Part shown: in pieces, positions 1-48,598 of the stretch
How positions within the stretch are numbered: position 1 is the stretch's first letter
Layout: the number at the start of each line of letters is the position of its first letter
Origin: Patescibacteria group bacterium
Lineage (GTDB): Bacteria > Patescibacteriota > Minisyncoccia > Moranbacterales > UBA2206
Direction of reading: 5' to 3'
Length of the DNA stretch: 48,598 bases
Assembly (NCBI GenBank): GCA_038063775.1
Contig: JBBTUK010000008.1
Location: forward strand, 1-48,598
Program-made: the position numbers and the translations under genes
The notes under the pieces: model-generated
Seen by the model: only the letters and a program-made list of their open reading frames with translations
Told to the model about the DNA's origin: nothing
Database searches by the model: none

Positions 1-345
1 GATAGCGAGGTATCAATCGCGTTTGCTTATAAAACTTTGGACAATGACGAAAAACTAGTGGACAATCTGAGAAAAATAATTCAGGAACGCGAAGTAAACC
101 AAATAATATTAGGAAAATTAGGAATGCCGGGAGGGCAAAAAGAATCTTTTGACGCGCAAGAAATCGGCGCCGAGATGGAAAAAGAATTGGGTGTGGAAGT
201 TAGATACCAGGAAGAAATGTTTTCAACCAAAATGGCGCAAGATTCTCTCAAGAAAAGAGGCGCGAAAAAAATAAAAGAACTGGACAACCAGGAAGCGGCG
301 AGGATAATCTTGCAATCCTGGCTGGATAAGAAATATAAAATATGA
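1..345 (+). CDS. ruvX: Holliday-junction resolvase-like protein RuvX/YqgF, 5'-truncated by the window edge
   Basis: Frame 1 is open from base 1. The C-terminal half follows the YqgF pattern (IILG...G, GVEV..QEE.FST..A, D..AARIILQSWL). The TGA stop overlaps the next ATG. Confidence 0.7.
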   Translation, partial: DSEVSIAFAYKTLDNDEKLVDNLRKIIQEREVNQIILGKLGMPGGQKESFDAQEIGAEMEKELGVEVRYQEEMFSTKMAQDSLKKRGAKKIKELDNQEAARIILQSWLDKKYKI

Positions 346-1724
346 GTTTTGAATATAAAGGCGTTCCTCCGAAGAATAATGATGCGCCAAAAAAGAAGCA
401 GACATCAAGAAGCAAGGAGGAACCAAAAAGCGGAGAAGGGGTTACGCGGCGAGGTTTTTTAAAGGTAGGCAGTGCTTTTATAACAGCCTTGGTTGCTGGC
501 CGAGCGGTGGATGATTTTTTGACGGAAAATAAAGAAGCTGGAGGAGAGAGCGGAGAAATAAATGGCTCAGAAAAGATAATCGATGAGATGGAAAAGGTGG
601 AGGCAGAAAGAGAGCAGTTCGAATACGAAAAGGGAGAAACGGAATATAAAACTGAATCAATAAAATCACTAGGCGATCTGCTGGATTTTGATAAAGTAGG
701 CCCGATAAGATTTGATCCGGAAAAAATGGAGGGAGCTAAGAGTTATTGGAAGGAAGCTTACGCGGGAAAAAATCCTAAACTTCACAAGAGCCTTCTGGAT
801 GGATATCGTGAATGGGGTTATTGGCGGATATATACGGAACAAAGGTTTAAGTCGGTCGGAATTCCGATTGAGTATGCTCTGTTAGCTCTTCCTGAATCTC
901 ACTGGAAAGTGAACGCTCGGTCCAAATCTGGAGCAGTCGGGCCATATCAATTTATGCCAAAGACTGCTGCTAGCCTAAAACTAATAATGAACCGAGTTAT
1001 TGATGAAAGAAGGGATCCCGTAAAAAGTGCCGAGGCCTGCGCGTTGGTTTTGAAAGAATTGCACGCCGCTTCTGGCGACTGGAATGTGACTCTTTCGGGA
1101 TATAACGGTGGTGATGCGTGGAGATTTATCAAGGAAGCAAAAAGTAAGGGTCAGCCTACAAACTACGGAAACTTTCTGAAATATCTGGAAGAAAAATTAA
1201 ACAAAATAAAAGATCATTTGCGCACGAACAAAAAATTTGGCAGTCTTTCTCATGAGGCTAAAAGAGAAATATTTGCGCGCAAAATACAGGGTCTTTCTGA
1301 AAACTTAAATTACCCGCCAAAATTTCACGCGATTGAAGAATTGATAAGAGAAGGAAAAATCCGTGAACAGCAAGCGCCAATTAGATTTAAAGAAGAAAAA
1401 ATAATTCAGACAGAGACCGCGCCAGGCCGAATCGAACATATAGTTGCGAAAGGGGAAACTCTTTTCAAGATAGCGCGAAAACTAAATATTCCTCCACAAG
1501 AACTTTATAAATACAACAGAAGATTTTCTGGCATAAAAAAACTGCAACCTGGGGACAAGATAGAAATACCTCCGGCGAAGAAAAAGGCTAAAAGATATTT
1601 TTCCGGAAGCCTTACGGCGGAGGCCTTGAAAAAAGGAAAATCTATTCAGGAAATGAGGTTTTTAAACCCGCACATTTTGGACGCCCAAGCGCCTTTGCCC
1701 CACGGCACATTCATCCGAGTTTAG
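342..1724 (+). CDS. Membrane-anchored or secreted lytic transglycosylase (SLT domain) with C-terminal LysM domain
   Basis: SLT catalytic-region motif ESHWKVNARSKSGAVGPYQFMPKTA. LysM-like HIVAKGETLFKIARKLNIPPQELYKYN...GDKIEIP. N-terminal TRRGFLKVGSAFITALVAG hydrophobic segment. Confidence 0.8.
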   Translation: MSFEYKGVPPKNNDAPKKKQTSRSKEEPKSGEGVTRRGFLKVGSAFITALVAGRAVDDFLTENKEAGGESGEINGSEKIIDEMEKVEAEREQFEYEKGETEYKTESIKSLGDLLDFDKVGPIRFDPEKMEGAKSYWKEAYAGKNPKLHKSLLDGYREWGYWRIYTEQRFKSVGIPIEYALLALPESHWKVNARSKSGAVGPYQFMPKTAASLKLIMNRVIDERRDPVKSAEACALVLKELHAASGDWNVTLSGYNGGDAWRFIKEAKSKGQPTNYGNFLKYLEEKLNKIKDHLRTNKKFGSLSHEAKREIFARKIQGLSENLNYPPKFHAIEELIREGKIREQQAPIRFKEEKIIQTETAPGRIEHIVAKGETLFKIARKLNIPPQELYKYNRRFSGIKKLQPGDKIEIPPAKKKAKRYFSGSLTAEALKKGKSIQEMRFLNPHILDAQAPLPHGTFIRV

Positions 1725-1744
1725 TGTTAATTTTGGGCTAATTA

Positions 1745-1753
1745 TGCTATAAT
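1745..1753 (+). promoter_or_regulatory. Possible extended -10 promoter element (TGcTATAAT)
   Basis: TGCTATAAT lies in the spacer upstream of the GT2 gene. No good -35 was seen. Confidence 0.35.
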
Positions 1754-1803
1754 AAAAGCAAGTTTTTTGGGAGTAATAATTTAAATTTTTATTGAAAATA
1801 ACC

Positions 1804-2553
1804 ATGAGTGATGAAAGACCGTACCTGTCCGTAATCATTCCATCTTATCGGGAAGCGGACCGAATCGGCAAAAATCTTTTGGAAATCGAAAGCTTTTTGA
1901 GCTCCAAAAAATATACCTACGAAATTTTAGTCGTGACGGACGGATCGCCGGATTCAACGCCGGAAGTGGCCAGGAGCTTCGCGGACAAAGTGAAACATTT
2001 GCGGGTGATCGAAAACAGGGAAAATCACGGAAAGGGCTATGTGGTGCGGCAGGGACTCCTGGAGGCCAAAGGAGACTACCGCGTGTTTTTGGATGCGGAC
2101 GGATCAACTTCCATTACCCATCTGGACTCTTTCCTGCCGGAATTTGAAAAAGGTTTTGAGGTGGTGATCGGATCCAGAAAAATCAAAGGTGCCTTTGTGC
2201 AGATTCATCAGCCTAAATACCGGGAAATTATGGGCGAGATGGGCAACTGGCTGATTAGAATCGTTTTGGGATTATGGAGCTATCCCGATACGCAATGCGG
2301 TTTCAAAATGATGACAGCTCGGGCGGCGGAAGCGGTGGGAACGCGCATGGTGGTTGACCGATTCGGCTTTGATTTTGAATGGATAATTTTGGCGAAAAAG
2401 ATGGGCTTCAAGGTAGAACAGATGCCGGTCAGGTGGCTCAATGAAGAAGGTTCGTCAGTGAGCCTCACCGGACCAAACGGATTCATCCAAGTTTTGATTG
2501 ACTTGTTCAAGACTCGGTGGAGGCTTTGGACCGGAAAATACAATATAAAATAA
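1804..2553 (+). CDS. Family 2 glycosyltransferase (dolichyl/polyprenyl-phosphate hexosyltransferase-like)
   Basis: LSVIIPSYREADRI, VVTDGSPDST and FLDADGS motifs are typical of GT2. ATG 1804 is preferred over the TTG 1792 in the ORF track. Confidence 0.8.
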   Translation: MSDERPYLSVIIPSYREADRIGKNLLEIESFLSSKKYTYEILVVTDGSPDSTPEVARSFADKVKHLRVIENRENHGKGYVVRQGLLEAKGDYRVFLDADGSTSITHLDSFLPEFEKGFEVVIGSRKIKGAFVQIHQPKYREIMGEMGNWLIRIVLGLWSYPDTQCGFKMMTARAAEAVGTRMVVDRFGFDFEWIILAKKMGFKVEQMPVRWLNEEGSSVSLTGPNGFIQVLIDLFKTRWRLWTGKYNIK

Positions 2554-2608
2554 AAATTCAAAAGTAAAAATGAAAAATTTTGGTGTCGCTCTGCGATGAC
2601 ATTAATAA

Positions 2609-3625
2609 ATGGAAAATAATATAAAAAATAAAACTCAAATATCGGAACTGCGGCAGGACTTGGTGACAGGAGATTGGGTCGTGATTGCTGATGGCCGGTC
2701 CAAGCGGCCGGAAGAATTTGCCGCGCATAAGCGGGAAGCCGTTGCGGAGGATCCAAACAAGGCATGTTTTTTTTGTCATCCGGAAGAAACCCGTCAGGAA
2801 AAGGATGTTTTGATATATCAAGATGAAAATAACGAGTGGAGCCTGCGGGTTTTTCCCAACAAATACCCGGCTTTTAGTCGAGGCAAAGTGATTAGGCATT
2901 TTGAAGAGGGACCGTATTTCGGTATGGATGGAGTCGGTTATCATGAAGTTATAGTCACGCGCGATCATGAAAAGCAAATAGCCCAATTGGATGTTTTTAG
3001 GGTAGCGGAGATAGTGGATGCTTATCAGGAACGCTACATCGATTTGATGAATAAAAAAAGCGTTAACTATATTGAAATTTTTCATAATCACGGAAAAGAA
3101 GCCGGTGCCTCTATCGGACATCCTCATTCCCAGCTGATGGCTATTCCGGTAATTTCTCCCTATGTCACTTTAGAATTGGATGGAGCGGAGTTGTATTATA
3201 AAGCCAACAAAAAATGCGTGTATTGCACGATAATTGAGTGGGAAATGGAGCATAAAAAAAGAATAATTTTTGAAGACAGCGATTTTTTAGCCTTTTGCCC
3301 TTTTGCCTCCCGCGCGAGTTTTGAAGTCTGGGTGATTCCAAAAAGACACAAGCCTTATTTTGAAAGGATATCCGCGGAAGAAAAAATGCATTTAGCCGAA
3401 GCCTTGCAAGCATCCATTAGCAAGATCTTCAAAGCCTTGAGAGATCCCGCTTACAATTTTTATGTTCACACCGGACCCTGTGACGGAAAGGATTACGCGC
3501 ATTTTCACTGGCATATCGAAATTCTGCCGCGGACTTCTGTTTGGGCCGGATTTGAACTTTCAACCGGCATAGAAATTTCCACTATCCAGCCGGAAACCGC
3601 CGCGGAATATTTAAGAAAAATCTAA
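2609..3625 (+). CDS. galT: Galactose-1-phosphate uridylyltransferase-type HIT-family nucleotidyltransferase
   Basis: CFFCHPEE zinc-knuckle region, NKYPAF, and the GHPHSQLMA active-site His-x-His-x-Gln. Confidence 0.8.
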   Translation: MENNIKNKTQISELRQDLVTGDWVVIADGRSKRPEEFAAHKREAVAEDPNKACFFCHPEETRQEKDVLIYQDENNEWSLRVFPNKYPAFSRGKVIRHFEEGPYFGMDGVGYHEVIVTRDHEKQIAQLDVFRVAEIVDAYQERYIDLMNKKSVNYIEIFHNHGKEAGASIGHPHSQLMAIPVISPYVTLELDGAELYYKANKKCVYCTIIEWEMEHKKRIIFEDSDFLAFCPFASRASFEVWVIPKRHKPYFERISAEEKMHLAEALQASISKIFKALRDPAYNFYVHTGPCDGKDYAHFHWHIEILPRTSVWAGFELSTGIEISTIQPETAAEYLRKI

Positions 3626-3631
3626 ATTATG

Positions 3632-3767
3632 CCCGGTAGTGAAATTTCGATGGGCCGCAAGCGGCCACAAAACCGAGCATTTGTTAATTAAGCTAAAAAT
3701 ATAATTAAAGAATTTCAGCGTCGAAATAAGACAGAATTAATTTTGATATCGAAATTCTACTACCGGG
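3632..3767. mobile_element. MITE-like element with 20-nt terminal inverted repeats, flanked by a TATG duplication
   Basis: CCCGGTAGTGAAATTTCGAT (3632-3651) against ATCGAAATTCTACTACCGGG (3748-3767): 18 Watson-Crick pairs, 1 G-U and 1 mismatch. TATG at 3628-3631 and 3768-3771. Internal GGCCG-CAAG-CGGCC hairpin. Confidence 0.65.
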
Positions 3768-3768
3768 T

Positions 3769-4248
3769 ATGCACGATCTGATAATTTCCTGGTTTTCCAA
3801 TTTTCCTAAAGAGCTGGCCACGTTTCTAATAGCAATTATTCCGGTGACGGAACTCCGAGCCGCTCTGCCGCTGGCGTATAAGGTTTATGGCTTAAGCGCT
3901 TTTTGGTCTTGGTTCTACTCGGTAATGGGCACATTTTTTGCGATGGTTCTGATAGTGTTGCTTCTGGATCCGGTAGCGGAGTTTTTGTCCAATCACATCG
4001 GTTTTTTTAAAAGATTTTTTGACTGGCTTTTCGAACATACGAGAAAGCGCGCCAACGGCAAGATGGAAAAATACGGATCTTGGGCTATTTTCATCTTGGC
4101 CGCCACGCCCATACCGTTTCTCGGCGGCATGACCGGGGCGGTGGCGGCGTTCGTGTTCGGAGTGCCATTGAAAAAATCAATACCTTTACTGCTTTTTGGA
4201 ACTATGGTGTCAGGAGTAATAGTTTTAGCAATAACAATTTATTTATGA
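3769..4248 (+). CDS. Small integral membrane protein (putative small multidrug export protein family)
   Basis: Four predicted hydrophobic helices. The N-terminal VTELRAALPLAY motif recalls the COG2426/Sm_multidrug_ex family. Confidence 0.55.
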   Translation: MHDLIISWFSNFPKELATFLIAIIPVTELRAALPLAYKVYGLSAFWSWFYSVMGTFFAMVLIVLLLDPVAEFLSNHIGFFKRFFDWLFEHTRKRANGKMEKYGSWAIFILAATPIPFLGGMTGAVAAFVFGVPLKKSIPLLLFGTMVSGVIVLAITIYL

Positions 4249-5009
4249 AGAAGCTTGTAATCGGCAATTTAAAAATGAACCTTGTTAATCTCCAAGAACG
4301 AGAGCGCTACTTTAAATTATTTGAAAAAGAGCTGGCAGGAAAAAATTTTCCAAATGTCGAAATTGTTCTATGCCCGCCGTTCGTTCATCTGGAATCATTC
4401 AAAAAATGGAAAGACAAGAGGATAAAATTGGGGGCGCAAAACATGTTTCCGGAAGCCAGAGGCTCATATACCGGTGAAATTTCTCCCTCAATGATCAAGA
4501 GCCTTGATTGCGAATATGTGATTCTGGGACACAGCGAAAGGCGCAGGTATTTTTCGGAAAAGAATGAAGAGATAAATTTAAAAGTAATTGCGGCTCTGAA
4601 GAATGGCTTAATTCCGGTAATTTGTGTCGGAGAAACCAAAGTTCAAAGAGAAGAACATAAAGTTTTGGAAGTCATAACGGAGCAAGTGACGCGGACGCTT
4701 GCAAAAATCAGTCGCACAAAAGCTGGTCAAATCATCATAGCCTATGAGCCGGTTTGGTCAGTCGGTAGCGATCTGACCCCGACCGCTCATGAAATAATGG
4801 AAGCTAAAGTCCTTATTCGAAAAATTTTAACCGGTCTTTTTGGGAAAAAATATGCTGAAGAAGTGATAATTCTCTACGGAGGATCCGTTAAAGTTGCAAC
4901 AACTAAGGAGGTATGTATTGATCCCGGAATGGACGGCGTGTTGGTGGGCAGAGAAAGCCTTGTGCCGCATGATTTTTTGAAAATTGCCCAGATAATTGAT
5001 AAAAACTAA
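4245..5009 (+). CDS. tpiA: Triosephosphate isomerase
   Basis: MKKLVIGNLKMN start, ILGHSERR and YEPVWSVG motifs. ATG 4245 forms an ATGA overlap with the upstream stop. The longer track ORF from 4080 overlaps the previous gene. Confidence 0.9.
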   Translation: MKKLVIGNLKMNLVNLQERERYFKLFEKELAGKNFPNVEIVLCPPFVHLESFKKWKDKRIKLGAQNMFPEARGSYTGEISPSMIKSLDCEYVILGHSERRRYFSEKNEEINLKVIAALKNGLIPVICVGETKVQREEHKVLEVITEQVTRTLAKISRTKAGQIIIAYEPVWSVGSDLTPTAHEIMEAKVLIRKILTGLFGKKYAEEVIILYGGSVKVATTKEVCIDPGMDGVLVGRESLVPHDFLKIAQIIDKN

Positions 5010-5023
5010 AATTTAAAAATTTT

Positions 5024-5887
5024 ATGATTACATCTGTTAAGGAAATTTTACAAAAAGCCAAAGGAGGCAGCTATGCGGTCGGGGCCTTCAATACGGTTAA
5101 TTTGGAGACGACTCGGGCAATCATAGAGGCCGCCAAAGAAATGCGTTCTCCGGTCATCGTTCAGATAACTGAAAAAACCATAGATTATGCCGGCGGGAGA
5201 GCCATATTTAACTTGATAAAAAATTGCGCCGAGTTTTATGCGCAAGAAGTTCCGATTGGAATCCATCTGGATCACGGAAAAAGTTTTGAAATTGTCCAAC
5301 GCGCCGTGGGAATCGGATTTGGATCAGTGATGTATGACGGATCAAGGAAGGACTACGAAGACAATCTTGTCGTAACTAAAAAAGTTGTTGAATTTTGCCA
5401 CGGTAAAGGAGTTGATGTTCAGGCGGAACTCGGGAATGTTCCATATATCGGTGAAGGGGAGATCGGTGAAATTAATTGGGAAAAATACATGACGGATCCC
5501 GGTCAGGCCAAAAGTTTTGTTGAAGAAACAGGGGTGGACGCCTTGGCCGTGGCCATCGGCAACGCCCACGGATTTTTCAAGGAAAGAAGCACTCCGGATT
5601 ATGCGCGGCTAGAGATGATTCACAAAAATGTTGAGACACCTTTGATTTTGCACGGCGCTTCCGACTGGGAAAATGGCCGGGTGGCGGAAGTCATCAAGCG
5701 CGGGATTGTCTGTTTCAATGTGGATACGGCGACGAGAATCTCTTTTGTCAACAGCCTGATGAAGGCGGCCAAAGACCAAAATGACATTTCGTTCGATGTG
5801 CGGAAAATATTGGGAGACGCGAGAGAAGCGGTCAAGCAAACGGTCAAGGAAAAAATAAAAATTTTTGGGAGCGACGGGAAAGCGTAA
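5024..5887 (+). CDS. fba: Class II fructose/ketose-bisphosphate aldolase
   Basis: GAFN, HLDHG, GNAHG and LHGASD motifs of class II aldolases. Confidence 0.85.
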   Translation: MITSVKEILQKAKGGSYAVGAFNTVNLETTRAIIEAAKEMRSPVIVQITEKTIDYAGGRAIFNLIKNCAEFYAQEVPIGIHLDHGKSFEIVQRAVGIGFGSVMYDGSRKDYEDNLVVTKKVVEFCHGKGVDVQAELGNVPYIGEGEIGEINWEKYMTDPGQAKSFVEETGVDALAVAIGNAHGFFKERSTPDYARLEMIHKNVETPLILHGASDWENGRVAEVIKRGIVCFNVDTATRISFVNSLMKAAKDQNDISFDVRKILGDAREAVKQTVKEKIKIFGSDGKA

Positions 5888-5891
5888 GATT

Positions 5892-6098
5892 ATGTGTTTG
5901 GCATTTCCGGGAAAAATTATTTCTATTGTCGGACAACACGCCGATGTTGATTTTGACGGTGTCAAAAAAAAAGTAAACATTTCTCTTGTTCAAGCGAAAA
6001 AAGGCGATTATGTGATCGTGCACGCGGGTTTTGCCATTCAACTTCTTACGAAGGAAGACGCCTGGGAGGTGCTTAAGGAATTTGAAAAAAATTTATGA
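5892..6098 (+). CDS. hypC: [NiFe]-hydrogenase maturation chaperone HypC
   Basis: The hallmark N-terminus MCLAFPGKI requires a start at ATG 5892. 68 aa. ATGA overlap with hypD. Confidence 0.9.
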   Translation: MCLAFPGKIISIVGQHADVDFDGVKKKVNISLVQAKKGDYVIVHAGFAIQLLTKEDAWEVLKEFEKNL

Positions 6099-7138
6099 AA
6101 AATATCCAGGAACTGATAGAAAAAATTAACTCTGTTGCCGCCGGAATTAAAAATAATATAAATATAATGGAGGTCTGCGGTACCCATACGCAGGCAATTA
6201 GCCGCTACGGAATTCGCGAACTTTTGCCTAAAAATATCCGTTTGATAAGCGGTCCGGGATGTCCGATTTGTGTAACCGCGCAAGCTGACATTGATGCTAT
6301 TGTCAACTTGGCGCTCGCGGGAATTCCCGTAGCTACCTATGGCGATGCGATAAGGGTTCCTGGGTATTTCGGCAGTCTGGAAAAAGCGCGGAGCTTGGGA
6401 GCAAAAGTTTTTCCGGTGTATTCGGTGGAAGAAGCGCTGGAACTGAAAGTAAAATATCCGGATATGGTCTTTTTTGGGATTGGTTTTGACACGACGGCGC
6501 CCATGACGGCGATGGCATTGAAAAAAGGATTGACCGTCTATTCCACGCACAAGCTTTTTCTGCCGGCGATGGACGCGCTTTTGGCGATGGGAGAACTAAA
6601 AATAGACGGCTTCCTAAGCCCCGGGCATGTTTCAACGATTGTTGGCCTGAAGCCTTACGAGCATATGAAAGTCGCGCAAGTGATAACCGGCTTTGAAGCG
6701 GAAGACGTCCTGGTTGGCTTGCTAATGCTTCTTCATCAGATCAAAAAAGGCAAGAGTATAGTGGAAAATGAATATGCCAGGTCAGTGCGGAAACTTGGAA
6801 ATCCGAAAGCGCGCAAGATCATTTTTGAGGAATTCAAAATCTCGGACGGCAACTGGCGGGGATTTGGAATAATACCCAGTTCGGGCTTGGAGGTAAAAAA
6901 CCCAAAACTTAACGCTAAAATTAAATACAAAGATATTTTATCCAAAATTGATTTTTCGCTCTCCAGAAAGCCGACTGGTTGCCTGTGCGGAGAAGTCATC
7001 CGGGGACTCATTACTCCAGTAGAGTGTCCTATGTTCGGGCGTGCCTGCACGCCGGAAAATCCCTATGGCCCTTGCATGGTTCCCGCGGAGGGGAGCTGCA
7101 ACGTTAAATATCGATATAACAAAACTAAGAGGAAATAA
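6095..7138 (+). CDS. hypD: [NiFe]-hydrogenase maturation protein HypD
   Basis: CGTHT, GPGCPICV, GFDTTAP and PGHVS motifs, with C-terminal Cys clusters. Confidence 0.92.
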   Translation: MKNIQELIEKINSVAAGIKNNINIMEVCGTHTQAISRYGIRELLPKNIRLISGPGCPICVTAQADIDAIVNLALAGIPVATYGDAIRVPGYFGSLEKARSLGAKVFPVYSVEEALELKVKYPDMVFFGIGFDTTAPMTAMALKKGLTVYSTHKLFLPAMDALLAMGELKIDGFLSPGHVSTIVGLKPYEHMKVAQVITGFEAEDVLVGLLMLLHQIKKGKSIVENEYARSVRKLGNPKARKIIFEEFKISDGNWRGFGIIPSSGLEVKNPKLNAKIKYKDILSKIDFSLSRKPTGCLCGEVIRGLITPVECPMFGRACTPENPYGPCMVPAEGSCNVKYRYNKTKRK

Positions 7139-7185
7139 ATTGTTTTTTTGGCTACCACAGCCAATCTTGTGGCATAATTAACAAA

Positions 7186-8202
7186 ATGGCAAAAGAAACG
7201 GAAACAATTGAACTAGAAGCCGGAGCGGGTGGTGAAAAATCAAGCGAGCTGATTGAAAAAATCAGAAACAATTTTTCTTTACGCGGCAAATGGAAAAATA
7301 CCGGCGACGACGGAGCAGTTTTGGATTTGGGTCTCTCGACTTCGCTCGGGACAAATTTTTTAGGAAAAAATTTGGTTTTTACAACCGATGCTTTCATAGT
7401 GGATCCCATATTTTTTCCGGGAGGGAATATCGGAAAGATTTCCATGTGCGGGACGATCAATGATCTGGCTGTTATGGGCGCGCGGCCCATGGGCATCGCG
7501 CTGAGCCTGGTCATTGAAGAAGGCTTTCCACTAAGCGATCTTATGAAAATCACGAAGTCTATCGAAATCGTGTCGCGGCAGGCGGGCGTGCCTGTCGTAA
7601 CTGGCGATACGAAAGTCATGGAAAGAGGCAAGCTTGATAAAATAGAAATTACCACTTCCGGCGTGGGATTGGCGGATAAAGTAATTGAAAATAACGGTGC
7701 CGATCCGGGCGATCGGATAATCTCATCTGGTGATTTGGGAGAGCACACTGTCGCGCTTCTGGGCGTCCGGTTCAACTACAAAACTAAAATAAAAAGCGAT
7801 TCCCAAACGCTTCATAGAGAAATAGAAGCAGCCGGAAAATATCTGAAAGCGGCCAAAGATCCGACCCGGGGCGGACTGGCGGCCAATATCATTGAAATAG
7901 CCGAAAAATCAAGAGTAAAAATTATACTGGAAGATAATCTACTTCCCTTTAAGAAAGAAACTCGCGCTATCGCGGAGCTTTTAGGAATTGATGTTCTTTC
8001 TTTTGCTTCGGAAGGAAGGTTTATTGCCGCGGTTTCTTTTAAAAACACTCAAAAAGTTTTAAATATCCTAAAAAAATTCAATAAAGAAGCCAAAATAATC
8101 GGCCGGGTGAAAAAGGGCAAGGGGGTTTATTTGAAAACTAAAATCGGTACCGAAAGACCGATTGAATCGCCGCGGGGAAAGCTAGTCCCCAGAATCTGCT
8201 AG
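7186..8202 (+). CDS. hypE: [NiFe]-hydrogenase maturation protein HypE (carbamoyl dehydratase)
   Basis: PurM-like fold motifs and the invariant C-terminal PRIC. Confidence 0.92.
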   Translation: MAKETETIELEAGAGGEKSSELIEKIRNNFSLRGKWKNTGDDGAVLDLGLSTSLGTNFLGKNLVFTTDAFIVDPIFFPGGNIGKISMCGTINDLAVMGARPMGIALSLVIEEGFPLSDLMKITKSIEIVSRQAGVPVVTGDTKVMERGKLDKIEITTSGVGLADKVIENNGADPGDRIISSGDLGEHTVALLGVRFNYKTKIKSDSQTLHREIEAAGKYLKAAKDPTRGGLAANIIEIAEKSRVKIILEDNLLPFKKETRAIAELLGIDVLSFASEGRFIAAVSFKNTQKVLNILKKFNKEAKIIGRVKKGKGVYLKTKIGTERPIESPRGKLVPRIC

Positions 8203-9333
8203 GAGATAATAAACTATCTGCCCGAAAGAAACTCCGGCGTCCCCACGCGATATTTTTTTACTCGAGTAAACTCCTTTGCGTTCGAGATAGGAAGCAATTA
8301 TTTTATTATTGGCGATTCCGCCGGCAAAGAAACCAGCTTTTAGCTTAGAGCTTTTGGCTTCCAGCTTTAAAACTTTATATAAACCTTGGGCGATATAAAG
8401 CTGAGCGGTGGCGGCGAGGCGACGCTTGTCCCTGTTGATATTTTTAACTAGATATTCAAAAAGAGGAGTGGTCATTATCCCGTAACCCGTAACCCATAAC
8501 CCGTAACCCGTAATTCTTTTGATCTCTGGTTCTAGATCTTTGTAAGGTCTAGTGGAGTTTTTTTCGAGCAAGATCGCGGGGCTATGCTTATATTTCCTAA
8601 CATTACCTGAAAAGCCAAGCAGGACGGAAACCGCGTCCAAAATTCTTCCGGTGCTGGAAGTTTCCTGGCAGTTGAAATTTTGTTGAAGCTGATTATATAA
8701 TAGCTCGAATTGATTACGAGAGTAATATTTTTTAACAAGTCGATACAATTTATCTTTGGACATAAATTTGTCGAGGATGCTGATTAGCATGCGAGCCGGC
8801 TCGTTTACGGCCAAATCACCACCTATCAAAATTTGATTTTCCAAATGTCCGATTCTTTCAATACTTTTTACTTTTTCCTTCTTACTTTTTATTTTGAATA
8901 ATTCTCCACCCCAGATTTTTCTATCCAATCCGTAGCCGGTGCCGTCGCAGGCGATCCCGTAACCCGTAACCTGTAACCCGTAACCCGGTTCTTGGACAAT
9001 CTTATCTCCGATGGCAGAAAATACATGCGCTATATGATGTTGCACCTTTATATGGTTGGCTTTGTATTTTTTGCTCAAACTCTCTCCCAAAATAGTCGTC
9101 CTATAAAGAGGATGAAGATCGGTTAAAATTATGTTCGGCTTGGCTCGATTATTTTTCAAAAATTTTGCCACTGTCTGAATGAGTTTTTGAAAATTTTCTT
9201 CGCTTAATAAATCACCGAAAGATTCCGACCTATAAATCACTCCTTTGTAAAAAACTGAAAAATTACCGTCGGATTCCGGTCCCAAAGCCAGCAGGCAGTT
9301 ATGGGTATTTGCGGAGAAATTTATTGATTCCAT
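8182..9333 (-). CDS. hypF: HypF-like protein consisting only of the C-terminal Kae1-like domain
   Basis: Aligns by eye to E. coli HypF residues ~380-750: LALGPESDGNF, TDLHPLY, VQHHIAHV, ACDGTGYG...IWGGE, GGDLA, SSTGRILDAV, FAGGIANN, RGDAGVSFGQ. No acylphosphatase, Zn-finger or YrdC-like part. The 3' end overlaps hypE by 21 bp. Confidence 0.8.
   Translation of the reverse strand: MESINFSANTHNCLLALGPESDGNFSVFYKGVIYRSESFGDLLSEENFQKLIQTVAKFLKNNRAKPNIILTDLHPLYRTTILGESLSKKYKANHIKVQHHIAHVFSAIGDKIVQEPGYGLQVTGYGIACDGTGYGLDRKIWGGELFKIKSKKEKVKSIERIGHLENQILIGGDLAVNEPARMLISILDKFMSKDKLYRLVKKYYSRNQFELLYNQLQQNFNCQETSSTGRILDAVSVLLGFSGNVRKYKHSPAILLEKNSTRPYKDLEPEIKRITGYGLWVTGYGIMTTPLFEYLVKNINRDKRRLAATAQLYIAQGLYKVLKLEAKSSKLKAGFFAGGIANNKIIASYLERKGVYSSKKISRGDAGVSFGQIVYYLLADSGD
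8479..8513 (-). repeat. Heptanucleotide tandem array (GGGTTAC)n, five units, in frame inside the hypF-like gene
   Basis: Plus strand reads cccgtaa cccgtaa cccataa cccgtaa cccgtaa. It encodes ITGYGLWVTGYGI. Confidence 0.95.
8956..8986 (-). repeat. Second heptanucleotide array (GGGTTAC)n, about 4.5 units, in frame inside the hypF-like gene
   Basis: Plus strand reads cccgtaa cccgtaa cctgtaa cccgtaa cccg. It encodes PGYGLQVTGYGI. The 34-nt block matches 8477-8510 at 32/34 positions. Confidence 0.95.
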
Positions 9334-9373
9334 CAGATTTATTATAGCATTTACACGTCAAATATGTTAAAAT

Positions 9374-10156
9374 ATGCCTATGAAAGCCAAGAGGGATTTT
9401 ACCATAAAAACAAAGCCTCGGATTGCGATAGTTAGCCTGACATCCTGCGAGGGATGCCAATTTGCTTTGCTTGATTTGGGAAAACTTTTTTTTGATCTTA
9501 TTAATCAGGTGGAAATGGTAGATTTTCGTTTGCTGGAAGACGAGGATGATACGGGAGTCAAGCTCGATCTGGTTTTGGTTGAGGGAAACCCCATAACGGA
9601 AGAAAATGTCAGGTTTCTTAAAAGATTAAGAAAAAGGAGTAAAATTTTGGCGGCTCTGGGAAACTGTGCGGCCATGGGGGGAATTCCGGAAATAAAAAAT
9701 TACCAAAAAGGCGTTAATACCATTAAGCATGTTTATAAATACGTACAGGGCATAACCAATCCGAAAATAAGAGAAATTGATAATTTCGTGAAAGTTGACT
9801 TTGTTTTTCCGGGTTGTCCGATAACGGGTGAAGAATTTTTAAAATATTTTCCGGAACTTTTAGCTGGCCGTATTCCCCAAATTCCTGACCGACCAGTTTG
9901 TGTTGAGTGCCGAAAAAAGGGAAATCGCTGTTTGCTTCTAGATAAAAAACCATGTTTTGGTCCGATGATTTTGGGCGGCTGCGACGCGGTTTGTCCGACG
10001 GCCCGGATGATGTGCCAGGGCTGCCGAGGACTGCGACCGGCCGGAAACGTGAAAGCCATGCGCCAAACTCTCAAAACTATGATGACGGACGAGCAATTCG
10101 AAAATACGGCGGAAATTTATGGCCTCCGCGATGATATTGAAGCGCGGGGAAATTAG
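9374..10156 (+). CDS. Cytoplasmic (group 3-type) [NiFe]-hydrogenase small subunit
   Basis: No Tat signal. IAIVSLTSCEGCQ, LVEGN, GNCAAMGGIP and GCP motifs, plus a C-terminal CxxC/CxxxC ferredoxin-like cluster region. Confidence 0.85.
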   Translation: MPMKAKRDFTIKTKPRIAIVSLTSCEGCQFALLDLGKLFFDLINQVEMVDFRLLEDEDDTGVKLDLVLVEGNPITEENVRFLKRLRKRSKILAALGNCAAMGGIPEIKNYQKGVNTIKHVYKYVQGITNPKIREIDNFVKVDFVFPGCPITGEEFLKYFPELLAGRIPQIPDRPVCVECRKKGNRCLLLDKKPCFGPMILGGCDAVCPTARMMCQGCRGLRPAGNVKAMRQTLKTMMTDEQFENTAEIYGLRDDIEARGN

Positions 10157-10169
10157 TCAAGCCAAAAAA

Positions 10170-11102
10170 ATGGCCTTTTTAAAAAAATCATTATCGCTTA
10201 TTTTTGTCGTGATTGCAGTGGCCGCCGCCGGATTTGTGGTTTTTAAAAAGGGCCAGCCGGAATTGAGAAATTATATTCCAATTACCAAGCCCTGTTCATC
10301 GCCGCTTGCCTATGCCATTGGTAATGTTGATTCTCGATTTAACATAAGCAAGGACGGCGCGGCTGTGCTGGCTCAAAAGGCGGAGAATGTTTGGGAATCA
10401 CAGACGGGACTAGATTTGTTCCAATATGATCCGAACGCGCAACTGAAAATAAATTTTATATTTGACGCGCGGCAGCAGCAAGCGATTGAGGCCGTGGAAC
10501 TGGAACAAAAACTCGGAAAATTGAAAATTTCGGACAACAGCCTAAAAGTGCAATACAACAATCTGTATGCCGAGTATTCCAAAGAAATTGACAATTACAA
10601 CTCGTTGGCAAAAAAATACGAGAAGGAAATAAGTTCATATAACAAAGAAGTGAATCGCTGGAATAAAGTTGGGGGTGCGCCGCCGGATGAATATGAAAAG
10701 CTCAACAAAGAACAGGACGCTCTGGAAGCGATGCGAAAAAAACTGGAAAAAGAAAGAAAGAGCATCAACGATTTGATTAATCAGATGAATTCTCTGGCCA
10801 GCCGCGAAAAGCAGGTGATCAGCAGTTACAACGAATCATTGAACACTTTCCGGAACAAATACGGCGGAACGCGGGAATTTGAAAAAGGTATTTTCAATGG
10901 CCAAGAAGTTAACATTTACCAGTTTAATGAAGATTCAGATTTGGAATTAACAATCACTCACGAATTGGGCCATGCGCTCGGCATAGGGCATGTGGAAAAT
11001 ACCCAGTCAATCATGTATTATTTAATGGGAGAGCAGGACTTGGATCAGCCGACTCTTACAAGCGAGGATTTATCAGCGTTTAAAAGTGTTTGTCAATTAT
11101 GA
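10170..11102 (+). CDS. Membrane-anchored matrixin-like zinc metalloprotease with a long coiled-coil insert
   Basis: N-terminal TM helix (LSLIFVVIAVAAAGFVVF). HELGHALGIGH followed by SIMYY (Met-turn). About 150 aa of heptad-like K/E/N-rich sequence sits between the N-terminal and catalytic parts. Start taken at ATG 10170. Confidence 0.75.
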   Translation: MAFLKKSLSLIFVVIAVAAAGFVVFKKGQPELRNYIPITKPCSSPLAYAIGNVDSRFNISKDGAAVLAQKAENVWESQTGLDLFQYDPNAQLKINFIFDARQQQAIEAVELEQKLGKLKISDNSLKVQYNNLYAEYSKEIDNYNSLAKKYEKEISSYNKEVNRWNKVGGAPPDEYEKLNKEQDALEAMRKKLEKERKSINDLINQMNSLASREKQVISSYNESLNTFRNKYGGTREFEKGIFNGQEVNIYQFNEDSDLELTITHELGHALGIGHVENTQSIMYYLMGEQDLDQPTLTSEDLSAFKSVCQL

Positions 11103-11103
11103 A

Positions 11104-11206
11104 CCCCGTTAGAATTTTCAATTTATATATTGCGGGGCACTAAAAGTAATTAGTTTAATAATTTTCGCTGTTGACTTATAGCAATAGGTGTAAAATTATA
11201 ACGGGG
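11104..11206. mobile_element. MITE-like element (CCCCGTTAGAATTTT terminal inverted repeats) with TGAA duplication
   Basis: CCCCGTTAGAATTTTC (11104-11119) against the reverse complement of 11191-11206, CCCCGTTATAATTTTA: 14/16 (15/15 minus one mismatch over the first 15). TGAA at 11100-11103 and 11207-11210. Confidence 0.7.
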
Positions 11207-12465
11207 TGAACATAAAAATCAACCACATCGCGAAAATGGAAGGTCACGCGGGATTCATGGCCAGCGTTCTTCAGGGCGACGTGAAGTCGGCCAAGCTGGA
11301 AATCCAGGAAGGAATCCGTCTGATTGAAGGCGTGCTGATTGGCCGGGAATATAAAGATATGCCGATCGTGGCGCAACGGATTTGTGGAATTTGTCCGGTA
11401 GTACACAATTTAACCTCCATCAAAGCTTTGGAAAACGCTTTTGGGGTTGAGGTATCAAAAGAAACGAAAAAACTCAGGGAAGTTATGGAACTGGCGCAAA
11501 TTATCCATTCCCACGGATTGCATCTTTTCTTTTTATCGCTGGCCGATTTTTTGGATATGGAAAACGATTTGAATTTAATGCAAAAATATCCGGACGAGAC
11601 CAGAAAAGCCATTAGAATCCGGGAATATGGAATGGATATAGTTCGGGTTATCGGAGGCCGAGTAGTTCATCCACTGACCAATGAAGTGGGGGGATTCAAG
11701 AAAATTCCGGATAAAGAAGCGCTGAAAAAGATAGTTTCAGATTCCAAGGAAATATTGGGGCTAGCCATTGAATTGGGCGAGCTTTTTAAAAAAATAAAAA
11801 CTCCTGAATTTTACCGAAAAACCGAATATGTTTGTCTTGGAAAAAAAGGAGAATATGCCATTTATGATGGCGATATCGTTTCTTCCGAGGGCTTGCACAT
11901 ACCAGTGGCCAAGTTTGAAGCTAATTTTAACGAACTGCAAAAGCAGAAAGAAGTGATCAAAAAAGTCGAGCATGATGGAGAAAGTTATATGGTCGGCGCC
12001 ATTGCCAGAATCAATGTAAATCGGGAAAAACTTTCCTTGCAAGCAGAAAAATATTTGGAAAGTTTGAAGTGGAAATTTCCAGACTTCAATCCTTTCCATA
12101 ATATCTTGGCGCAAGTAACGGAAGTTATTCACGCCATTGAAAAATCAGCCGAACTTTTGCAGGAACTTATCAATTCTGATTTAAGGCAAGTTTTGACCAA
12201 GGAATATCAAATTAAAGAAGGTAGCGGAACGGCGGCCGTGGAAGCTCCGCGAGGGACTTTGTATTATCATGTGGAAGTGGATGGCAAAGGTTATATAAAG
12301 AATGTGAATATTATCACTCCCACCGCCCAATTCCTGGCGAATTTGGAAGATGATATAGCCAAATATATTCCGGAAATTCTGGATTTAGACGATAAAGAAA
12401 AAGAAAAAAAATTGCGAGCCTTTATCCGGGCTTATGATCCGTGCATCAGTTGCGCGGTGCATTAA
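11206..12465 (+). CDS. Cytoplasmic (group 3-type) [NiFe]-hydrogenase large subunit
   Basis: N-terminal RICGICPVVH and C-terminal DPCISCAVH Ni-binding motifs. The IAKMEGH N-terminus needs the GTG 11206 start, and an in-frame TAA lies at 11191. Confidence 0.9.
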   Translation: MNIKINHIAKMEGHAGFMASVLQGDVKSAKLEIQEGIRLIEGVLIGREYKDMPIVAQRICGICPVVHNLTSIKALENAFGVEVSKETKKLREVMELAQIIHSHGLHLFFLSLADFLDMENDLNLMQKYPDETRKAIRIREYGMDIVRVIGGRVVHPLTNEVGGFKKIPDKEALKKIVSDSKEILGLAIELGELFKKIKTPEFYRKTEYVCLGKKGEYAIYDGDIVSSEGLHIPVAKFEANFNELQKQKEVIKKVEHDGESYMVGAIARINVNREKLSLQAEKYLESLKWKFPDFNPFHNILAQVTEVIHAIEKSAELLQELINSDLRQVLTKEYQIKEGSGTAAVEAPRGTLYYHVEVDGKGYIKNVNIITPTAQFLANLEDDIAKYIPEILDLDDKEKEKKLRAFIRAYDPCISCAVH

Positions 12466-12541
12466 CTCATTTAACATACAACATAAAACATGTAACGCGA
12501 AATTTTTTGTTTCATGTTATACGCTTCATGTTTCATAGCTT

Positions 12542-12817
12542 ATGCATGATTTCTTATTAGCCAAAGAAATAATAAGAAAGCTGGAAAAGATAATCCAAAA
12601 AAAAGGCTTAAATAAGCCAAAAATTGTTAGTTTAGAAATTGGAAGCATCATTCTTTCTCACGATGGTATGCCGGAGCATGCGGAAGATATCAGTTTGGAA
12701 AATCTTGAATTTGGGCTTGAATCCATTGCCAAAAATACATCTCTTGAGGGAGCTAAGTTTAATATAAAAAAAGTAACGGGCGAAAATTGGAAAATTATCG
12801 ATATTGAGGTAAACTAG
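12542..12817 (+). CDS. hypA: HypA-like nickel metallochaperone lacking the zinc-finger domain
   Basis: Starts with MHD (compare the MHE Ni-binding N-terminus of HypA). Collinear with the E. coli HypA N-domain and final strand. It has no Cys at all (no CxxC...CxxC). 91 aa. Confidence 0.6.
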   Translation: MHDFLLAKEIIRKLEKIIQKKGLNKPKIVSLEIGSIILSHDGMPEHAEDISLENLEFGLESIAKNTSLEGAKFNIKKVTGENWKIIDIEVN

Positions 12818-12853
12818 AGATAACCTAAACTAAAAAATATAATCTAAAGTATT

Positions 12854-13855
12854 ATGACAAAAATTGCAATTAACGGCTTTGGCCGGATCGGACGGCCATC
12901 CTTTAAGATCGCTTTCGAAAAAGAAGAACTGGAAATAGTGGCTATCAATGATCTGACTGACATAAACACTGCCGCCCATCTTTTGCAATACGATTCTTCC
13001 TATGGACGCTACGGCAAGGAAGTCACAATCGACTCGGAAAAATCCGAGCTGATTGTCGATGGAACAAGGATAAAATACTTGAGTGAACCTGATCCGCTGA
13101 AATTGCCCTGGGGAGAACTGGGCGTGGATATCGTTTTGGAATGCACGGGAGTTTTTGAAGACAAAGAGTCGGCCGGAAAACATCTCGAGGCCGGAGCTAA
13201 GAGGGTTATTTTGTCAGCGCCTCCCAAAGGCGATATACCAGTTTATCTTCTGGGTATCAACGAACATGAATATGACCCAGCGCGTGATCAGATAATTTCC
13301 AACGGATCATGCACGACCAATTGCTTGGCGCCAATGGTGAAAGTTTTGGATGATAATTTTAACGTGGAAAGGGGATTTATGACCACTACTCATTCCTATA
13401 CCAGCGATCAGCGTCTTCAGGATCTTCCCCATCGGGATCTGCGTCGGGCCCGGGCCGCGGCGCTGAACATAATTCCAACCACCACCGGAGCGGCTAAAAC
13501 CATCGGGAAAGTTCTGAAAAATCTGGATGGGAAACTGGATGGGATATCGCTGCGCGTTCCGACCCCGGTCGTTTCAATCGTGGATTTTATTTGTACGGTC
13601 AAGAAATCTCCAAGCATAGAAGAAATCAATGATGCTTTCAGGGACGCGGCTCAAAATGGCCTTCGGAAGATCATGAATGTGGAAGAAGCGCCGCTGGTAT
13701 CGATGGATTTCAAGGGCGATGCCCATTCCGCTATCATTGACCTACCGCTTACCATGGCCAATGGAAATCTGGTCAAGGTTGTCGGCTGGTATGACAATGA
13801 ATGGGGATATTCCAACCGGCTGGTGGAAATGGCGGAATATATCAGCAAAAAATAA
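12854..13855 (+). CDS. gap: Glyceraldehyde-3-phosphate dehydrogenase
   Basis: INGFGRIGR and SCTTNCLAP active site, WYDNEWGYS. Confidence 0.95.
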   Translation: MTKIAINGFGRIGRPSFKIAFEKEELEIVAINDLTDINTAAHLLQYDSSYGRYGKEVTIDSEKSELIVDGTRIKYLSEPDPLKLPWGELGVDIVLECTGVFEDKESAGKHLEAGAKRVILSAPPKGDIPVYLLGINEHEYDPARDQIISNGSCTTNCLAPMVKVLDDNFNVERGFMTTTHSYTSDQRLQDLPHRDLRRARAAALNIIPTTTGAAKTIGKVLKNLDGKLDGISLRVPTPVVSIVDFICTVKKSPSIEEINDAFRDAAQNGLRKIMNVEEAPLVSMDFKGDAHSAIIDLPLTMANGNLVKVVGWYDNEWGYSNRLVEMAEYISKK

Positions 13856-13862
13856 ATAAAAA

Positions 13863-15434
13863 ATGTTCAAAATAATAATAAAAAACGGAACAATCATTGA
13901 TGGCAGCGGACAGCCGATGTATAAAGCGGACATTGGCATCAAGGAAGACCGGATTGCGGCTATCGGAGAGCTCCATAATGAAAAGTGTGAAATCGAAATT
14001 GACGCAGCCGAACTCCTGGTTTGTCCCGGAATAATTGATGTCAACAATCATAGCGATACATATTGGCAGATATTTGCTAATCCGAATTTGGAAAGTCTTG
14101 TTTATCAAGGAGTTACCACGATTATCGGAGGAAATTGCGGATCATCGCTCGCGCCGCTGGCTGATGCCGAAGCCATTGAATCTATCCAAAAATGGGTCAA
14201 TATAAAACGGGTCAATTTAAATTGGTTGAGCGTTGAAGAGCTTTTTGAAACTATTGAGCAAATAGGCCTGTCAGTGAATTTTGTGACGCTTATCGGTCAC
14301 GGAACTCTGCGCCGCGGAATCATAAAAAACGAAATGCGGAATTTGACGCCCAAAGAACTCGGCTATGTGGAAAAAATGTTAGACAGTTCCTTGCGGGATG
14401 GAGGTATCGGAATGTCAACCGGACTTATTTATACACATGCGCGCTTGGCCTCCACTGAAGAATTGATAGCGTTGGCCAAAATAGTTAGAAAATTTAACGG
14501 CATTTATACAACTCATATCAGAAATGAGCGGGAAAAATTCCTGGAGGCGGTTGAAGAGGCGCTGAAAATTGCGGAAGAATCCGGTGTCAAACTTCACATA
14601 TCACATCTCAAAGTAATGGAAAAGGAGAATTGGAGTTTGTTTGAAGCCGCGCTAACGGCAATTGAAAAAGCATATGAGCGGGGTGTAGATGTAACTTTTG
14701 ATGTTTTTCCTTATACTAACACCGGAACCGTTTTGTATACTCTTCTGCCTGAATGGGTATCGGCCGGGGGCAAAAAAATGCTAATTAATCGGCTAAAAGA
14801 TTCTTCCATCAGGGCTAAAGTTATTTCCGAGATGAAAGAATCCGGTTTTGATTATTCCAAAATTGAAATTGCTATATCGTCTCTCAATAGGATATTGAGC
14901 AAGAGAAGGATTTTGGATATAGCCAAATCACAGGAAAAATCAGTGGAAGATGCGATAGTAGACGTGTTGATAGCTTCCGAAGGCAGGGTCATCACTTCCA
15001 TTGAAAGCTTGAGCGAGGAAAATATTGAAAAAGCGGTGGCTCATCCATTATCCATAATTTCCACTAATGGAGCGGGTTACAGTATCGAACATTCAAAAAC
15101 CGGAGAAGTTGTCCATCCCAGAAGCTTCGGAACTTTTCCGAGAATCATATCCCAGTATGTTCTCGGAAAAAGAATTATCAGCTGGGAAGCGGCTATTCGG
15201 AAAATGACGGGTATTCCAGCCCAAAAATTCGGCATCAAAAAAAGAGGAGAAATAAAAGAAAAAAACTTTGCCGATATTATGATCATTAACCGGGATAAAT
15301 TAGCGGATTTAGCCACGGCGGAAAATCCATATCAATACAGCAAGGGAGTTGAATTTGTCTTAGTTAACGGTGAAATTATCTTAAGCGAAGGCGTTTATGG
15401 AGGAGGAAAGGGCGGAAGAATATTAATCCGATGA
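13863..15434 (+). CDS. D-aminoacylase (N-acyl-D-amino-acid deacylase) family amidohydrolase
   Basis: PGIIDVNNHSD, GGNCG, HIRNE and HISHLK motifs in D-aminoacylase order. Confidence 0.7.
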   Translation: MFKIIIKNGTIIDGSGQPMYKADIGIKEDRIAAIGELHNEKCEIEIDAAELLVCPGIIDVNNHSDTYWQIFANPNLESLVYQGVTTIIGGNCGSSLAPLADAEAIESIQKWVNIKRVNLNWLSVEELFETIEQIGLSVNFVTLIGHGTLRRGIIKNEMRNLTPKELGYVEKMLDSSLRDGGIGMSTGLIYTHARLASTEELIALAKIVRKFNGIYTTHIRNEREKFLEAVEEALKIAEESGVKLHISHLKVMEKENWSLFEAALTAIEKAYERGVDVTFDVFPYTNTGTVLYTLLPEWVSAGGKKMLINRLKDSSIRAKVISEMKESGFDYSKIEIAISSLNRILSKRRILDIAKSQEKSVEDAIVDVLIASEGRVITSIESLSEENIEKAVAHPLSIISTNGAGYSIEHSKTGEVVHPRSFGTFPRIISQYVLGKRIISWEAAIRKMTGIPAQKFGIKKRGEIKEKNFADIMIINRDKLADLATAENPYQYSKGVEFVLVNGEIILSEGVYGGGKGGRILIR

Positions 15435-15435
15435 A

Positions 15436-15497
15436 CCCCGTTAGATATGCGGGGAAATGCTGCGGGTAATAATGTAATGATAAATTATCTAACGGAG
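15436..15497. mobile_element. MITE-like element (CCCCGTTAGATA terminal inverted repeats) with TGAA duplication
   Basis: CCCCGTTAGATA (15436-15447) against the reverse complement of 15486-15497, CTCCGTTAGATA: 11/12. TGAA at 15432-15435 and 15498-15501. Confidence 0.7.
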
Positions 15498-16897
15498 TGA
15501 AGCTTGAAGATTTAAAAGGAAAAAAAATTACGGTCATGGGACTGGGGTTGCATGGTGGCGGTGTTGGCACGGTCCACTTTTTGCATTTAGCCGGAGCGCA
15601 AATAACGGTTACGGATCTCAAGTCCAAAGAAGAACTTGCGCCCTCGCTGGAAAAATTGAAAGAATTGAAAGGCATCAAGTATGTTTTAGGCCAACATCGT
15701 CCAGAGGACTTCACGGGGGCTGAAATGGTGATCAAAACACCTCCAGCGCCATGGAGCAATAAATATATAAAGTTAGCGCTGGATAAAAATATCCCGGTAG
15801 AAATAGATGCCAGTCTTTTTTTTAAACTTTGTAAAAATCCGATTATCGGCGTTACTGGTACCAAGGGAAAAACGACTACCGCAACCTTGTTATGCGAAAT
15901 TCTGAAAACCGCCGGAAAAAATCCTTTGAAAGCCGGAATCGGTCAGGTGTCCGTTTTGGATAAGCTAAAAGAACTTAAATCCGACAGCTTGGTGGTTTTT
16001 GAGCTTTCTAGCTGGCGCTTAAGCGCTCTCGGCCGATGTAACTTGAGTCCCAAAATTGCGATCTTAACCAATCTTTATCCGGATCACTTGAATTATTATA
16101 AAACATTTGAGCTGTATTTAAGGGATAAAAAATACATATTCTTAAACCAAAAGCCTGGTGATCTTTGCGTGGTTAACTGGGACGATGAAATTTTAAATAA
16201 ATTGGAACCAGAAATTAAATCTCAGCTAATTAAATTTTCAAAGCAAAAAATTTCCAAAGGCAAGTCAGTCTTTATAAGCGAGGGGGCGATTTATCTGAAT
16301 AACGGCATTGACGAAAAAAAAGTCTTAGAAGTTTCGGAAGTTAAGTTGAAAGGCGAGCATAATTTGTGGAATATTTTGGCCGGTATCGGAGCGGCCTACG
16401 CTCTCGGAATAGATCTGTCTGTTATTCGCAAAACCATCCTCAATTTTAAAAATATTCCCCATCGTCTGGAAATAGTGAGGGAATTAGACGGAATAAAATA
16501 TTATAATGATACGGCAGCTACTATGCCAGAAAGCGCAATTTCCGGGATTAATTCTTTTGAAGAGCCTGTAATCTTAATTTGTGGCGGAGCGGATAAAAAT
16601 TTAGACATGTCTCTTTTGGCGAAGACTATCCGGAAAAAAGTCAAGGGCGTAATATTTTTAAAAGGCATGGCGACAGACAAAATAATGGCGGAAATTAAAA
16701 AAATTATTCCCACGGAAGAAAAGGGCAAAGACTTCACGGTTGTGGAAACTATGGACAAAGCAGTTGAATTGGCGAGAGTTGTCGCCGAAGCGGGAGATGT
16801 GGTTCTGCTTTCGCCCGGCGCGGCGAGCTTCGGCCTTTTCGCTAATGAGTTTGATCGGGGCAATAAGTTCAGGGAGGCAGTAAATAAATTGGTTTAA
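15497..16897 (+). CDS. murD: UDP-N-acetylmuramoylalanine--D-glutamate ligase
   Basis: KKITVMGLGLHGGG and GVTGTKGKTTT P-loop, with Mur ligase middle and C-terminal motifs. GTG is the only in-frame start after the TAA at 15470. Confidence 0.88.
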   Translation: MKLEDLKGKKITVMGLGLHGGGVGTVHFLHLAGAQITVTDLKSKEELAPSLEKLKELKGIKYVLGQHRPEDFTGAEMVIKTPPAPWSNKYIKLALDKNIPVEIDASLFFKLCKNPIIGVTGTKGKTTTATLLCEILKTAGKNPLKAGIGQVSVLDKLKELKSDSLVVFELSSWRLSALGRCNLSPKIAILTNLYPDHLNYYKTFELYLRDKKYIFLNQKPGDLCVVNWDDEILNKLEPEIKSQLIKFSKQKISKGKSVFISEGAIYLNNGIDEKKVLEVSEVKLKGEHNLWNILAGIGAAYALGIDLSVIRKTILNFKNIPHRLEIVRELDGIKYYNDTAATMPESAISGINSFEEPVILICGGADKNLDMSLLAKTIRKKVKGVIFLKGMATDKIMAEIKKIIPTEEKGKDFTVVETMDKAVELARVVAEAGDVVLLSPGAASFGLFANEFDRGNKFREAVNKLV

Positions 16898-16980
16898 TCT
16901 GAGTTTCTTCTTAAATCTCTTCAAAAGCCACTAAGCTACTTCCTTGATTTTTAATCACTAAAATTTGAATCAGACAAAAA

Positions 16981-18672
<1,692 letters not shown>

Positions 18673-18687
18673 TTAAAGATTAAAATT

Positions 18688-18963
18688 TTATTTAACAATC
18701 GCCAAAATATCTTCGTTTTTCAGAATGACATATTTTTTGTCGCTGACTTTGATGTCAGTTCCGCCATAGCGTTTGTAAATAACCGTTTGGCCTTTTTTTA
18801 CTTTGATTTCCAAGTTGTCTCCGGTCGCAATCACTTTGCCTTCTTGGGGAGTTTCGCCGGAGGCGGCGTCCGGCAGATAAATGCCTTGCGCGGTCTTCTT
18901 TTTAGCTTCTTGCGGTTCAATCAGCACATTATCATCCAGTGGCTCGATGCTTGTCTTTCCCAT
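18688..18963 (-). CDS. groS: Co-chaperonin GroES (Cpn10)
   Basis: 91 aa. The pattern L.DNVLIEP...KTAQGIYLPD...G.V.A.G is typical of GroES. It lies directly upstream of groEL. Confidence 0.95.
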   Translation of the reverse strand: MGKTSIEPLDDNVLIEPQEAKKKTAQGIYLPDAASGETPQEGKVIATGDNLEIKVKKGQTVIYKRYGGTDIKVSDKKYVILKNEDILAIVK

Positions 18964-19124
18964 ATGTTTGTGAAGAAAAATAATTAATAATTAGCGAAGG
19001 TAATTTTTGCTCAAGGACGGCTAAAGCGATAAATAAAGGAAAATATTACTACGCCGGAAAAAAAGGCGGAGATTTCCGTAAATTGCCGAAGAAAAAATCG
19101 GAAAAATTTCGGAAATTTTTATTC

Positions 19125-19201
19125 TGGTGGGCATATCTGGATTCGAACCAGAGACCTCGTCATTATCAGTGACGCGCTCTAACCAACTGAGCTATATGCC
19201 C
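19125..19201 (-). tRNA. tRNA-Ile (anticodon GAT), CCA encoded
   Basis: The reverse complement, GGGCATATAGCTCAGTTGGTTAGAGCGCGTCACTGATAATGACGAGGTCTCTGGTTCGAATCCAGATATGCCCACCA, folds into a perfect cloverleaf. Confidence 0.95.
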
Positions 19202-19212
19202 GTATGGACTTG

Positions 19213-19285
19213 TGGACCCTAGGGGATTCGAACTCCTGACCTCCTCGGTGCAAACGAGGCGCTCTACCAACTAAGCTAAGGGCCC
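19213..19285 (-). tRNA. tRNA-Ala (anticodon TGC), CCA not encoded
   Basis: The reverse complement, GGGCCCTTAGCTTAGTTGGTAGAGCGCCTCGTTTGCACCGAGGAGGTCAGGAGTTCGAATCCCCTAGGGTCCA, has the G3:U70 identity pair and one A-C mismatch in the T stem. Confidence 0.88.
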
Positions 19286-19327
19286 TCTTTTGACGACTAG
19301 AGCCCAGTATACAGGAAAAAAAATAAC

Positions 19328-19356
19328 TTGACAAGATTCTCAGCACTATATACTAT
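19328..19356 (+). promoter_or_regulatory. Sigma70-like promoter for secE-nusG (TTGACA-N17-TACTAT)
   Basis: TTGACA at 19328-19333 and TACTAT at 19351-19356. A small AAAGCC/GGCTTT hairpin follows at ~19367-19386. Confidence 0.5.
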
Positions 19357-19400
19357 TAGTATATATAAAAGCCCCAAAGGCTTTTTAAAAAACCCTCATT

Positions 19401-19586
19401 ATGGATAAAATCACTCAATTTTTAAAAGAAGCCAAAGCGGAGCTCTTGAAAGTAAATTGGCCGTCAAAAAACCAAACAATAAATTACACATTGATAGTAA
19501 TTGGCATCAGTATCGCTGTCGCCATTTTTCTCGGCGGATTAGATTATTTTTTTGAATACTTATTAAAAACATTTATAATAAAATAA
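19401..19586 (+). CDS. secE: Preprotein translocase subunit SecE
   Basis: 61 aa with ELLKVNWPS followed by a single TM helix. Conserved position upstream of nusG. Confidence 0.85.
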   Translation: MDKITQFLKEAKAELLKVNWPSKNQTINYTLIVIGISIAVAIFLGGLDYFFEYLLKTFIIK

Positions 19587-19587
19587 A

Positions 19588-20133
19588 ATGGCAAAGCAAA
19601 CACAACATCACGGACGCGCTTGGTATGTGATTCACACCTATTCAGGCTATGAAGACAATGTTGCTCGGAATTTGAAACAAAGGATTGAATCGATGGATAT
19701 GCAAAATGCGATTTTTGACGTGATGGTTCCGGTAGAAAAAAAAATAAAAATCAAAGCCGGCAAAAGAAATGTCGTTGAAGAAAAAATATATCCCGGATAC
19801 GTCTTGGTGGAGATGATAGTGACGGACGCTTCCTGGTACGTAGTCCGAAACACGCCCAATGTCACGGGATTTATCGGACTCGGAACTACCCCGACCCCGG
19901 TTGATCCAGCGGAAATCGAAGCGCTCAAAAAAAGAATGGGCATGGCAGAACCCAAATACAAGATTGACGTAAGGCCAGGCGATTCGGTCAAGATAATCGA
20001 CGGACCGTTTAAGGATTTTGACGGGAAGGTGGATGATGTTGATGAAGAAAAGGGCAAGATAAAAGTGCTGGTTTCCATATTCGGGCGGGAAACTCCCGTA
20101 GAATTAGACTTTTTGCAGATTAACAAGATATAA
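19588..20133 (+). CDS. nusG: Transcription termination/antitermination factor NusG
   Basis: WYVIHTYSGYE start, an NGN domain and a C-terminal KOW (GDSVKIIDGPFKDFDGKV). Confidence 0.95.
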   Translation: MAKQTQHHGRAWYVIHTYSGYEDNVARNLKQRIESMDMQNAIFDVMVPVEKKIKIKAGKRNVVEEKIYPGYVLVEMIVTDASWYVVRNTPNVTGFIGLGTTPTPVDPAEIEALKKRMGMAEPKYKIDVRPGDSVKIIDGPFKDFDGKVDDVDEEKGKIKVLVSIFGRETPVELDFLQINKI

Positions 20134-20142
20134 TTTAATTCA

Positions 20143-20267
20143 AAAATCAAAAATCAAAAGTCAAAATTTTGGTGTTCGCTTCGCTCGCGATTATTTTATA
20201 AAAAGTCATGGCGAAGTCATTCCTTAATTTTGTATTTTGAGATTTGCATTTTGATTTTAGCGAAGCG
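20143..20267 (+). promoter_or_regulatory. Structured AT-rich leader upstream of rplK (possible L11-operon regulatory RNA or dispersed repeat)
   Basis: CGCTTCGCT (20177-20185) is the exact complement of AGCGAAGCG (20259-20267), 4 nt before the rplK ATG. AT-rich arms at 20143-20167 and 20228-20258 are partly complementary. Confidence 0.3.
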
Positions 20268-20270
20268 CAT

Positions 20271-20693
20271 ATGGCAAAGAAAATCAAGACAGTTATAAAA
20301 TTACAAATCCAAGCCGGAAAGGCTACTCCCACTCCTCCGGTTGGGCCGGCTTTAGGCCAGCACGGAGTGAATATTCAAGAATTTTGTGTGAAATTCAACG
20401 AAGCGACCAAGGATAAAATGGGAGACATCATTCCGGCCGAAATTACCGTTTATGAGGACAGAACTTTTATTTTTATCCTAAAAACTCCTCCTGCGTCGGA
20501 TTTGCTTAGAAAAGCAGCTGGCATTGAAAAAGGAGCAGCTAATGCCCTCAAAGACAAGGCTGGAAAAATTACTAAAGCCCAGCTCAAAGAAATCGCGGAG
20601 AAGAAAATGCCGGATCTCAATGCAAATGACGTGGAAGCGGCGATGAAAATAATCGCCGGTACAGCAAGGAGTATGGGGATTAAGATAGAGTAA
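20271..20693 (+). CDS. rplK: 50S ribosomal protein L11
   Basis: [34 protein letters not shown] is canonical L11. Confidence 0.97.
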
Positions 20694-20746
20694 TAATTTA
20701 TTTGTGGGAGTCCCGAGCACTCGGGACGCTATAACCACGAAAATAT

Positions 20747-21418
20747 ATGAAACACGGAAAAAAATACCGGTCGGCAATTGAAAAAGTCAACCGGAATAAA
20801 GCCTACCTAATCGAAGAGGCTGTCAAATTCATAAAAGAGAACAAATCCACCAAATTTGACGAGTCGGTAGAAATCCACATCAAGACCAATATTGATTCAA
20901 AGAAGAGCGACCAATCTGTGAGAGGCACAGTAGTTTTGCCTTATGGGACGGGAAAAGCCAAGAAAATCGCGGTTATAACTTCCACTAGCGTCGCGGAAGC
21001 CAAAGAGGCAGGAGCTGATATCGTGGGCGGGGAAGAGTTGATCGACAAGATAAGTAAAAAAATAAATTTTGATGTTTTGGTGGCTACTCCGGAAATGATG
21101 CCAAAATTGGCAAAAGTAGCCAAGATTCTGGGACCCAAAGGGCTGATGCCTAATCCGAAAACGGAAACGGTTACAATGAAAATAAGAGAAACTGTTGAGG
21201 CTCTGAAAAAAGGAAAAGCCGCTTTCAAAAACGATGATACTGGAAACATTCATCAGATTATCGGGAAAGTTTCGTTTGAGGAAAATAAATTGTCCGAAAA
21301 TATCAAGACTTTTTTGGAGAGCGTCAGTAAAGTTAAGCCAGCCGGACTCAAGGGGAAGCTCGTCTCCAGCGCCACTATTTGTTCAACGATGGGTCCCGGA
21401 ATAAAGATCAGTGTATAG
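20747..21418 (+). CDS. rplA: 50S ribosomal protein L1
   Basis: KHGKKYR start, DQSVRGTVVLPYGTGK and LGPKGLMPNPK motifs. Confidence 0.97.
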   Translation: MKHGKKYRSAIEKVNRNKAYLIEEAVKFIKENKSTKFDESVEIHIKTNIDSKKSDQSVRGTVVLPYGTGKAKKIAVITSTSVAEAKEAGADIVGGEELIDKISKKINFDVLVATPEMMPKLAKVAKILGPKGLMPNPKTETVTMKIRETVEALKKGKAAFKNDDTGNIHQIIGKVSFEENKLSENIKTFLESVSKVKPAGLKGKLVSSATICSTMGPGIKISV

Positions 21419-21438
21419 TGTATAAAGAAAACTGCCGA

Positions 21439-21467
21439 CCCCTCCCTTCGCGAAGGGAGGGGTTTTT
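21439..21467 (+). terminator. Rho-independent terminator after rplA
   Basis: CCCCTCCCTT-CGCG-AAGGGAGGGG followed by TTTTT. Confidence 0.88.
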
Positions 21468-21540
21468 GACGCCTAATTTAAAAAATAGTAGAATTGAATA
21501 ACCAGGCAATTATTAATTATTGATATAAAAAAAGAAACAT

Positions 21541-22050
21541 ATGGAATCCGAAAAATGTAAAAGGCCATCCTGGGATCAGTATTTTATTAATATACTTGAG
21601 GTTGTTGGAACAAGAAGCACTTGCGATCGTGGGAAAAGTGGATGCGTCATCACCAAAGATAAGCGTATTCTCGCAACAGGTTATATTGGATCGCCAGTGG
21701 GAACAGTTCATTGTGATGACGCTGGTCACGAGATGCACACAGTGGTTCACGCTGACAATCATGAGTCAAGGCATTGTATTAGGACGGCTCATGCTGAACA
21801 GAACGCTATCGTTTCGGCTGCCAGATTTGGCATTGCGCTTGAAGGGGCGAGTCTTTATTGTCACATGACACCCTGTTATGCTTGTGCAAAAATGATTATT
21901 AATGCGGGAATAAAAAGAGTTGTGTGTAATATGGATTATCATGCGGGAGAAAGAAGCAAGGAGATTTTCAAAGAAGCCGGAACACAATACGAATTAGTAA
22001 ATGACGTAATGACGGAATACGCGGATATGGGCGGTAAAAATAAAAAATAG
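21541..22050 (+). CDS. dCMP (deoxycytidylate) deaminase
   Basis: HAEQNAI and PCYACAKMI zinc-binding motifs of the ComEB/dCMP deaminase family. Confidence 0.88.
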   Translation: MESEKCKRPSWDQYFINILEVVGTRSTCDRGKSGCVITKDKRILATGYIGSPVGTVHCDDAGHEMHTVVHADNHESRHCIRTAHAEQNAIVSAARFGIALEGASLYCHMTPCYACAKMIINAGIKRVVCNMDYHAGERSKEIFKEAGTQYELVNDVMTEYADMGGKNKK

Positions 22051-22065
22051 TTTAAAAATATTAAT

Positions 22066-22617
22066 ATGCAAAGAAAAATCATAGCAATACTTGGCTTACC
22101 AGGTTCCGGAAAAACCGAAGTTATAAATTATTTAATGGAAAAATTTAAGTGGCCTAAAGTTTATTTTGGGGATGTTGTTTTTGATGAACTGAAAATAAGG
22201 GGACTGGATATAAATGAAAAAAATGAAAGAATAGTGCGCGAAGATTTACGAAACAAATTCGGAAGATTGCACTTCGCAGGTAAAATAATTGAAAAAATAG
22301 GAAACATTAGGGACGATGCGAATATTTTAGTTGAAAGTTTATATGATTGGCAGGAATATCTGTTTTTTAAAGAAAAGTTTAGAGAAGACTTTATAGCTAT
22401 AGCAGTTTATGCTTCCCCAAAAACTAGATATGAAAGGCTTGGAAAGCGAAAAATAAGGCCACTAACTCTAGGAGAGGCGCAGGGCAGGGACCATGCGCAA
22501 ATAGAAAATATTTTTCAAGCTGGACCTATAGCGATGGCAAACTATACTGTGGACAATGAGGAAACTTTTGAATATCTATACAAACAAATTGACGAAATTA
22601 TCAACAAAATAAAGTAA
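22066..22617 (+). CDS. P-loop nucleoside/nucleotide kinase-like protein
   Basis: Walker A ILGLPGSGKT at the N-terminus. ~180 aa, the size of small (d)NMP / dephospho-CoA-type kinases. Specificity is not inferable. Confidence 0.55.
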   Translation: MQRKIIAILGLPGSGKTEVINYLMEKFKWPKVYFGDVVFDELKIRGLDINEKNERIVREDLRNKFGRLHFAGKIIEKIGNIRDDANILVESLYDWQEYLFFKEKFREDFIAIAVYASPKTRYERLGKRKIRPLTLGEAQGRDHAQIENIFQAGPIAMANYTVDNEETFEYLYKQIDEIINKIK

Positions 22618-22622
22618 AATTT

Positions 22623-23915
22623 ATGGCAAAAATTTTTGTCTATGACGAATTCGGTCCTCAAGATGTGGCTATGATGCAAGCCCTTTATTCCAGAAGCCCG
22701 GAAAGCGTCGAGGTGCATGCGGAAAAAGTCAAGCAGTCCGGATCAGGCAAATTTATGGAAAAGTTTTATGTCGGCTACGGGCATATGAGTATTGCTGACT
22801 GCGGCAGCACGACCCTTTTCATCGAAGGCATAAGCATTCTAGCCGACAAGGCCATCCAGGACTGGCCGCTTTATTCGGGTCAGGAAACCAGCACTCGTTA
22901 CATCGATATGTCTAAGCAGGCGATTATCGACCCCGTGGGTACACCTGAATCCAAAGCTATTCTCAACCGCTGGATGGAGTTCTATACTGGTAATCGTGAA
23001 CGAATGGAGATGTATTTAAAAGAAAAATATCCCAAGAAACCGGACGAGGATGAAGCGGTTTATGGCAAAGCCATAAAGGCGCGGGCTTTTGACAGCCTCA
23101 GAGGATTCTTGCCGGCTGGCATCACGACGCAGCTTAGTTGGCACACCAATCTACGCCAAGCCTGGGATAAGTTATCCTATCTTCGCCACAATCCGGCAAA
23201 AGAAGTGAGAGAAATAGCCGAAGAAATGCTTTTGAAACTCAAAGAAAAATATGCCCATAGTTTCAGTCATGTGCTTATCCCGGAGCAGGAAAATTACCGC
23301 GAATATGCCTCAAAAAATTATTATTATTTCAATCCGGAAGCGTCGTTGGATTTTTCCTTCGAGACTAATATTGAAAGAAAAGAGCTGGAACAATACCAGG
23401 ACATTATCAACAATCGTCCGGAAAAAACCGGGTTGCCGCATTTTTTAACGGAGTTGGGAAATGCCAAATTTGATTTTCTTTTGGATTTCGGATCGTTTCG
23501 CGATATCCAGCGTCACAGGAACGGTGTTTGCCGGATGCCCCTGCTTACGACTAAGCGCGGATTTAATTCTTGGTACCTGGAACAGCTGCCTGACGACTTG
23601 CGAGAAGCCGCTAAAAAATTAATTAAGGAACAAGCCGAATCCATAGGAAGGCTTGCGACAAATGAAATTGAAAGACAGTATTACATCGCGCTAGGCTTTA
23701 ATGTGGCTTGTCGGGTTTCTTATGGCCTTCCAGCCACAGTTTATGTTACTGAACTGCGCTCAGGGCGACCCGTCCATCCGACTCTCAGAAAAATTGCCTT
23801 AAGAATGCACGATGCACTTCGGGAAAAATTTCCGAATCTAAAATTAAATTGCGATCTTAATCCGGACGACTGGGACATCCGCCGGGGGCTTCAGGACATA
23901 ACCGAGAAAAAATAA
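22623..23915 (+). CDS. Long two-module ThyX-like (FAD-dependent thymidylate synthase family) protein
   Basis: The first module has ThyX-like ...SGQETSTRYI and ARAFDSLRGFLPAGITTQLSWHTNLRQ...EVREIAEEM, but DWPL where RHR is expected. The second module carries FRDIQRHRNG. Confidence 0.55.
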   Translation: MAKIFVYDEFGPQDVAMMQALYSRSPESVEVHAEKVKQSGSGKFMEKFYVGYGHMSIADCGSTTLFIEGISILADKAIQDWPLYSGQETSTRYIDMSKQAIIDPVGTPESKAILNRWMEFYTGNRERMEMYLKEKYPKKPDEDEAVYGKAIKARAFDSLRGFLPAGITTQLSWHTNLRQAWDKLSYLRHNPAKEVREIAEEMLLKLKEKYAHSFSHVLIPEQENYREYASKNYYYFNPEASLDFSFETNIERKELEQYQDIINNRPEKTGLPHFLTELGNAKFDFLLDFGSFRDIQRHRNGVCRMPLLTTKRGFNSWYLEQLPDDLREAAKKLIKEQAESIGRLATNEIERQYYIALGFNVACRVSYGLPATVYVTELRSGRPVHPTLRKIALRMHDALREKFPNLKLNCDLNPDDWDIRRGLQDITEKK

Positions 23916-23924
23916 TTAAACCAA

Positions 23925-24614
23925 ATGAAAAAAGGCAAGTTCATCGTTATTGACGGAACAGACGGCAGCGGGAAAGCGACGCAGACAAAATTGCTGGTGG
24001 ATAAACTTAAGAAAAACGACCATAAGGTCAAAACTGTTGATTTCCCCCAGTATGAAAATAATTTTTTCGGTAAAATTGTCGGCCGGTATCTGGCCGGGGA
24101 ATTCGGCGGTGCTTCATCGGTGAGTCCGTATCTGGCTTCGGTTCTATACGCCGCCGATAGATTTGAAACTAAAGAAAAAATTGAAAAGTGGCTGAAAAAC
24201 GGAAATGTTGTTATTGCTGATCGATATGCCAGCTCAAATCAAATTCATCAGGGCGGCAAAATCAGGGACCCTAAAAAAAGAAAGGAATTTCTGAATTGGC
24301 TGGAAGAAATGGAATACAAAGTATTTAAAATTCCGCGGCCGGATGTCAGCATCTATTTAGATGTTCCGATAGAATTCAGTCTCAAGCTTCTTAAGAATAA
24401 ATCAGCGCAAGAACGCAAAAAATATCTGAAAGGCAAAAAAGATATCCATGAAAGTGACCGAAAACATCTGCAAGACGCAAAAAACAGCGCCATAAAGCTG
24501 GTTGAGAGGAATAATAACTGGATAAAAATAGATTGCGTTAAAAAAGGGAAACTTCTGGCAATTGCTGATATAAGCCAAATTATCTGGTCAAAAATAGGAA
24601 AAGTTCTGTCTTGA
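23925..24614 (+). CDS. tmk: Thymidylate kinase
   Basis: FIVIDGTDGSGKATQ P-loop, DRY-type motif (ADRYASS) and a lid region. Confidence 0.9.
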   Translation: MKKGKFIVIDGTDGSGKATQTKLLVDKLKKNDHKVKTVDFPQYENNFFGKIVGRYLAGEFGGASSVSPYLASVLYAADRFETKEKIEKWLKNGNVVIADRYASSNQIHQGGKIRDPKKRKEFLNWLEEMEYKVFKIPRPDVSIYLDVPIEFSLKLLKNKSAQERKKYLKGKKDIHESDRKHLQDAKNSAIKLVERNNNWIKIDCVKKGKLLAIADISQIIWSKIGKVLS

Positions 24615-24639
24615 CTTAGTTTTTAACAAGTAGTATAAT
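24611..24639 (+). promoter_or_regulatory. Near-consensus sigma70 promoter (TTGACT-N17-TATAAT) at the left edge of the metal island
   Basis: TTGACT at 24611-24616 overlaps the tmk stop. TATAAT at 24634-24639. The spacer is exactly 17 nt. Confidence 0.6.
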
Positions 24640-24663
24640 TCAGTCCAGATTAGGGTTCTGCCT

Positions 24664-25035
24664 ATGGAAAAGTCATCTTTAAATAAAATTTCGAAAATAA
24701 TACTTTTGTTTTTAGCCGTGACCCTCATCGGCAGTTTTTGTTTTCAGATCGCTTCAGCCAGTCATAACCATGGCGCGGTGATGCAAAATTTTTCCACGTC
24801 CGGCGGCTCTGCTAAAAATATGATGCCTTGCTGCGAAGAGAATACTAACCACCTGGCGCTTTCCGATCTGCCATCGACAAAAAACCCCTTGCAGTTCATG
24901 AGTCTAATTCTTTTAGTTTTTGCATCAGTAGGCCTAGTTCTGTCTCCAAACATATTTTCCAATTTCGCGTATTCTTTTTCTTCTTTGGCCCCTCCCGGGC
25001 CGGATCTTCTGTTGACGGTTGTCAAAAAAGAGTAA
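24664..25035 (+). CDS. Small two-TM membrane protein with a His/Met/Cys-rich loop (SHNHGAVM...NMMPCCEENTNH)
   Basis: ORF with an N-terminal and a C-terminal hydrophobic helix. It has its own promoter and terminator. No family recognised. Confidence 0.55.
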   Translation: MEKSSLNKISKIILLFLAVTLIGSFCFQIASASHNHGAVMQNFSTSGGSAKNMMPCCEENTNHLALSDLPSTKNPLQFMSLILLVFASVGLVLSPNIFSNFAYSFSSLAPPGPDLLLTVVKKE

Positions 25036-25045
25036 ATTTTTCCTA

Positions 25046-25078
25046 AATCCTCAGCAATCGGATGAGTGAGGATTTTTT
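25046..25078 (+). terminator. Rho-independent terminator
   Basis: AATCCTCA (25046-25053) pairs with TGAGGATT (25067-25074), followed by a T run. Confidence 0.7.
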
Positions 25079-25116
25079 AGTTTACTCCTTAACCAACATT
25101 CAACTGAAATCCATTC

Positions 25117-26856
25117 ATGAGTCAAAAAAATAAAATAATCGTCCCCATCGCGGGAATGCATTGCCGCTCGTGTGAAATGCTTGTTGAAGACAAACTTTCG
25201 GAAATCCCGGAAGTGGAGCAGAGCATTGTCAGCTACAAAAAAGGGACGGCGGAAATTCATTATACGAAGCAAAAACCGAATACGGACGAGATTGAAGAAG
25301 CCATCCGGTCGGCTGGCTATGCCATCGGCGTTTCTTCAGTAAAAAAGCCATTTTTCAGCCGCAACGCCAGCGACTACAAGGATCTGGGAATCTCCCTGCT
25401 GTTTTTGCTGGGCATCTATATAGCCCTAAAAACCCTGGGAATAAACAACATCAAGATTGGCGGGGGATCCAGTCCGACGAGTTTGCCCGTGGTATTTTTG
25501 GTCGGTATAACCGCCGGACTTTCCACTTGCATGGCACTGGTTGGCGGGCTTATCTTGGGAATGTCTGCGCGCCATTCAGAAAAACATCCCGAAGCTACAC
25601 CACTGCAAAAATTTCGACCTCACCTGATTTTCAATTTAGGGCGCGTTTTGTCTTATGCTGTTTTGGGAGGTGTGTTGGGGTCGGCCGGAGCCATTTTCCG
25701 GTTTTCTGGAACAACCTTGGGAGTGATGACAATTCTTGTAGGCGCTGCTATGCTGATGCTGGGATTCAAACTGGTGGGAATTTTTCCCCGCTTGGATCAG
25801 GCCGGCCTTACATTGCCCAAAGGAATCAGCCGTATACTGGGGATAAAGCCCGCCAAAGGCGGACACGAAAAGGAATACAGCCACAGAGGGTCGTTCGCTA
25901 TGGGAGCATTGACCTTTTTTCTTCCGTGCGGATTTACCCAGGTCATGCAATTGTATGCGGTCAGCACCGGAAGCTTTTTACGCGGTGCTCTGATTATGGG
26001 CGTATTCGCCTTAGGCACCGTGCCAGGACTTTTGGGAATTGGAGGGCTTACTTCGGTTGTGCGCGGAATTTTTGCCAAACGCTTCTTCAAGTTCGCCGGA
26101 GTCGTAGTGATTTTTCTCTCTTTTGTAAACATTTCCAATGGCTATACTCTGATGGGGTGGCAATGGGGATCGGCCTTGAGTGCCGAGCAAGATAGCCCGT
26201 CCGAAACGCTCGATGCCAATGTTACTGTCGAAAACGGAGTACAGATAGTGCGAATGAATGAAGTTTCCCGCGGCTATTCTCCGAACAAGTTCACGATCAA
26301 AAAAGATATGCCGGTGCGCTGGATAATCAACGCGACCGATCCTTTTTCCTGCGCTGCGAGCATTATGATCCCAAGTCTTGATATCCGTAAAAATTTAAGG
26401 TCCGGAGAAAATATCATTGAATTTACGCCGCGCGATGCCGGAAGATTGGTTTTTTCCTGCGGAATGGGCATGTATGTCGGAGTGTTCAATGTAAAAGATA
26501 CTCCCGGACTCGATGGTTCTACTGCTGAAAAAGCTTCTCCTCCCGTCGATTCTTCTCCGGCTAACAGCGTACAAGTAATTAAAGCAGTCTTTACCTATTC
26601 CGAGACTACCAATGAAGACATAACGCCCAACGTCTTTAGGGTAAAAGCCGGAATGCCTGTGCGATTTGAAGTGGATGCGCGAGACGATGGACAAGGGTGC
26701 ATGAGCACGATTATGGTTCCAGGTCTCTATAATACTCCGCAAATTCTGGATAAAGGAAGCAAGATTGTGATGGAATTCACTCCCAGGAAACCCGGCTCAT
26801 ACAATATTACCTGTGCCATGGGATTGCCACGAGGCGTGATTACTGTTACAAGATAG
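25117..26856 (+). CDS. Fusion protein: HMA metal-binding domain, multi-pass permease (TauE/SafE or DsbD_2-like), and two tandem cupredoxin-like domains
   Basis: N-terminal IAGMHCRSCE. About 8 hydrophobic helices with FFLPCGFTQ. Two C-terminal repeats end in EFTPRDAGRLVFSCGMGMYVGVFNV and EFTPRKPGSYNITCAMGLPRGVITV. Confidence 0.7.
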   Translation: MSQKNKIIVPIAGMHCRSCEMLVEDKLSEIPEVEQSIVSYKKGTAEIHYTKQKPNTDEIEEAIRSAGYAIGVSSVKKPFFSRNASDYKDLGISLLFLLGIYIALKTLGINNIKIGGGSSPTSLPVVFLVGITAGLSTCMALVGGLILGMSARHSEKHPEATPLQKFRPHLIFNLGRVLSYAVLGGVLGSAGAIFRFSGTTLGVMTILVGAAMLMLGFKLVGIFPRLDQAGLTLPKGISRILGIKPAKGGHEKEYSHRGSFAMGALTFFLPCGFTQVMQLYAVSTGSFLRGALIMGVFALGTVPGLLGIGGLTSVVRGIFAKRFFKFAGVVVIFLSFVNISNGYTLMGWQWGSALSAEQDSPSETLDANVTVENGVQIVRMNEVSRGYSPNKFTIKKDMPVRWIINATDPFSCAASIMIPSLDIRKNLRSGENIIEFTPRDAGRLVFSCGMGMYVGVFNVKDTPGLDGSTAEKASPPVDSSPANSVQVIKAVFTYSETTNEDITPNVFRVKAGMPVRFEVDARDDGQGCMSTIMVPGLYNTPQILDKGSKIVMEFTPRKPGSYNITCAMGLPRGVITVTR

Positions 26857-26896
26857 CGAAGCAACAATAAGTTATTAATTATTAAAAAGTTCAATT

Positions 26897-26911
26897 TTAG
26901 GAAATTCCTAA
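26897..26911. promoter_or_regulatory. Perfect 15-bp palindrome TTAGGAAATTCCTAA upstream of copZ-copA (candidate operator)
   Basis: Read directly from the sequence, 21 nt upstream of the copZ ATG. Confidence 0.4.
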
Positions 26912-26931
26912 GGCGGAACTTTAAAAAACAT

Positions 26932-27141
26932 ATGAACGAATTAAGATTCAAGCTAGAAGGCCTGCACTGTCAGTCCTGCGTCAAAATATCCCAGATGAAT
27001 ATCGGGGATATCTCTGGCGTAAAAAATGTTGAAATTGATTTAACTACAGGTGACGGTAGATTGGAAGCTGAGAGAGAGGTAAGGTTTGATGAAGTTGTAG
27101 AAGCCCTTAAAAATACCAATTACACTGTCACAAAAGAATAA
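26932..27141 (+). CDS. copZ: CopZ-like HMA-domain metallochaperone
   Basis: 69 aa with the LEGLHCQSC metal-binding loop and a ferredoxin-like HMA pattern. Confidence 0.8.
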   Translation: MNELRFKLEGLHCQSCVKISQMNIGDISGVKNVEIDLTTGDGRLEAEREVRFDEVVEALKNTNYTVTKE

Positions 27142-27144
27142 TTA

Positions 27145-29544
27145 ATGAATAGCGCAAAGAAAAATAAAAACGAGCGGGTAAATCTTTCTATTTTCGGAAT
27201 GCACTGCGCATCCTGCGCTTCTCTTATTGAGCGCTCGCTCAAAAAAACACCGGGTGTAACCCAGGCCAATGTTAATTTTGCCGCGGAAAAAGCGTCGGTC
27301 GTTTTTGATGCGCGGGTGTCGAACATAAAAGCTTTAGTCAACGCAGTAACCGAAGCTGGATATCGGGCGGAAACAGTGGATGCAAAAGATATGGAATATG
27401 AAGCGAAAAAGCGGGAAAAAGAAATTTCCGATTATTTTAACAAATTCATATTCAGTTTCTTCTTAAGTCTGCCAATGCTGTATTTTATGCTTTTTGAATT
27501 TTTTAAAGGCATTCCAGGATCCATTCGTTGGGCTCCATATATTGGAGTTTTCTCGCTACTACTGACTATTCCGGTACAATTTATTATCGGCGCGGGATTT
27601 TATAGGGGCGGGTGGTCAGCGCTCAAAATGAAGACATTCAATATGGATAGCCTGATCGCTATCGGAACTTCTACCGCTTTTTTCTACAGTTTGATCAACC
27701 TCACTGCTTATGCAGTGAAAAATAATTCCCTCATCGGGCTTGGAGGAGAAAAAATTCCCGACTTGTATTTTGAAACGGCGGCCTTCCTCATAACTTTCGT
27801 AATTCTGGGAAAATGGCTGGAAATCAGAACCAAGGGAAAAACTTCCGATGCCATCAAAAAACTAATGGGACTCCAAGCCAAGACGGCGCGGGTGATACGC
27901 TTGGGAGCCACAGATGATATTCCCATTGATGAAGTGATCCACGGAGACATCGTCATTGTTCGTCCAGGAGAGAAAATTCCGGTGGACGGAAAAATCATCA
28001 AAGGCTCATCCGCGGTGGACGAATCCATGATCACTGGAGAAAGTTTGCCGGTGGAAAAACAGGTCGGGGACATGGTAGTCGGCGGAACGGTCAATAAAAC
28101 CGGTAGCTTTGAGTTTGAAGCGACGCGCGTCGGATCTGAAACTGCCTTGGCGCAAATCATAAGGCTGATTGAGGAAGCCCAAGGCTCCAAAGCGCCTATC
28201 CAGAATTTCGCCGATAAAATTTCCGCTTGGTTCGTGCCGGCCGTTATCGGCATCGCGGCTCTGACTTTTGTAATATGGTTCTTGGTGCTGGGCGAAAGCC
28301 TTACGTTTTCCCTTATGGCTTTTACGGCGGTCATCGTGATTGCTTGTCCTTGCGCTCTGGGATTGGCTACCCCCACTTCGCTTATGGTTGGAACCGGCAA
28401 GGGAGCTGAATACGGAATATTGATCAAGGGCGGGGAACCGCTGGAAGCGGCCTGTTACATAAACACGGTAATTTTTGATAAAACCGGAACTCTGACCCAC
28501 GGAAAGCCCAAGGTTACAGATGTGGTGGAATTCGGCGCGACAAACAAGGTTGAAATTTTGGCGATAGCCTCGAGCCTCGAAAAACTTTCTGAACATCCGC
28601 TGGCTGAAGCTATCTACACTTATGCCCAGGAGCAATCCGTAGTTTTCAAAGAGGTGCGTGATTTCAAGGCTGTACCCGGACATGGCGTGCAGGGGCGTCT
28701 TGGCGAGGTTGAATATTTTTTGGGAAACCGTAAACTAATCACCAATGTTTTAGGAATGTCCGTGGACAAAATTGATTCCGAAATAACCCGGCTGGAAGAG
28801 CAGGGGAAAACAGCTATGATTCTGGCAACAAAGACAGGTATTCTGGGCGCGGTAGCAGTGGCGGATACGGTCAAAGAGACTTCCCGCGAGGCGGTTGAAA
28901 AATTAAAGCGCCGGGGAATCGAAGTTTATATGATTACCGGTGATAACGCGCGAACCGCCAATGCGATTGCCAAGCAAGTCGGCATTGAGAATGTTTTGGC
29001 GGAAGTTTTGCCGGAAGACAAAGCCAATGAAGTAAAAAAGCTTCAGGATCTTGGTAAAAAAGTAGCGATGGTCGGGGACGGGATCAATGATGCTCCCGCT
29101 TTGGCGCAATCGGACTTGGGAATCGCCATGGGCTCCGGAACGGACGTAGCGATGGAAGCGGGGGATATCGTCATTATTAAGGATGATCTGCGGGACGTGG
29201 TGACGGCCTTTCAATTATCCAAAGAAACAATGGCGAAAATAAAGCAGAATATGTTTTTTGCCTTGTTTTATAACATTATCGGAATTCCCATTGCGGCGAG
29301 AATTTTCATGGGTCTTGGGCTGGTTCTCAAGCCGGAATTGGCGGGTTTGGCTATGGCTTTGAGCTCCATATCAGTGGTAAGCAATTCTTTGCTGCTGCGC
29401 CTATTCCGGCCTAATCGGAAAAACTATGTTTCCATGATCGCTCCGGCAGTAATGGTGATAATTTTTACTTTTATGTTTTTCGAATTTGCGCGCTTCAGTT
29501 CTGGAATGGAAAAAAATGAATCTAATCTTGTTTCCCCCCGGTAA
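27145..29544 (+). CDS. copA: Copper(I)-translocating P1B-type ATPase
   Basis: [44 protein letters not shown] and MALSS transmembrane signatures. Confidence 0.92.
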
Positions 29545-29589
29545 TTATCAGGTTAAATAAGTATTAATTTAATTCAAATACATAGATCT

Positions 29590-30591
29590 ATGGAAAAAAG
29601 CGAACAAGAGGCAGAGCTAGAGCCAAAAGAAATAACCGAGCCAATAGAAAAAAAGAGAGACTCGAACAACCAAGCCATAGTCGCTATGTTGGTGATTCTT
29701 ATCGCCGTAGTGGGAACTTGGAAGTACTTGGGAAAGGGGAGCATTGTTCAAAGGCTCAAGGAAAAATATTTTACCGAGGGTAACAAGAAAAGTTTAGCCA
29801 GTAGCAGTGAGACAGCGAGTGAGGACACATCTTCGCTGGTGAAAGAAGTTTTGCCGGCTGAAGGAGTAGTTTTGCCGGTAACTTGGAACGATCTTGGAAA
29901 GCAGCTGGTGGACAAGGGAGTGATTGACGCGCAGAAATTTGAAGCAATCTACGCAAAAAGAGGCGGGTTAAGCGAAAGCGATAAGAAATTGCTTAACGGA
30001 ACAGACAACGATAAAATAAAAATTACCCAAGAGAATGCCGGAACGCTGCTTAACTTGCTTTGGGCCTTCGGCCTTGGGAATAAAAATACCATTTTAGAAA
30101 AAGGCCCCATGACTGATCCGCAATATGGAGGCGCCGGAAAGTTTGCTTCGACGGGTGGCTGGACAATAGCCACGGGCAATGCCATGGATCATTACAGCAA
30201 GCATAAATTCGTGACGCTGACTTCCGATCAGCAAGCTATGGTTGAAAGGGTGAGCAAAGGAATCTTTCGCCCTTGCTGCGGAAATTCCACTTATTTTCCC
30301 GATTGCAATCATGGTATGGCCATGCTCGGACTTCTGGAAATTATGGCTAGTCAAGGCGTATCGGAAGCGAACATGTACAAAGCGGCTCTGGCGGTTAATT
30401 CCTACTGGTTTCCGGACACCTACCTAACTTTGGCTAGTTATTTCGAGAAGCAGAAGAATATTGTTTGGGACAAGGTCGACCCCAAAGAAGTTCTAGGCGC
30501 GAATTATTCCAGCTCTTCCGGGTACAGAAATATTCTGCAAAGCGTTGATCCTGTGTCGCTTCAGCAAAAGGGCGGCAGTTGCGGAGTGTAA
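29590..30591 (+). CDS. Uncharacterised membrane-anchored protein with PCCGNSTYFPDCNHG motif and C-terminal GGSCGV
   Basis: One N-terminal TM helix (AIVAMLVILIAVVGTW), a Ser-rich linker and a ~250-aa domain with four clustered Cys. No family recognised. Confidence 0.6.
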   Translation: MEKSEQEAELEPKEITEPIEKKRDSNNQAIVAMLVILIAVVGTWKYLGKGSIVQRLKEKYFTEGNKKSLASSSETASEDTSSLVKEVLPAEGVVLPVTWNDLGKQLVDKGVIDAQKFEAIYAKRGGLSESDKKLLNGTDNDKIKITQENAGTLLNLLWAFGLGNKNTILEKGPMTDPQYGGAGKFASTGGWTIATGNAMDHYSKHKFVTLTSDQQAMVERVSKGIFRPCCGNSTYFPDCNHGMAMLGLLEIMASQGVSEANMYKAALAVNSYWFPDTYLTLASYFEKQKNIVWDKVDPKEVLGANYSSSSGYRNILQSVDPVSLQQKGGSCGV

Positions 30592-30609
30592 GCATTAATT
30601 GAAATCATC

Positions 30610-31482
30610 ATGGACGTATTAATTGTCGCTTCACTCATAACCGCTTTTATCGCCGGCATGGCGGCGCTTTTCGCGCCGTGCTGCATCTCGGTTCTGTTGC
30701 CTTCATATCTCGGCTCTATTTTTCGGGAAAAATACAAGGTGGTGATAATGACCGCTATATTTTTTCTGGGGATACTAACGGTATTTTTACCGATCGGGCT
30801 GGGATTTTCCGCTCTGGCGCAATTCTTTAAGCAATATCACAATGTTGTTTTTCTGCTGGGCGGAGGATTTTTATTAGCGTTAGGAATAATAATCCTGACT
30901 AAAAACACTTTTTCCCTGCCATGGTCTTTTCATCCGACGCTCCAAAAGCACAACGCTGGATCAATCTATGTTTTGGGCATTTTTTCCGGCGTGGCAACGA
31001 CTTGTTGCGCGCCGGTGCTGGCTGGAGTTATGGCGCTGGCTGTTCTTCCGGGATCGATTTTTTGGGGAGCTATTTATACCCTCATGTATGTTCTGGGCAT
31101 GGTAGCCCCGCTATTTCTAATCGCTTTATTTTTAGACAAAACTAACATTACGAAAAAAATGATGACTTTCCGTAAATCAGTAAATTTCAATTTCGGAAAA
31201 AAAATCATTAGCCTCACAGTCTCGGAAATTGTTTCCGGACTGATGTTTCTTGTGATGGGTCTGGTGATAATTTATTACGCTTTCATGAATAGATTAACAG
31301 TCCATGCTGATTACCAAGTCACCATCAATATTTACTTTGCGAAATTGCAAAAAGCCATAATGTCTGTCCTCGCTCCTGTGCCATCATTTGTCTGGGCGAT
31401 TTTGCTTGCAATTTTATTTTTCTATATCGCCAAGATAATCATTAAGCTAATTAATTATTTTAAAAAATATGAAAAAAAATAA
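30610..31482 (+). CDS. CcdA/DsbD-core-like thiol:disulfide electron-transfer membrane protein
   Basis: Polytopic. FAPCCISVLLP sits in the first helix and TTCCAPVLAG in a later helix, at the positions where CcdA carries its two redox Cys. Confidence 0.65.
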   Translation: MDVLIVASLITAFIAGMAALFAPCCISVLLPSYLGSIFREKYKVVIMTAIFFLGILTVFLPIGLGFSALAQFFKQYHNVVFLLGGGFLLALGIIILTKNTFSLPWSFHPTLQKHNAGSIYVLGIFSGVATTCCAPVLAGVMALAVLPGSIFWGAIYTLMYVLGMVAPLFLIALFLDKTNITKKMMTFRKSVNFNFGKKIISLTVSEIVSGLMFLVMGLVIIYYAFMNRLTVHADYQVTINIYFAKLQKAIMSVLAPVPSFVWAILLAILFFYIAKIIIKLINYFKKYEKK

Positions 31483-32107
31483 TTACAAAGGAAATGTGAG
31501 CGTTCCAACGGTAATTATAATCGTGCTCCTGACGATCATAATTGTCGGCTTTGCCATGGAAAAATTTGGCAAGCCAAGCGAAGGAGGAGCAAGTCCTGGC
31601 GATGGTGCCAAAACCGGAAACACCGCGGGTGACTCTTCTAAATCTTTAGTGGGTAAGTCTGCGCCAACCTTTTCGCTGGCCGACCGTGATGGCAATGTGT
31701 ATACCAACGATAGTCTAAAAGGCAAAAGAGTGGTGCTTTTTTTCAATGAGGGTTTGATGTGCTATCCGGCCTGCTGGAACCAGATGATGGAATTTCCCAA
31801 AGACAAGCGGTTTGATCAAAGCGACGTGGCGGTTTTTTCAGTCGTAACGGATACTAAAGAAGCCTGGCAAAAAGCCATCGAAAAACTGCCGGAAATGGGA
31901 ACAGTCAAGGCTTTGTATGACACTAGCGGAATCGTATCCAAGGATTTTCAAATGATGAGCGTACCTTCTTCTATGCACGCCGGTTCAATGGCGGGCCACA
32001 CCTATGTCGTTATGGATAAAGACGGTGTTGTGCGCTATGTACTGGATGATCCAAAAATGGCCATAAACAACGGAACTATTTATTCGGAGATTGAAAAGCT
32101 CAAGTAA
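31469..32107 (+). CDS. Membrane-anchored thioredoxin-fold protein (TlpA/ResA/AhpC-TSA-like)
   Basis: N-terminal TM helix. GKSAPTFSLADRDG...KGKRVVLFF...CYPAC (CxxC). Confidence 0.7.
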   Translation: MKKNNYKGNVSVPTVIIIVLLTIIIVGFAMEKFGKPSEGGASPGDGAKTGNTAGDSSKSLVGKSAPTFSLADRDGNVYTNDSLKGKRVVLFFNEGLMCYPACWNQMMEFPKDKRFDQSDVAVFSVVTDTKEAWQKAIEKLPEMGTVKALYDTSGIVSKDFQMMSVPSSMHAGSMAGHTYVVMDKDGVVRYVLDDPKMAINNGTIYSEIEKLK

Positions 32108-32161
32108 TATTTTCGCGACATGGCTGTATTAGTTGTATGCTAACACAATAAATTAACAAAT

Positions 32162-32431
32162 ATGATGTATAATTGGGGAAATATGATGGGCGGGGGCTAT
32201 GGATCTGGTTTTGGCTTGTTTGGGATGCTTTTCGGATGGTTTTTCACGATCTTGTTTGTGGGGTTGTTTATCTGGGGAATCATCACCCTTGTTAGGTGGA
32301 TGTCAGAACAAGGGTCAGGAAAGGATGCGAAGAAAGAGAACTCGGCGATTGCGATTCTCAAAGAACGCTACGCCAAAGGTGAGATTTCCAAGGAAGAGTT
32401 TGAAGAAAAGAAAAAAGACATTGTCTTATGA
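32162..32431 (+). CDS. Small membrane protein with C-terminal SHOCT domain
   Basis: Gly/Met-rich N-terminus, one TM helix, then ILKERYAKGEISKEEFEEKKKDI. Confidence 0.75.
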   Translation: MMYNWGNMMGGGYGSGFGLFGMLFGWFFTILFVGLFIWGIITLVRWMSEQGSGKDAKKENSAIAILKERYAKGEISKEEFEEKKKDIVL

Positions 32432-32471
32432 TTAGCAAAAGCAAATAAGCAGATTATTTTAATCAAAATTT

Positions 32472-32855
32472 ATGGAATTCGATTACACCACAGCCACAGC
32501 TAAGATCTTTGATTCGGCGGTCCAAGACGTGCAGGATGAAATCGCCAAAGCCGGCATGCGCGTTTTGTATGTTCACGATGTGCAGAAAACTTTAGGCGAG
32601 AAAGGATTTGAAAGAGAACCTTTTAAGATTATTGAATTTTGCAGCGCAAAATTTGCCAGTGATTTTTTGGATATTGACATCAAGATCGGACTTTGTCTGC
32701 CTTGCAAGATAAATGTGTATGCAAAAAGCGGGCAAACTTTCATTTCCGGCATGCGGCCGATCATCCTGCCGCATTTTTTCCCGCAAGCGGATTTGGGCGA
32801 GAAGCCGAAAGAAATTGACCAAATCATCCAAAACATTATTAATAACGCAAAATAA
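32472..32855 (+). CDS. DUF302-family protein
   Basis: ~127 aa. The pattern ...FKIIEFCSAKFA...GLCLPCKINVY...G.T.IS..RP matches my recollection of the DUF302 consensus. Confidence 0.6.
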   Translation: MEFDYTTATAKIFDSAVQDVQDEIAKAGMRVLYVHDVQKTLGEKGFEREPFKIIEFCSAKFASDFLDIDIKIGLCLPCKINVYAKSGQTFISGMRPIILPHFFPQADLGEKPKEIDQIIQNIINNAK

Positions 32856-32865
32856 CCTATAGCCT

Positions 32866-33603
32866 ATGAAAAAGTTACTTTTTATCACAACTATTTTTAT
32901 TTTAGGTCTTACTTTTCCGACTTTTTCTTTTGCTCAAGGAATGATGGGTTTTCCGAGCTTATCTCTCAATGACGCTGCTATACAAAGCCAGCAACAAGAG
33001 GAACAAGAAGGCAAGAAGCTTCTTGACGACTTAAGCAACAAAACAGCTGATTGTTCCCAACTCAAAGATACAGACTTTGAGAAAATTGGTGAATATTTTA
33101 TGGGTCAATCCATTGGAGATACCTCCAGGCACATCCTCATGAATGAAATGATGAAAAGAATGATGGGTGAGAAAGGCGAAGAGCAAATGCACGCAGTCAT
33201 GGGCAAGCGGTTGAGCGGTTGCGACACTTCAGCCGCGTTTCCATCGCAGGATGTTGGCTTTATGCCAATGATGAATATGTTTGCCCAATATGGAGCCCCA
33301 GGTTCTCGTACGGGGATGATGGGAGGATGGTCGTCTCCCCTTGGGTCTAATCAGACAAATAATTCTATGATGAATTTTGGACTTTCATCTCTTGGCGGAT
33401 TTGGCTGGATTTTCATGATTCTTTGGTGGATTTTGATCATCGTAGGGGTCATCATGCTTATCAAACGGCTCACAGCGCAATCTCACGGCTCAAATAACCT
33501 GCATGATAAAAAAAAGTCCCCGCTTGAAATTCTGAAAGAACGCTACGCCAAAGGCGAGATTGATAAAAAAGAATTCGAGGAGAGAAAGAAAGATTTAATT
33601 TAA
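32866..33603 (+). CDS. Secreted or membrane Met-rich protein with C-terminal SHOCT domain
   Basis: Signal peptide and multiple M-x-M / MMG runs (MNEMMKRMMGEKGEEQMHAVMG, FMPMMNMF, GMMGGW). A TM helix, then ILKERYAKGEIDKKEFEERKKDLI. Confidence 0.7.
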   Translation: MKKLLFITTIFILGLTFPTFSFAQGMMGFPSLSLNDAAIQSQQQEEQEGKKLLDDLSNKTADCSQLKDTDFEKIGEYFMGQSIGDTSRHILMNEMMKRMMGEKGEEQMHAVMGKRLSGCDTSAAFPSQDVGFMPMMNMFAQYGAPGSRTGMMGGWSSPLGSNQTNNSMMNFGLSSLGGFGWIFMILWWILIIVGVIMLIKRLTAQSHGSNNLHDKKKSPLEILKERYAKGEIDKKEFEERKKDLI

Positions 33604-33605
33604 AG

Positions 33606-34052
33606 GTGAAAATTTTTTCCATCATAATCAGGTCGTTTCTATATGGACTTTTGGCAGTTTTTCTGATGCTGCTGTTTTATTTTTCCTTGATTTCTCTGAT
33701 TTCCGGATGGGGATTTGCCCAGTCGCAATTCAGGGAATTTTGGTATTTCGTCATCGCTCTATCGGTTGGATTTGGAATTCAGATCGGACTTTATACTTAT
33801 CTCAAAAATTCAATCCATAAAGTTTCCGGAAAAGTCGTGGCGGTTTCGGGAGGAACTTCCACTTTCGCGATGGTTTCCTGCTGCGCGCACTATTTGGCCA
33901 ATGTGCTACCCGTTTTGGGAGTAACGGGCGTTTTGACGGTGATCGGCCAATATCAAACGCAACTTTTTTGGGTTGGGATAGTTTCTAATTTATTGGGGAT
34001 CACCTATGTAACATCTAAAGTAATTAAGTATAAAAAGTATGCCAAAAGTTAA
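33606..34052 (+). CDS. Four-helix membrane protein with an intramembrane vicinal Cys pair (AMVSCCAHYL)
   Basis: GTG start. Hydrophobic profile read by eye. No family recognised. Confidence 0.55.
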   Translation: MKIFSIIIRSFLYGLLAVFLMLLFYFSLISLISGWGFAQSQFREFWYFVIALSVGFGIQIGLYTYLKNSIHKVSGKVVAVSGGTSTFAMVSCCAHYLANVLPVLGVTGVLTVIGQYQTQLFWVGIVSNLLGITYVTSKVIKYKKYAKS

Positions 34053-34515
34053 AATTGCAATCATTGCCGTATTGGCGGCAATTGTTATTATTCAAGCTGC
34101 GAATTACATAAAAAATTATTCCAGGAAGACAAATTCAACCGGATCAAATAAATCAGTTCCACAATCCGAAAACCAAAACCCATCTTCTGGACTTGAAGCG
34201 CAAACCAACGGCGAAGGGCCGGTTTCCGTCCAAGTCACTCCTGCGGATCTGGCTCAAGACAAATGGAAATTTGAAATCGTTTTAAATACTCATTCCGTTG
34301 AACTGGATTACGACCTGACCCAACTCGTGGTCCTGGTTGATTCTTCCGGCAATCAATACAAACCGGCGGCTTGGGAAGGGGATCCTCCAGGCGGCCATCA
34401 TCGGGAAGGAGTCTTGATTTTTGAAGCGCCCAATCCTAAACCGTTATCTATAATTCTCCAAATAAATAATATCGGAAGCATTGAAAGAAGAGCTTTTTTT
34501 TGGAATATAAAATAA
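34039..34515 (+). CDS. Membrane-anchored extracytoplasmic protein with a GDPPGGHHREG motif
   Basis: N-terminal TM helix, low-complexity linker and a ~90-aa beta-rich domain. Overlaps the previous gene by 14 nt. Confidence 0.55.
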   Translation: MPKVKIAIIAVLAAIVIIQAANYIKNYSRKTNSTGSNKSVPQSENQNPSSGLEAQTNGEGPVSVQVTPADLAQDKWKFEIVLNTHSVELDYDLTQLVVLVDSSGNQYKPAAWEGDPPGGHHREGVLIFEAPNPKPLSIILQINNIGSIERRAFFWNIK

Positions 34516-34566
34516 AAAAGCTTATTTTTTAGCTTGTGGCCCAATCGAAAGAACTGAATTAAAAAA

Positions 34567-34595
34567 ATGACTTATTTTGCCAACCGGACTATAAT
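34567..34595 (+). promoter_or_regulatory. Sigma70-like promoter (ATGACT-N17-TATAAT) for the second ATPase
   Basis: ATGACT at 34567-34572 and TATAAT at 34590-34595. Confidence 0.45.
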
Positions 34596-34622
34596 AATAG
34601 CAAAAGCAATTTAAATAAAAAT

Positions 34623-36983
34623 ATGGATAAAAAAGAAAATAAATCCGGTTGCGACTGCGGAAAAGCCTGCCATTGCTGCGAGGCGGAAAAGCTGACCGTA
34701 ACTTCCGGAAGCGAAATGGAAGCTAAGCAATATGAATATAATTTGCAGGGAAAACTTTCTCATAATGCGCACATCTCGCATGAGATGGCGCCTTCTGCGA
34801 GTGAAATGATTTATACTTGCATAATGCATTCCGAGGTCAGGCAAAAACAGCCCGGGAAATGCCCCAAATGCGGTATGGAACTAGTATTGGCTTCCGCTGA
34901 AACTAATAAGGCGGGCGAGGCTGGAAAAAAAGGAGAAGAACACGCGCCCCATGATATGAAAAAGATGAGCCATATGGATCATGAGGCGGCGATGACCAAT
35001 CCAGTTATGGCCAAGGCAATGGAAGCGGACATGCGTCGCCGGTTTTGGATTTCCTTGATTTTATCCGTTCCAATTTTTCTTTATTCTCCGGTAGGAGTAA
35101 ATTTTTTTAAATTGAATTTGCCGGCGCCTATTCCCATAAACTGGATTCTTTTTATTCTTACCACGCCGATTGTTTTCTGGGCTGGTTCGATTTTTATAAC
35201 CGGTACTTACTATTCTCTCCGGAGCCGGAAACTTAATATGTCTGTTTTGATCACAACGGGCGTTTTGGCCGCTTATTTATTCAGCGTCTTTTTGACGCTC
35301 TCGGGCGGAGAAGAAACTTTTTACGAAGCTGCGGCTCTGCTTGTGACATTTGTGCTTTTTGGCCATTGGATGGAAATGAAATCAAGAAGGGGAACATCAG
35401 ACGCGCTCCGTGCTCTTTTTGATCTGGTTCCTCCGCAGGCTAAAGTCATCCGCGAGGGCAAAGAAATAACGCTTCCGAGCTCTGAAATAGTCAACGGCGA
35501 TATTGTAATTCTCCGGCCGGGCGATAAGGTTCCGGTAGACGGGGATATTACAGATGGAGAAACAAATGTGGATGAATCACTGATTACGGGAGAGTCCTTA
35601 CCTGTGACAAAGAAAGTCGGAGATAAAGTCATCGGAGGGTCGGTCAACCAGACTGGCGCTGTCAAATTCAAAGCCACGCAAGTGGGCTCTGAAACAGTTC
35701 TGGCTCAAATCATAAAACTTGTGGAAACCGCTCAGAATTCCAAGGCGCCCGGTCAGCGCATTGCGGATAAAGCCGCGGCCTGGCTGGTAGTGCTGGCTAT
35801 CGGATCGGGCATATTGACCTTTTTGGGCTGGTATTTTGTGGCCGGGTCTTTATTTATAACTGCTCTGACTTTTGCCGTTTCCACGATTGTCATAGCTTGT
35901 CCTGACGCGCTCGGGTTGGCGACCCCGACCGCTGTGGCCGTTGGAACGGGGATTGGAGCCAAAAATAACATTCTCATCAAAGACGCTATGACCTTGGAAG
36001 GGGCTTCTAAAATACATGCCATTGTTTTGGATAAAACTGGAACTCTAACCAAAGGCAAGCCGAAAGTAACAGATGTAATTGTTGCCAATGAATTTTCCAA
36101 GGAAGAAGTTTTGCGGTTGCAGGCTTCCGTAGAATCCGGTTCCAATCATCCAATCGCCAAATCCATAATTGAAGAAGCTACAAAGCTTAAATTAAGTCTG
36201 GCAACTTTAAAATCTTTTGAATCAATTGCGGGATATGGCCTTAAGGCTCAGGTGGAGGGAAAGAATGTTTTGGTCGGAACGGAAAAATTGCTCAAAGACA
36301 ACGGCGTTCCTATTGGCCAGGAAATTCAACAAATTTTGGAACGCTTGGGAAACGAAGGAAAAACAGTGAGCCTTCTTTCAATCGACAGAGCATATGCCGG
36401 CGTTGTGGCGGTGGCCGATACGATCAAGCCAAGCGCTAAAAAAACTATCGCAGCTCTTTCCGAGCTTGGCATTGAAGTGGCAATGATAACCGGCGACAAC
36501 AAAAGAGTGGCGGAGGCAGTAGGAAGGCAGCTGGGAATAGAGCGCATATTTTCCGAAGTCTTGCCCCGAGAAAAAGCTAACTATGTAAAAAAACTTCAAG
36601 ATGAGGGGAAATTCGTGGCCATGGTGGGCGACGGCATAAACGACGCGCCGGCTTTGGCGCAATCCGATATCGGAATTGCCATCGGAGCCGGGACCGATGT
36701 CGCCATTGAAACTGCCAACATTGTTTTAATGAAGTCTGATCCCTATGACATTGTCGCTGCCATAAGATTAAGCAAAGCCACGGTCAGAAAAATGAAGCAA
36801 AATCTTTTTTGGGCAGCTATTTACAATATTTTGGCCATTCCTGTGGCGGCCGGAGTATTTTATAAATCCTTCGGCCTGTCGCTTCGGCCGGAAATGTCTG
36901 CGCTTCTCATGTCTGCGTCATCAATCATTGTCGCGACCAACGCCGTTCTTCTGAAAGGAGTATCCTCGCAGTTAAAAAAATAA
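34623..36983 (+). CDS. CopB-like P1B-type heavy-metal ATPase with a CPD (not CPC/CPH) transmembrane motif
   Basis: N-terminal [35 protein letters not shown] zinc-ribbon-like metal-binding domain. His/Met-rich stretch, [16 protein letters not shown] (TGT CCT GAC at 35898-35906), [22 protein letters not shown]. Confidence 0.85.
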
Positions 36984-37006
36984 TGATAAAAAAAGGAGGT
37001 GAAAAG

Positions 37007-37261
37007 ATGATTAATACAAAACACTTGCTCAAAGTAGCTTCCATTTGGATAAGCGCGGTTTATGTCGTCTGCTATCTTGGAGTGGCTCTTTTTCCGGCAT
37101 CTCGCCAATTGTATATGCGATATGCTCTTCATGCTGATGTCGCACTCCGGTCTGATTATTTCGGCTTCGGATACTTTATTTCCGGCCTGGTTATATGGAA
37201 TGTTGTAGCCCTGCTCAACGCCGGTTTTTTTGCTTATTTATTCAATACAATTAAAAAATAG
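37007..37261 (+). CDS. Small two-TM membrane protein
   Basis: A strong SD (GGAGG, 36995-36999) lies 7 nt before ATG 37007, so this start is preferred over the track start at 36983. Confidence 0.6.
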   Translation: MINTKHLLKVASIWISAVYVVCYLGVALFPASRQLYMRYALHADVALRSDYFGFGYFISGLVIWNVVALLNAGFFAYLFNTIKK

Positions 37262-37384
37262 CGGCCTAAGTAAAGTTTACGGTTTTGGGTTTTCTCGCGA
37301 TAAAGCTCCCGAAATAAAAGGATTCTTCCAACTTTCAAAGAGCTGTGTTAGAATTAAATTGATTCAATAATAATCAAGCGTTTT

Positions 37385-37714
37385 ATGGATTTTGAAGATT
37401 ACCAGAAGAAATCAAGAAAAACCGCCTTATATCCTGATGTTGGAAAAAATTATGTTTATCCAACTATTGGGCTGGCTGGGGAAACAGGGGAAGTTTCGGA
37501 AAAAATAAAAAAAGTTATCCGGGACAAAGGCGGCAAAATTGACGATGAAACCAGGAAAATGATAAAAAAAGAGCTTGGAGACGTCTTGTGGTATGTTTCG
37601 CAATTAGCCAGCGAGTTGGGCTTGTCATTGGACGAAATCGCGGAAAAAAACATAGAAAAACTTTATAGCCGCTTGGAGCGGGGCAAATTGCAGGGAAGCG
37701 GGGATAATCGGTAG
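37385..37714 (+). CDS. MazG-like nucleoside triphosphate pyrophosphohydrolase (single domain)
   Basis: GLAGETGEV...K..IRD and ELGDVLWYV motifs of the all-alpha NTP-PPase family. Confidence 0.8.
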   Translation: MDFEDYQKKSRKTALYPDVGKNYVYPTIGLAGETGEVSEKIKKVIRDKGGKIDDETRKMIKKELGDVLWYVSQLASELGLSLDEIAEKNIEKLYSRLERGKLQGSGDNR

Positions 37715-37727
37715 AAAAAATATCAAT

Positions 37728-37808
37728 ATGTCTAAATATATTCCAGTTATCGGAATGGAGATTCACCCCGTAAAATCCCGAGGCGGGATCACGGGGCAAG
37801 CGTCTTAA
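37728..37808 (+). pseudogene. Ghost gatB 5' fragment: 13 GatB-like codons (MSKYIPVIGMEIH) running into a hairpin. 26-codon upstream ORF.
   Basis: 10 of 13 residues match the real GatB N-terminus (MSKYKPTIGLEIH). The stop TAA (37806-37808) lies 3 nt before the real ATG. Confidence 0.7.
37766..37796 (+). repeat. 31-nt palindromic element CCCCGTAAAATCCCG-AGG-CGGGATCACGGGG
   Basis: CCCCGT/ACGGGG and ATCCCG/CGGGAT stems. Followed by CAAG + 11 nt + ATG, the same layout as at miaB. Confidence 0.85.
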
Positions 37809-37811
37809 ATT

Positions 37812-39281
37812 ATGAGTAAATATAAACCAACAATTGGCTTAGAGATTCATGTTGAGCTGAAGACCGAATCTAAGATGTTTTGTGACAGCAAAAACGGTTT
37901 AGGGCTGGAAAAGGAACCCAATGTGAACATTTGTCCGGTTTGCACGGGACAACCCGGAACTCTGCCGGTGCCGAATCAAAAAGCGATTGAATTCGTGCAA
38001 AAAGCCGGCTTGGCTTTAAATTGCCAATTGCGGGAAGTTTCCAAATTCGACCGAAAAAACTATTTTTACCCCGATCTCCCGAAAGGTTATCAGATTTCCC
38101 AATATGACCAGCCGCTCTGCGAAAAAGGAAAAATAGAAATTGGTGGAAAAGAAATCGGTATAACCCGGATTCATTTGGAAGAAGATACTGGAAAACTTAT
38201 TCACCCCAAAGGTGGAAAGTATTCACTTTTTGATTATAACCGAGCTGGTGTGCCGCTTATGGAACTTGTGACCGAGCCGGAGATTGAAAGCGGGAAAGAG
38301 GCTCGGATTTTTTGCCAGAAACTTCAGCAAATTTTCCGGTATCTCGAAATTTCCGAAGCGGATATGGAAAAAGGCCACATGCGCTGCGAAGTGAACATTT
38401 CGCTTTACAAAAATAGTGAAGATAAATTGAGCGGAACGAAAGTGGAAATTAAAAACCTAAATTCTTTCCGGGTGGTTGAAAAATCAATCGATTTCGAGAT
38501 TGAGCGCCAAAAAGCGGCCCTAGAGAGCGGAGAAAAAATTATTCAGGAAACGAGGGGCTGGGGTGAAAATAAGGGAGAAACCGTAACTCAGCGAGAAAAA
38601 GAATCAGCTCATGAATATCGATACTTTCCTGAACCGGATATTCCCACTTTGCGATTTACTCAAGAATACATAGAAAATTTAAGAAAAAAATTGCCGGAAC
38701 TTCCTGATGCCAAAGAAAAAAGATTCATCGAAGAATACAATTTATCCCCGGAAAATGTGGGTGTTATAGTAGGCGACAAAAATTTGGCTGATTATTTCGA
38801 GCATGTCGTCTCAGAAATAAGGGAAAAGATGGACTGTGGAGAACTTGATGTGGAAGAAAAAAAGTGCGTAAAATTAGCTGCCAATTATATGGTGAGCGAA
38901 TTACAGAAGCACTTGATCGAGAATAAAGAAACTATAGAGAACGTTAAGATAACACCGGAAAATTATGCAGAGCTGGTCGGATTTGTGGCGAACGGAAAAA
39001 TTAGCTCCAGCGGAGTTCAGGTTGTCTTGGAAGAAATGTATAAGAAAGGCGGAGATCCCTCCCAGATTATTGAAGAAAAAAATTTGCTTCAATTAAACGA
39101 TGAAAAGCATTTGGAAGAGATTGTTGATAAAGTTTTGAAAGAACACCAGCAATCTGCAGCGGATTATAAAAGTGGAAAAGAAAATGCTCTGCAATTTTTA
39201 GTGGGTCAAGTTATGAAAGAATCAAAAGGGAAGGCTAACCCGCAAATCGTGCAAGAATTACTAGGAAAGAAGCTGAAATAG
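37812..39281 (+). CDS. gatB: Aspartyl/glutamyl-tRNA amidotransferase subunit B
   Basis: IGLEIHVELKT and CPVCTGQPGTLP motifs, with a YqeY-like C-terminal tail. Confidence 0.95.
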   Translation: MSKYKPTIGLEIHVELKTESKMFCDSKNGLGLEKEPNVNICPVCTGQPGTLPVPNQKAIEFVQKAGLALNCQLREVSKFDRKNYFYPDLPKGYQISQYDQPLCEKGKIEIGGKEIGITRIHLEEDTGKLIHPKGGKYSLFDYNRAGVPLMELVTEPEIESGKEARIFCQKLQQIFRYLEISEADMEKGHMRCEVNISLYKNSEDKLSGTKVEIKNLNSFRVVEKSIDFEIERQKAALESGEKIIQETRGWGENKGETVTQREKESAHEYRYFPEPDIPTLRFTQEYIENLRKKLPELPDAKEKRFIEEYNLSPENVGVIVGDKNLADYFEHVVSEIREKMDCGELDVEEKKCVKLAANYMVSELQKHLIENKETIENVKITPENYAELVGFVANGKISSSGVQVVLEEMYKKGGDPSQIIEEKNLLQLNDEKHLEEIVDKVLKEHQQSAADYKSGKENALQFLVGQVMKESKGKANPQIVQELLGKKLK

Positions 39282-39352
39282 TAATAATATCGGGTGTGCA
39301 TAAGTCGTATTGCTTGAAATATCACAAGATGTTAGAATGGACAAAACATGAA

Positions 39353-39450
39353 TCCCGTTACAAAATTCACTTAAGACTTGAAATAACGGGATTTTCGCAA
39401 CAGTTTTTGTTTTTAATGCCATTAAATCGTATATCAAATTCGTAACGGGA
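39353..39450. mobile_element. MITE-like element (TCCCGTTAC... terminal inverted repeats) with TGAA duplication and an extra internal arm
   Basis: TCCCGTTACAAAATTC (39353-39368) against the reverse complement of 39435-39450, TCCCGTTACGAATTTG: 13/16. TGAA at 39349-39352 and 39451-39454. An internal TAACGGGATT (39384-39393) pairs with 39351-39360. Confidence 0.6.
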
Positions 39451-39572
39451 TGAAAAAGCTGAAATGGCCGAGCGCAATTAAATGGTTCTGCAAAGTGACA
39501 GGAAGGTCGCCCATAAAGGCGATTTTTTTTATGATATTTTTGGTTTTCAATAGTAATAAAAAACATTCGTGA
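39450..39572 (+). CDS. Candidate 40-aa hydrophobic peptide (MKKLKWPSAIKWFCKVTGRSPIKAIFFMIFLVFNSNKKHS)
   Basis: Open frame whose ATG is rebuilt by the MITE end, as at two verified genes. No SD and no homology recognised. Confidence 0.3.
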   Translation: MKKLKWPSAIKWFCKVTGRSPIKAIFFMIFLVFNSNKKHS

Positions 39573-39590
39573 TCCGAAAGGAGGGGCCAT

Positions 39591-39815
39591 ATGATAGGTG
39601 ACGGAATTCCGAAAAGGAGAAAAGGAGGATTGACAGAGACTAAGGTTGAGCAGGTGCCGTGTCCGATGCTGAAAGGAGCAACATGCAGTGCACCCAAAAC
39701 GAGGGCGAAACTTTCAGATCCATCAGCGTGTTTCGTCGACAATTCATGCGTTCCTGGGCAACGATTTCCCAAGGAATTCACCGAAGAAGCTCAGAAAGTA
39801 GTATGTCATAGGTAA
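39591..39815 (+). CDS. Candidate 74-aa basic, Cys-containing small protein
   Basis: Very strong SD (AAGGAGG, 39578-39584) 6 nt before the ATG, followed by a strong hairpin. The region looks GC-richer than its flanks by eye. No homology recognised, and it could instead be a structured RNA. Confidence 0.4.
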   Translation: MIGDGIPKRRKGGLTETKVEQVPCPMLKGATCSAPKTRAKLSDPSACFVDNSCVPGQRFPKEFTEEAQKVVCHR

Positions 39816-39837
39816 GACATGACTACGCGAAACAAAA

Positions 39838-39868
39838 GTCCCGGCGAGAGGAGCACCTCCGCCGGGAC
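39838..39868. terminator. Strong hairpin between the convergent small ORF and miaA. Terminator for miaA (T-rich on the minus side).
   Basis: GTCCCGGCG-A-GAGG-AGCA-CCTC-CGCCGGGAC. On the minus strand it is followed by TTTTGTTT. Confidence 0.7.
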
Positions 39869-39883
39869 GATATTATTTATGGG

Positions 39884-40783
39884 TTAATTTAGGAATTTTT
39901 TCACCTCCCTTTCAATTTCTTTATACCTTTTCAACCATACAATGCGTTTGTCTTTTCTGAACCAAGTCATTTGGCGCTTGGCATAATCCTTTTCGGCTAA
40001 ATAAACCCGTTTTTCCAGTTCGTACATAGATATTTTCCCTTCAAGATATAAAGGTACCCAGAAATAGCACAAGCCGAAACTCTGGATTTTTTTCCAGCTT
40101 AGCCCGTTTTTTCTTAAAGTTTTTACTTCTTCTATCAAGCCGGCCTGGAATCTTTTTTTCAGGCGTTTTTTTATTTTATCGTGGAGGAGCTCTCGGGGAA
40201 CATCCATTCCAATTTGCAGGAATCTATAATCAGTAGCCCGAAATCCGAAGATTATGCCTTGAGGAACTTTCCCGAGTTTTTGGCATATTTCGATGGCTCT
40301 TATAATCCGCACCTTGTTCTTTGAGTCAATATTTTTGGCTCGTTCCGGATCTACTTCTTTTAACATTGAGAATAATTTCCTCGCGTTTAACTTTCCTAAT
40401 GTTTCTCGGAGTTTCCAATCAGGCTTGACTTCGGGAAAATTTACGTCATCAACGACAGACTTTATCCAAAAGCCCGTTCCGCCACAGATGATAGGGACTT
40501 TTTTTCTTCCAAAAATATCCGAGATTATTTTTTCCGCCTCCCTCTTGAAAAGAGCGACGCTATAATTTTCCTTGGGGCTAACGATGTCCAACATCCAATG
40601 GCGGGCCATTTTCTGCTCCGATTTTGTAACTTTTCCGGTCCCCAGATCCATCTTGCGATATATCTGCCGGCTGTCAGCGGAGATTATTTCACCATTAAAT
40701 TTTTTAGCCAACTTAATCGCCACAGACGACTTCCCGGAAGAAGTCGGGCCGAGAATAACAATAATTTTTTTAGAAGTATTCAT
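39884..40783 (-). CDS. miaA: tRNA dimethylallyltransferase
   Basis: ILGPTSSGKS P-loop, ISADSRQIY and GGTGFW motifs. Confidence 0.93.
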   Translation of the reverse strand: MNTSKKIIVILGPTSSGKSSVAIKLAKKFNGEIISADSRQIYRKMDLGTGKVTKSEQKMARHWMLDIVSPKENYSVALFKREAEKIISDIFGRKKVPIICGGTGFWIKSVVDDVNFPEVKPDWKLRETLGKLNARKLFSMLKEVDPERAKNIDSKNKVRIIRAIEICQKLGKVPQGIIFGFRATDYRFLQIGMDVPRELLHDKIKKRLKKRFQAGLIEEVKTLRKNGLSWKKIQSFGLCYFWVPLYLEGKISMYELEKRVYLAEKDYAKRQMTWFRKDKRIVWLKRYKEIEREVKKFLN

Positions 40784-40823
40784 TTCTTTTGTTATCCCAA
40801 ACTCAATTCAGGCTATAAGTTAG

Positions 40824-40921
40824 TTGTCATTCCCGCCCCCGCTTTCGCGAGGATAAACTCCGGCGGGAATCCAGTATCAAAGCTTTTATGACTAGATTCC
40901 GGATCAAGTCCGGAATGACAA
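40824..40921. repeat. 98-bp compound palindromic element between miaB and miaA
   Basis: Outer TTGTCATT/AATGACAA. Inner ATTCCCGCC(N24)GGCGGGAAT and ATTCCGGA-TCAAG-TCCGGAAT hairpins. Confidence 0.8.
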
Positions 40922-40922
40922 T

Positions 40923-42317
40923 TTAAGTATTGCCTAATTTACCTTCGAGATTCCATATATTGGCTTTGGTTATTTTAACTTTCACAAATTGTCCCACCAA
41001 ACCTTTTTTATTTGAAATAATCTTAACATTTTTCATTGTGCGTGTTTTTCCGAAGTAGAAATCGCCCTTTTTGCTATCAATTAGCACTTCCAGTGTTTTT
41101 CCAATATATTTTTTGTTGTTGGTAAAAACGGTTTTCTTCAGAATTTCGTTAAGATATTTTTCTCGCCTGGCTTTTTCCTTTTTGGATACGTTATCCTTCA
41201 TCTTCCAAGCAACCGTGCCCGGGCGGGGAGAGTATTGTCCGAAATATACCATATCATACATTGCTCTTTTCATCATTTCGGCCGAGGCAAGAAAATTCCT
41301 TTTTGTTTCACCAGGAAAGCCGACAATTATATCCGAAGTTATGGAAAATAATTTTTGTGGCTTATATCTTTTGAAAGCTACTTTTATTTTTTTGATCAAA
41401 GTCAGATATTGATGGCTGGTATATCGGCGGTTCATTTTCCGTATAATTGCATCATTGCCTGACTGAATTGGTAAATGAAAACACTCGCAAATCTTGGGAA
41501 GCTTGGCAACTGTTTCAATCATTTCATCCGTGACGTCTTTGGGGTGGTTGCTGATAAAACTGATCCAAAAATGCCCGGGGATGGCATTGATCGTCCTAAG
41601 TAGTTTTGAAAAAGTAATGACTTTATCCTCCTTCGCTGATGCTTCGGCGGATGAATTCTTATCGATAAATCGATAAGAATTCACATTCTGTCCCAGCAAA
41701 ACAATTTCTTTGTACCTATTTTTAACTAAATTTTTAACTTCTTTTATTATTTCCTCCGCTGGCCGTGAAACTTCGCGTCCTCTGGCATACGGCACTACAC
41801 AATAAGAGCAAAAATTATTACAGCCGGTCATGATCGGAATGTAGGCCTGGAATTTATTGGCATGCTTAGGTTTAATGGATAGATAGGCAATGCTTTCTTT
41901 GTTTGGAGTATTATTACTTTGTGTAATTTTCAATTTTAAATTTTCAATTTTCAATGAATTTTTAATGATAAAATTTTCAAATGTTTTAAAATCGTTTATG
42001 GTAAAAAACAAATTCACCTTATTTTTCAAACGCCTTTGCACATCTTTCCTGTTTGCCAAGCATCCTGTGAGAACAATTTTCACTTTTTTGCTGCTTTTTC
42101 TCAAATTATGGATTTGTCCATAAGCCCGGTCTTCAGCCATCTGCCGCACGCCGCAAGTGTTGAAAACAACCAAATCCGCCTTCGCTAAAGCTTCGGCGGA
42201 CAAGTCCGCTCCTGGTAAAGGCGAAAAACCACAACTTTCTAGACAAGCGGCAATTCGCTCCGAGTCCGAATGGTTCATCTGACAACCAAGAGTCTTGATA
42301 TAATATTTTTTAGTCAT
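40923..42317 (-). CDS. miaB: tRNA-2-methylthio-N6-dimethylallyladenosine synthase (radical SAM methylthiotransferase)
   Basis: IKTLGCQMNHSDSE UPF0004 N-domain, the CNNFCSYCVVP radical-SAM cluster and a C-terminal TRAM domain. Confidence 0.93.
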   Translation of the reverse strand: MTKKYYIKTLGCQMNHSDSERIAACLESCGFSPLPGADLSAEALAKADLVVFNTCGVRQMAEDRAYGQIHNLRKSSKKVKIVLTGCLANRKDVQRRLKNKVNLFFTINDFKTFENFIIKNSLKIENLKLKITQSNNTPNKESIAYLSIKPKHANKFQAYIPIMTGCNNFCSYCVVPYARGREVSRPAEEIIKEVKNLVKNRYKEIVLLGQNVNSYRFIDKNSSAEASAKEDKVITFSKLLRTINAIPGHFWISFISNHPKDVTDEMIETVAKLPKICECFHLPIQSGNDAIIRKMNRRYTSHQYLTLIKKIKVAFKRYKPQKLFSITSDIIVGFPGETKRNFLASAEMMKRAMYDMVYFGQYSPRPGTVAWKMKDNVSKKEKARREKYLNEILKKTVFTNNKKYIGKTLEVLIDSKKGDFYFGKTRTMKNVKIISNKKGLVGQFVKVKITKANIWNLEGKLGNT

Positions 42318-42323
42318 AGTGAT

Positions 42324-42398
42324 TCATTCTTGCCCCGTACCAAGCCCTGCTTTGGTACTGGGGTGACAACCGAAAGTTTTAATAAGATATTTTTTCAT
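42324..42398 (-). pseudogene. Ghost miaB 5' fragment: MKKYLIKTFGC then hairpin-encoded residues. 24-codon upstream ORF.
   Basis: Compare the real MiaB MTKKYYIKTLGCQMN. The frame leaves MiaB homology exactly at TGT CA|C CCC. The stop TGA lies 6 nt before the real ATG. Confidence 0.7.
42333..42363 (-). repeat. 31-nt palindromic element (minus strand CCCCAGTACCAAAGC-AGG-GCTTGGTACGGGG)
   Basis: Same length, same central AGG, same CCCC/GGGG ends and the same 3' ACGGGGCAAG as the gatB element. Confidence 0.85.
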
Positions 42399-42445
42399 AA
42401 CAAAAGTATTTATCAGGATAACTTAAAATAGGAAAATTATCAAGT

Positions 42446-42467
42446 AAAAAACCCTGCTTGCGCAGGG
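42446..42467 (-). terminator. Rho-independent terminator of thrS
   Basis: On the minus strand: CCCTGC-GCAA-GCAGGG followed by TTTTTT. Confidence 0.85.
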
Positions 42468-42490
42468 GGTTTCAAAAGTCATATTCAAGG

Positions 42491-44227
42491 CTATTTTTTA
42501 CCCCCGATTTCTTTTTTCAGCTTTTCAATAAAATCTTCTAATTTTATCATTCCTTCATCACCCTTATCGCGATGTCGGACTGCCACCGATTCGGCCTGCA
42601 TTTCCTTTTCTCCGACTATGAGCATATAAGGAATTTTTTGCTTTTCCCCATTGTGGATTCTTTTACCTAGAGATTCATTGGTAGCGTCTATTTCGGCACG
42701 AATTCCAGCAATATTTAATTTTTCCAAAACCTTTTTCGCGTATTTTCCAAATTTTTCTTCTGAAACCGGAATGACAAGTGCTTGAACAGGGGAAAGCCAT
42801 ATCGGGAAAGCTCCGGCGTAATGTTCAATGATAATGCCGATGAATCTTTCAAAGGCGCCGAAGATCGCGGCGTGGATCATAACGGGCGTCTTCTTTTTTC
42901 CGTCTGAATCAATATATTCCAATTCAAATCTTTGAGGCAATTGGAAATCCAGCTGAATCGTCGCCAGTTGCCAGGGTCGTCCCAAAGCGTCCTTTATATC
43001 AATGTCAATTTTTGGTCCGTAAAACGCGCCGTCTTTTTCTTTAATTTCGTATTTCACTTTTTCTTTTTTGAGCGCGCCCTCTAAATCTTTTTCCGCTTCG
43101 TTCCAATCTTTTATTTCTCCCATAAAATTTTCCGGCCGGGTAGAAAGATAGAATTCCGGTTCAAGTTCAAAGGCCTGATAGTATTCCTTAGCCATCTTAA
43201 CTAGGGCCGCGATTTCCTCCTTAACCTGCTCCTTTGTCAAGAAAATATGCGAATCGTCCTGGGTAATGTGCCGGACGCGGAGAAGGCCATTGAGTTCGCC
43301 GGACTTCTCGTTGCGCAAAACCCGGCCGATTTCCGTGTAACGAATCGGTAAGTCCTTATAGGACCTTTGTTTGGTTTGGTAAATTTTGATGTTGAAGGGG
43401 CAATCCATCGGCTTGATGCAGTATGTTTCACCGTTGACATCAAAATAAAACATATCCTTTTTGTAATGGTCCCAGTGTCCGGAAGTTTGCCAAAGAGAAT
43501 TTTTGGCTAAAATCGGAGTTTGAATTTCAAGATAGCCAAACTTTTTGCGGATACTTTTTCCGAATTTTTCTAGCTCATTCCAAATAATCATTCCTTTTGG
43601 ATGCCAAAAAGCTGAGCCTGGCGCTTCGGGATGAAAGGAAAATAAATCCAATTCGCGTCCCAGCTTTTTATGATCCCTCTTCTCCGCTTCTTCCAACATA
43701 CTCAAGTATTGTTCTAATTCTTTTTTTGATTCAAACACCACGCCGTAGATCCGCTGCATCTGCTTCTTATTCTCATCACCTTTCCAATAAGCGCCGGAAA
43801 TTTTGGTTAATTTGAAGGCCTCCGGATTAATATCTTTTGTGGAGGCGACATGAGGACCGGCGCAAAGATCGACAAACGGACCGGCTTTATAAATGCAGAT
43901 CTGTTCATTTTCTTTTTCCAAATCTTCAATAAGTTCCAGCTTGTAAGTCTGGCCTAATTTTTTAAAATCAGTTTTAGCGGTCGAAGCGGAAATTTTTGCT
44001 TCTTCAAATTTATGGCCGGCTTTAATAATGGCGCGCATCTTTTCTTCCAAAAGCGGCAGGTCTTCCGGAATGAGCGTCCGCGGCAGGTCAAAATCATAAT
44101 AAAAGCCGTTTTCAATGGCCGGTCCGGTTCCGAATTTGGCTTCCGGGAACATTTCCAAAACGGCAGCCGCCAGAACATGGGCCGTGGAATGTCTCAAAGT
44201 TTCCTCAACATTCTTCTTTTTTGTCAT
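42491..44227 (-). CDS. thrS: Threonyl-tRNA synthetase lacking the N-terminal TGS domain
   Basis: Starts at the editing/second-additional domain (HSTAHVLA). Class II motifs and an anticodon-binding domain are present. 578 aa. Confidence 0.93.
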   Translation of the reverse strand: MTKKKNVEETLRHSTAHVLAAAVLEMFPEAKFGTGPAIENGFYYDFDLPRTLIPEDLPLLEEKMRAIIKAGHKFEEAKISASTAKTDFKKLGQTYKLELIEDLEKENEQICIYKAGPFVDLCAGPHVASTKDINPEAFKLTKISGAYWKGDENKKQMQRIYGVVFESKKELEQYLSMLEEAEKRDHKKLGRELDLFSFHPEAPGSAFWHPKGMIIWNELEKFGKSIRKKFGYLEIQTPILAKNSLWQTSGHWDHYKKDMFYFDVNGETYCIKPMDCPFNIKIYQTKQRSYKDLPIRYTEIGRVLRNEKSGELNGLLRVRHITQDDSHIFLTKEQVKEEIAALVKMAKEYYQAFELEPEFYLSTRPENFMGEIKDWNEAEKDLEGALKKEKVKYEIKEKDGAFYGPKIDIDIKDALGRPWQLATIQLDFQLPQRFELEYIDSDGKKKTPVMIHAAIFGAFERFIGIIIEHYAGAFPIWLSPVQALVIPVSEEKFGKYAKKVLEKLNIAGIRAEIDATNESLGKRIHNGEKQKIPYMLIVGEKEMQAESVAVRHRDKGDEGMIKLEDFIEKLKKEIGGKK

Positions 44228-44233
44228 ACACCT

Positions 44234-44262
44234 ATTTTAATTATAAACTATAAAGGCGTCAA
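44234..44262 (-). promoter_or_regulatory. Sigma70-like promoter for thrS (TTGACG-N17-TAAAAT on the minus strand)
   Basis: Reverse complements cgtcaa at 44257-44262 and atttta at 44234-44239. SD AGGTG before the ATG. Confidence 0.45.
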
Positions 44263-44340
44263 TTCCAAGTCTCTTTTTTGAAATTTTTTGCTTGCAAGAT
44301 TGATATTACCTAAAGATGGTAAGCAGCCTCTTTTAATGGT

Positions 44341-44781
44341 ATGCTCAAAAAAATTTCAAAATCAGAGGACGAATGGAAGGAAGCCCTAACTCCTGAACAG
44401 TTTCGGATAATGCGCCTCAAAAAAACCGAACCTCCCTTTTCCGGGGAGTATTTGAATGTAGATGAAGAAGGCGCTTATCGCTGTGCGGCTTGCGGAAACA
44501 GACTATTCAGTTCAAAGGCCAAATACGATTCCGGAACGGGCTGGCCGAGTTTTTATGAAGCATTCAACGAAGGGCACATTGAGCTCGGAATTTATTCTCC
44601 ACATGGGACAGAAGTGATTTGCGGCCAATGCGAAGCGCATTTGGGGCATGTTTTCGAAGACGGTCCGGAGCCGACTGGGAAAAGATACTGCATAAACTCC
44701 GAGGCCCTGAAGCTAGACCAATCTGTGAGAGAGTATGCCAAAAAGGCGAGTAAGGAAGATTACTACGGAACACCTGCGTGA
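44341..44781 (+). CDS. msrB: Peptide-methionine (R)-S-oxide reductase
   Basis: CAACGNRLF, GWPSF, HLGHVF and RYCINS motifs. Confidence 0.92.
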   Translation: MLKKISKSEDEWKEALTPEQFRIMRLKKTEPPFSGEYLNVDEEGAYRCAACGNRLFSSKAKYDSGTGWPSFYEAFNEGHIELGIYSPHGTEVICGQCEAHLGHVFEDGPEPTGKRYCINSEALKLDQSVREYAKKASKEDYYGTPA

Positions 44782-44836
44782 TAAAAATTGGAAGAAAATA
44801 TAATGAAAGAAATAATGCTGAAAGGAGGTGGGAAGC

Positions 44837-45058
44837 GTGAAAAAAATTAACGGACTTGATTGGGCGGCCATGATACTTACAATTGTTGGAGCTGTGAATT
44901 GGGGATTAGTCGGTGCTTTTAATTTTAATTTGGCAGATGTTATTTTTGGCAGTTGGCCGTCTATTGTGCGGATCACGTATGTTATTATCGGACTATCCGG
45001 ACTTTATGTTCTGGCCAACATTTCGAAAATAGGCGGCGAGCAAGAGCAACAGAAATAA
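44837..45058 (+). CDS. DUF378-family small membrane protein
   Basis: LDWAAMILTIVGAVNWGLVGAFNFNL pattern. GTG 44837 lies 8 nt after AGGAGG (44823-44828). Confidence 0.7.
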   Translation: MKKINGLDWAAMILTIVGAVNWGLVGAFNFNLADVIFGSWPSIVRITYVIIGLSGLYVLANISKIGGEQEQQK

Positions 45059-45177
45059 TATTTTTTTAAATCCGGTTGCTGGGTAAAAAGGGGAAGTAAG
45101 TGCCAAAGGCCTTTTTTAGGTGATTTTTTTAGGTGTCCCCAATATAGCTTTTGTTGATAAGAATCCTCGCAATTTTT

Positions 45178-45206
45178 TTGACCGGTGTAGATTTTTAGCG
45201 TAAAAT
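45178..45206 (+). promoter_or_regulatory. Sigma70-like promoter (TTGACC-N17-TAAAAT)
   Basis: TTGACC at 45178-45183 and TAAAAT at 45201-45206, upstream of the 45222 ORF. Confidence 0.5.
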
Positions 45207-45221
45207 GTAATTATAACGCAT

Positions 45222-45527
45222 ATGGCCCAGGAATTTTTTTTGGATAATATCATAGCCCTTGTCAGGGGCATTAACCTAACTCCGATCATAGCTTTATATT
45301 GTGTATTGGGATTTGTTCTGTTTCTGACTATTTATCATTGGAGCGGAGCGGCGGAAGGAATTGAAAATTTGTCCACGGGCAAAAAACTACTCGTTTTTAT
45401 TTTGCTCGCAGCCGCGTTTGCGACTATTTATTACATTTTTTACAAAGCCGGAAAATTCGAAGCGATTTTAAACAACTCTCTGATAAAAGATACGGTCACC
45501 TTAATTAAGTCAAAATTTTTTAAATAA
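45222..45527 (+). CDS. Hypothetical membrane protein (two TM helices)
   Basis: ORF with its own promoter. Two hydrophobic helices. No family recognised. Confidence 0.5.
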   Translation: MAQEFFLDNIIALVRGINLTPIIALYCVLGFVLFLTIYHWSGAAEGIENLSTGKKLLVFILLAAAFATIYYIFYKAGKFEAILNNSLIKDTVTLIKSKFFK

Positions 45528-45535
45528 TTATATCT

Positions 45536-45694
45536 ATGAAGAAAAAAATCCGAAAAATAATGAAAAATCCCAGAAACAATTATTACGTGAATATTCCCAA
45601 GGAAGTGGTGCGAAAACTAAAATGGCGGGAAAACCAAAAAGTGGTGGTGGAAAATGAAGGAGAGGTAATTATAATTAGGGATTGGAATAAGTAA
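45536..45694 (+). CDS. 52-aa AbrB/SpoVT-like (swapped-hairpin) small DNA-binding protein candidate
   Basis: Not in the ORF track because it is under 60 aa. YYVNIPKEVVRKLKWRENQKVVVENEGEVIIIRDW resembles the AbrB/MazE-type pattern. Confidence 0.4.
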   Translation: MKKKIRKIMKNPRNNYYVNIPKEVVRKLKWRENQKVVVENEGEVIIIRDWNK

Positions 45695-45778
45695 GCCTGT
45701 TTTTAGCCTAAAATAGAACTAACAACAGGATAGATTTTATCCGTTTCGGATGGAAAGCGCAAAACAAAACTATCCCAA

Positions 45779-45997
45779 ATGAAACAAGCGAAACTTAAAG
45801 CGGAAAAAAGGCCTGCCCGCAAGGCAACTCTTAATAAGGCTGGGCGGAAATCTTTGATTGAAATGGATTCTGATGAAATACTAGAAAAGTACGAGAAAAG
45901 CGTTGCAGGCGGGGAAAAGAAAAAAAGGCCAAGAATGCGGGTTTCTGGCAAAAGCGTTTTCAAGATCCGGGATGTCATAGCAAAAAAATCCAAATAA
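45779..45997 (+). CDS. Hypothetical highly basic 72-aa protein
   Basis: Open frame only. Lys/Arg-rich. No family recognised. Confidence 0.35.
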   Translation: MKQAKLKAEKRPARKATLNKAGRKSLIEMDSDEILEKYEKSVAGGEKKKRPRMRVSGKSVFKIRDVIAKKSK

Positions 45998-46054
45998 AGG
46001 CCAGCAAAGTTAAAGTGACTGCCAGGCCGTGCTTAGTCGCAAGAAAATAAGAAA

Positions 46055-46501
46055 ATGCCAAAAAAAGCTTCAAATAGTTTTGAAATTTGTGCGCGTGGAA
46101 TAATTATCCGCGGCGGTAAAATTTTGCTCTGCAAGTTAAAAATCAAAAGGAACTATTTCTTTCCCGGTGGGCATGTGGAATTTAGAGAGAGAGCCGATTC
46201 GGCTCTCAAACGCGAACTTAAGGAAGAAATCGGCGTAAGCGTAAAAAAATCGCAATTCATCGGAACGAACGAAAATTTATACCGACAGCGGAGAAAAATT
46301 CTGCATGAGATAAACATTGTTTTTAAAGTGACTTTGAGTAAGGAAAATCTCGAAGTCCATGAAGACCATTTGGAGTTCAAATGGGTTGATATAAAGGACC
46401 TGGCTAAAACAGAAGTTTATCCGACGGCCATAAGGAATGCCGTTTTAAAATGGCTTAATGACAAAAAACCGTTCTGGATCAGCCAGGGATTTAAGAAATA
46501 A
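46055..46501 (+). CDS. NUDIX hydrolase
   Basis: Nudix box GGHVEFRERADSALKRELKEEIGV (GX5EX7REUXEEXGU). Confidence 0.88.
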   Translation: MPKKASNSFEICARGIIIRGGKILLCKLKIKRNYFFPGGHVEFRERADSALKRELKEEIGVSVKKSQFIGTNENLYRQRRKILHEINIVFKVTLSKENLEVHEDHLEFKWVDIKDLAKTEVYPTAIRNAVLKWLNDKKPFWISQGFKK

Positions 46502-46510
46502 AATAACTTT

Positions 46511-47137
46511 ATGCCTGAAAAACCGCCCAAGGATAATATAGTTTATGCTGATTTTCTAAATAAAAAAGTCCTTCCCGGTCCGCCGGAAAATCAGCAAATT
46601 ATACCGCCGGAAATATCGGAAGAAGAGGCTAAAAAAATAGAGCAGGATATATTTGATAATTTTGAACCGAAAGTTTGGCATTTGCGAGGATTAGCGCAAA
46701 AGTCCCGGGAAAAATTCAACGCTTACGAACATCTGATCTCTTCCAATCAATACAGAGAGGGGCATTATAGGATCTACGTCAGCCAACAGCAACCCCATCG
46801 CCTGGGAAGCAAACTGGGAAAGGAAAAGAAAATCCCTCAAATTTTCAGCGAAGATGAAAAGCGGTTTTATGGCAAAATATACGAATATGAAAGGGAATTT
46901 AAAGAATATATGGAAAATTTTTTGCTGGAAAGGGAGGGTCTGGAAAACAAATTATACAACGCTCATTCACATTTAAAAAATTTCAAAGGCGCGGAAGCTG
47001 TGAAAGAAAGGCTGGAAAGATATCTAGAAAAAACAGACTTTGATTTTACCAGTTTTGTTTTTATCAGGGATGATTTTGAGGGCTACCGGAAAAAGATTGA
47101 AACCATTGAGGAATTTGTCAAAAAGCTAATCAATTAA
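46511..47137 (+). CDS. Hypothetical protein (charged, helical)
   Basis: Long open frame, 9 nt after the NUDIX gene. No family recognised. Confidence 0.5.
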   Translation: MPEKPPKDNIVYADFLNKKVLPGPPENQQIIPPEISEEEAKKIEQDIFDNFEPKVWHLRGLAQKSREKFNAYEHLISSNQYREGHYRIYVSQQQPHRLGSKLGKEKKIPQIFSEDEKRFYGKIYEYEREFKEYMENFLLEREGLENKLYNAHSHLKNFKGAEAVKERLERYLEKTDFDFTSFVFIRDDFEGYRKKIETIEEFVKKLIN

Positions 47138-47470
47138 GAAATGGAGACTTTTGCAATTTTTTGAGCGACATGTAAATTACACTGTAGATAAAATAAGATA
47201 AAAAACTACGCTAAAACTGGAGGCAAAGTTGGAAAGCCGGCCTATCGTACGCCGTCCAGTTTTCTGGCGAAGAAAATTTTTGAAAAAATCAAGTTCCAAA
47301 GCCAAAAAATTCAAAAATTTTTGTTCAAAAGTAAGAAATGGAATCAAGAAAAGACGAAAAAACCGCCTATTGCCGTAACAGAAGAAAAAAGATAGGATTG
47401 AGAAGAAATCCTAATCGCGCCATTTAAGGGCGGAGACTGGAGGGCGTTTCTTTCAGGAAAAGAAAAAAAT

Positions 47471-48598
47471 ATGTCACACAGCAGCAATTATTGGTTACTT
47501 GCGATATTTTTAGTAGTAGCGATATCAGTGGTTTTTGGAAGCCATTTTTTTGTGTATTATTCCGTCGTTAATTTCTTCAAAATTGTCAGCTATAAATCAA
47601 AACTGATCCTGGCGCTTATTCTGACTTTGCTTCCGATGTTCTTCTTTGCCGCCTCGATTGTGGCGCATCTCCGAGAGACTCTGTTCACCAGAATATTTTA
47701 TTTTTCCGCTAGTTTATGGTTTGGAATACTTACGGAATTAGTTGTTGGGTTTGCCCTGGGATGGCTGATAATTGGCGTAACAAGGTTTGCCGGGTATAGT
47801 GCCAATACCAAGATCTTGGGATTGTCTGTCATTGCTCTGGTGCTGATTTACGTCAGTTATGGAATTTTCAGCGTGTTCAATCCCCAGGTAAAATATATTG
47901 ACGTTAAGATAAAAAACCTTCCTGATGCCTGGGAGGGGAAAACTGCGGTTCAGATTTCGGATGTGCATCTGGGACACATTTTAACGGCCGATTTTTTGCA
48001 CGGCATAGTCGGCAGGATAAATGAACTTAATCCGGAAATAGTTTTTATAACCGGTGATCTTTTTGACGGAATGGATGGCGATCTGACGGGCGTCGCAAAG
48101 CCTCTGGAAAATATAAAAGCCCCGTGGGGGATGTTCTACGTCACCGGCAATCATGAAACCTATCTAGGCGTAGAAAAAGCTTTCGCCGCCATCAAGGATA
48201 CTGGAATCAAAATTTTGAATGATGAGGAAGCGGGCGTCGAAGGAATGCAAATTGTCGGAGTGAGCTACCCGGAGAGAGGAGCTTCCAAAAATATCGGCGA
48301 GGCGATAAAAGCTATTAACGGTTATAATCCCGACCTGCCTTCAATTCTTCTTTACCACAGTCCGGTTCAAATAGAACAAATTAAGGAAGCGGGAATAGAT
48401 TTCGAGCTTTCCGGTCATACTCACAAAGGCCAAATTTTCCCCCTGAGATTTGTCACATGGCTGATTTACAAGGGCTACGATTATGGCCTGCATACGGAAG
48501 GAGATTTCTCAATTTATACTTCGAGCGGTGTGGGAGTCTGGGGACCGACCATGCGGACAGCCGCCACGCCGGAAATTGTGGTTATCAAATTTGAATAA
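47471..48598 (+). CDS. Membrane-anchored calcineurin-like metallophosphoesterase
   Basis: Four N-terminal TM helices, then SDVHLGH, GDLFDG, GNHE and GHTH motifs. The stop TAA falls at the window end. Confidence 0.85.
   Translation: MSHSSNYWLLAIFLVVAISVVFGSHFFVYYSVVNFFKIVSYKSKLILALILTLLPMFFFAASIVAHLRETLFTRIFYFSASLWFGILTELVVGFALGWLIIGVTRFAGYSANTKILGLSVIALVLIYVSYGIFSVFNPQVKYIDVKIKNLPDAWEGKTAVQISDVHLGHILTADFLHGIVGRINELNPEIVFITGDLFDGMDGDLTGVAKPLENIKAPWGMFYVTGNHETYLGVEKAFAAIKDTGIKILNDEEAGVEGMQIVGVSYPERGASKNIGEAIKAINGYNPDLPSILLYHSPVQIEQIKEAGIDFELSGHTHKGQIFPLRFVTWLIYKGYDYGLHTEGDFSIYTSSGVGVWGPTMRTAATPEIVVIKFE

What the first reader, a model, noticed from the sequence alone, without database searches (positions are those of the whole stretch)
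11100..11210. MITE inserted into an ancestral ATGA stop/start overlap, with the hydrogenase large-subunit start codon rebuilt from the element's last base
The left junction reads ttATGAA|CCCCGTTAGAATTTT and the right junction reads AAAATTATAACGGGG|TGAACATA. The first 15 nt of each end match as inverted repeats at 14/15 positions. Both ends are flanked by TGAA (11100-11103 and 11207-11210), which looks like a target-site duplication. Deleting the element plus one TGAA restores ...TTATGAACATAAAAATC. That gives ATG AAC ATA AAA ATC, the same codons 2-5 as today's large subunit, overlapping the matrixin TGA stop. Today's start is GTG 11206, made of the final G of the element plus the TG of the duplication, and it has no Shine-Dalgarno. 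The orphaned ATG (11099) now opens a mini-ORF, MNPVRIFNLYIAGH. In mRNA the two inverted repeats can pair, which would tie the upstream stop codon to the downstream start codon. That suggests translational coupling or start-codon occlusion. Three more elements in this window (3632, 15436, 39353) have the same architecture. No transposase is present in the window.
Basis: seen in the sequence. Interest (0 to 1): 0.78.

Follow-up and report, generated by a model that had tools for sequence, protein, structure and literature searches.

The report
Start-codon-rebuilding MITE in a Moranbacterium
A 103-base mobile DNA hairpin landed exactly on the start codon of a hydrogenase gene in an uncultured Moranbacterium; its 4-base target duplication plus its own last G rebuilt an in-frame GTG start, and the same element family turns up at start codons far more often than chance in many metagenomes.

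Summary
Window 11104-11206 is a non-autonomous transposon (MITE) with 14/15 terminal inverted repeats (CCCCGTTAGA...) and a TGAA duplication on both sides. In 82 of 86 related loci hydL starts with ATG at this codon. Only the window, L004/L005 and L030 have GTG, and only they carry the element. The other three window elements are real, and each has an empty site in a relative.

Of 145 copies, 96 have identical 4-bp flanks of varied sequence, so the duplication is genuine. ATGAA start codons are occupied 14/241 times against 0/423 for non-start, non-coding ATGAA (p=5e-7; p=3e-5 in the metagenome set alone). ATGA stop/start overlaps are occupied 7/20 times.

Orthologous copies stay 72-79% identical, while 4-fold sites of the adjacent gene (32-46%) and ordinary spacers are saturated. 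This suggests the copies are under selection.

The lack of a Shine-Dalgarno is not special, because only 1 of 36 genes in the window has one. How hydL is expressed (hairpin-mediated coupling, or a promoter inside the element) is inferred, not shown. No transposase was found. This is a new MITE family with an unusual link to start codons.

The parts
11104..11206 (+). MITE copy #4 (103 nt), family with CCCCGTTAGA termini
   Evidence: Terminal repeats match 14/15 and are flanked by TGAA on both sides. Homologous copies sit at the same site in L004 and L030. The element is absent from 82 of 86 related loci.
11104..11118 (+). left terminal inverted repeat
11192..11206 (+). right terminal inverted repeat; its last G is the first base of the GTG start
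11100..11103 (+). left copy of the TGAA target-site duplication; it also holds the matrixin TGA stop (11100-11102) and the TG of the orphaned ATG
   Evidence: Of 145 family copies, 96 have identical 4-bp flanks.
11207..11210 (+). right copy of the TGAA duplication (TG of the GTG start plus AA of codon 2)
11099..11143 (+). orphaned ancestral ATG now opening the mini-ORF MNPVRIFNLYIAGH*, which runs through the left arm
   Evidence: In L004 the equivalent ORF runs through to a TGA that overlaps the GTG; this was read directly from the L004 sequence printed.
11206..12465 (+). NiFe hydrogenase large subunit gene with a GTG start
   Evidence: Pfam NiFeSe_Hases. 100% identical to an NCBI Patescibacteria MAG protein. 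The N-terminus is conserved with relatives that start with ATG.
10119..11102 (+). upstream matrixin-like (Peptidase_M10) gene whose TGA stop overlaps the orphaned ATG
11171..11199 (+). promoter-like TTGACT-17-AATTAT, ending 6 nt before the GTG (candidate only)
   Evidence: The consensus scan gives 9/12. L004 has TTGACA in the same place. The 6-nt gap is the modal position of TATAAT boxes upstream of hydL in relatives.
11168..11187 (+). internal hairpin CTGTTG/CAATAG, kept in all three orthologous copies
   Evidence: The RNAalifold consensus has a one-sided G-U to A-U change.
15436..15497 (+). MITE copy #2 at the MurD start (TGAA at 15432-15435 and 15498-15501; GTG at 15497)
   Evidence: The orthologous copy is in L004. 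L001 has an empty ATGA-overlap site, and 33 other loci start with ATG.
39353..39450 (+). MITE copy #3 (termini TCCCGTTAC...GTAACGGGA; TGAA at 39349-39352 and 39451-39454; ATG rebuilt at 39450)
   Evidence: Empty sites are present in L206 and L208.
3632..3767 (+). element #1: related architecture but a different terminal repeat (CCCGGTAGT...) and a TATG duplication (3628-3631, 3768-3771) that duplicates the whole ATG
   Evidence: The fold has z = -5.8. L001 has an exact empty site, AAATTATGCATG.

Best explanation

Shown. The family has CCCCGTTAGA...TCTAACGGGG termini and makes a 4-bp target duplication, mostly T-V-A-A. This copy inserted into the TGAA of ...TT-ATG-AAC-ATA..., the hydL start codon plus codon 2, which in this lineage is also the TGA stop of the matrixin gene. 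The left TGAA keeps the upstream stop. The right TGAA, preceded by the element's invariant last G, reads G-TGAA. An in-frame GTG-AAC is therefore recreated, and the protein is unchanged apart from the initiation codon. The insertion is old: it is shared with L004 and L030. It has been kept far better than neutral sequence. Insertions of this family at ATG-AA start codons, especially at ATGA stop/start overlaps, are strongly over-represented.

Inferred. Translation starts at GTG 11206 without a Shine-Dalgarno, as for nearly all genes here. The most likely route is that ribosomes finishing matrixin, or translating the mini-ORF from the orphaned ATG, melt the left arm and so free the GTG held in the right arm. 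This would preserve the former ATGA coupling. A promoter-like TTGACT-17-AATTAT that ends 6 nt before the GTG may in addition, or instead, give a leaderless hydL mRNA.
For: Anatomy.

Empty and occupied sites. Of 86 syntenic loci, 82 start hydL with ATG. GTG occurs only in the element carriers W, L004/L005 and L030. At MurD, GTG plus the element occurs only in W and L004/L005; 34 other loci start with ATG, and L001 shows an ATGA-overlap empty site. Element #1 has an exact empty site in L001. Element #3 has empty sites in L206 and L208.

Family. Of 145 copies, 96 have identical 4-bp flanks of varied sequence.

Start-codon bias. Of 17 ATGAA-type copies, 15 sit on the start codon of a long ORF, and 7 of the 17 also sit on an upstream TGA stop. 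Occupancy is 14/241 for start ATGAA against 0/423 for non-start non-coding ATGAA (p=5e-7). It is 7/20 for ATGA overlaps against 7/221 for other starts (p=2e-5). The bias is reproduced in the metagenome loci alone: 10/211 against 0/375 (p=3e-5).

Start at the GTG. A TAA lies 12 nt upstream in frame. N-terminal codons differ only synonymously, and L030 has ACA where others have the codon-11 ATG.

Constraint. The copies are 72-79% identical, against 32-46% at hydL 4-fold sites. Their inner parts score z=4.7-8.4 against shuffles, while ordinary spacers score z<1.

Shine-Dalgarno-poor genome: 1 of 36 genes. Promoter-like site.
Against: No transposase or autonomous element with these termini was found in the window or in about 2.1 Mb of related and metagenomic loci, so how the family moves is unknown.

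The three orthologous copies show no compensatory changes in the terminal stem. The substitutions there break pairs. The stem is therefore not demonstrably selected as RNA.

The promoter-like hexamers are weak: 9/12 in W, and AATTCT as the second hexamer in L004 and L030.

L030 falls outside the (L001,(W,L004)) clade in a 4-protein NJ tree, while L001 and L002 have a clean ATG. The history therefore needs a precise loss, recombination, or a second insertion at the same site.

The ATGA overlap cannot be seen in any element-free relative at the hydL junction.

The occupancy rates come from contigs chosen because they carry a copy, so only the relative rates are meaningful.
Confidence: 0.85

Rival explanations
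1. The element is a tolerated passenger with no role in expression. The insertion survived only because the GTG was regenerated, and copies pile up at gene boundaries because in a streamlined genome any imprecise deletion there would damage a gene (a deletion shelter).
For: The rebuilt start follows automatically from the terminal G plus a TGAA duplication. Copies are also enriched at G-TAA-A stop codons (7/45 against 19/519). Stem substitutions are disruptive, not compensatory. Internal sequences of different copies are unrelated.
Against: The TIR-less inner parts of the orthologous copies are conserved (z=4.7-8.4), whereas ordinary spacers between the same genomes are not. A deletion shelter protects against deletions, not against point substitutions.
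Confidence: 0.25
2. The element mainly acts as a portable promoter, giving a leaderless or near-leaderless GUG-initiated hydL mRNA that is independent of the upstream matrixin gene.
For: TTGACT-17-AATTAT ends 6 nt before the GTG, and L004 has TTGACA. In 14 of 84 related loci a TATAAT match of at least 5/6 lies exactly 6 nt upstream of the hydL ATG. The genome lacks Shine-Dalgarno sites. MITE-borne promoters are known, for example in Correia elements (PMC10969869).
Against: The second hexamer is poor (AATTAT, AATTCT). In L030 the first hexamer is TTGGTT with a 16-nt spacer. Three promoter-like hits were found in the region against 1.4 expected by chance. There are no transcript data.
Confidence: 0.25
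3. It is not a transposon but a conserved structured leader RNA (a riboswitch- or attenuator-like element) native to these genes.
For: It has a strong predicted fold and is conserved among three lineages.
Against: Clean empty sites exist at four junctions. The 4-bp duplications vary in sequence. More than 130 copies sit at unrelated loci with unrelated interiors. There is no Rfam match and no covariation.
Confidence: 0.03
4. It is an IS200/IS605-type (PATE or REP-like) element that inserts 3' of a fixed TTCA/TGAA without duplication, with the second TGAA belonging to the element.
For: The reverse complement of the right junction (TTCACCCC) equals the left junction of subfamily B copies, which have constant TTCA...TAAA flanks.
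Against: In the main family both flanks vary together (TAAA, TGAA, TCAA, CAAG, CGAG, TATA, TGGA and others) in 96 of 145 copies. The ends are true terminal inverted repeats.
Confidence: 0.03
5. hydL really starts at ATG 11236 (codon 11), as some public gene calls assume, and the GTG is irrelevant.
For: ENA and JGI gene callers give 409-aa products (P0002, P0003, P0007).
Against: Codons 2-10 are identical in protein to relatives that start with ATG, and differ only synonymously among carriers. L030 has ACA instead of this ATG.
Confidence: 0.05

Closest known systems
Correia (NEMIS) elements of Neisseria and similar promoter-bearing bacterial MITEs
   Same: Roughly 100-150 bp elements with terminal inverted repeats and a short fixed duplication. 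They often lie immediately upstream of genes and can carry promoters and form mRNA hairpins (PMC10969869).
   Different: Correia elements duplicate TA and sit upstream of starts (own knowledge). This family makes a 4-bp duplication and sits inside the start codon, regenerating it. No promoter activity has been shown here.
Rickettsia palindromic elements (RPE) and other repeats fused to ORFs
   Same: These are palindromic mobile repeats tolerated inside genes because they keep the reading frame (PMC10969869, PMC3184786). Relatives of this element do the same. One example is a 17-18 aa insert in triose-phosphate isomerase. Another is read-through from the orphaned ATG in L142.
   Different: The window copy is not translated into the protein. 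It has a stop after 14 codons, and 107 nt is not a multiple of 3. Instead a new start codon is built at its 3' edge.
Neisseria REP2 and Borrelia upstream repeats that contain a promoter, ribosome-binding site and ATG
   Same: The repeat supplies the start codon of the downstream gene (PMC3184786).
   Different: Those repeats carry a complete expression signal. Here only one base of the start codon comes from the element, and the rest is duplicated host sequence.
IS1380 family insertion sequences and eukaryotic piggyBac
   Same: A 4-bp duplication (TTAA for piggyBac) and ends that begin CC(C)...(G)GG. piggyBac excises precisely, which would explain clean ATG sites in close relatives. These features are from my own recollection. 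The IS1380-piggyBac relationship is stated in PMC10813416.
   Different: No transposase was found, so this is only a lead. The target here is T-V-A-A or Y-N-N-R with a G preferred at -5, not strictly TTAA.
Translational coupling at ATGA overlaps, and start-site masking by long-range RNA pairing (for example phage MS2 coat/replicase)
   Same: An upstream stop and a downstream start are held together, here by the base of the hairpin. Translation of the upstream frame would open the structure (own knowledge; inference).
   Different: Not demonstrated here. No covariation supports the stem.

Membership tests
MITE (non-autonomous DNA transposon) | terminal inverted repeats | tested here: met
   14/15 at 11104-11118 / 11192-11206; the termini are shared by more than 130 copies
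MITE (non-autonomous DNA transposon) | target-site duplication of fixed length | tested here: met
   4 bp; 96 of 145 copies have identical flanks of varied sequence
MITE (non-autonomous DNA transposon) | small, with no transposase gene | tested here: met
   The window copy is 103 nt; family copies of about 31-32 nt up to 212 nt were seen. The only ORF is a 14-codon mini-ORF.
MITE (non-autonomous DNA transposon) | dispersed multicopy family with presence/absence polymorphism | tested here: met
MITE (non-autonomous DNA transposon) | a cognate autonomous element with the same ends | tested here: inconclusive
   None was found in the window or in about 2.1 Mb of loci. The public collections could not be scanned for long elements.
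IS1380 / piggyBac-related elements | CC...GG termini and a 4-5 bp duplication (feature list recalled from memory) | tested here: met
   CCCC...GGGG ends and a 4-bp duplication
IS1380 / piggyBac-related elements | DDE transposase of that family bounded by these ends | not testable with these tools
   No autonomous copy was retrieved.
IS200/IS605-derived PATE or REP elements | no duplication; insertion 3' of one fixed tetra- or pentanucleotide; subterminal hairpins rather than terminal repeats | tested here: not met
   Variable duplicated flanks and true terminal repeats
In-frame palindromic elements (RPE-like) | the element is translated in frame as part of the host protein | tested here: not met
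   The mini-ORF stops at 11141-11143, and 107 nt is not a multiple of 3. The feature is met by other family members.
Promoter-bearing MITEs (Correia-like) | a functional outward promoter | tested here: inconclusive
   Only a 9/12 consensus match at the right distance
Any described RNA family (Rfam 15) | covariance-model match | tested here: not met
   No hit at E<=10 in 11000-11300; the window holds only two tRNAs

The most novel reading that the evidence does not exclude
This MITE family is 'self-healing' at ATG-AA start codons, because its terminal G plus a TGAA duplication always regenerates GTG-AA. It is preferentially inserted or retained at the stop/start junctions of operons in streamlined Patescibacteria. 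There the copies have been taken over by the host as expression modules: the hairpin bridges the upstream stop to the downstream start, or carries a promoter. That would explain why orthologous copies are conserved like coding sequence.
Probability: 0.25. Interest if true: 0.75.

Novelty: new variant of a known kind. Interest (0 to 1): 0.6.

Why it matters
The finding shows how a transposon can sit inside a start codon without killing the gene. The same event has happened repeatedly and is strongly over-represented. About 5% of ATGAA starts and a third of ATGAA stop/start overlaps are occupied in the contigs that carry a copy.

It gives a concrete, testable case of mobile DNA being retained, and perhaps recruited, in the translation-initiation regions of very small Shine-Dalgarno-poor genomes.

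It also has a practical side. Public gene callers truncate the affected genes: hydL is called as 409 aa instead of 419, and MurD as 453 aa instead of 466.

No paper in the library describes MITEs in Patescibacteria, and none contains these terminal sequences in this context.

Tried and rejected
- Rfam search of the window and of 11000-11300 found nothing.
- Intron or ribosome-bypass readings were considered. They were dropped because an in-frame GTG is present and conserved, and because the elements have DNA-level duplications and empty sites.
- An IS200/IS605-like model (fixed TTCA target, no duplication) was prompted by subfamily B flanks. It was rejected for the main family because the flanks co-vary.
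- A 5-bp duplication model (GTVAA) was rejected. At start codons the left copy is A and the right is G, while relatives have ATG.
- A search for an autonomous element looked at terminal-repeat pairs 400-4000 nt apart, solitary ends next to long ORFs, and a generic CC...GG repeat-plus-duplication scan. It returned only host genes between independent copies.
- Pfam scans of 20 window proteins found no transposase.
- RNAalifold on the three orthologous copies found no compensatory pairs.
- A first conservation test with lenient gap penalties was uninformative, because shuffles reached 73% identity. A MAFFT-based version timed out. The stricter score-based test is the one used.
- Reading-frame conservation of the mini-ORF was considered, because the lengths 103, 100 and 97 differ by multiples of 3. 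It was rejected because the individual indels are not multiples of 3 and W and L030 have early stops.
Full report
**Observation.**
- ATG lies at 11099-11101, overlapping the TGA stop (11100-11102) of a 327-aa matrixin-like ORF.
- The arms are CCCCGTTAGAATTTT (11104-11118) and AAAATTATAACGGGG (11192-11206), complementary at 14/15 positions.
- TGAA lies on both sides, at 11100-11103 and 11207-11210.
- The GTG at 11206 opens a 419-aa NiFe hydrogenase large subunit, hydL. This protein is 100% identical to one from an NCBI Patescibacteria MAG, and its relatives are labelled Moranbacteria.
- The orphaned ATG opens MNPVRIFNLYIAGH*.
- As RNA, the two arms pair (MFE -27.5 kcal/mol, z = -2.8).

- 15436-15497 lies at the MurD start (TGAA flanks, GTG rebuilt).
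- 39353-39450 has termini TCCCGTTAC...GTAACGGGA and TGAA flanks. An ATG is rebuilt because the last base is A.
- 3632-3767 has a different terminal repeat, CCCGGTAGT, and a TATG duplication that copies the whole ATG.

**Empty sites.** Syntenic loci from relatives were fetched.
- hydL: the N-terminus is conserved (M-N/Q-I-K-I-N-H-I). Of 86 loci, 82 start with ATG at exactly this codon. GTG is found only in the window, L004/L005 and L030, and these are exactly the loci with a homologous element in front. L030 also has the matrixin ATGA overlap. L004 has a TAA stop 5 nt upstream of the orphaned ATG instead.
- MurD: only the window and L004/L005 have GTG plus the element, and 34 other loci have ATG. 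L001 shows the exact empty site, GATGAAACC, as an ATGA overlap with the amidohydrolase gene.
- Element #1: L001 has the exact empty site AAATTATGCATG.
- Element #3: L206 (the same genome as L004) and L208 have TAGAATGGACAAAATATGAGAAA... and ...ATATGAAAAAAAG. This is a small 21-codon ORF followed by a conserved terminator.

All four elements are therefore insertions.

A 4-protein NJ tree gives (L001,(W,L004)), with L030 outside. Element #2 then arose in the W/L004 ancestor, and #1 and #3 arose in the W lineage. Element #4 is older, or has a more complex history. L001 and L002, which carry other genes between matrixin and hydL, have a clean ATG.

- With up to two mismatches allowed, 145 copies were collected across all loci. 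Of these, 96 have identical 4-bp flanks.
- The flanks vary: TTTA/TAAA 50, TGAA/TTCA 22, TTGA/TCAA 11, plus CAAG, CGAG, TATA, TGGA and others. This is a true 4-bp target-site duplication with a T-V-A-A (more loosely Y-N-N-R) preference.
- This rules out the IS200/IS605-type model, which I considered because of the subfamily B flanks.
- Interiors differ widely between copies. Minimal versions of 31-32 nt exist, as do nested and tandem copies.
- No autonomous element or transposase was found.
- CC...GG ends with a 4-bp duplication recall IS1380/piggyBac. That is a recollection, not a test.

**Start-codon association.** The target was restored in silico for each copy with a perfect duplication.
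- Of 17 ATGAA-type copies, 15 lie on the start codon of a long ORF, and 7 of the 17 also lie on the TGA stop of a long upstream ORF.
- Per available site in the copy-bearing loci, the preferred target elsewhere is G-TAAA: 19/519 intergenic, against 4/1272 for ATAAA.
- ATGAA is nevertheless occupied at 14/241 start codons and at 0/423 non-start non-coding sites (Fisher p=5e-7).
- ATGA stop/start overlaps are occupied 7/20, against 7/221 for other starts (p=2e-5).
- G-TAA-A stop codons are occupied 7/45, against 19/519 for intergenic sites (p=0.003).
- In the metagenome loci alone, which are independent of the window and its relatives, the figures are 10/211 against 0/375 (p=3e-5) and 3/16 against 7/195 (p=0.03).
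- GTGAA and TTGAA starts are never occupied (0/86 and 0/144).

Absolute rates are inflated because the contigs were chosen for carrying a copy. The contrasts between site classes are not affected by this.

The rebuilt start is an automatic result of the invariant terminal G plus a TGAA duplication. The excess over neutral intergenic ATGAA needs either an insertion bias or better retention.

**The start is the GTG.**
- A TAA lies 12 nt upstream in frame.
- Codons 2-10 encode the same residues as in relatives that start with ATG. Among the three carriers they differ only synonymously.
- L030 has ACA where the others have the codon-11 ATG that some gene callers picked.

Public calls of 409 aa (P0002, P0003, P0007) and of a 453-aa MurD (L005) are therefore probably truncations.

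**Constraint.**
- The three orthologous #4 copies are 72-79% identical, and the two #2 copies 74%. By contrast, 4-fold degenerate sites are 32-46% identical in hydL and 42% in murD.
- With the terminal repeats removed, the interiors still align at z=4.7-8.4 against shuffles.
- Ordinary spacers between the same genomes give z=0.8 and -0.9, and different copies within one genome give z<=2.8.
- Third-position identity along hydL shows no recombinant patch near the 5' end.

This points to purifying selection on the inserted sequence. The substitutions in the terminal stem are disruptive and none is compensatory, so what is constrained is not shown to be the RNA stem.

**How it may work (inference).** The genome hardly uses Shine-Dalgarno sites: 1 of 36 window genes and 3 of 84 hydL loci have one. 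The missing Shine-Dalgarno at the GTG is therefore ordinary. Initiation without one generally needs an unstructured start region (own knowledge), and here the GTG lies in the right arm. There are two non-exclusive routes.
- Route (a): ribosomes terminating at the matrixin TGA, or translating the mini-ORF that always reads M-N-P-V-R through the left arm, open the stem and free the GTG. The GTG sits next to the stop at the base of the hairpin. In L004 the mini-ORF runs right up to a TGA that overlaps the GTG (sequence). The excess at ATGA overlaps fits this route.
- Route (b): TTGACT-17-AATTAT ends 6 nt before the GTG. This is the same 6-nt gap at which 14 of 84 related loci have a near-consensus TATAAT before the hydL ATG, and it suggests a leaderless transcript.

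Neither route has been tested.

**Comparison and novelty.** Promoter-bearing MITEs (Correia), in-frame palindromic elements (RPE) and repeats that supply a promoter, ribosome-binding site and ATG are all known (PMC10969869, PMC3184786). I found no description of a MITE whose duplication plus terminal base rebuilds the start codon and which is enriched at start codons. I also found none of this terminal sequence, or of MITEs in Patescibacteria. I rate it a new variant of a known kind, of moderate to good interest.

Noticed in passing
L001 3088-3137; L030 3879-3925; L054 (TIM gene, near 1741-2115): A related palindromic element (CCC[CT]GTTAAAT...ATTTAAC[GA]GGG) is inserted in frame in the triose-phosphate isomerase gene. 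It adds 17-18 residues (HPVKS...FNGV) at the same site in three divergent lineages. It is absent from the window, L004 and at least 25 other loci, which makes it RPE-like.
   Followed up: partly
L001 3084-3141, L028 1225-1369, L030 1836-1897, L118, L156, L181: These subfamily B copies have constant, non-identical flanks TTCA|...|TAAA at unrelated loci instead of a variable duplication. The 4-bp duplication model does not explain this.
   Followed up: partly
window 39282-39883: Between gatB and miaA lies a conserved small unit: a TAGAAT box, a roughly 21-codon ORF or small RNA, and a terminator at about 39505-39530. A Cys-rich small protein gene follows, with a strong AAAGGAGG Shine-Dalgarno, which is exceptional in this Shine-Dalgarno-poor genome. 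MITE #3 sits on the small ORF's ATG.
   Followed up: partly
whole window: Only 1 of 36 long genes has a Shine-Dalgarno-like motif. Several genes have a TATAAT-like box 6-8 nt before the ATG, which suggests frequent leaderless mRNAs.
   Followed up: partly
window 9374-12465 and the syntenic loci: A matrixin-like metalloprotease gene sits between the hydrogenase small- and large-subunit genes in many Moranbacteria. L002/L003 add an 89-aa His/Cys-rich ORF and L001 adds two further genes at this junction.
   Followed up: no
window 11206-12465 compared with its neighbours: hydL of the window is closest to L002 and L001 (91% and 86-87%). The flanking gap, hydS and fba genes are closest to L004. This hints at recombination within the hydrogenase gene.
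   Followed up: no
L142 (MurG) and L190: In some copies the orphaned ATG reads through the whole element in frame. This gives an N-terminal extension, for example MNPVRNSKNKQDYNSMSPQKQNKVSNGV-KILFTGGGTGGH.
   Followed up: partly
L089, L091, L099, L106, L126, L145, L157, L160 and others: One subfamily (...AAATTCC...ATTATTTC...) is always oriented the same way relative to the asymmetric target G|TAAA, although its terminal repeats are symmetric.
   Followed up: no
window 8477-8524 and 8954-8987: Runs of the heptamer CCCGTAA/CCCATAA lie within the region of the minus-strand HypF-like gene.
   Followed up: no
L027 1490-1600; L063 1950-2040: An element copy lies next to a sequence resembling the conserved GAAAGTCC core of RNase P RNA.
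   Followed up: no

What the first reader, a model, noticed from the sequence alone, without database searches (positions are those of the whole stretch)
15432..15501. Second copy of the start-codon MITE: the murD GTG start is created by the element end
The junctions read gATGAA|CCCCGTTAGATA ... TATCTAACGGAG|TGAAGCTT. The 12-nt inverted repeats match at 11/12 positions, and TGAA flanks both sides. Excision restores ATG AAG CTT GAA (MKLE, as in the present MurD VKLE) overlapping the amidohydrolase TGA stop. The only usable present start is GTG 15497, with no SD. The orphan ATG opens the mini-ORF MNPVRYAGKCCG. The first 16 nt (ATGAACCCCGTTAGAW) are nearly identical to the hydrogenase copy. An internal CCCCG-N9-CGGGG hairpin is shared with that copy.
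Basis: seen in the sequence. Interest (0 to 1): 0.7.

Follow-up and report, generated by a model that had tools for sequence, protein, structure and literature searches.

The report
Tiny transposon splitting the murD start codon
A 62-base non-coding mobile element has landed exactly in the overlapping stop/start codons between two genes of an uncultivated (CPR) bacterium, and its last base plus the duplicated target rebuilds a working GTG start for the cell-wall gene murD; it belongs to a large repeat family for which I found no published description.

Summary
Window 15436-15497 is a short MITE-like element. It has 12-nt terminal inverted repeats (11/12 match) and a duplicated TGAA on each side, and it sits in the ATGA stop/start overlap of an amidohydrolase gene and murD.

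A relative (L186) has the exact empty site, ...agATGAAACTCGAAGAC. Seven other members of the same clade carry the element, a different allele or a decayed remnant, and all outgroups are empty.

A flank-neutral metagenome scan found at least 120 contigs. Of 126 copies, 69 have a perfect 4-bp direct repeat (mostly TAAA or TGAA). Of 12 ATGAA-flanked copies, 10 are followed by a long ORF starting at the element's terminal G.

In element-bearing lineages murD codons 2-13 keep a coding signature (81/94/54% identity by codon position). The element-made GTG is therefore the real start, and the 453-aa gene call is truncated.

The "shared" hairpin is N9 in this copy and N24 in the other.

Unexpected: element orientation is strictly tied to the asymmetric target, and no transposase was found. 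This is a new variant of a known kind, of moderate interest.

The parts
13863..15434 (+). Amidohydrolase gene; its TGA stop (15432-15434) lies in the left copy of the duplicated target.
   Evidence: ORF; Pfam Amidohydro_3/Amidohydro_1.
15431..15433 (+). Orphan ATG, the former murD start codon, now separated from murD.
   Evidence: Empty site in L186 reads agATGAAACTC with this ATG as the murD start.
15431..15469 (+). Mini-ORF MNPVRYAGKCCG* opened by the orphan ATG. Its first codons are encoded by the left inverted repeat.
   Evidence: Analogous mini-ORFs of 6-37 codons occur in other ATGAA-flanked copies.
15432..15435 (+). Left copy of the 4-bp target-site duplication, TGAA.
   Evidence: At family level, 69 of 126 copies have perfect 4-bp direct repeats.
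15436..15447 (+). Left terminal inverted repeat, CCCCGTTAGATA.
   Evidence: Identical in the orthologous copy in L184.
15436..15454 (+). Left-end hairpin CCCCG-N9-CGGGG. It competes with the terminal stem for the left CCCC.
   Evidence: An internal G-run in the left half is seen in the AT-rich start-codon copies that contain a G-run.
15448..15485 (+). A/T-rich interior with no coding capacity. It evolves roughly neutrally between orthologous copies.
   Evidence: Interior identity is 56-64% against 44-56% at murD third codon positions.
15486..15497 (+). Right terminal inverted repeat, TATCTAACGGAG (one derived mismatch; orthologues have GGGG). Its last G is the first base of the murD start codon.
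15498..15501 (+). Right copy of the target-site duplication, TGAA. Together with the element's terminal G it makes GTGAA.
15497..16897 (+). murD (UDP-N-acetylmuramoylalanine-D-glutamate ligase), starting at the element-created GTG.
   Evidence: Pfam MurD-like_N/Mur_ligase_M/Mur_ligase_C; N-terminal alignment; purifying selection on codons 2-13.
11104..11206 (+). Sister copy A (103 nt) between a matrixin-like peptidase gene and the NiFe-hydrogenase large-subunit gene. TSD TGAA at 11100-11103 and 11207-11210; GTG start at 11206.
   Evidence: Its interior is related to the L032 secE copy.
39353..39450 (+). Sister copy C (98 nt, termini TCCCGTTAC/GTAACGGGA), flanked by ATGAA and TGAA. Its terminal A makes an ATG that opens only a doubtful 40-aa ORF. 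An inner TAACGGGA lies at 39384-39391.

Best explanation
Window 15436-15497 is a short, non-autonomous DNA transposon (MITE-like) of a large family whose ends read CCCCGTTAGA...TCTAACGGGG. The family integrates at T(A/G)AA-type targets and duplicates 4 bp.

Here it integrated into the TGAA of an ATGAA in which the amidohydrolase TGA stop overlapped the murD ATG start. The target duplication keeps both genes intact. The left TGAA keeps the upstream stop and leaves an orphan ATG. The right TGAA, preceded by the element's terminal G, forms GTGAA, so murD now starts at GTG 15497 with an unchanged protein sequence.

**Shown:**
- the element's anatomy and its family membership;
- the 4-bp target duplication;
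- the empty site in a relative;
- that the GTG position is the functional N-terminus.

**Inferred:**
- The insertion survives because it repairs the start codon. This would also explain why ATGAA-flanked copies are so often at gene starts, since insertions elsewhere in genes would be lost.
- Ribosomes ending at the upstream TGA, or translating the mini-ORF, open the left arm of the terminal stem and so expose the GTG, preserving translational coupling.

**Unknown:** the mobilising enzyme.
For: **Anatomy.**

**Family.** Three copies lie in the window. Further copies sit exactly at the secE and rplA starts in L032, and the window's own rplA start is the matching empty site. At least 120 metagenome contigs matched a flank-neutral pattern. 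Of 126 copies, 69 have perfect 4-bp direct repeats, mainly TAAA/TTTA (36) and TGAA/TTCA (18).

**Start-codon landing.** Of 12 ATGAA-flanked copies, 10 precede an ORF of 74-543 codons (or one still open at the contig end) that starts at the terminal G. The background for ATGAA sites in the same contigs is 24%, giving P of about 3e-5.

**Empty and filled sites.** L186 is the empty site, and L184 and L189 carry the orthologous filled site. The nine-member clade has 94% bootstrap support, and L186 falls outside the eight filled taxa in 0.6% of replicates. All outgroups that keep the amidohydrolase-murD synteny lack the element (L006 has an unexplained 50-nt spacer after an ATGA).

**Start assignment.**: identity of 81/94/54% at codon positions 1/2/3 of codons 2-13, with the start codon kept as GTG, or TTG in L001.

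**Not a described RNA family.** No Rfam family matches the element.
Against: - No autonomous partner or transposase was found between or beside copies.
- Element orientation is strictly coupled to the asymmetric TSD: 84 of 84 similar pairs, and 19 against 6 outside the two large subfamilies. This is not expected of a classical symmetric-TIR DDE element.
- The terminal stem of this copy is not unusually stable (z = -1.0). The left arm has decayed in L185, L187 and L189 while murD persists, which weakens the coupling-by-stem idea.
- Alleles at this junction are incongruent with the MurD tree. The window and L183 are 92.7% identical in murD DNA but carry unrelated elements. The history therefore involves replacement or recombination, not one simple insertion.
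Confidence: 0.85

Rival explanations
1. The element is mobile, but not as a classical cut-and-paste MITE. It would be moved by an orientation-specific mechanism, such as a single-strand Y1 transposase (IS200/IS605 PATE or REP/RAYT-like) or a site-specific recombinase that recognises the abutted ends GGGG-TRAA-CCCC. In that case the flanking TRAA pair is a core or target sequence and not a staggered-cut duplication.
For: - Interior orientation is strictly coupled to the orientation of the asymmetric TRAA flank.
- The target is strongly preferred, including the base before it: G in 27 of 34 TAAA copies.
- The whole element is a hairpin, with an extra left-end hairpin.
- An empty site nested among filled ones is compatible with seamless excision.
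- No DDE transposase or TIR-flanked ORF was found.
Against: - The two flanks co-vary across many different tetranucleotides (TAAA, TGAA, TTGA, TCAA, TGGA, TATA and others). A true duplication produces this automatically, but IS200/IS605-type cleavage-site recognition does not.
- There is no GTAG/CGTC REP head.
- No Y1 or RAYT gene was seen next to copies, although sampling was limited to about 1 Mb of flanks.
Confidence: 0.25
2. At this locus the element is now chiefly a host-maintained cis-regulatory RNA. Its stem or right arm would control murD translation, by coupling to the amidohydrolase stop or by providing the initiation region. It would persist through selection, not through mobility.
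For: - The right arm TCTAACGG(G/A)G next to the start codon is kept in seven of the eight element-bearing lineages (L188 has TTTAACAGGG; in L187 it has decayed), while the interior drifts at about the synonymous rate.
- The interior of the long allele is 78% identical between L183 and L001, against 51% at murD third positions.
- The stop codon abuts the left arm and the start codon is in the right arm.
Against: - The left arm, and hence the stem, has decayed in L185, L187 and L189.
- There are no compensatory changes.
- The fold is not exceptional.
- The same ends occur at hundreds of unrelated sites with target duplications.
- L186 and all outgroups manage without it.
Confidence: 0.15
3. Ribosomes start at the old ATG 15431 and bypass (hop over) the element to resume at AAG 15500, as with phage T4 gene 60 or the mitochondrial byp elements.
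For: Identical TGAA on both sides and a hairpin between them. The protein product would be the same as from a GTG start.
Against: - There is no stop codon directly after a take-off codon and no nascent peptide at codon 1.
- The position is kept as a canonical start codon (GTG or TTG) in all eight lineages.
- In L187 the remnant is simply read through in frame.
Confidence: 0.02
4. A chance inverted repeat in an A/T-rich spacer.
For: The 12-mer with up to 2 mismatches is not over-represented in the window on its own.
Against: The same ends, flanks and size class recur in the window, in related genomes and in at least 120 metagenome contigs, with 4-bp direct repeats 69 times out of 126.
Confidence: 0.01

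Closest known systems
Bacterial MITEs in general (e.g. Correia elements of Neisseria, Nezha of cyanobacteria; reviewed in PMC3184786)
   Same: Small size (30-110 nt), terminal inverted repeats, short target-site duplication, many dispersed copies, no transposase gene, filled and empty sites in relatives, long hairpin at the RNA level.
   Different: The ends and target (CCCCGTTAGA..., TRAA) match no family I could find in the searchable literature. Orientation is tied to the target. No parent IS was found. Copies recur exactly on start codons and stop/start overlaps.
Neisseria REP2 and Borrelia IR repeats (PMC3184786, sections read)
   Same: Dispersed repeats that provide the translation start of the downstream gene.
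   Different: [quoted passage not shown] Here the element contributes a single G, which combines with the duplicated target to rebuild the start codon of an existing gene.
Rickettsia palindromic elements and other repeat-ORF fusions (cited in PMC3184786)
   Same: Palindromic repeats tolerated inside or fused to coding sequence. The L187 remnant is read in frame as a 20-aa MurD extension.
   Different: In the window the element is not translated as part of MurD. It sits between a stop and a start.
REP/REPIN elements with RAYT transposases, and IS200/IS605-derived palindromic elements (PMC3116915, PMC2817692, PMC3733652; features from general knowledge)
   Same: Hairpin-forming repeats, strong orientation and target specificity, possibly seamless excision, and an enzyme not encoded by the repeat.
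   Different: REPs carry a GTAG/CGTC head and make no target duplication. Here 4-bp flanks are duplicated, and no Y1 gene was seen nearby.
piggyBac superfamily / IS1380 family (from memory, not tested)
   Same: 4-bp T-A-rich duplication (TTAA there, TAAA/TGAA here), ends beginning CCC, precise excision.
   Different: The target here is asymmetric and the orientation is fixed. No such transposase was found. The resemblance is only a lead.

Membership tests
MITE (non-autonomous class II element) | Small size and no transposase coding capacity | tested here: met
   62 nt; the only ORF is a 12-codon mini-ORF. Family members are 30-110 nt.
MITE (non-autonomous class II element) | Terminal inverted repeats | tested here: met
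   11/12 in the window copy and 12/12 in the orthologue L184. Up to 23 nt in other copies.
MITE (non-autonomous class II element) | Target-site duplication flanking the element | tested here: met
   TGAA on both sides. 69 of 126 family copies have a perfect 4-bp direct repeat.
MITE (non-autonomous class II element) | Multiple dispersed copies within and between genomes | tested here: met
   Three in the window, two in L032, and at least 120 metagenome contigs with up to five or more copies per 8 kb.
MITE (non-autonomous class II element) | Empty orthologous sites consistent with insertion or excision | tested here: met
   L186 for murD; the window's rplA start against L032.
MITE (non-autonomous class II element) | A cognate autonomous IS with the same ends | tested here: inconclusive
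   None found among TIR half-sites 0.5-5 kb apart or between neighbouring copies. No hits in annotated plasmids or phages. Only the fetched flanks were searched.
REP / REPIN (RAYT-mobilised) | 20-40 nt palindrome with a conserved GTAG or CGTC head | tested here: not met
   The ends are CCCCGTTAGA/TCTAACGGGG, with no such head.
REP / REPIN (RAYT-mobilised) | No target-site duplication | tested here: not met
   4-bp direct repeats in 69 of 126 copies.
REP / REPIN (RAYT-mobilised) | A RAYT (Y1 transposase) gene flanked by the repeats | tested here: inconclusive
   ORFs between close copies appear, by inspection of their translations, to be housekeeping genes. Whole genomes were not available.
IS200/IS605-derived palindromic element | Orientation-specific insertion next to a specific tetra- or pentanucleotide | tested here: met
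   The interior is always in the same orientation relative to TRAA, and the preceding base is biased.
IS200/IS605-derived palindromic element | No terminal inverted repeats and no duplication; separate subterminal hairpins at each end | tested here: not met
   Long terminal inverted repeats and co-varying 4-bp flanks.
Integron attC site | Palindrome reading RYYYAAC ... GTTRRRY | tested here: not met
   The element reads GTTAGAT ... ATCTAAC, the opposite polarity (motif definition from general knowledge).
Any Rfam RNA family | Match at the gathering threshold | tested here: not met
   No hit on the element in the window or in 10 loci carrying copies.

The most novel reading that the evidence does not exclude
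The CCCCGTTAGA...TCTAACGGGG elements are a very widespread, undescribed family of hairpin transposons in uncultivated bacteria (contig GC 32-65%). They would integrate in one fixed orientation at RTRAA, excise seamlessly, and be moved by an enzyme that is not an ordinary IS transposase, perhaps a host-encoded single-copy gene. Because the terminal G plus the duplicated TGAA regenerates a start codon, they would colonise start codons and stop/start overlaps of essential genes without harm, and sometimes become leader ORFs or N-terminal extensions.
Probability: 0.25. Interest if true: 0.7.

Novelty: new variant of a known kind. Interest (0 to 1): 0.5.

Why it matters
- **Annotation.** Gene callers truncate the affected genes. 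The window's MurD is on record as 453 aa instead of 466, and several relatives are also called about 13 residues short; the four I fetched all carry an element.
- **Mobile-DNA biology.** A transposon can sit inside the start codon of essential genes (murD, secE, rplA, a hydrogenase subunit) because its own end repairs the codon. This gives a clear example of how target choice, end sequence and selection together shape where repeats survive in tiny, gene-dense CPR genomes.
- **Mechanism.** Strict orientation relative to a 4-bp duplicated target, with no transposase in sight, hints at an uncharacterised mobilisation route that could be worth finding.
- **Evolution.** One junction shows empty, short, long, decayed and in-frame-exapted alleles within one clade, which makes it a compact natural series for studying the fate of such insertions.

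Tried and rejected
- **Promoter or terminator in or near the element.** The scan of 15300-15650 found none. An outward promoter giving a leaderless murD mRNA is therefore not supported for this copy.
- **Unusual RNA stability.** The fold of copy B is ordinary for its composition (z = -1.0). Only copy A stands out (z = -2.8).
- **Autonomous partner.** TIR half-sites 0.5-5 kb apart enclose what look, from their translations, like ordinary genes. ORFs between close copies look like YbeY, thioredoxin, a response regulator, an epimerase and similar (by eye, not scanned against Pfam). The window proteins I tested hold no transposase domain.
- **Annotated collections.** Consensus sequences of the two GC-rich subfamilies have no match in 72,556 plasmids or 50,697 phages. 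Only 1 of 2.9 million viral contigs matches the pattern.
- **Literature.** The end sequences occur only as unrelated primers. A 2024 survey of prokaryotic MITEs does not mention Patescibacteria or start codons.
- **"A and B are deletion derivatives of one parent."** A is related in its interior to the L032 secE copy. B aligns only with two large gaps and weak similarity. This is not shown.
- **attC-like site.** Rejected on motif polarity.
- **Precise excision in L186.** Suggested by its nested position but not proven. Alleles are incongruent with the tree, so recombination or ancestral polymorphism could also explain it.
- **5'-end duplications around TTCA...CAAG-class metagenome copies.** None found above background.
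Full report
**1.

The window reads ...aatccgATGAA|CCCCGTTAGATATGCGGGGAAATGCTGCGGGTAATAATGTAATGATAAATTATCTAACGGAG|TGAAGCTTGAAGAT.
- The 12-nt ends (15436-15447 and 15486-15497) are complementary at 11/12 positions.
- TGAA flanks both sides (15432-15435 and 15498-15501).
- The 523-aa amidohydrolase ORF ends with TGA at 15432-15434. The murD frame is closed upstream by a TAA, and its first possible start is GTG 15497. Pfam confirms both proteins.
- The orphan ATG 15431 opens MNPVRYAGKCCG*.

The 11.1-kb copy has the same layout, tATGAA|CCCCGTTAGAAT...ATTATAACGGGG|TGAACAT, in front of the hydrogenase large-subunit gene. I found a third copy at 39353-39450 (ATGAA|TCCCGTTAC...GTAACGGGA|TGAAAAAG).

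Two details of the finding need correcting:
- The CCCCG...CGGGG hairpin has a 9-nt loop in this copy but a 24-nt loop in copy A.
- The absence of a Shine-Dalgarno site is the rule in this genome. Only 1 of 42 long ORFs has an SD-like motif, and the usual upstream context is simply A/T-rich.

**2. Whose genome, and what relatives show at this junction**

MurD relatives identify the window as a Candidatus Moranbacteria (CPR/Patescibacteria) genome. More distant relatives that keep the amidohydrolase-murD synteny have short spacers and plain ATG starts (ATGAAA, ATGAAT, ATGCAA) with no element.

Within the window's own clade the junction shows five states:

| State | Loci | Description |
|---|---|---|
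| Empty | L186 | ...gtcagATGAAACTCGAAGAC. The upstream TGA overlaps the murD ATG, which is exactly the state obtained by removing the element plus one TGAA. |
| Short allele | window, L184, L189; L185 with a decayed left arm | L184 has perfect 12-nt repeats. |
| Decayed remnant | L187 | Read in frame from the old ATG, giving a 486-aa MurD with a 20-aa extension. |
| Divergent copy | L188 | Different terminal repeats at the same site. |
| Long allele (~100 nt) | L183, L001 | The left flank is the inverted (TTCAC/TTCAA), not the direct, repeat of the right flank. In L001 murD starts with TTG. |

A MurD tree groups these nine taxa with 94% bootstrap support. L186 falls outside the eight filled taxa in only 0.6% of replicates.

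The alleles do not follow the tree. The window and L183 are sisters (92.7% identical murD DNA) but carry unrelated elements. L183 and L001 are only 76% identical in murD DNA, yet share a long allele whose interior is 78% identical.

The site is therefore an old hotspot with allele turnover. Seamless excision in L186 is plausible but not proven, because recombination or ancestral polymorphism would also fit.

**3. The family**

Other Moranbacteria carry copies exactly at gene starts. In L032 they precede secE and rplA:
- secE: ...aaaaagtATGAG|element|GTGAACAAAATC
- rplA...gaaaatatATGAA|element|GTGAAGCACGGG

The window's own rplA start...cgaaaatat|ATGAAACACGG, is the matching empty site.

Among the 126 copies analysed:
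- 69 have identical 4-bp flanks, against about 0.5 expected. These are TAAA/TTTA (36), TGAA/TTCA (18), TTGA/TCAA (7) and several others. A further 9 copies have inverted flanks like L001.
- In the TGAA class the preceding base is A in 12, G in 5 and T in 1.
- Of the 12 ATGAA copies, 10 are followed by an ORF of 74-543 codons (or one still open at the contig end) starting at the element's last G. The background is 24% for ATGAA sites in the same contigs, giving P of about 3e-5.
- More cases appeared by eye: genes whose open frame begins ...SNGV(K/N).
- Many contigs hold several copies of 30-110 nt.
- The host contigs range from 32 to 65% GC.

Rfam has no model for the element. The end sequences are absent from the searchable literature in any relevant context. 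Annotated plasmids and phages have no match, and viral contigs have a single hit.

**4. Is the GTG really the start?**

The gene caller behind the public record chose the internal ATG 13 codons downstream (P0001, 453 aa, 100% identical). Three lines of evidence say that call is truncated:
- GTG 15497 aligns with Met1 of relatives that start with ATG.
- In the eight element-bearing lineages, codons 2-13 have no frameshift or stop. They show 81%, 94% and 54% identity at codon positions 1, 2 and 3, which is the signature of translated sequence. The element interior next door drifts at roughly the synonymous rate.
- Seven of the eight lineages have no other in-frame start upstream, and the position is always GTG or TTG.

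Translation therefore begins at the codon made of the element's terminal G and the duplicated TG.

**5. How it most likely works**

*Shown:*
- The element is a member of a dispersed family that duplicates 4 bp at T(A/G)AA-type targets.
- At this site the duplication leaves the upstream stop in the left copy and a start in the right copy.

*Inferred:*
- Insertions into ATGAA or GTGAA start codons and ATGA/GTGA overlaps persist because they are nearly neutral, whereas insertions into other ATGAA sites inside genes are lost. This would explain the enrichment at starts.
- The GTG lies at the foot of the terminal stem, and the stop codon (or the mini-ORF) lies directly before the left arm. Upstream translation should therefore open the stem and expose the start. 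I hold this part with low confidence. The stem of this copy is not unusually stable, no promoter or terminator was detected, and the left arm has decayed in some lineages without loss of murD. The right arm next to the start is better conserved than the left.

**6. The anomaly**

When copies are oriented by their TSD (TAAA or TGAA), all 84 strongly similar interior pairs align in the same direction. These pairs come from two GC-rich subfamilies with conserved internal hairpins.

Outside those subfamilies the interiors still show a consistent strand asymmetry (19 against 6, P = 0.015). In every AT-rich start-codon copy that contains a G-run, it lies in the left half.

A symmetric-TIR cut-and-paste element should insert in either orientation. 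This, the bias for G or A before the target, the possible seamless excision and the lack of any nearby transposase leave room for a single-strand or site-specific mechanism. Against that, the two flanks co-vary over many tetranucleotides, as a real duplication does.

**7. Comparison with what is known**

The element meets every structural criterion of a MITE except a known parent IS.
- It is not a REP/REPIN: there is no GTAG/CGTC head and a duplication is present.
- It is not an IS200/IS605-type element: it has long terminal repeats and a duplication.
- It is not an attC site: the motif polarity is wrong.
- Repeats that donate translation starts are known (Neisseria REP2, Borrelia IR; PMC3184786). 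Those carry their own promoter, RBS and ATG, whereas this one rebuilds the host's codon with one base.

I file it as a new variant of a known kind.

**8. Verdict**

It is an old MITE-type insertion that split the amidohydrolase/murD ATGA overlap and supplies the G of murD's GTG start.

Interest is moderate (0.5). It bears on CPR gene annotation and shows how a transposon can occupy start codons. The fixed orientation and the missing enzyme are a lead that could prove more interesting.

Noticed in passing
window 37728-37811 (+): Just upstream of gatB (ATG 37812) lies a diverged duplicate of gatB's own first ~12 codons (37728-37765, ending GAGATTCA; 28 of 38 nt identical by eye). Then come a hairpin CCCCGTAAAATCCCGaggCGGGATCACGGGG (37766-37796), CAAG plus 11 nt, and the real ATG. 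The old ATG opens a 26-codon ORF that runs through the hairpin and stops 3 nt before the real start.
   Followed up: partly
window 42318-42398 (- strand): The same layout precedes the MiaB/RimO-type methylthiotransferase gene (40923-42317, Pfam). It has a duplicate 5' end ATGAAAAAATATCTTATTAAAACTTTCGGTTGTCA, a hairpin CCCCAGTACCAAAGCAGGGCTTGGTACGGGG (42363-42333), CAAG plus 11 nt, then the real ATG. Two such cases in one window are unexplained. No similar duplications were found around TTCA...CAAG-class copies in metagenome loci.
   Followed up: partly
whole window: The genome hardly uses Shine-Dalgarno sites: 1 of 42 long ORFs has an SD-like motif at -16 to -4, and upstream regions are A/T-rich. 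Two of the four GTG starts listed are the ones made by elements A and B.
   Followed up: yes
window 15497-15535; protein P0001: The public gene call for this same MurD is 453 aa, starting at the internal ATG 15536. Several relatives were also called 452-454 aa, and the four that I fetched all carry an element. This is a systematic N-terminal truncation caused by the element.
   Followed up: yes
L187 1501-1560: A decayed remnant of the element is read in frame from the old ATG, giving MurD a 20-aa N-terminal extension (MLPDMLGRREIIIKLQTIQK-VKLEDIK). This looks like exaptation of repeat DNA into coding sequence.
   Followed up: partly
L183 ~964-1072 and L001 ~2527-2638: The long allele at the murD junction has an inverted, not a direct, flank (TTCAC/TTCAA ... 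GTGAA/TTGAA), extending the palindrome to 23 bp in L001. Nine of 126 metagenome copies show the same inverted-flank type. The origin is unknown; palindrome extension or recombination between opposed copies are possibilities.
   Followed up: partly
L157 (1903-1993, 5566-5656, 9463-9552); also L074, L129, L130: Some copies share longer conserved flanks (GCAACGATTCA on one side, CRRGGTTGAAGC on the other) and recur every ~3.7-3.9 kb in L157. This suggests they are embedded in a larger repeated unit.
   Followed up: no
metagenome copies, flank class CTTG/CCTG/CTCG | element | TGAA/TAAA: About 16 of 126 copies have a C-Y-Y-G tetranucleotide on one side instead of a duplicated TRAA. CTTG is, from memory, the IS91 target tetranucleotide. 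The significance is unknown.
   Followed up: no
window 39451-39540: After copy C the sequence ends in a terminator-like hairpin, GTCGCCCATAAAGGCGAT followed by a T-run. The only ORF is a doubtful 40-aa one, so this may be a small RNA gene or a leader. There is no Rfam hit at gathering threshold.
   Followed up: no
window 8477-8524 and 8954-8987: Two arrays of a heptamer repeat (GTAACCC/ATAACCC)n lie 463 nt apart, inside or next to the minus-strand ORF 8182-9333 (family D4).
   Followed up: no
window 32333-32418 and 33508-33593: An 86-nt direct repeat (74% identity) encodes a similar ...LKERYAKGEI..EEFEE.KK motif at two places 1175 nt apart, one just before ORF 32472-32855 and one in the 3' end of ORF 32866-33603.
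   Followed up: no

Follow-up and report, generated by a model that had tools for sequence, protein, structure and literature searches.

A modular copper-handling gene cluster of a tiny groundwater Patescibacteria bacterium, in which ordinary copper pumps adjoin conserved Cys-rich membrane and surface proteins

The window analyzed herein, a 48,598-nucleotide stretch of DNA from a tiny groundwater bacterium of the Patescibacteria, contains between tmk (23925-24614) and mazG (37385-37714) a 12.6-kb stretch of 14 ORFs (g1-g14), all co-oriented on the + strand with intergenic gaps of no more than 124 nt. All of the genes of the original prediction were present, and profile annotation of each ORF left its domain calls essentially intact, with corrections for g7 and g13, whereas g1, g5, g11, and g12 matched no family in Pfam and NCBIfam domain searches. 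The locus is a real copper-defense gene cluster built of recurring modules, namely an HMA-DsbD_2-cupredoxin permease with CopZ and CopA; g5 with CcdA and a redoxin; a SHOCT/DUF302/SHOCT set; and a CCxH membrane protein, a His3 Ig-like protein, and a CPD-type P1B ATPase followed by DUF5676. The two copper pumps (g4 and g13) are ordinary, and they are joined by several strongly conserved Cys-rich membrane and surface proteins, unstudied before, which adjoin copper pumps in hundreds of related species.

The first gene, g1 (24664..25035; 123 aa), encodes two hydrophobic segments around the loop SHNHG...MMPCCEENTNH, and its relatives, with C26, M53, M54, C56, C57, and H63 conserved, were found only in the sister loci L001 and L002. 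The protein g2 (25117..26856; 579 aa) combines an N-terminal HMA domain (CxxC; 9e-12), a polytopic permease-like DsbD_2 domain (7.8e-34), and a C-terminal pair of cupredoxin-like domains (Cupredoxin_1, 3.3e-20 over two stretches), each having two Cys and a Met without His ligands; g2-like ORFs occurred in 14 of the 80 species loci whose fetched flanks were used for the neighborhood counts of g5. Profile matches identified g3 (26932..27141; 69 aa) as a CopZ-type HMA metallochaperone (CQSC), and g4 (27145..29544; 799 aa) is the P1B-1 Cu(I)-exporting ATPase CopA, carrying an HMA domain with CASC together with CPC, YN, MALSS, and DKTGT and scoring 638 bits against TIGR01511 (cut-off 397).

The anchored surface protein g5 (29590..30591; 333 aa) is held by a single transmembrane segment at its N-terminus and has a predominantly helical domain (AF2 model pLDDT 84.5), for which the search of PDB folds gave no match (best E 1.8, TM ≤0.2). 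It is a member of an undescribed family of more than 6898 relatives (725 clusters at 50% identity) encoded by at least 583 species representatives, all in CPR-type loci, and the residues invariant in alignment A1 are C229, C230, D238-C239-N240-H241-G242-M243-A244-M245, and C331, the last of which sits in a Gly-rich C-terminal tail (GGxCGV). Proteins of the g5 type adjoin CuA-type cupredoxins in L001, L088, and L089, in the latter two as g5 fusion proteins, an adjacency that fits copper delivery rather than defense.

Next to g5 lies g6 (30610..31482; 290 aa), which belongs to the CcdA/DsbD_TM type of membrane proteins. Each of its two catalytic positions holds a vicinal Cys-Cys pair, within FAPCC in TM1 and within ATxCCAPVLAG in TM4, and both motifs are invariant (30/30 and 33/33 homologues). 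Although its score against Pfam DsbD_TM (24.6 bits) was just below the cut-off of 27.1, it aligned over 170 residues with CcdA from T. thermophilus (5VKV; E = 2.9e-8), the first Cys of each pair falling on a catalytic Cys. With its Cys residues doubled, a thiophilic-metal permease instead of an electron carrier is conceivable for g6. The gene g7 (31469..32107; 212 aa) begins within g6, sharing the last 14 nt of that gene, and its product is a membrane-anchored Redoxin/AhpC-TSA protein. It had been called a TlpA-like thioredoxin; the thioredoxin fold stood, but the TlpA CxxC gave way to an invariant CxxxC (MCYP[AS]C), accompanied by invariant SSMHxGxxPGH and DDPxM. The closest solved relatives of g7 were the CcdA-dependent surface thioredoxins of S. 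pneumoniae (PDB 2YP6, 4HQZ; E about 5e-5), and Pfam SCO1-SenC did not match it. The CxxxC is unusual in a reductase and reminiscent of the Sco copper site.

Further downstream, g8 (32162..32431; 89 aa) has a Met/Gly-rich N-terminus, one transmembrane segment, and a SHOCT domain, g9 (32472..32855; 127 aa) matched the DUF302 profile, a domain present in 9/80 g5 loci, and g10 (32866..33603; 245 aa) possesses a signal-like N-terminus, a Met-rich outer region, one transmembrane segment, and a C-terminal SHOCT domain. The polytopic membrane protein g11 (33606..34052; 148 aa) bears the intramembrane motif TSTxAM[IV]SCC[AT]HY, found in 20/20 homologues, and its 1419 relatives include fusions to the metal-binding domains HMBD or YHS. 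Overlapping the end of g11, g12 (34039..34515; 158 aa) encodes a transmembrane anchor and an Ig-like beta-sandwich (model pLDDT 86.1) with invariant H85, W112, and G119-H120-H121-R122, for which the fold search returned generic Ig-fold matches only; the two proteins were paired in 17/80 g5 loci. The second P1B ATPase, g13 (34623..36983; 786 aa), has a Cys-rich, His/Met-rich N-terminus with an HMBD. Of its former designation as a CPD-type CopB-like pump, the CPD motif in TM4 stood, but in place of the CPH/MSxST of strict CopB it carries P1B-1-type YN and MSASS motifs. Twelve CPD/MxxSS ATPases occurred among the related loci and, to our knowledge, no CPD-type pump has been characterized to date. 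The cluster closes with g14 (36983..37261; 92 aa), a DUF5676 protein with two transmembrane segments that is kept at the locus end in the sister genome.

The six Cys-Cys dipeptides counted earlier (PCCE, PCCG, PCCI, TCCA, SCCA, and HCCE) were confirmed. Spread over five of the 14 proteins, they far exceed the 0.5 expected from the cluster's own Cys frequency (Poisson P about 1e-5), and the window's remaining 40 ORFs (10,800 aa) contained none. These motifs proved invariant among homologues, as did all the Cys, His, and Met motifs examined in the unannotated proteins among relatives; the lack of conservation that would have spoken against the original prediction was thus not observed.

Upstream of g1 lies a promoter-like TTGACT-17-TATAAT (P1; 24611..24639, + strand; 11/12 consensus matches), and an imperfect palindrome, ACTTaGTT-TTT-AACAAGT (24614-24631), falls within its spacer. 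At this site L001, the sister genome, reads ACTTtGCT-TTT-AGCAAGT, the two arms having both changed in such a way that the dyad is preserved. A second promoter-like element, ATGACT-17-TATAAT (P2; 34567..34595, + strand; 10/12 matches), is situated in the 108-nt gap before g13. The scan with an E. coli-type consensus gave 19 hits in total against 22 expected, which is not above chance, and P1 and P2 were the two best hits and the sole ones in the right intergenic positions. Between g1 and g2, a hairpin followed by a U-run (25045..25075, + strand; -10.3 kcal/mol, with a weak z of -1.72) is possibly a weak terminator or attenuator. As had been noted, no regulator domain was found in any of the 14 proteins and no CsoR homologue or HTH protein elsewhere in the window, and a CsoR box was absent at P1 and in the window; copper induction is hence assumed here, because no copper sensor is visible. 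The missing regulator is nevertheless not the remarkable trait it had been taken for, since CsoR was likewise absent from the fetched flank in 48/80 related g5 loci. In the other 32, a canonical TACCC-N-GGGTA box accompanied CsoR in 25, lying between -35 and -10 in those csoR upstream regions that were read.

The metal is copper, not mercury, because g4 bears the full P1B-1 signature, CsoR with its canonical Cu(I)-CsoR operator heads related loci, and an earlier inference places HMA-DsbD_2 proteins (COG2836) in the CsoR regulon of Firmicutes (PMC4938975). The Hg(II) handling originally proposed found no support, MerA, MerR, MerT, and MerP all being absent, and matches to the Mer models of NCBIfam were confined to the HMA domain and far under the cut-offs (MerTP, 46.6 bits against 180).

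A P1B ATPase lay within 10 kb of g5 in 62/80 loci, g6 or the alternative DsbD-like membrane protein x260 was present within the fetched locus in 59/80, and the gene directly upstream in 52/80 was x260, x170, the WCSHC thioredoxin x125, or g6, with x170 and x125 being companions of the DsbD-type gene. In these loci g5 usually adjoins a DsbD-type membrane protein and a thioredoxin-fold protein, often under CsoR with the canonical operator; in loci without g6, a single-Cys DsbD-like protein plus the canonical WCSHC thioredoxin stand in, and the tight block g5-g6-g7-g11-g12 was found again in L011, L016, and L044. These associations speak for a coupling of g5 to a thiol relay. They sustain the earlier view that the locus is one for a thiophilic metal and that its unannotated members have a functional link to membrane thiol-transfer and thioredoxin-fold proteins on the outer face; of the reductant-driven pathway itself, the co-occurrence held, while the mechanism is one that we infer.

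The gene content, motifs, conservation, synteny, and co-occurrence with copper genes make it fairly probable that the locus is chromosomal and vertically inherited and serves copper homeostasis in a CPR bacterium, being assembled from modules recurring across the phylum, with a thiol relay for g5. In the working scheme, where each biochemical step, the direction of electron or metal flow, and the operon structure are inferred, transcription would start from at least two predicted promoters (g1-g12 and g13-g14). Cytoplasmic Cu(I) would pass from CopZ (g3) to CopA (g4) and be pumped out, and the second pump g13 may work with the CCxH membrane protein g11 and the His3 surface protein g12. Cytoplasmic reducing power would be carried by g6 to the anchored redoxin g7 on the outer face, which would keep the four invariant cysteines of g5 reduced; reduced g5 may then bind, buffer, or pass on Cu(I), or repair copper-damaged thiols, and g2 and the Met-rich SHOCT proteins could provide extra copper-binding capacity at the membrane. 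This relay is plausible, with parallels in the Scs and TlpA-Sco systems.

It is possible, though unlikely, that g6, g7, and g5 instead constitute the CPR counterpart of the CcdA-TlpA-Sco/PcuC pathway, of which TlpA-Sco-PcuC is established (PMC6669012), so that extracytoplasmic copper centers (cupredoxin/CuA) would have their Cys residues reduced and be loaded with copper supplied by CopA-type pumps. Directly after g7, the sister genome indeed encodes a membrane-anchored cupredoxin with the complete CuA-type motif CDKFCGKGHNQM (Cupredoxin_1/COX2), and the g5 fusion proteins of other lineages (L088, L089) adjoin COX2-like cupredoxins; the window, however, holds no CuA-type protein, and of the 87 loci only L001 and L002 yielded Cupr185-like proteins. 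Cuproprotein maturation would also suit the two cupredoxin-like domains of g2 and the Sco-like CxxxC of g7 with its invariant downstream His, but the former lack His ligands and the latter is unmatched by SCO1-SenC, and CsoR-repressed operons with efflux-type ATPases are a hallmark of detoxification.

We consider it decidedly doubtful that g6 and g11, possibly together with g1, do not carry electrons but act as MerT/MerC-like permeases for thiophilic metals, with Cu(I)/Ag(I) crossing the membrane on vicinal thiolates to g7 (Sco-like CxxxC/His), g12 (His3), and g5. The four invariant intramembrane Cys residues of g6, the CCxH of g11, the fusion of g11 relatives to cytoplasmic HMBD and YHS domains, and the metal-site spacing of the g7 CxxxC would agree with such transport, metal permeases occur among DsbD_2 relatives, and ATxCCAPVL of g6 presumably resembles the CC motif of MerT TM1. 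Against this, g6 aligns Cys on Cys with an authentic electron-transferring CcdA and is coupled in translation to a protein of thioredoxin fold, as is classical for an electron relay; its stand-ins in other loci are a single-Cys DsbD-like protein and a canonical thioredoxin, and no Mer family model matched beyond the HMA domain.

As for the origin of the locus, the genes thought to be GC-richer showed, when GC was computed along the window, a marginal rise (44.4% in g1-g14, 41.5% in the rest) inside the window's own spread. The sister genome keeps g1-g7 and g14 in synteny at this site, with a DNA identity of 72-81% (flanks, 75-86%); g8-g13, missing there but likewise contiguous in another metagenome (L090), is a swapped cassette and the sole such part of the locus. 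Horizontal acquisition of an Hg/Ag/Cu resistance island and its recent entry into the tmk-mazG interval, to which a metal-gene block amid housekeeping genes, the raised GC, and the cassette might point, are highly improbable, and the "island" of the original prediction fails as acquired DNA, since the composition is normal, the search for an integrase, transposase, adjacent tRNA, or boundary repeats found none, as already noted for integrase and repeats, the synteny comes with flank-like divergence, g5 relatives all lie in CPR-type loci, and mer genes are absent.

The preferred reading, a vertically inherited copper-homeostasis locus with a thiol relay, can be set beside several known systems. 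With P1B-3 (CopB) and the rhizobial CPD subtype, the motif of which was reported together with MSGSS for three atypical Rhizobiales ATPases (PMC5552934), g13 shares the His/Met-rich N-terminus and CPD, but it lacks the CPH and MSxST motifs defining CopB and carries an HMBD. MerT/MerC/MerF likewise have intramembrane Cys-Cys pairs as in g6 and g11, but no Mer model matched outside the HMA domain, and MerA, MerR, and MerP are missing. The Etrx proteins of S. pneumoniae are extracellular thioredoxins tethered to the membrane of a monoderm, where CcdA reduces them, and include the closest solved relatives of g7; unlike g7, in which one inserted residue gives CYPAC and the setting is copper-related, they possess CxxC and serve methionine sulfoxide reductase. 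The CcdA-TlpA-Sco/PcuC system of CuA assembly (PMC6669012) similarly joins, on the outer face, a membrane reductant relay to a CxxxC/His copper protein of thioredoxin fold, and relatives have CuA-type cupredoxins adjoining g5-g7, but the window lacks cytochrome oxidase and PcuC, g7 lacks the SCO1-SenC match, and related loci are governed by CsoR and carry efflux ATPases. The CsoR-CopZ-CopA operons of Firmicutes share the ordinary CopZ (g3) and CopA (g4), the COG2836-type HMA-permease core of g2 and, in related CPR loci, CsoR and the canonical operator, whereas in the window csoR and its box are missing, g2 is extended by two cupredoxin-like domains, and ten further genes are attached. Finally, the Scs system (ScsABCD) of Salmonella, Proteus, and Caulobacter, in which the DsbD-type electron transporter ScsB feeds two thioredoxin-fold, likewise Cu(I)-binding partners, ScsC and the membrane-bound ScsD (PMC10907172, PMC3322552, PMC8900818), is a copper-linked envelope thiol-redox module whose logic fits g6, g7, and g5 among copper genes. 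They are not its members by sequence, however: g6 is a minimal CcdA with doubled Cys in contrast to the three-domain ScsB, g7 is a Redoxin with CxxxC in contrast to the DsbA/DsbG-like CxxC, g5 is without an Scs counterpart, and the host here is a monoderm-like CPR bacterium in which the module lies inside CopA/CsoR operons.

The original prediction of fourteen co-oriented genes between tmk (23925-24614) and mazG (37385-37714) was borne out, as fourteen + strand ORFs (g1 to g14) were found there, separated by gaps of at most 124 nt and with two pairs overlapping. HMM annotation with Pfam and NCBIfam upheld nearly all of the domains named beforehand: HMA, DsbD_2 and two Cupredoxin_1 stretches in g2 (25117-26856), an HMA/CopZ protein (g3), a CopA-type ATPase (g4, TIGR01511), a Redoxin/AhpC-TSA protein (g7), SHOCT at the C-terminal end of both g8 and g10, DUF302 (g9), a P1B ATPase with an HMBD domain (g13), and DUF5676 (g14). 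For g1, g5, g11, and g12, neither library gave a family match. The recurrent Cys-Cys pairs likewise proved to be non-random: six were present in five proteins of the block, against 0.5 expected from its own Cys content (Poisson P ~1e-5), and none was found in the other 40 ORFs of the window. Conservation of these pairs among homologues, on which the prediction had been staked in advance, was upheld with one reservation: unlike the other five, the sixth pair may not be conserved, because a CPD-type pump from a related locus (L006), 77% identical to g13, is 90 residues shorter and lacks both an HMBD Pfam match and a C.MH/C.MD motif. This sixth pair, HCCE, sits in a Cys-rich stretch at the extreme N-terminus of g13 (34623-34700).

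The most distinctive member of the block was g5 (29590-30591, + strand), an anchored surface protein of a family without description. Its relatives numbered more than 6898 in 90% clusters, almost all of them unnamed or "hypothetical" CPR proteins with 55-85% identity; a profile search arranged the family into 725 clusters at 50% identity, and at least 583 GTDB species representatives encode a member. The family is built of an N-terminal anchor and a helical domain some 250 aa long; g5, which has a single N-terminal hydrophobic anchor, carries its complete signature CC...DCNHGMAM...GGCGV, with four Cys, one His, and two Met invariant. In an alignment of 36 diverse sequences, C229, C230, D238-C239-N240-H241-G242-M243-A244-M245, and a Cys in the Gly-rich C-terminal tail were invariant. 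The positive-inside rule suggests that the domain faces outward. The AlphaFold model of g5 was mainly helical, with a pLDDT of 84.5 overall and above 90 over most of residues 80-320, and Foldseek retrieved no match for it in the PDB (best E 1.8, TM ≤0.2). Sequence searches of the PDB with g5, g11, and g12 also gave nothing meaningful.

In other lineages, the g5 domain was seen to be preceded, within the same protein, by a polytopic membrane domain of roughly 200 aa (P0383, P0393, P0433, and similar proteins; L088:8001-9545, L089:410-1924) that carries GCPxCG within the membrane and is not matched by Pfam. The fusion genes adjoin those for COX2-like cupredoxins, rhodanese, DUF1573/CcmH, a PCYCGC-domain protein, and P1B ATPases. 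This membrane domain was considered as a homologue of g11 and rejected (hhalign probability 1% over 20 columns). Among ten long g5-domain proteins scanned with Pfam, nine of them N-terminally extended, no known domain was identified in the extensions, and one of the ten had an unrelated C-terminal BNR region.

For g6, assignment to CcdA/DsbD_TM was judged by a polytopic core, one catalytic Cys each in TM1 and TM4, and a score exceeding the Pfam gathering threshold. Its DsbD_TM score was 24.6 bits against a threshold of 27.1, which its homologues in L004, L006, and L007 exceeded, and it matched the CcdA of Thermus thermophilus (5VKV) with E = 2.9e-8. In this comparison, the first Cys of each CC pair aligned with the catalytic Cys of CcdA TM1 and TM4, and the corresponding motifs, FAPCC and ATxCCAPVLAG, were invariant in all complete homologues. 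The prediction of a TlpA-like thioredoxin next to it held for the thioredoxin fold of g7 (Redoxin 62 bits vs 26.6), but not for the WCxxC motif that, together with this fold, characterizes TlpA/ResA-type proteins. In its place, g7 has a CxxxC active site, MCYP[AS]C, invariant in all 20 homologues; the further motifs SSMHxGxxPGH and DDPxM are also invariant, and so are H170 and H177. Among solved structures, the nearest relatives of g7 were the Etrx proteins of S. pneumoniae, surface thioredoxins that depend on CcdA and whose CxxC is one residue shorter. To our knowledge, CPR bacteria generally lack c-type cytochromes, which makes it unlikely that a CcdA paired with an anchored redoxin works in cytochrome maturation in this host; the constant partner of the CcdA was g5. 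In streptococci, CcdA-thioredoxin relays supply Msr enzymes. At 44341-44781, 7 kb downstream of the locus, is the gene for an MsrB (SelR) methionine sulfoxide reductase.

Of the two ATPases, g4 showed all the features of the P1B-1 (CopA) group, namely CPC in TM4, YN in TM5, MALSS in TM6, FDKTGT, and an N-terminal HMA domain (E = 4.5e-17), and scored 638 bits with TIGR01511 against a cut-off of 397. The second pump, g13, also passed this general copper-ATPase model (590 vs 397) and has CPD in TM4, P1B-1-type YN and MSASS, the HMBD domain, and a Cys-rich and His/Met-rich N-terminus. The description of g13 as a CPD-type, CopB-like pump was correct as to CPD, but "CopB-like" is only loosely right because the CPD is combined with P1B-1-type YN/MSASS, and the CPH in TM4 and MSxST in TM6 of P1B-3 (CopB) are absent. 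Among the related loci, pumps of the CPC/MxxSS (n = 22), CPH/MSxST (n = 19), and CPD/MxxSS (n = 12) types were found. We know of no CPD-type pump that has been characterized. A CPD variant with MSGSS was called novel in three Rhizobiales (PMC5552934). Upstream of g13, g11 carries the motif TSTxAM[IV]SCC[AT]HY in a hydrophobic segment, conserved in 20/20 homologues, and had 1419 relatives, some of them fused to HMBD or YHS metal-binding domains. Its neighbour g12 is predicted to fold into an Ig-like sandwich (pLDDT 86) behind a membrane anchor, and H85, W112, H120, H121, and R122 are invariant in it; for the g12 model, Foldseek returned generic Ig-like sandwiches only.

In order to survey the neighbourhoods of g5, ORFs were called in 80 species loci and assigned by BLASTP to the proteins of the window and a few reference neighbours. 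Within 10 kb of g5, a P1B ATPase was found in 62 of the 80 loci, many of those without one ending at contig ends, and g6 or an alternative DsbD-like membrane protein (x260) was found in 59. DUF1573 was present in 48 loci, CsoR in 32, the g11 and g12 pair in 17, g7 in 15, a g2-like protein in 14, and DUF302 in 9. By our own estimate, if a genome measures about 1 Mb and encodes one or two of these pumps, chance would place such genes within 20 kb of each other in a few per cent of cases. Immediately upstream of g5, 52/80 loci had x260, a 170-aa protein (x170), a WCSHC thioredoxin (x125), or g6. Furthermore, L011, L016, and L044 showed tightly packed g5-g6-g7-g11-g12(-DUF302)...ATPase blocks with csoR upstream on the same strand, which makes the gene order of the window one version of an arrangement that recurs. 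Another uncharacterized vicinal-Cys protein of these loci, absent from the window, is the 170-aa x170 (L003:9450-9962, L006:14391-14897; 17/80 loci), often encoded directly upstream of g5; M36, H44, C85, H89, and M95 are invariant in it, and C-terminally it carries DCC(x)E.

The designation of the locus as an island in the sense of acquired DNA was not sustained. The block was indeed GC-richer than the rest of the window (44.4% vs 41.5%), but this difference of only 2.9 points does not exceed the gene-to-gene spread within the window. In agreement with the original prediction, no integrase, transposase, or other mobility domain was detected in the block by Pfam/NCBIfam, and a search for repeats flanking the locus or g8-g13 and for an adjacent tRNA was negative, the 86-nt repeat D1 being merely the two SHOCT coding segments. 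Moreover, in the sister genome (L001, a 605-kb contig), g1-g7 and the gene for DUF5676 occupy the corresponding site, between the same flanks (dCMP deaminase, AAA protein, ThyX, and tmk upstream; MazG, GatB, MiaA, and ThrRS downstream). The two DNAs were colinear at 19616-32114 and 36990-44203, with identities of 72-81% in the metal genes and 75-86% in the flanks, and the sole differing segment was 32115-36989 (g8-g13), in place of which the sister genome has a CuA-type cupredoxin and a 343-aa GILT/DsbA-like protein. In another metagenome (L090), the g8-g13 block recurs as the same contiguous unit, in the order SHOCT, DUF302, SHOCT, g11, g12, a 230-aa protein, an HMBD ATPase, and an 84-aa protein. 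Given this synteny, the flank-like identity, and the recurrence of g8-g13 as a unit, the locus is a modular hotspot that was inherited and in which one cassette (g8-g13) has been exchanged, and recent horizontal acquisition is unsupported. The cupredoxin of the sister genome (L001:12502-13059), encoded directly 3' of the g7 homologue and next to the GILT/DsbA-like protein, is a membrane-anchored protein of 185 aa with Cupredoxin_1/COX2 matches and, in a CPR genome, a complete CuA-type ligand motif, H...CDKFCGKGHNQM. As for its source, the window belongs to a Patescibacteria (CPR) genome that was assembled from groundwater; g11 was identical to AAB487_00970 ("Patescibacteria group bacterium", NCBI) and to proteins on Hainich H41 contigs.

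The metal could be identified from the csoR promoters of the related loci (L003-L087), which were very uniform, comprising TTGAC(A), the box ATACCCC-N3-5-GGGGTAT, usually between the -35 and -10 hexamers, and an overlapping TAT(A)AT -10; the core TACCC-N(2-6)-GGGTA was present in 25 of the 32 csoR loci. Since this box is the classical Cu(I)-CsoR operator, the metal is copper, and the uniform layout could be used to probe the regulon across the phylum. HMA-DsbD_2 proteins had already been inferred to be members of the CsoR regulon in gut Firmicutes (PMC4938975). The absence of a visible regulator was confirmed for the window itself, in which no regulator domain was found in the block, no CsoR homologue or HTH protein elsewhere, and no match to the CsoR box; a nearby regulator is commonly lacking, as csoR was absent from the fetched flank in 48/80 loci. 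The two best sigma-70-like sites of the region were P1, TTGACT-17-TATAAT (24611-24639, 11/12 matches), in the gap before g1, and P2, ATGACT-17-TATAAT (34567-34595, 10/12 matches), in the gap before g13; because promoter-like matches in total were not above chance, both are candidates by virtue of their position. The P1 spacer contains an imperfect palindrome, ACTTaGTT-TTT-AACAAGT (24614-24631), of which a search found the original copy only, and in its counterpart in the sister genome, ACTTtGCT-TTT-AGCAAGT, both arms differ in a compensating manner, so that the dyad is preserved. This pair of independent sequences hints that the dyad may be the operator of a non-CsoR repressor encoded elsewhere. 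A hairpin with a U-run was found 3' of g1 (-10.3 kcal/mol, z = -1.7), and Rfam detected two tRNAs and no regulatory RNA in the window.

These tRNAs, tRNA-Ile(GAT) and tRNA-Ala(TGC), stand side by side on the - strand at 19128-19285, adjoining groES/groEL. Such a pair usually occupies the 16S-23S spacer; rRNA is absent from the whole window. A GC-rich stretch at 16.9-18.6 kb that was considered as a candidate for it encodes GroEL. The genes at 5865-12817 resemble a cluster for a [NiFe]-hydrogenase and its maturation, which by eye we take to comprise HypC, HypD, and HypE (5865-8202), the small subunit (9374-10156), and the large subunit (11206-12465). HypA (12542-12817) gave a weak Pfam match, and an ORF with a matrixin (Peptidase_M10) match (10119-11102) lies between the two subunit genes.

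Copper efflux by CopZ, CopA, and the CPD pump can safely be predicted by homology, and beyond gene content we infer the following scheme. In the proposed relay, g6 would pass reducing equivalents to g7, which would keep the Cys residues of g5 reduced, and g5, with a putative Cys3/His/Met cluster and a Cys-bearing flexible tail, would bind Cu(I) or pass it on at the outer face. In addition, g11 and g12 would aid the second pump, and g2 and the Met-rich SHOCT proteins would provide extra binding capacity. Alternatively, g5 could repair thiols oxidized by copper. The doubled-Cys membrane proteins may carry metal rather than electrons, and the role of the system may be the loading of cupredoxin or CuA proteins, with which the CuA-type neighbours in L001, L088, and L089 are consistent. 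Mercury handling, which the original prediction had allowed for, is unsupported, as MerA and MerR are absent and the Mer matches were confined to the HMA domain and fell far below the cut-offs (MerTP 46.6 vs 180; MerP 26.9 vs 92.6). Returning to the relay, we propose tentatively, and with somewhat less than even confidence, that g5, a doubled-Cys CcdA (or x260 with a thioredoxin), and the CxxxC redoxin form an unrecognized, phylum-wide extracytoplasmic Cu(I)-thiol system of Patescibacteria, whose core would be a new fold with a Cys3-His-Met copper site and a Cys-bearing C-terminal swinging arm, and in which the CcdA scaffold, through its intramembrane CC pairs, would transport not electrons alone but metal, with or without electrons.

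The genomes of Patescibacteria are tiny (about 1 Mb) and encode few accessory functions; hundreds of species nevertheless retain a large copper locus, the most conserved members of which are unstudied, g5 among them with 55-70% identity throughout the phylum. Once shown, the functions of g5, the doubled-Cys CcdA, the CxxxC redoxin, and the g11/g12/CPD-pump trio would add new bacterial copper-handling parts and assign a function to several thousand "hypothetical" database entries. They would also test whether a CcdA scaffold can switch from electron to metal transfer, and explain how surface thiols are protected from copper in episymbionts without an outer membrane.

Compared with known systems, the Scs system combines ScsB, a DsbD with an N-terminal periplasmic domain, and ScsC, a DsbA/G-like CxxC protein, and no ScsB- or ScsC-type domain was among the Pfam/NCBIfam matches of the 14 proteins; nor did g7 match SCO1-SenC (PF02630) at E ≤ 0.01. 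In its logic, the proposed g5-g6-g7 relay resembles Scs (PMC10907172, PMC3322552) as well as the pathway of TlpA and Sco (PMC6669012); its parts, however, are unrelated to theirs or modified. Literature searches on CPR copper loci, on DUF302 with SHOCT and copper, and on vicinal-Cys CcdA found nothing specific. Systems that join copper efflux to a thiol-redox arm in the envelope are already known as a kind; what is new, and undescribed in Pfam, NCBIfam, the PDB, and the literature searched, is the large, strongly conserved, and structurally unmatched g5 family, the CcdA with vicinal Cys at both catalytic sites, the CxxxC redoxin, the g11/g12/CPD-pump trio, and the regular combination of these parts across the phylum.

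Follow-up and report, generated by a model that had tools for sequence, protein, structure and literature searches.

Why should the beginning of an essential gene be present twice, with a G+C-rich hairpin between the two copies? This question is raised by gatB in an uncultured groundwater bacterium, of which a stretch of 48,598 nt was analyzed (the window; its alleles are termed WIN, and related loci carry L-numbers). The block in question, here called the cassette, comprises 81–85 nt and follows codon 12–13 of the ancestral gene. It occurs directly after ...TCA in gatB as well as in miaB, both of which are essential, tRNA-related genes. Its first part is a hairpin of 30–31 nt with conserved ends (CA/CCCC ... 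GGGG/CAAG, slashes marking the borders), AGG between the arms and a variable, gene-specific stem. This is followed by an AU-rich spacer of 8–12 nt and by a new ATG, from which the first ~38 nt of the gene are repeated in diverged form (Table 1). The remnant 5' of the hairpin is referred to as the ghost, the copy 3' of it as the real start. The original prediction described the gatB ghost, the 31-nt hairpin, the CAAG, the 11-nt gap and the real ATG correctly throughout, and the cassette it reported at miaB indeed shows the same layout on the minus strand, with the real ATG at 42317 and the ghost ATG at 42398. At gatB, the ghost (MSKYIPVIGMEIH) and the real N-terminus (MSKYKPTIGLEIH) agree in 10/13 residues and exactly 27/39 nt, and the junction ...ATTCA/CCCC lies at 37765/37766. 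Since the cassette is present in independent assemblies (NCBI, ENA, JGI, Logan), it is no assembly artefact.

Table 1. Features of the two cassette-bearing loci and their surroundings in the window.
Feature	Position	Strand	Basis or remark
MazG-family gene	37385..37714	+	Pfam MazG; TAG at 37712-37714, 13 nt 5' of the ghost ATG
gatB ghost, ancestral start and first 38 nt (MSKYIPVIGMEIH), ending ...ATTCA	37728..37765	+	Start position and upstream context of empty alleles; blastn break
gatB ghost ORF, 26 codons and TAA (37806-37808)	37728..37808	+	Runs through the hairpin; stop 3 nt 5' of the real ATG
gatB hairpin, 31 nt, CCCCGT-AAA-ATCCCG-AGG-CGGGAT-C-ACGGGG	37766..37796	+	RNA fold and comparison with L207 and L004
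gatB CAAG (37797-37800) and AU-rich 11-nt spacer holding the ghost-frame stop	37797..37811	+	Sequence; L004 identical
gatB cassette-borne start, second copy of the first 38 nt (MSKYKPTIGLEIH)	37812..37849	+	Intact in all carriers
L207-like foreign tract in the gatB body beyond the duplicated part (approximate)	37850..37900	+	Sliding-window identities
gatB, Asp/Glu-tRNA amidotransferase subunit B, 489 aa	37812..39281	+	PF02934, PF02637
miaB ghost, ancestral start and first 35 nt (MKKYLIKTFGC), ending ...TGTCA	42364..42398	-	Intact start in L206; blastn break at 42364
miaB ghost ORF, 24 codons and TGA	42324..42398	-	Stop 6 nt 5' of the real ATG; ghost ATG at 42398
miaB hairpin, 31 nt, CCCC-A-GTACCAA-A-GC-AGG-GC-TTGGTAC-GGGG	42333..42363	-	RNA fold; compensatory changes in relatives
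miaB CAAG (42332-42329) and 11-nt spacer (AATGAATCACT)	42318..42332	-	Sequence
miaB, tRNA methylthiotransferase, 464 aa, from the cassette-borne ATG at 42317	40923..42317	-	N-terminal 38 nt repeated at 42280-42317
Promoter-like TTGATA-17-TATCCT upstream of the miaB ghost	42415..42443	-	Consensus match; kept in the empty allele of L206

The two cassettes of the window share CACCCC-N11-AGG-N7-AC-GGGGCAAG, its register and its length of 37 nt, and their stems are unrelated in sequence, yet equal in length, register and AGG loop. The pattern CACCCC-N(10-40)-GGGGCAAG matched twice in the window against 0.02 matches expected, in both cases with an N-terminal ghost. Moreover, a motif-independent scan of every ORF start in the 48.6 kb for upstream N-terminal duplications returned exactly gatB and miaB. 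No further copy, even with up to 7 mismatches allowed, was present in about 810 kb of related DNA.

Which of the two starts is the older one becomes apparent from relatives. Hairpin-free alleles, which the prediction had suggested looking for in relatives, were found in, e.g., L005, L006 and L206, where gatB starts 13 nt after the MazG stop and the ghost-type N-terminus is joined straight to ...VELK. The tight spacing between MazG and gatB recurs in the empty-site alleles of L005, L006, L206, L141 and L158, which include outgroups. Likewise, the empty miaB of L206 features the ghost-type N-terminus (MKKYFIKTFGCQMN) behind the same promoter region. Alignment of WIN with L206 by blastn breaks exactly at both junctions (37765 and 42364), and positions 10000–10038 of L206 align to both copies. 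The empty-site relatives, including the sister L206, thus reveal the block as an insertion and the ghost as the ancestral gene start. Every carrier has an intact real ATG and N-terminus, whereas the ghost has lost its ATG in L207/L208, with an internal ATG remaining in L207, and has degenerated in L006 and L212. The old start was thus left behind as a short dead-end ORF, and the enzyme is most probably made from the cassette-borne ATG.

The presence of the cassette is patchy on the gatB tree. Within one clade of 100% bootstrap support, WIN, L004 and L207 carry it at gatB, and L005, L006 and the sister L206 are empty. At miaB, it is carried by WIN, L006 and the basal L212, and L206, L210, L209 and L213 are empty; this sample comprises two genes and about six lineages, all loci having been taken around gatB or miaB. 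The gatB hairpin of WIN is identical to that of L207 in 31/31 positions and to that of L004 in 30/31, although the gene bodies are only ~79% identical. The CAAG and the spacer at gatB are the same in L004 and WIN, with CAGG and 12 nt in L207, and the miaB spacer is shorter, with 9 nt (L006) or 8 nt (L212). The real N-terminal 38 nt of gatB agree between WIN and L207 in 36/38 positions. In sliding windows, the identity of WIN to L207 amounts to 93/93/87% over the first 90 nt of gatB and to about 75% thereafter, and that of WIN to L206 to 73–80% over the first 90 nt and to about 90% thereafter. The left edge of this L207-like tract is abrupt at the hairpin foot, the ghost and the MazG 3' end being closest to the sister L206, and its right edge is graded and fades ~90 nt into gatB. 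A shared tract which starts at the hairpin foot and fades inside the gene indicates recombinational transfer with a very short left arm. Taken with the patchy presence, this shows that recombination moves the cassette between related lineages and removes it from them.

The hairpin itself is maintained. The 37-mer at gatB reached an RNA MFE of -19 kcal/mol (z = -3.9), and the miaB hairpin folded with -17.9 kcal/mol (z = -3.5). At miaB, the foot pair C-G is replaced by A-T in L006, and the hairpin of L212 features two fully compensatory pairs. In the miaB hairpins, 89% of the cells are paired compared to 19–42% in slid registers, and the covariation signal of the three sequences is weak, its score being reached by 60/500 shuffles. 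The loops comprise 3–4 nt, with AGG in five alleles and CAAG in L212. These changes show the hairpin as the module which defines the family and whose structure is kept by selection; that the gatB hairpins of different lineages are nearly identical could be due to recent spread instead of constraint.

The explanation which accommodates these observations best, and to which about an even chance is given, is a non-autonomous, lineage-restricted cassette that replaces the 5' end of a gene and persists as an insertion polymorphism within a narrow Moranbacteria-related lineage of the Patescibacteria. For translation from the cassette ATG, the unstructured, AU-rich leader would suffice without an SD, as at almost all starts here. 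Ribosomes loading at the old ATG would pass through the hairpin and terminate beside the new ATG, which would probably render the insertion harmless, and selection for it would not be demonstrable. The right arm of the transfer would be ordinary homology within the gene. The left arm would consist of the last few conserved ghost nucleotides only, so that the recipient's own N-terminus would become the new ghost. The hairpin may mark, in cis, the fixed left end of the block that is transferred; instead of this or in addition, it may be an RNA structure which sequesters the G+C-rich insert and keeps the new start region single-stranded. Both roles of the hairpin are put forward tentatively. Against the explanation as a whole, a history of purely passive recombination does not account for the position of both insertions after ...TCA at codon 12–13 or for the hairpin ends they have in common, and the like architecture of gatB and miaB argues for one mechanism behind both cassettes.

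Next in probability is a homing-type mobile element. Here, a site-specific nuclease or a recombinase binding the hairpin, its gene lost or located elsewhere, would cleave empty sites close to ...TCA within the conserved 5' codons of gatB and miaB, and repair would copy the cassette in and destroy the site. The own ATG and the N-terminal copy would keep the essential gene working, which would make the element a splicing-free counterpart of introns and inteins, resembling T4 MobA/gene-60 after loss of the endonuclease. This proposal is considered rather doubtful, even though several observations speak for it. The same site is filled in non-sister lineages, the identical architecture and insertion context (TCA, codon 12–13) recur at two unrelated genes, and the sharing of flanks resembles co-conversion beside an insert. 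In addition, both sites lie in highly conserved codons of essential genes, the usual targets of homing, and the MobA element also features a diverged insert-derived target copy and often outlives its endonuclease. Nevertheless, neither an endonuclease nor a recombinase gene was detected in or beside any of the cassette-bearing loci examined, and the 40 ORFs of the window include no transposase, integrase, HUH nuclease, reverse transcriptase or homing endonuclease. In viral contigs, neither the skeleton nor either hairpin core was found, and blastn against phages and plasmids returned no cassette match. Moreover, the pattern of gains can equally be read as ancestral presence followed by repeated loss, and the left edge of the tract is abrupt and not graded. 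A reading of comparable, rather low probability would regard the cassette as a minimal selfish insertion of a new class, i.e., a hairpin module of ~46 nt which invades the first dozen codons of essential genes, supplies a start and replacement N-terminal codons, and spreads by homing or transformation-driven recombination. It belongs to the same joint claim that the damage would be neutralized neither by splicing, as in introns and inteins, nor by ribosome hopping, as in gene 60.

The cassette may also be the passive scar of homology-facilitated illegitimate recombination (HFIR), in which incoming DNA is joined by homology at one end and illegitimately or by microhomology at the other, an established result of natural transformation (PMC3240628). 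A foreign gatB or miaB fragment starting at its own leader hairpin would have been taken up by transformation and anchored by homology inside the gene, and an illegitimate join 35–38 nt into the resident gene would have duplicated the N-terminus, the hairpin representing the donor leader. The one-sided gatB tract with its abrupt left end at the hairpin foot and its graded right end in homologous sequence is what such a process would produce, and the cassette-type N-terminus (YKPTIGLEIH) is native in many more distant Patescibacteria. Still, no donor-type allele, in which the hairpin would precede an intact gene and no ghost, was present among more than 90 gatB loci. Two independent joins would be needed at the same trinucleotide and depth, beside hairpins of identical length and ends, and compensatory change keeps the hairpin long after insertion. 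HFIR is a process and not an element, and it predicts neither a fixed-end hairpin at two genes nor long-term structural upkeep. This origin is judged unlikely.

A regulatory leader is even less probable. In this case, translation of the ghost as an upstream ORF terminating beside the real AUG would couple or attenuate the synthesis of GatB and MiaB, with the hairpin as pause site or operator; within the same, improbable proposal, the hairpin could imitate a tRNA and serve as an operator to which the two tRNA-binding enzymes attach. GatB and MiaB do both handle tRNA, each hairpin sequence is conserved and specific to its gene, and in 6/6 alleles, covering all three phases, no stop interrupts the ghost frame across the hairpin and its stop codon falls within -9 to +5 of the real ATG. 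The geometry of a coupled upstream ORF, emphasized in the original prediction, is nevertheless expected by chance with 0.67 (~67%) per allele and jointly with about 0.13, because the spacer is AU-rich and the N-terminus Lys-rich; besides, the ghost ATG is lost in some carriers, as described above. The real gatB start does lack an SD, as had been noted, but this is not telling: SD-like motifs precede only 2/38 gene starts in the window, and since SD-less starts are the norm in this organism, the missing SD is uninformative on coupling. The lack is a genome-wide state, the closest relatives do without the cassette, and the N-terminal duplication is left unexplained by regulation. The hairpins with their 3–4-nt loops are unlike an anticodon arm or T-arm, and Rfam 15 at E <= 10 provided no match to them (best hits of 4–19 bits against gathering thresholds of 35–180 bits, E >= 1), the only gathering-level matches in the window being two tRNAs. 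Translational coupling is physically possible, with nothing in these alleles to show selection for it.

In-situ tandem duplication of the gene start with later drift and a chance hairpin, although perfect start-region tandem duplications are known in the phylum (L185), is very improbable and already contradicted by the comparison of alleles: the functional copy and not the ghost departs from the clade consensus, the real N-terminus and the downstream tract resemble another lineage more than the sister, the 46 nt separating the copies show no convincing similarity to the 46 nt 5' of the ghost (by inspection), and the same hairpin skeleton occurs at two genes. That a foreign allele instead of a recent tandem duplication is involved had been proposed at the outset, and the proposal held, given the empty relatives and a real N-terminus which, with ~50 nt beyond it, is 87–93% L207-like and 73–80% L206-like.

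The cassette was further compared to known families of mobile and repetitive DNA. PATEs derived from IS200/IS605 elements have subterminal hairpins at both LE and RE, insert 3' of a fixed tetra- or pentanucleotide and are accompanied in the genome by their cognate TnpA(Y1)/TnpB. They were rejected, as each insert holds a single hairpin and neither TnpA nor TnpB occurs among the 40 window ORFs or the called genes of related loci. Insertion after TCA is in itself compatible with the PATE family. REP/BIME (RAYT-associated) and MITE-type repeats form many dispersed copies per genome, mostly extragenic; here, there are only 2 copies in 48.6 kb, both in 5' coding regions, and none more in ~810 kb. 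Integron attC sites likewise combine a variable stem sequence with conserved structure and ends. By inspection, the ends CACCCC and GGGGCAAG or CTTGCCCC and GGGGTG are unlike the R'' (RYYYAAC) and R' (GTTRRRY) boxes of attC hairpins, and neither an integrase nor an array is present. IS91/ISCR/Helitron elements are characterized by an HUH Y2 transposase, a hairpin near one end and insertion beside a GAAC/CAAG-type tetranucleotide. In the cassette, the hairpin is followed by CAAG in 5/6 alleles (CAGG in L207), and no HUH gene occurs in the DNA examined; the empty sites place the insertion point at CA/CCCC, on the other side of the hairpin from CAAG. In diversity-generating retroelements, TR and VR differ only at template adenines and a reverse transcriptase is located nearby. 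Ghost and real copy differ by changes including G/C, T/C and T/A in both directions, and the window ORFs include no reverse transcriptase. TIGR arrays (TIGR-Tas) are tandem units with box C/D motifs beside a tas (Nop-domain) gene, and the single hairpins found here come with neither a tas-like gene nor such motifs. Finally, bypassing of the T4 gene-60 type would fit CAC/CAT at gatB, but not CAC (His) versus CAG (Gln) at miaB; no mob gene is present, and the loss of the ghost start in L207 together with an internal ATG that is always kept additionally disfavors it.

Beyond these families, a genome-collection scan with CACCCC-N11-AGG-N9-GGGGCAAG returned at least 118 matches; among the matches listed, all were from unrelated genomes, mostly of high GC, and lacked an AU-rich context, and they are uninformative for Patescibacteria. 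GatB relatives from metagenomes, all at <=69% identity and serving as outgroups or negative controls, have no cassette. In agreement with the statement accompanying the prediction that no described element has this layout, none was found in the literature or databases searched, including Rfam and the phage and plasmid sequences.

Several further readings of the two loci were discarded. Two inverted cassettes bounding a mobile unit of 4.6 kb (gatB-orf-miaA-miaB) are ruled out, as the enclosed genes are no more divergent from L206 than the flanks and the gatB and miaB cassettes occur separately in other lineages. The protein P0013 (MSKYIP/TIGLEIH) is not a deletion chimera of ghost and real start: the upstream context of its locus differs and contains no cassette, which points to natural variation. 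QMN-H-SDSE versus QMN-V-SDSE does not mark a foreign tract in miaB, the empty L213 also having H. An isoform from in-frame read-through was rejected because ghost and real start share a frame in WIN and L004 alone and differ in frame in L207, L006 and L212. Short gene calls (MNHSDSE..., MELKT...) were considered as hidden insertions; reading of the loci showed L005, L006 and L213 to be empty and the calls to be gene-caller artefacts. L004 and L007, which also have short calls, are known carriers in which the true start is located 5' of the called one. Gene callers mis-start gatB and miaB in this clade.

The implications depend on the reading adopted. Even on the most conservative one, the two loci are a clean natural case of 5'-end allelic replacement in which the old start persists as a datable remnant, and SD-less organisms would seem to tolerate a start codon relocated behind a hairpin of -18 kcal/mol. 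Were the cassette an element in its own right, it would bear on the persistence of selfish DNA in the tiny, streamlined genomes of Patescibacteria and on recombination or transformation between lineages about 20% diverged. For annotation, a ghost N-terminus might be taken for a small protein or a regulatory leader peptide.

Among known systems, elements such as e14 and phage 21 in E. coli icd, as well as islands in tRNA genes, have an attP which carries a replacement end of the target gene. The cassette resembles them in that an inserted, diverged gene end keeps the gene intact and the displaced original becomes a partial pseudo-copy across the insert. These elements are kilobases long, encode an integrase and usually replace the 3' end, whereas the cassette has a non-gene part of about 46 nt, lacks an integrase and exchanges the 5' end together with the start codon. 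Short, hairpin-forming and relatively G+C-rich inserts which can be located inside ORFs of A+T-rich genomes are also represented by the high-copy Rickettsia palindromic elements (728 copies in R. felis, of which 85 lie in ORFs), which are translated in frame as part of the protein, and by the GC clusters and "byp" elements of yeast mitochondria. Unlike the Rickettsia elements, the cassette occurs at two sites only in the DNA examined, lies outside the protein and comes with an N-terminal duplication and a new start. The nearest analogue appears to be the MobA/gene-60 cassette of phage T4, i.e., a homing endonuclease and a 50-nt bypass insert in a topoisomerase gene, which often persists once the endonuclease is lost. 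Both are short hairpin inserts at a fixed site in a highly conserved coding region of an essential gene, with a diverged insert-derived copy of the target region ("homR" in T4), a translational trick for tolerance, a patchy distribution and recent insertions. They differ as the present cassette provides a fresh start and a duplicated N-terminus in place of bypassing, without matched take-off and landing codons (miaB CAC versus CAG), and as it resides in two genes of a cellular host, with no endonuclease gene in the carriers examined. Should the cassette prove to be an element in its own right, it would represent a third way to inhabit an essential gene, by the restart of translation on a carried copy of the gene's beginning, beside those of being spliced out and being hopped over.

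The gatB gene of the window is preceded by a ghost, i.e., an ATG with the first nucleotides of the gene left 5' of a hairpin, and by a cassette of hairpin, CAAG, AU-rich spacer and a new ATG with a second N-terminal copy. Ghost and real N-terminus are identical in 10/13 residues and 27/39 nt, as the original prediction had accurately described, and the second cassette that it placed at miaB was borne out with an identical layout on the minus strand. Both cassettes match CACCCC-N11-AGG-N7-AC-GGGGCAAG (37 nt each), and the looser pattern CACCCC-N(10-40)-GGGGCAAG has two matches in the window against 0.02 expected. The predicted folds reach -19 (gatB) and -17.9 kcal/mol (miaB), with z about -3.5 to -3.9. 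A motif-independent scan of the whole window for N-terminal peptides that recur no more than 200 nt ahead of an ORF start returned only gatB and miaB. That the cassette is real follows from its recurrence in independent assemblies from NCBI, ENA, JGI and Logan. The antisense ORF overlapping the gatB cassette is most likely spurious.

Coordinates of the cassettes and of further features in the window
Feature	Position	Strand	Remark
MazG-family gene end	37714	+	13 nt before gatB ghost ATG
gatB ghost	ATG 37728, 38 nt	+	encodes MSKYIPVIGMEIH
gatB ghost/hairpin junction ...ATTCA/CCCC	37765/37766	+	gatB homology of ghost stops there
gatB cassette hairpin, 31 nt	37766-37796	+	then CAAG and 11-nt AU-rich spacer
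gatB real start, 489 aa	ATG 37812	+	first 38 nt encode MSKYKPTIGLEIH
miaB ghost	ATG 42398	-	junction ...TGTCA/CCCC
miaB cassette hairpin	42363-42333	-	then CAAG and 11 nt
miaB real start	ATG 42317	-	layout as at gatB
Antisense ORF, 94 codons	37515-37799	-	starts at TTG of cassette CTTG (complement of CAAG), crosses ghost and MazG
Segment without counterpart in sister contig L206 (blastn)	32115-36990		SHOCT-domain genes, DUF302, two unannotated ORFs, P-type ATPase
Heavy-metal P-type ATPase	27145-29544
Second heavy-metal P-type ATPase	34623-36983
tRNA-Ile(GAT) and tRNA-Ala(TGC), adjacent	19125-19285	-
Hydrogenase cluster	6095-12465		HypD, HypE-like AIRS protein, small and large NiFe-hydrogenase-type subunits (maturation and structural)
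HypF-like ORF	8182-9333	-	match limited to C-terminal Kae1-like domains
Hairpin GTCCCGGCGAGAGGAGCACCTCCGCCGGGAC	39838-39868		-25.5 kcal/mol, between convergent 74-aa ORF and miaA

The proposed comparison with relatives yielded hairpin-free alleles, at gatB in L005 and L006 (GatB 85-87% identical) and in the sister locus L206 (91%), and at miaB in L206. The gatB ATG of these three loci lies 12-13 nt past the MazG stop, which is the position of the window's ghost ATG, and the gene reads MSKYTPVIGMEIH directly followed by VELK...; the close MazG-gatB spacing also recurs in the more distant outgroups L141 and L158. The miaB gene of L206 begins MKKYFIKTFGCQMN, behind a promoter-like region also preceding the miaB ghost of the window. 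Moreover, the blastn alignment of window and L206 breaks precisely at both cassette junctions, and L206 10000-10038 aligns to the ghost and to the real N-terminus alike. The empty sites, the MazG spacing, the miaB start of L206 and the alignment breaks together show that the blocks of 84 nt (gatB) and 81 nt (miaB) are insertions and the ghost the ancestral start. With each insertion came a new start and a second stretch of N-terminal sequence.

The gatB cassette occurs in three lineages (the window; L004/L007/L210/L211; L207/L208) and was not found in L005, L006, L206, L209, L212, L213, L214 and 80 more distant loci. In a tree of gatB bodies, carriers are intermingled with non-carriers inside a clade of 100% bootstrap, and neither gene carries a cassette in L206, the sister of the window (100% bootstrap). 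At miaB, the cassette occurs in the window, in L006, whose gatB site is empty, and in L212, a basal locus with just 66% MiaB identity; it was not found in L206, L210, L209 and L213. The sole transposase seen among the related loci is an IS1595-family DDE gene in the cassette-free L214 (41-715), ~3 kb upstream of gatB.

The gatB bodies of the window, L004 and L207 are ~79% identical, the window's hairpin agrees with that of L207 in 31/31 and of L004 in 30/31 positions, and its real N-terminus with that of L207 in 36/38 nt. Across the initial 90 nt of the real gatB, sliding-window identity to L207 amounts to 93/93/87% and then drops to ~75%; that to L206 is 73-80% there and ~90% beyond. Left of the hairpin, ghost and MazG 3' end are 85-92% identical to L206 versus 72-76% to L207. 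These identities on either side show that the L207-like tract of the window has a sharp left edge at the hairpin foot and peters out ~50 nt past the duplicated segment. Its shape fits recombination in which the right arm was ordinary homology and the left arm very short, formed by the conserved final codons of the ghost; this also explains why the N-terminus of each recipient turns into the ghost. Many more distant Patescibacteria have YKPTIGLEIH, the cassette-type N-terminus, as their native form, in keeping with a foreign origin. The claim of a foreign or diverged allele rather than a recent tandem duplication holds, as the real start and ~90 nt are L207-like, not sister-like; plain duplication is ruled out by this tract and the native YKPTIGLEIH. 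Simple duplication does account for a hairpin-free ghost N-terminus in L185 (contig Ga0207997_1003326, distant Patescibacteria; minus strand, ~989-1075), where a perfect ~34-nt repeat including the start codon, ACAATTATGAGCAAACAACCTAACAATATAGAAA, stands twice, 7 nt apart. A transposon with two fixed ends does not fit a tract that is abrupt on the left and fading on the right, and a 4.6-kb unit bounded by two inverted cassettes is contradicted by the blastn comparison with L206.

The hairpin appears to be maintained, the ghost not. Between gatB and miaB, the stems have unrelated sequences and yet agree in length, register and AGG loop. At miaB, the foot pair C-G is changed to A-T in L006, and in L212 the stem is rebuilt with two fully compensatory pairs (A-U to G-C and G-C to A-U). 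In the alignment of three miaB sequences, pairing holds for 88.9% of cells versus 19-42% in slid registers; the covariation is weak (shuffle control 60/500, three sequences only). The ghost ATG is lost in L207/L208, and the ghost carries non-conservative changes in L006 and L212. As every carrier keeps the real ATG and N-terminus intact but the ghost decays, the cassette-borne ATG is inferred to be the functional start.

The ghost had also been read as a coupled upstream ORF. Its frame is indeed open through the hairpin in 6/6 alleles and ends between -9 and +5 relative to the real ATG, whichever of the three phase relationships applies, with an ATGA overlap in L212. Random AU-rich spacers of 8-12 nt, however, place the stop there in 67% of simulations per allele (joint probability 0.13). 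The real gatB start lacks a Shine-Dalgarno sequence, as had been observed, which is no special sign: such motifs (GGAG/GAGG/AGGA/AAGG) precede just 2/38 gene starts sampled across the window, the leaders being A/T-rich, and the genome appears essentially devoid of them. Termination-reinitiation is plausible and may help to keep the insertion harmless, but selection for it does not emerge from the sequence data. Many window genes lie just 5-15 nt apart. Public gatB and miaB calls in the clade often begin internally, at the junction (MELKT..., VELKT..., MNHSDSE...; P0007, P0009-P0012, P0124, P0137, P0138, P0141, P0143 and other protein records). The true ATG lies further upstream in all five mis-started loci read (L004, L005, L006, L007, L213), and the sites in L005, L006 and L213 are empty and intact. 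The pattern suggests that start codons are systematically miscalled in a genome without Shine-Dalgarno sequences.

The source is a Patescibacteria MAG related to Moranbacteria, of which GCA_964357535.1 is one assembly. A Pfam scan of 40 window ORFs revealed housekeeping genes and no transposase, integrase, HUH nuclease, reverse transcriptase or homing endonuclease. The segment missing from L206, just upstream of MazG-gatB, looks to be a metal-resistance module whose insertion is lineage-specific. The tRNA-Ile/tRNA-Ala pair normally resides in the bacterial 16S-23S spacer; rRNA was not detected across the whole window. The hairpin near miaA is probably a bidirectional terminator.

The cassette matched no known RNA family, and nothing similar was found in viral contigs, phages or plasmids. 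A REP/MITE-type high-copy repeat is rejected, as ~810 kb of related DNA contained no further copies. Likewise dismissed were an attC site (end motifs do not fit), gene-60-type bypass (miaB codons CAC versus CAG do not match), a DGR pair for the ghost/real repeats and a TIGR unit for the hairpin. A pattern scan of a genome collection also hit at least six identical 37-mers CACCCCAGGAGCCGGACAGGCCGACCGAGGGGGCAAG in the Gammaproteobacteria MAG chromosome OY761822.1 (L014, L026, L037, L052, L072, L073), an unrelated dispersed or tandem repeat family.

The cassette is a genuine and unusual insertion, restricted by lineage, that relocates the start of two essential genes, and it seems to be maintained and exchanged by recombination. 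Among documented systems, the nearest is the MobA/gene-60 cassette of T4-like phages. There, an insert with a hairpin occupies a single conserved position within an essential gene, brings along a diverged copy of the target region derived from the insert, is tolerated via a translational trick and is often kept after endonuclease loss. Integrative elements carrying a replacement gene end exist as well, and the logic of ghost plus replacement is common to them and the cassette. Rickettsia palindromic elements are small palindromes able to invade ORFs, and homology-facilitated illegitimate recombination (PMC3240628) yields one-sided joins of the kind seen at the cassette. In none of these systems does a hairpin module of ~46 nt come together with a fresh start codon and a copied N-terminus. 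A new class of minimal selfish element is an unlikely reading, and the cassette is akin to known gene-end replacement and homing-like cassettes.

Follow-up and report, generated by a model that had tools for sequence, protein, structure and literature searches.

A 98-nt foldback element, a miniature inverted-repeat element (MITE) of a family associated with a tiny GIY-YIG nuclease, has very probably inserted on a TGAA at the start of a leader ORF in a Patescibacteria genome, duplicating the TGAA and rebuilding the ATG. The element lies at 39353-39450 (+ strand) of the window, by which we mean the whole 48,598-nucleotide stretch that was analyzed; the window comes from a 717-kb genome (G000), and a sister species of the same genus (G001) served for comparison. 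An MITE-like insertion with a TGAA duplication that rebuilds a start codon had been proposed by an earlier sequence-only reading, and the sister species bears this out. The alignment with G001 runs to ...ACAAAATATGA and then resumes with identical spacing, the element missing. From the ATG to GTGAC there are 50 nt in G001, and likewise in G000 once 102 nt are removed, that is, the 98-nt element plus a 4-nt duplication. Direct duplication of the target and an unfilled site in a related genome, as expected of a MITE, are thus both present, with TGAA on either side of the element. Because the sister species is without exactly these 102 nt, the repeat goes far beyond chance, and 39353-39450 is, judging by this filled and empty pair, a real insertion. 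The event would date to after the split from the sister species and would have hit a TGAA overlapping the start codon of the leader ORF.

The anatomy of the element was recovered at the coordinates given by the earlier reading, including the junctions, the match between the arms, the duplication, the rebuilt ATG at 39450 and the internal pairing. On the + strand, the left junction reads cATGAA before TCCCGTTACAAAATTC, and the right junction CAAATTCGTAACGGGA then TGAAAAAG. Terminal inverted repeats, as expected for a MITE, are found at both ends: the 5' terminal arm TCCCGTTACAAAATTC (39353-39368) and the 3' terminal arm CAAATTCGTAACGGGA (39435-39450), whose final base supplies the A of the rebuilt ATG, match as complements at 13 of 16 positions, perfectly over the first nine bases and with mismatches at arm positions 10, 13 and 16. 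The copies of the TGAA duplication occupy 39349-39352 and 39451-39454. An internal arm, TAACGGGATT (39384-39393), is the perfect 10-nt complement of AATCCCGTTA (39351-39360), and a repeat search detected the terminal and the internal pairing separately. The motif TCCCGTTAC occurs at two places only in the 48.6-kb window, both at this locus (0.24 expected). The original start codon (39348-39350), whose homologous position in G001 reads ATGAG with no element, now opens an 8-codon ORF that runs into the element (39348-39374; MNPVTKFT and a stop), and the rebuilt start codon (39450-39452) opens the leader ORF in its present form of 40 codons (39450-39572), both on the + strand.

Other ways of accounting for the arrangement were tried and rejected. 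Read-through of the element from the upstream ATG is ruled out here by the stop after eight codons, and in other copies by ATG-to-start distances that are not a multiple of three (for example 107 nt in copy 11105). RNA splicing or ribosome hopping between the duplicated ATGAA and RTGAA is countered by frames that are inconsistent between copies (for example at L024) and by the empty site at the DNA level. The ORFs overlapping the element, opposite strand included, gave no Pfam match, and genuine opposite-strand genes across it were dropped for want of such support.

The element is one of several. It had been described as a third copy, correctly: the window contains two more, at approximately 11099-11211 at the start of a 419-aa, hydrogenase-large-subunit-like ORF and at 15436-15497 at a murD-like start. 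Beyond the window, the pattern CCCGTTAGAA..TTCTAACGGG was found in 17 of 61 related Patescibacteria genomes and its reversed control in none, with about 10 copies in the 717-kb genome. Members have termini YCCCGTTA / TAACGGGR, a length of approximately 75-116 nt and a 4-nt duplication; the copy studied here, with the termini TCCCGTTAC / GTAACGGGA, 98 nt and TGAA, shares all three and represents a GTTAC variant of the YCCCGTTAGAA...TTCTAACGGGR family. A profile built from 25 copies of other genomes only aligns 39348-39455 end to end on the + strand. Its genome-wide score for this copy, which did not contribute to the profile, is only E = 0.05. Other GTTAC-type copies occur in three of 61 relatives. 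Across the family the 5' arm is invariant and so offers no variation in which covariation with the internal arm would show, interior sequences differ wholly between subfamilies, and flanks vary, some copies having inverted or unrelated flanks rather than direct duplications.

A candidate for the source of these elements is provided by full-length members of 273-276 nt, which have the termini of the short copies and a sole ORF of 86-87 aa. This ORF matches PF01541 GIY-YIG (E = 3.3e-13), its nearest solved structure is UPF0213 BH0048 (PDB 1ZG2, E = 2.5e-10), and its frame ends within the right terminal repeat (...F-L-T-G), the stop codon being supplied by the flanking DNA. G000 has at least nine loci that match the nuclease; terminal repeats that begin CCCCG flank it at C9, C10 (copy at 3056-3304) and C20, and the other loci have none. 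Of these three, two sit on gene starts, one with the target duplication TATG, and one on a -35 box with the duplication TTGA. Full-length partners with GTTAG and GTAGT ends encode the GIY-YIG protein, and none with the GTTAC ends of the present copy was found in the 61 genomes. From these comparisons, the element at 39353-39450 is best described as a diverged, non-autonomous member of the order's GIY-YIG-associated foldback family, and we infer that the GIY-YIG protein mobilises the family. To our knowledge, GIY-YIG nucleases are no known type of transposase. Literature searches on MITEs at start codons, and on bacterial GIY-YIG elements with terminal repeats and target duplications, returned nothing relevant, and the family is apparently undescribed so far. 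Rfam returned only tRNAs for the window and no family match at the locus, even permissively (E up to 10), or in seven other copies.

The family is biased in its choice of target. Among 61 tabulated copies, 32 abut a start codon ([AG]TG with an ORF of at least 50 aa) and 16 a promoter -35 box (TTGAC), 10 of the latter with a -10 box at 16-18 nt, although the copies are phylogenetically related and several insertions are orthologous between genomes, so that these counts overstate the number of independent events. Copies flanked by ATGRA fall on a start codon in 22 of 24 cases, against approximately 13% expected of tolerated TGAA sites (P ~1e-17). The start-codon logic suspected earlier is therefore a genuine property of the family, and of the two alternatives posed with it, a small gene or a target preference, both hold: start codons are favoured family-wide, and the short unannotated ORF starting at 39450 is real. 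The right terminus of the family is always a purine, pairing with the left-terminal pyrimidine. Followed by the TG of the duplication, this purine regenerates a start codon directly behind the element, which would be why insertions on gene starts survive. Two further ideas were abandoned. A preference for leaderless genes is not seen, a -10-like box 5-12 nt upstream being present at 3 of 25 start-codon sites versus 21% in the background. The other idea was that the 3' arm contains an outward promoter, TAAAAT at 9-10 nt from the start, which would give leaderless mRNAs; the motif is confined to some subfamilies and is degenerate here (TCAAAT). The 39450 locus itself is among the few start-codon sites with a -10-like box 5-12 nt upstream.

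The internal arm had been taken for an extra, local addition, a view that does not hold, since it belongs to the normal architecture of start-codon copies. Folding places a 5'-proximal hairpin in 28 of the 32 start-codon copies, always on the gene-upstream side, compared with 3 of 32 when mirrored and 7 of 58 other copies (Fisher P = 2e-10 and 1e-12, respectively). Of the 32 start-codon copies, 21 have the corresponding motif [CT]GGG[GA] at 22-34 nt from the 5' end and one further short copy has it at 14 nt; mirrored, it was found in 1 of 32. At 39384-39393, where the arm forms this hairpin, the CGGGA core is upstream of the ATG at 39450 and, counted from where the CCCG terminus begins, at 33 nt, within the family range. 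The arm would thus have come with the element as the standard partner of the hairpin. The hairpin folds more stably when read on the sense strand than on the opposite one (-10.4 vs -8.6 kcal/mol, P = 0.005), and of 255 pairs, 24 are G-U. We infer that the hairpin may be a single-strand recognition structure: of its possible roles, one on top-strand ssDNA is the likeliest, at a little under even odds, ahead of a mere relic and, slightly less likely, a role at the mRNA level.

What the element landed on can be read from the conserved surroundings. A candidate host promoter, TTGCTT (39310-39315) and TAGAAT (39333-39338) with a 17-nt spacer on the + strand, falls below the threshold of a consensus scan and was recognized by conservation: G001 has both hexamers unchanged, with 7 of the 17 bases between them altered. 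The end of the -10 box is 9 nt ahead of the ATG at 39348, and 7-11 nt ahead of the ATG in the equivalent module of other genomes; the leader ORF at the original ATG is probably leaderless. Inside the 40-codon ORF, a terminator scan located an intrinsic terminator (39500-39536, + strand; core stem TCGCC/GGCGA and a T8 run), which is kept in G001, where a C-to-T change retains a G-U pair on the + strand only. It is followed by a Shine-Dalgarno sequence, AAAGGAGG (39577-39584), and a 74-aa ORF with five Cys (39591-39815, both + strand; no Pfam or NCBIfam match). Syntenic small Cys-rich ORFs with a strong Shine-Dalgarno sequence are found in G001, G002, G005, G009, G013, G018, G022, G045 and G046. 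Between this ORF and the convergent miaA, a repeat search revealed a GC-rich hairpin, GTCCCGGCG/CGCCGGGAC (39838-39868, no strand assigned), which is kept in G001 and is probably their shared terminator.

The complete module, in which a promoter is followed by a short 5' ORF with a terminator at its end and then by a gene, was found in 10 genomes, eight by script and two by reading the sequence, and its downstream gene usually encodes a small Cys-rich protein. In G010 and G038 it precedes a larger ORF that we take to be aspartate carbamoyltransferase (pyrB)-like. Leader ORFs at the equivalent position of nine other genomes have 14-37 codons and no sequence conservation, that of G001 having 21 codons with its stop in the terminator loop; the peptides are rich in Lys/Arg, though the RNA is A-rich. 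As far as the comparison of genomes can tell, the start codon that was hit is a real one, opening a promoter-proximal short ORF that ends at an intrinsic terminator, and the two together read as an attenuator-like unit before the gene of a small Cys-rich protein. With the insert, the formerly leaderless ORF would lie downstream of 102 nt of structured leader that include an 8-codon decoy ORF, and the effect is probably to lower leader translation and not to add regulation.

This last point bears on the proposal that the mutually exclusive pairings act as a riboregulator, in which the 5' arm would pair either with the internal arm, leaving the 3' arm and the AUG at 39450 free, or with the 3' arm, so that the first base of this AUG is hidden at the base of a stem, and so set translation of the leader ORF and, via the terminator, expression of the 74-aa gene. 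The two folds are physically real and nearly isoenergetic (-18.4 vs -19.1 kcal/mol), so that in this copy the start codon does take part in mutually exclusive folds of about equal stability, and when the entire leader is folded, the proximal hairpin is part of the minimum-energy structure. The association of the hairpin with start-codon copies, always upstream of the start, its greater strength on the sense strand and its G-U pairs also speak for such a role. Moreover, a Shine-Dalgarno-like motif precedes only approximately 12% of crude gene starts in G000, so that an unstructured start region should matter. Terminal stems of typical copies, however, have a mean of 16.7 bp, and such elements fold at -27.6 kcal/mol when complete versus -13.5 without the 3' arm, an advantage of about 14 for the terminal stem, so that an internal helix of 5-9 bp should be displaced quickly. 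The present copy would be an old one in which the terminal repeat has eroded to 13/16 and the internal arm pairs at 10/10, and for this reason the two folds would happen to be isoenergetic. We see no sign of a trigger, a ligand pocket or a conserved loop, and subfamily interiors are wholly different; neither a curated RNA family nor a conserved covarying core, as in riboswitches, was found. A bias of G-T over A-C in the terminal stems, sought as a sign of selection at the RNA level, was not found either, mismatches there having no G-U bias, and the strand bias of the hairpin is equally compatible with recognition of top-strand ssDNA. As the arm arrived with the element, it did not evolve for the leader gene. 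The riboregulator is therefore unlikely: its alternative pairings exist but are inherited from the family, and a locus-specific switch that regulates the leader gene is less likely than a hairpin intrinsic to the element.

Two simpler readings fare worse. It is very improbable that 39450-39572 is the gene of a real small membrane protein, hydrophobic and 40 aa long, with the element merely in front of it. The frame does stay open for 40 codons from a conserved ATG and ends in the hydrophobic AIFFMIFLVF, but this tail is the translated T8 run and AT-rich spacer, so that transcripts ending at the terminator would have no stop codon. The peptide lacks a Pfam match, and the 21 codons in G001 and the unconserved 14-37 codons elsewhere likewise argue that it is largely an artefact of reading through the terminator. 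It is scarcely credible that the repeat is a cis-regulatory RNA or protein-binding palindrome of the host at gene starts rather than mobile DNA. Copies do occupy functional sites, namely start codons and -35 boxes, and some positions are common to several genera, at a PSP1-like gene (G000, G009, G035) and a hydrogenase-like gene (G000, G028). A site that is filled, with a 4-nt duplication, in one of two sister species and empty in the other, interiors unrelated between copies, full-length versions that have a nuclease gene between these repeats and the lack of an Rfam match all point instead to the insertion of a foldback element.

On a wider view, we tentatively suggest a new class of mobile element, which would use a minimal (~86-aa) GIY-YIG nuclease, not a DDE, serine, tyrosine or HUH enzyme, would home to start codons and -35 boxes and regenerate them, and in whose start-codon copies the oriented, strand-biased 5' hairpin would be functional. 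The hairpin may then either select the start-codon target on ssDNA or keep the rebuilt start codon accessible in the mRNA. If the GIY-YIG protein does mobilise the elements, this would be a transposition chemistry not yet described in bacteria and a natural function for the large group of small uncharacterised GIY-YIG proteins that ultra-small bacteria commonly have. The rule by which the family inserts, namely a purine at its end followed by a duplication that contains TG, shows how a parasite can settle on essential gene starts in an 87% coding genome without killing its host. The copy at 39353-39450 offers a direct experimental handle, gives a clean filled/empty pair, exposes an unannotated, widely conserved leader-ORF/terminator module in Patescibacteria, and presents its third arm as a conserved, oriented part of the element.

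Several known systems resemble parts of this picture. Classical attenuators such as the trp, his and pyrBI leaders of E. coli, and attenuators built on a leaderless short ORF, consist of a promoter, a 5' short ORF, a terminator at or after the ORF end and a regulated gene. The likeness concerns the insertion target, not the element: the leader module has the same four parts, regulatory codon runs and an antiterminator hairpin are not among the features identified in it, and its regulated gene mostly encodes a small Cys-rich protein. The element itself recalls IS200/IS605 and REP/BIME sequences, tiny hairpin elements read on one strand and in fixed orientation to a short asymmetric target, with many non-autonomous hairpin derivatives, a style that the sense-strand bias of the 5' hairpin fits. 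IS200/IS605 elements are not known to duplicate their target; each of their ends has a subterminal hairpin, insertion is 3' of a fixed tetranucleotide and the enzyme is of the tyrosine (Y1, HUH) type, whereas the present family combines a duplication with long-range terminal repeats and a single hairpin at one end.

Correia / NEMIS elements of Neisseria share with the family a size of approximately 100 bp, terminal inverted repeats, a short target duplication and many copies beside genes. We know of no nuclease-encoding parent of Correia elements; the candidate parent of the present family encodes a GIY-YIG nuclease and not a DDE transposase. Like other MITEs, Correia elements are gene-adjacent and co-transcribed, with terminal inverted repeats and a short duplication in ~100 bp, and the hairpins so formed can influence the mRNA, RNase III processing and element-borne promoters being examples (PMC10969869). 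They have a TA duplication, ~26-bp terminal repeats and an IHF site (PMC10969869), in contrast to the TGAA duplication, 16-bp repeats and unrelated sequence of 39353-39450. A further difference is that the terminal purine and the duplication of the family together regenerate a start codon; the term 'start codon' is absent from the 2024 review of prokaryotic MITEs (PMC10969869).

With respect to the nuclease, the nearest parallel is Ssn, in which SsnA, a 94-aa single-domain GIY-YIG protein, cuts ssDNA adjoining an NTS/SRM hairpin repeat, and whose NTS-ssnA-NTS layout has been likened to an insertion sequence (Chenal et al., Nat Commun 2025, PMC11893778). Both systems place a single-domain GIY-YIG protein of ~90 aa between hairpin-forming repeats that are also scattered genome-wide (PMC11893778); in the present family, an 86-87-aa PF01541 protein between repeats was found in relatives and at other loci of G000, not within 39353-39450. 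The repeats differ in sequence, CCCCGTTAGAA being unlike the NTS sequence CGTCATTCCCGCG..., and in form, 28-nt local hairpins in Ssn against 14-17-bp terminal inverted repeats that enclose the element. The Ssn clade is cd10448 in CDD, and the nearest solved structure of the present nuclease lies in UPF0213. Unlike Ssn, finally, the family shows 4-nt target duplications, an empty site in a sister species and start codons or -35 boxes as targets.

The observation on the 98-nt foldback element on the + strand at 39353-39450 is confirmed. Reading of the sequence gave the junctions as previously described, cATGAA|TCCCGTTACAAAATTC on the left (39353-39368) and CAAATTCGTAACGGGA|TGAAAAAG on the right (39435-39450), together with terminal arms complementary at 13 of 16 positions, a TGAA duplication (39349-39352 and 39451-39454) and an ATG at 39450, rebuilt from the element's final A plus TG, that opens a 40-codon ORF. 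Sequence AATCCCGTTA (39351-39360) is perfectly complementary to the internal arm TAACGGGATT (39384-39393). The terminal and internal pairings were each recovered independently by a repeat finder, and TCCCGTTAC has no further occurrence elsewhere in the window, which is contig C8 of a genome (G000) of 717 kb, 43% G+C and 33 contigs. The site lies in a 602-nt spacer between two convergent ORFs that we take, from their protein sequences, to be gatB-like (37812-39281, +) and miaA-like (39884-40783, -).

The sister species G001, the sole other genome of the genus in our comparison set, carries the empty site. DNA similarity between the two genomes extends from gatB to ...GGACAAAATATGA, breaks off there, and is found again nearer miaA. 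A base-by-base reading shows the TTGCTT-17 nt-TAGAAT promoter-like pair of G000 in G001 too, with an ATG 9 nt behind it; after the ATG, G001 runs straight into the sequence found behind the element in G000. From the ATG through the conserved TGCAAAGTGAC, both genomes measure 50 nt once 39353-39454 (the 98-nt element and one TGAA) is taken out of G000; its TGAA is TGAG in G001. Together they represent the filled and the empty state of one site, with 4 nt of target duplicated.

A profile built from 25 copies of other genomes only aligned to 39353-39450 end to end in + orientation (E=0.05 genome-wide), which identifies this copy as a diverged member of a family of foldback elements. Its GTTAC termini, in place of GTTAG, recur in 4 copies from 3 of 61 related genomes. 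A strict pattern, CCCGTTAGAA-N(50-110)-TTCTAACGGG, was found in 17 of the 61 genomes, at up to 14 copies per genome, and the reversed control pattern in none of them. Within G000, regular-expression and profile searches revealed copies of about 100 nt with YCCCGTTAGAATTT...AAATTCTAACGGGR termini on C4, C8 (about 11099-11211), C12, C20 (two) and C31, degenerate copies on C6 and C14 (two), and a short one on C7; four G000 copies directly adjoin the [AG]TG of ORFs that are 247-419 aa long. A 62-nt copy at 15436-15497, the second in the window, has an internal CGGGG only 14 nt from its 5' end, and its 3' arm (CGGAG) is degenerate; it occupies the start of a murD-like ORF (ATGAA|...|GTGAAGCTTGAAGAT...), and the start of the G001 orthologue also bears an element (L022).

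Widening the terminus spacing to 111-400 nt uncovered full-length relatives. Three genomes (G003, G038 and G050) have elements of 273-276 nt that share these termini, each with one ORF of 86-87 aa that matches the GIY-YIG domain (PF01541, E=3.3e-13) and has the UPF0213 protein BH0048 (PDB 1ZG2) as its nearest solved structure; a 289-nt match in G028 likewise opens with a GIY-YIG-like frame. The right terminal repeat doubles as the final codons of the nuclease ORF (F-L-T-G), and the flank provides the stop codon. At least nine loci in G000 match the nuclease. Among them, full-length elements with CCCCGTAGTGAAAC... repeats lie on gene starts at C10:3020-3340, with TATG duplicated, and at C20:55660-55972, whose flank we read as a secA-like start; their ends are the same as those of the C31 MITE. 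A third, with CCCCGCACTAAC... repeats, lies at C9:36500-36800 on the -35 box of a TTGACA-17-TATAAT promoter, with TTGA duplicated. CCCCG opens the termini of all three. The copy at 39353-39450 is a decaying, non-autonomous member of this GIY-YIG-associated family.

In a related genome (L015, G020:C1, 1501-1575), a 75-nt copy lies two codons inside a leucyl-tRNA-synthetase-like ORF, at a junction without RTG (ATGGAC|...|GCAAGC); an in-frame ATG in the element's 3' part (ATGGCAATTTCTAACGGG) would give a start with six extra residues. At 37728-37814 (gatB start) and 42315-42398 (miaB start), the window also contains 'ghost N-terminus plus hairpin' cassettes ending ...ACGGGG|CAAG. Their CAAG flank is common to family copies L015, L033, L040 and L058, which suggests that the cassettes may be related to the family. 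Three hairpins of 42-48 nt in G000 (CCCCGTTAAATCC...TTTAACGGGG; C9:43430-43471, C17:16951-16998 and C22:8928-8975), two of them directly upstream of gene starts, contain two inner stem-loops with compensatory differences. They had zero matches in Rfam and may represent a short subfamily or, alternatively, a structured element in its own right.

To characterize the targets, 61 copies were tabulated with their flanks. An ATG, GTG or TTG opening an ORF of at least 50 aa adjoins 32 of them, and 25 of these retain an ATG immediately before the element, typically in the form ATGAAC|element|GTGAA.... For G000, a crude null (8411 TGAA sites, of which 1017 fall outside ORFs of 80 aa or more, and 153 genes that begin with NTGAA) predicts that start codons make up 13% of tolerated TGAA insertions, against 22 of 24 ATGRA-flanked copies observed (P about 1e-17), a count inflated by orthologous or recurrent insertions at PSP1-like (G000, G009, G035), hydrogenase-like (G000, G028) and murD-like (G000, G001) genes. 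The start-codon excess is large despite these, so that a preference for TGAA irrespective of ATG context, which the sequence-only reading had named as its possible refutation, is not what is seen. Start codons are not the sole target: TTGAC flanks the outer side of 16 other copies, with a TAnn[AT]T hexamer 16-18 nt beyond in 10, and several further TTGAC-flanked copies have good -10 boxes by sequence reading. Copies of either class leave the functional motif that follows them, start codon or -35 box, intact.

The ATG at 39348 is outside annotated genes, yet it is not an arbitrary target. The same unannotated module occurs in ten genomes of the order: G000 (window 39310-39870), G001 (L071), G002 (L082), G005 (L096), G010 (L095), G013 (L080), G018 (L084), G038 (L103), G045 (L101) and G049 (L032), in most of them between gatB and miaA. 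It consists of a promoter-like pair, an ATG 7-11 nt past the -10 box, so that the transcript would have little or no leader, a 14-40-codon ORF, and an intrinsic terminator at or just beyond the ORF end; in 6 of 10 genomes the stop codon falls within the hairpin or close to it. A strong Shine-Dalgarno and a small Cys-rich ORF follow; in G010 and G038 this ORF is replaced by a larger one that we read as aspartate carbamoyltransferase-like. The Cys-rich proteins are very diverse. In G000, the terminator (39500-39529 plus T-run) was also found in a consensus scan, and that of G001 has a C-to-T change that retains a G-U pair on the + strand only. The module looks like a leaderless leader-peptide attenuator. 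The leader peptides are not conserved in sequence across genomes, and in G000 and G013 the frame stays open across the T-run of the terminator, whose translation gives the 'hydrophobic' tail; we therefore read 39450-39572 as the leader ORF of an attenuator-like unit rather than as a 40-aa membrane protein. The earlier interpretation, a real small gene or a strong target preference, is partly supported: a conserved leader ORF and a start-codon bias both stand, and the hydrophobic product is not supported in the form proposed. The module was hit twice independently, once per target type, at the start codon in G000 and at the -35 box in G049. There, in a different family of the same order, another copy (L032, G049:C34, about 400-500) sits on the module's TTGACA with TTGA duplicated.

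The internal arm had been regarded as an extra of this copy that, by alternative pairing, covers or frees the ATG. Of the 32 start-codon copies, 21 have a [CT]GGG[GA] motif, complementary to the 5' terminus, at a distance of 22-34 nt from the 5' end, and one further short copy has it at 14 nt; at the mirrored position it occurs in 1 of 32, and in the other 29 copies it appears four and three times on the two strands. With the final 18 nt left out of each fold, the element's first six bases were locally paired in 28/32 start-codon copies in gene orientation, compared to 3/32 mirrored (Fisher P 2e-10) and 7/58 for the other copies (Fisher P 1e-12). Folding energies favour the sense-strand 5' hairpin over its complement (-10.4 versus -8.6 kcal/mol, Wilcoxon P=0.005), with G-U at 24 of 255 pairs. 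Motif position, oriented folding and strand bias identify the arm as a conserved part of the start-codon subfamilies rather than a local addition. Typical copies, with terminal stems of 12-28 bp (mean 16.7) whose mismatches show no G-T bias, fold at -27.6 kcal/mol versus -13.5 without the 3' arm, so the terminal stem wins at equilibrium. The copy at 39353-39450, with its decayed terminal stem and unusually long internal pairing, gives -19.1 versus -18.4 kcal/mol, and with the full leader included its minimum-energy fold contains the proximal hairpin. Across the family, recognition of a top-strand DNA hairpin would explain the arm at least as well as a switch in mRNA. In G028, the internal arm of a MITE (ATTATACGGGATAC) is similar to the part of that genome's full-length element that encodes the GIY-YIG Y-T-G (GGTATACGGGCTATAC; L041, L026); the arm may descend from the nuclease gene via internal deletion, and the Thr (ACG) at a usually Ile/Val position could reflect nucleotide-level constraint. 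The three-arm architecture is a family trait, and its role may be DNA recognition, mRNA accessibility or that of a relic.

At the locus itself, transcription from the promoter at 39310-39338 would begin a few bases before ATG 39348, which would now open an 8-codon frame ending at 39374 within the element. Another 102 nt on, the leader ORF's rebuilt ATG would stand at the base of the terminal stem and lack a Shine-Dalgarno. By a crude count, a Shine-Dalgarno-like motif precedes the called start by 4-18 nt in about 12% of G000 ORFs of at least 150 aa, which suggests largely Shine-Dalgarno-independent initiation in this lineage. Initiation then probably depends on open structure, and the alternative pairing could affect that of the leader ORF at ATG 39450.

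Our literature search returned no GIY-YIG elements with terminal repeats and target duplications, nor such elements in the Candidate Phyla Radiation, and the family is apparently new to the literature. Correia elements are the nearest MITEs in size and mRNA effects; in a 2024 review of prokaryotic MITEs the words 'start codon' are absent (PMC10969869). The nearest described system is Ssn, in which 94-aa single-domain GIY-YIG ssDNA nucleases lie between genome-scattered hairpin repeats (NTS/SRM), a layout whose likeness to insertion sequences was remarked by its authors (PMC11893778). The foldback family differs from Ssn in its long-range terminal inverted repeats, target duplications, presence/absence polymorphism, and start-codon and -35-box targets. 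DNA hairpin recognition in Ssn and IS200/IS605 would be a parallel for a top-strand role of the family's 5' hairpin.
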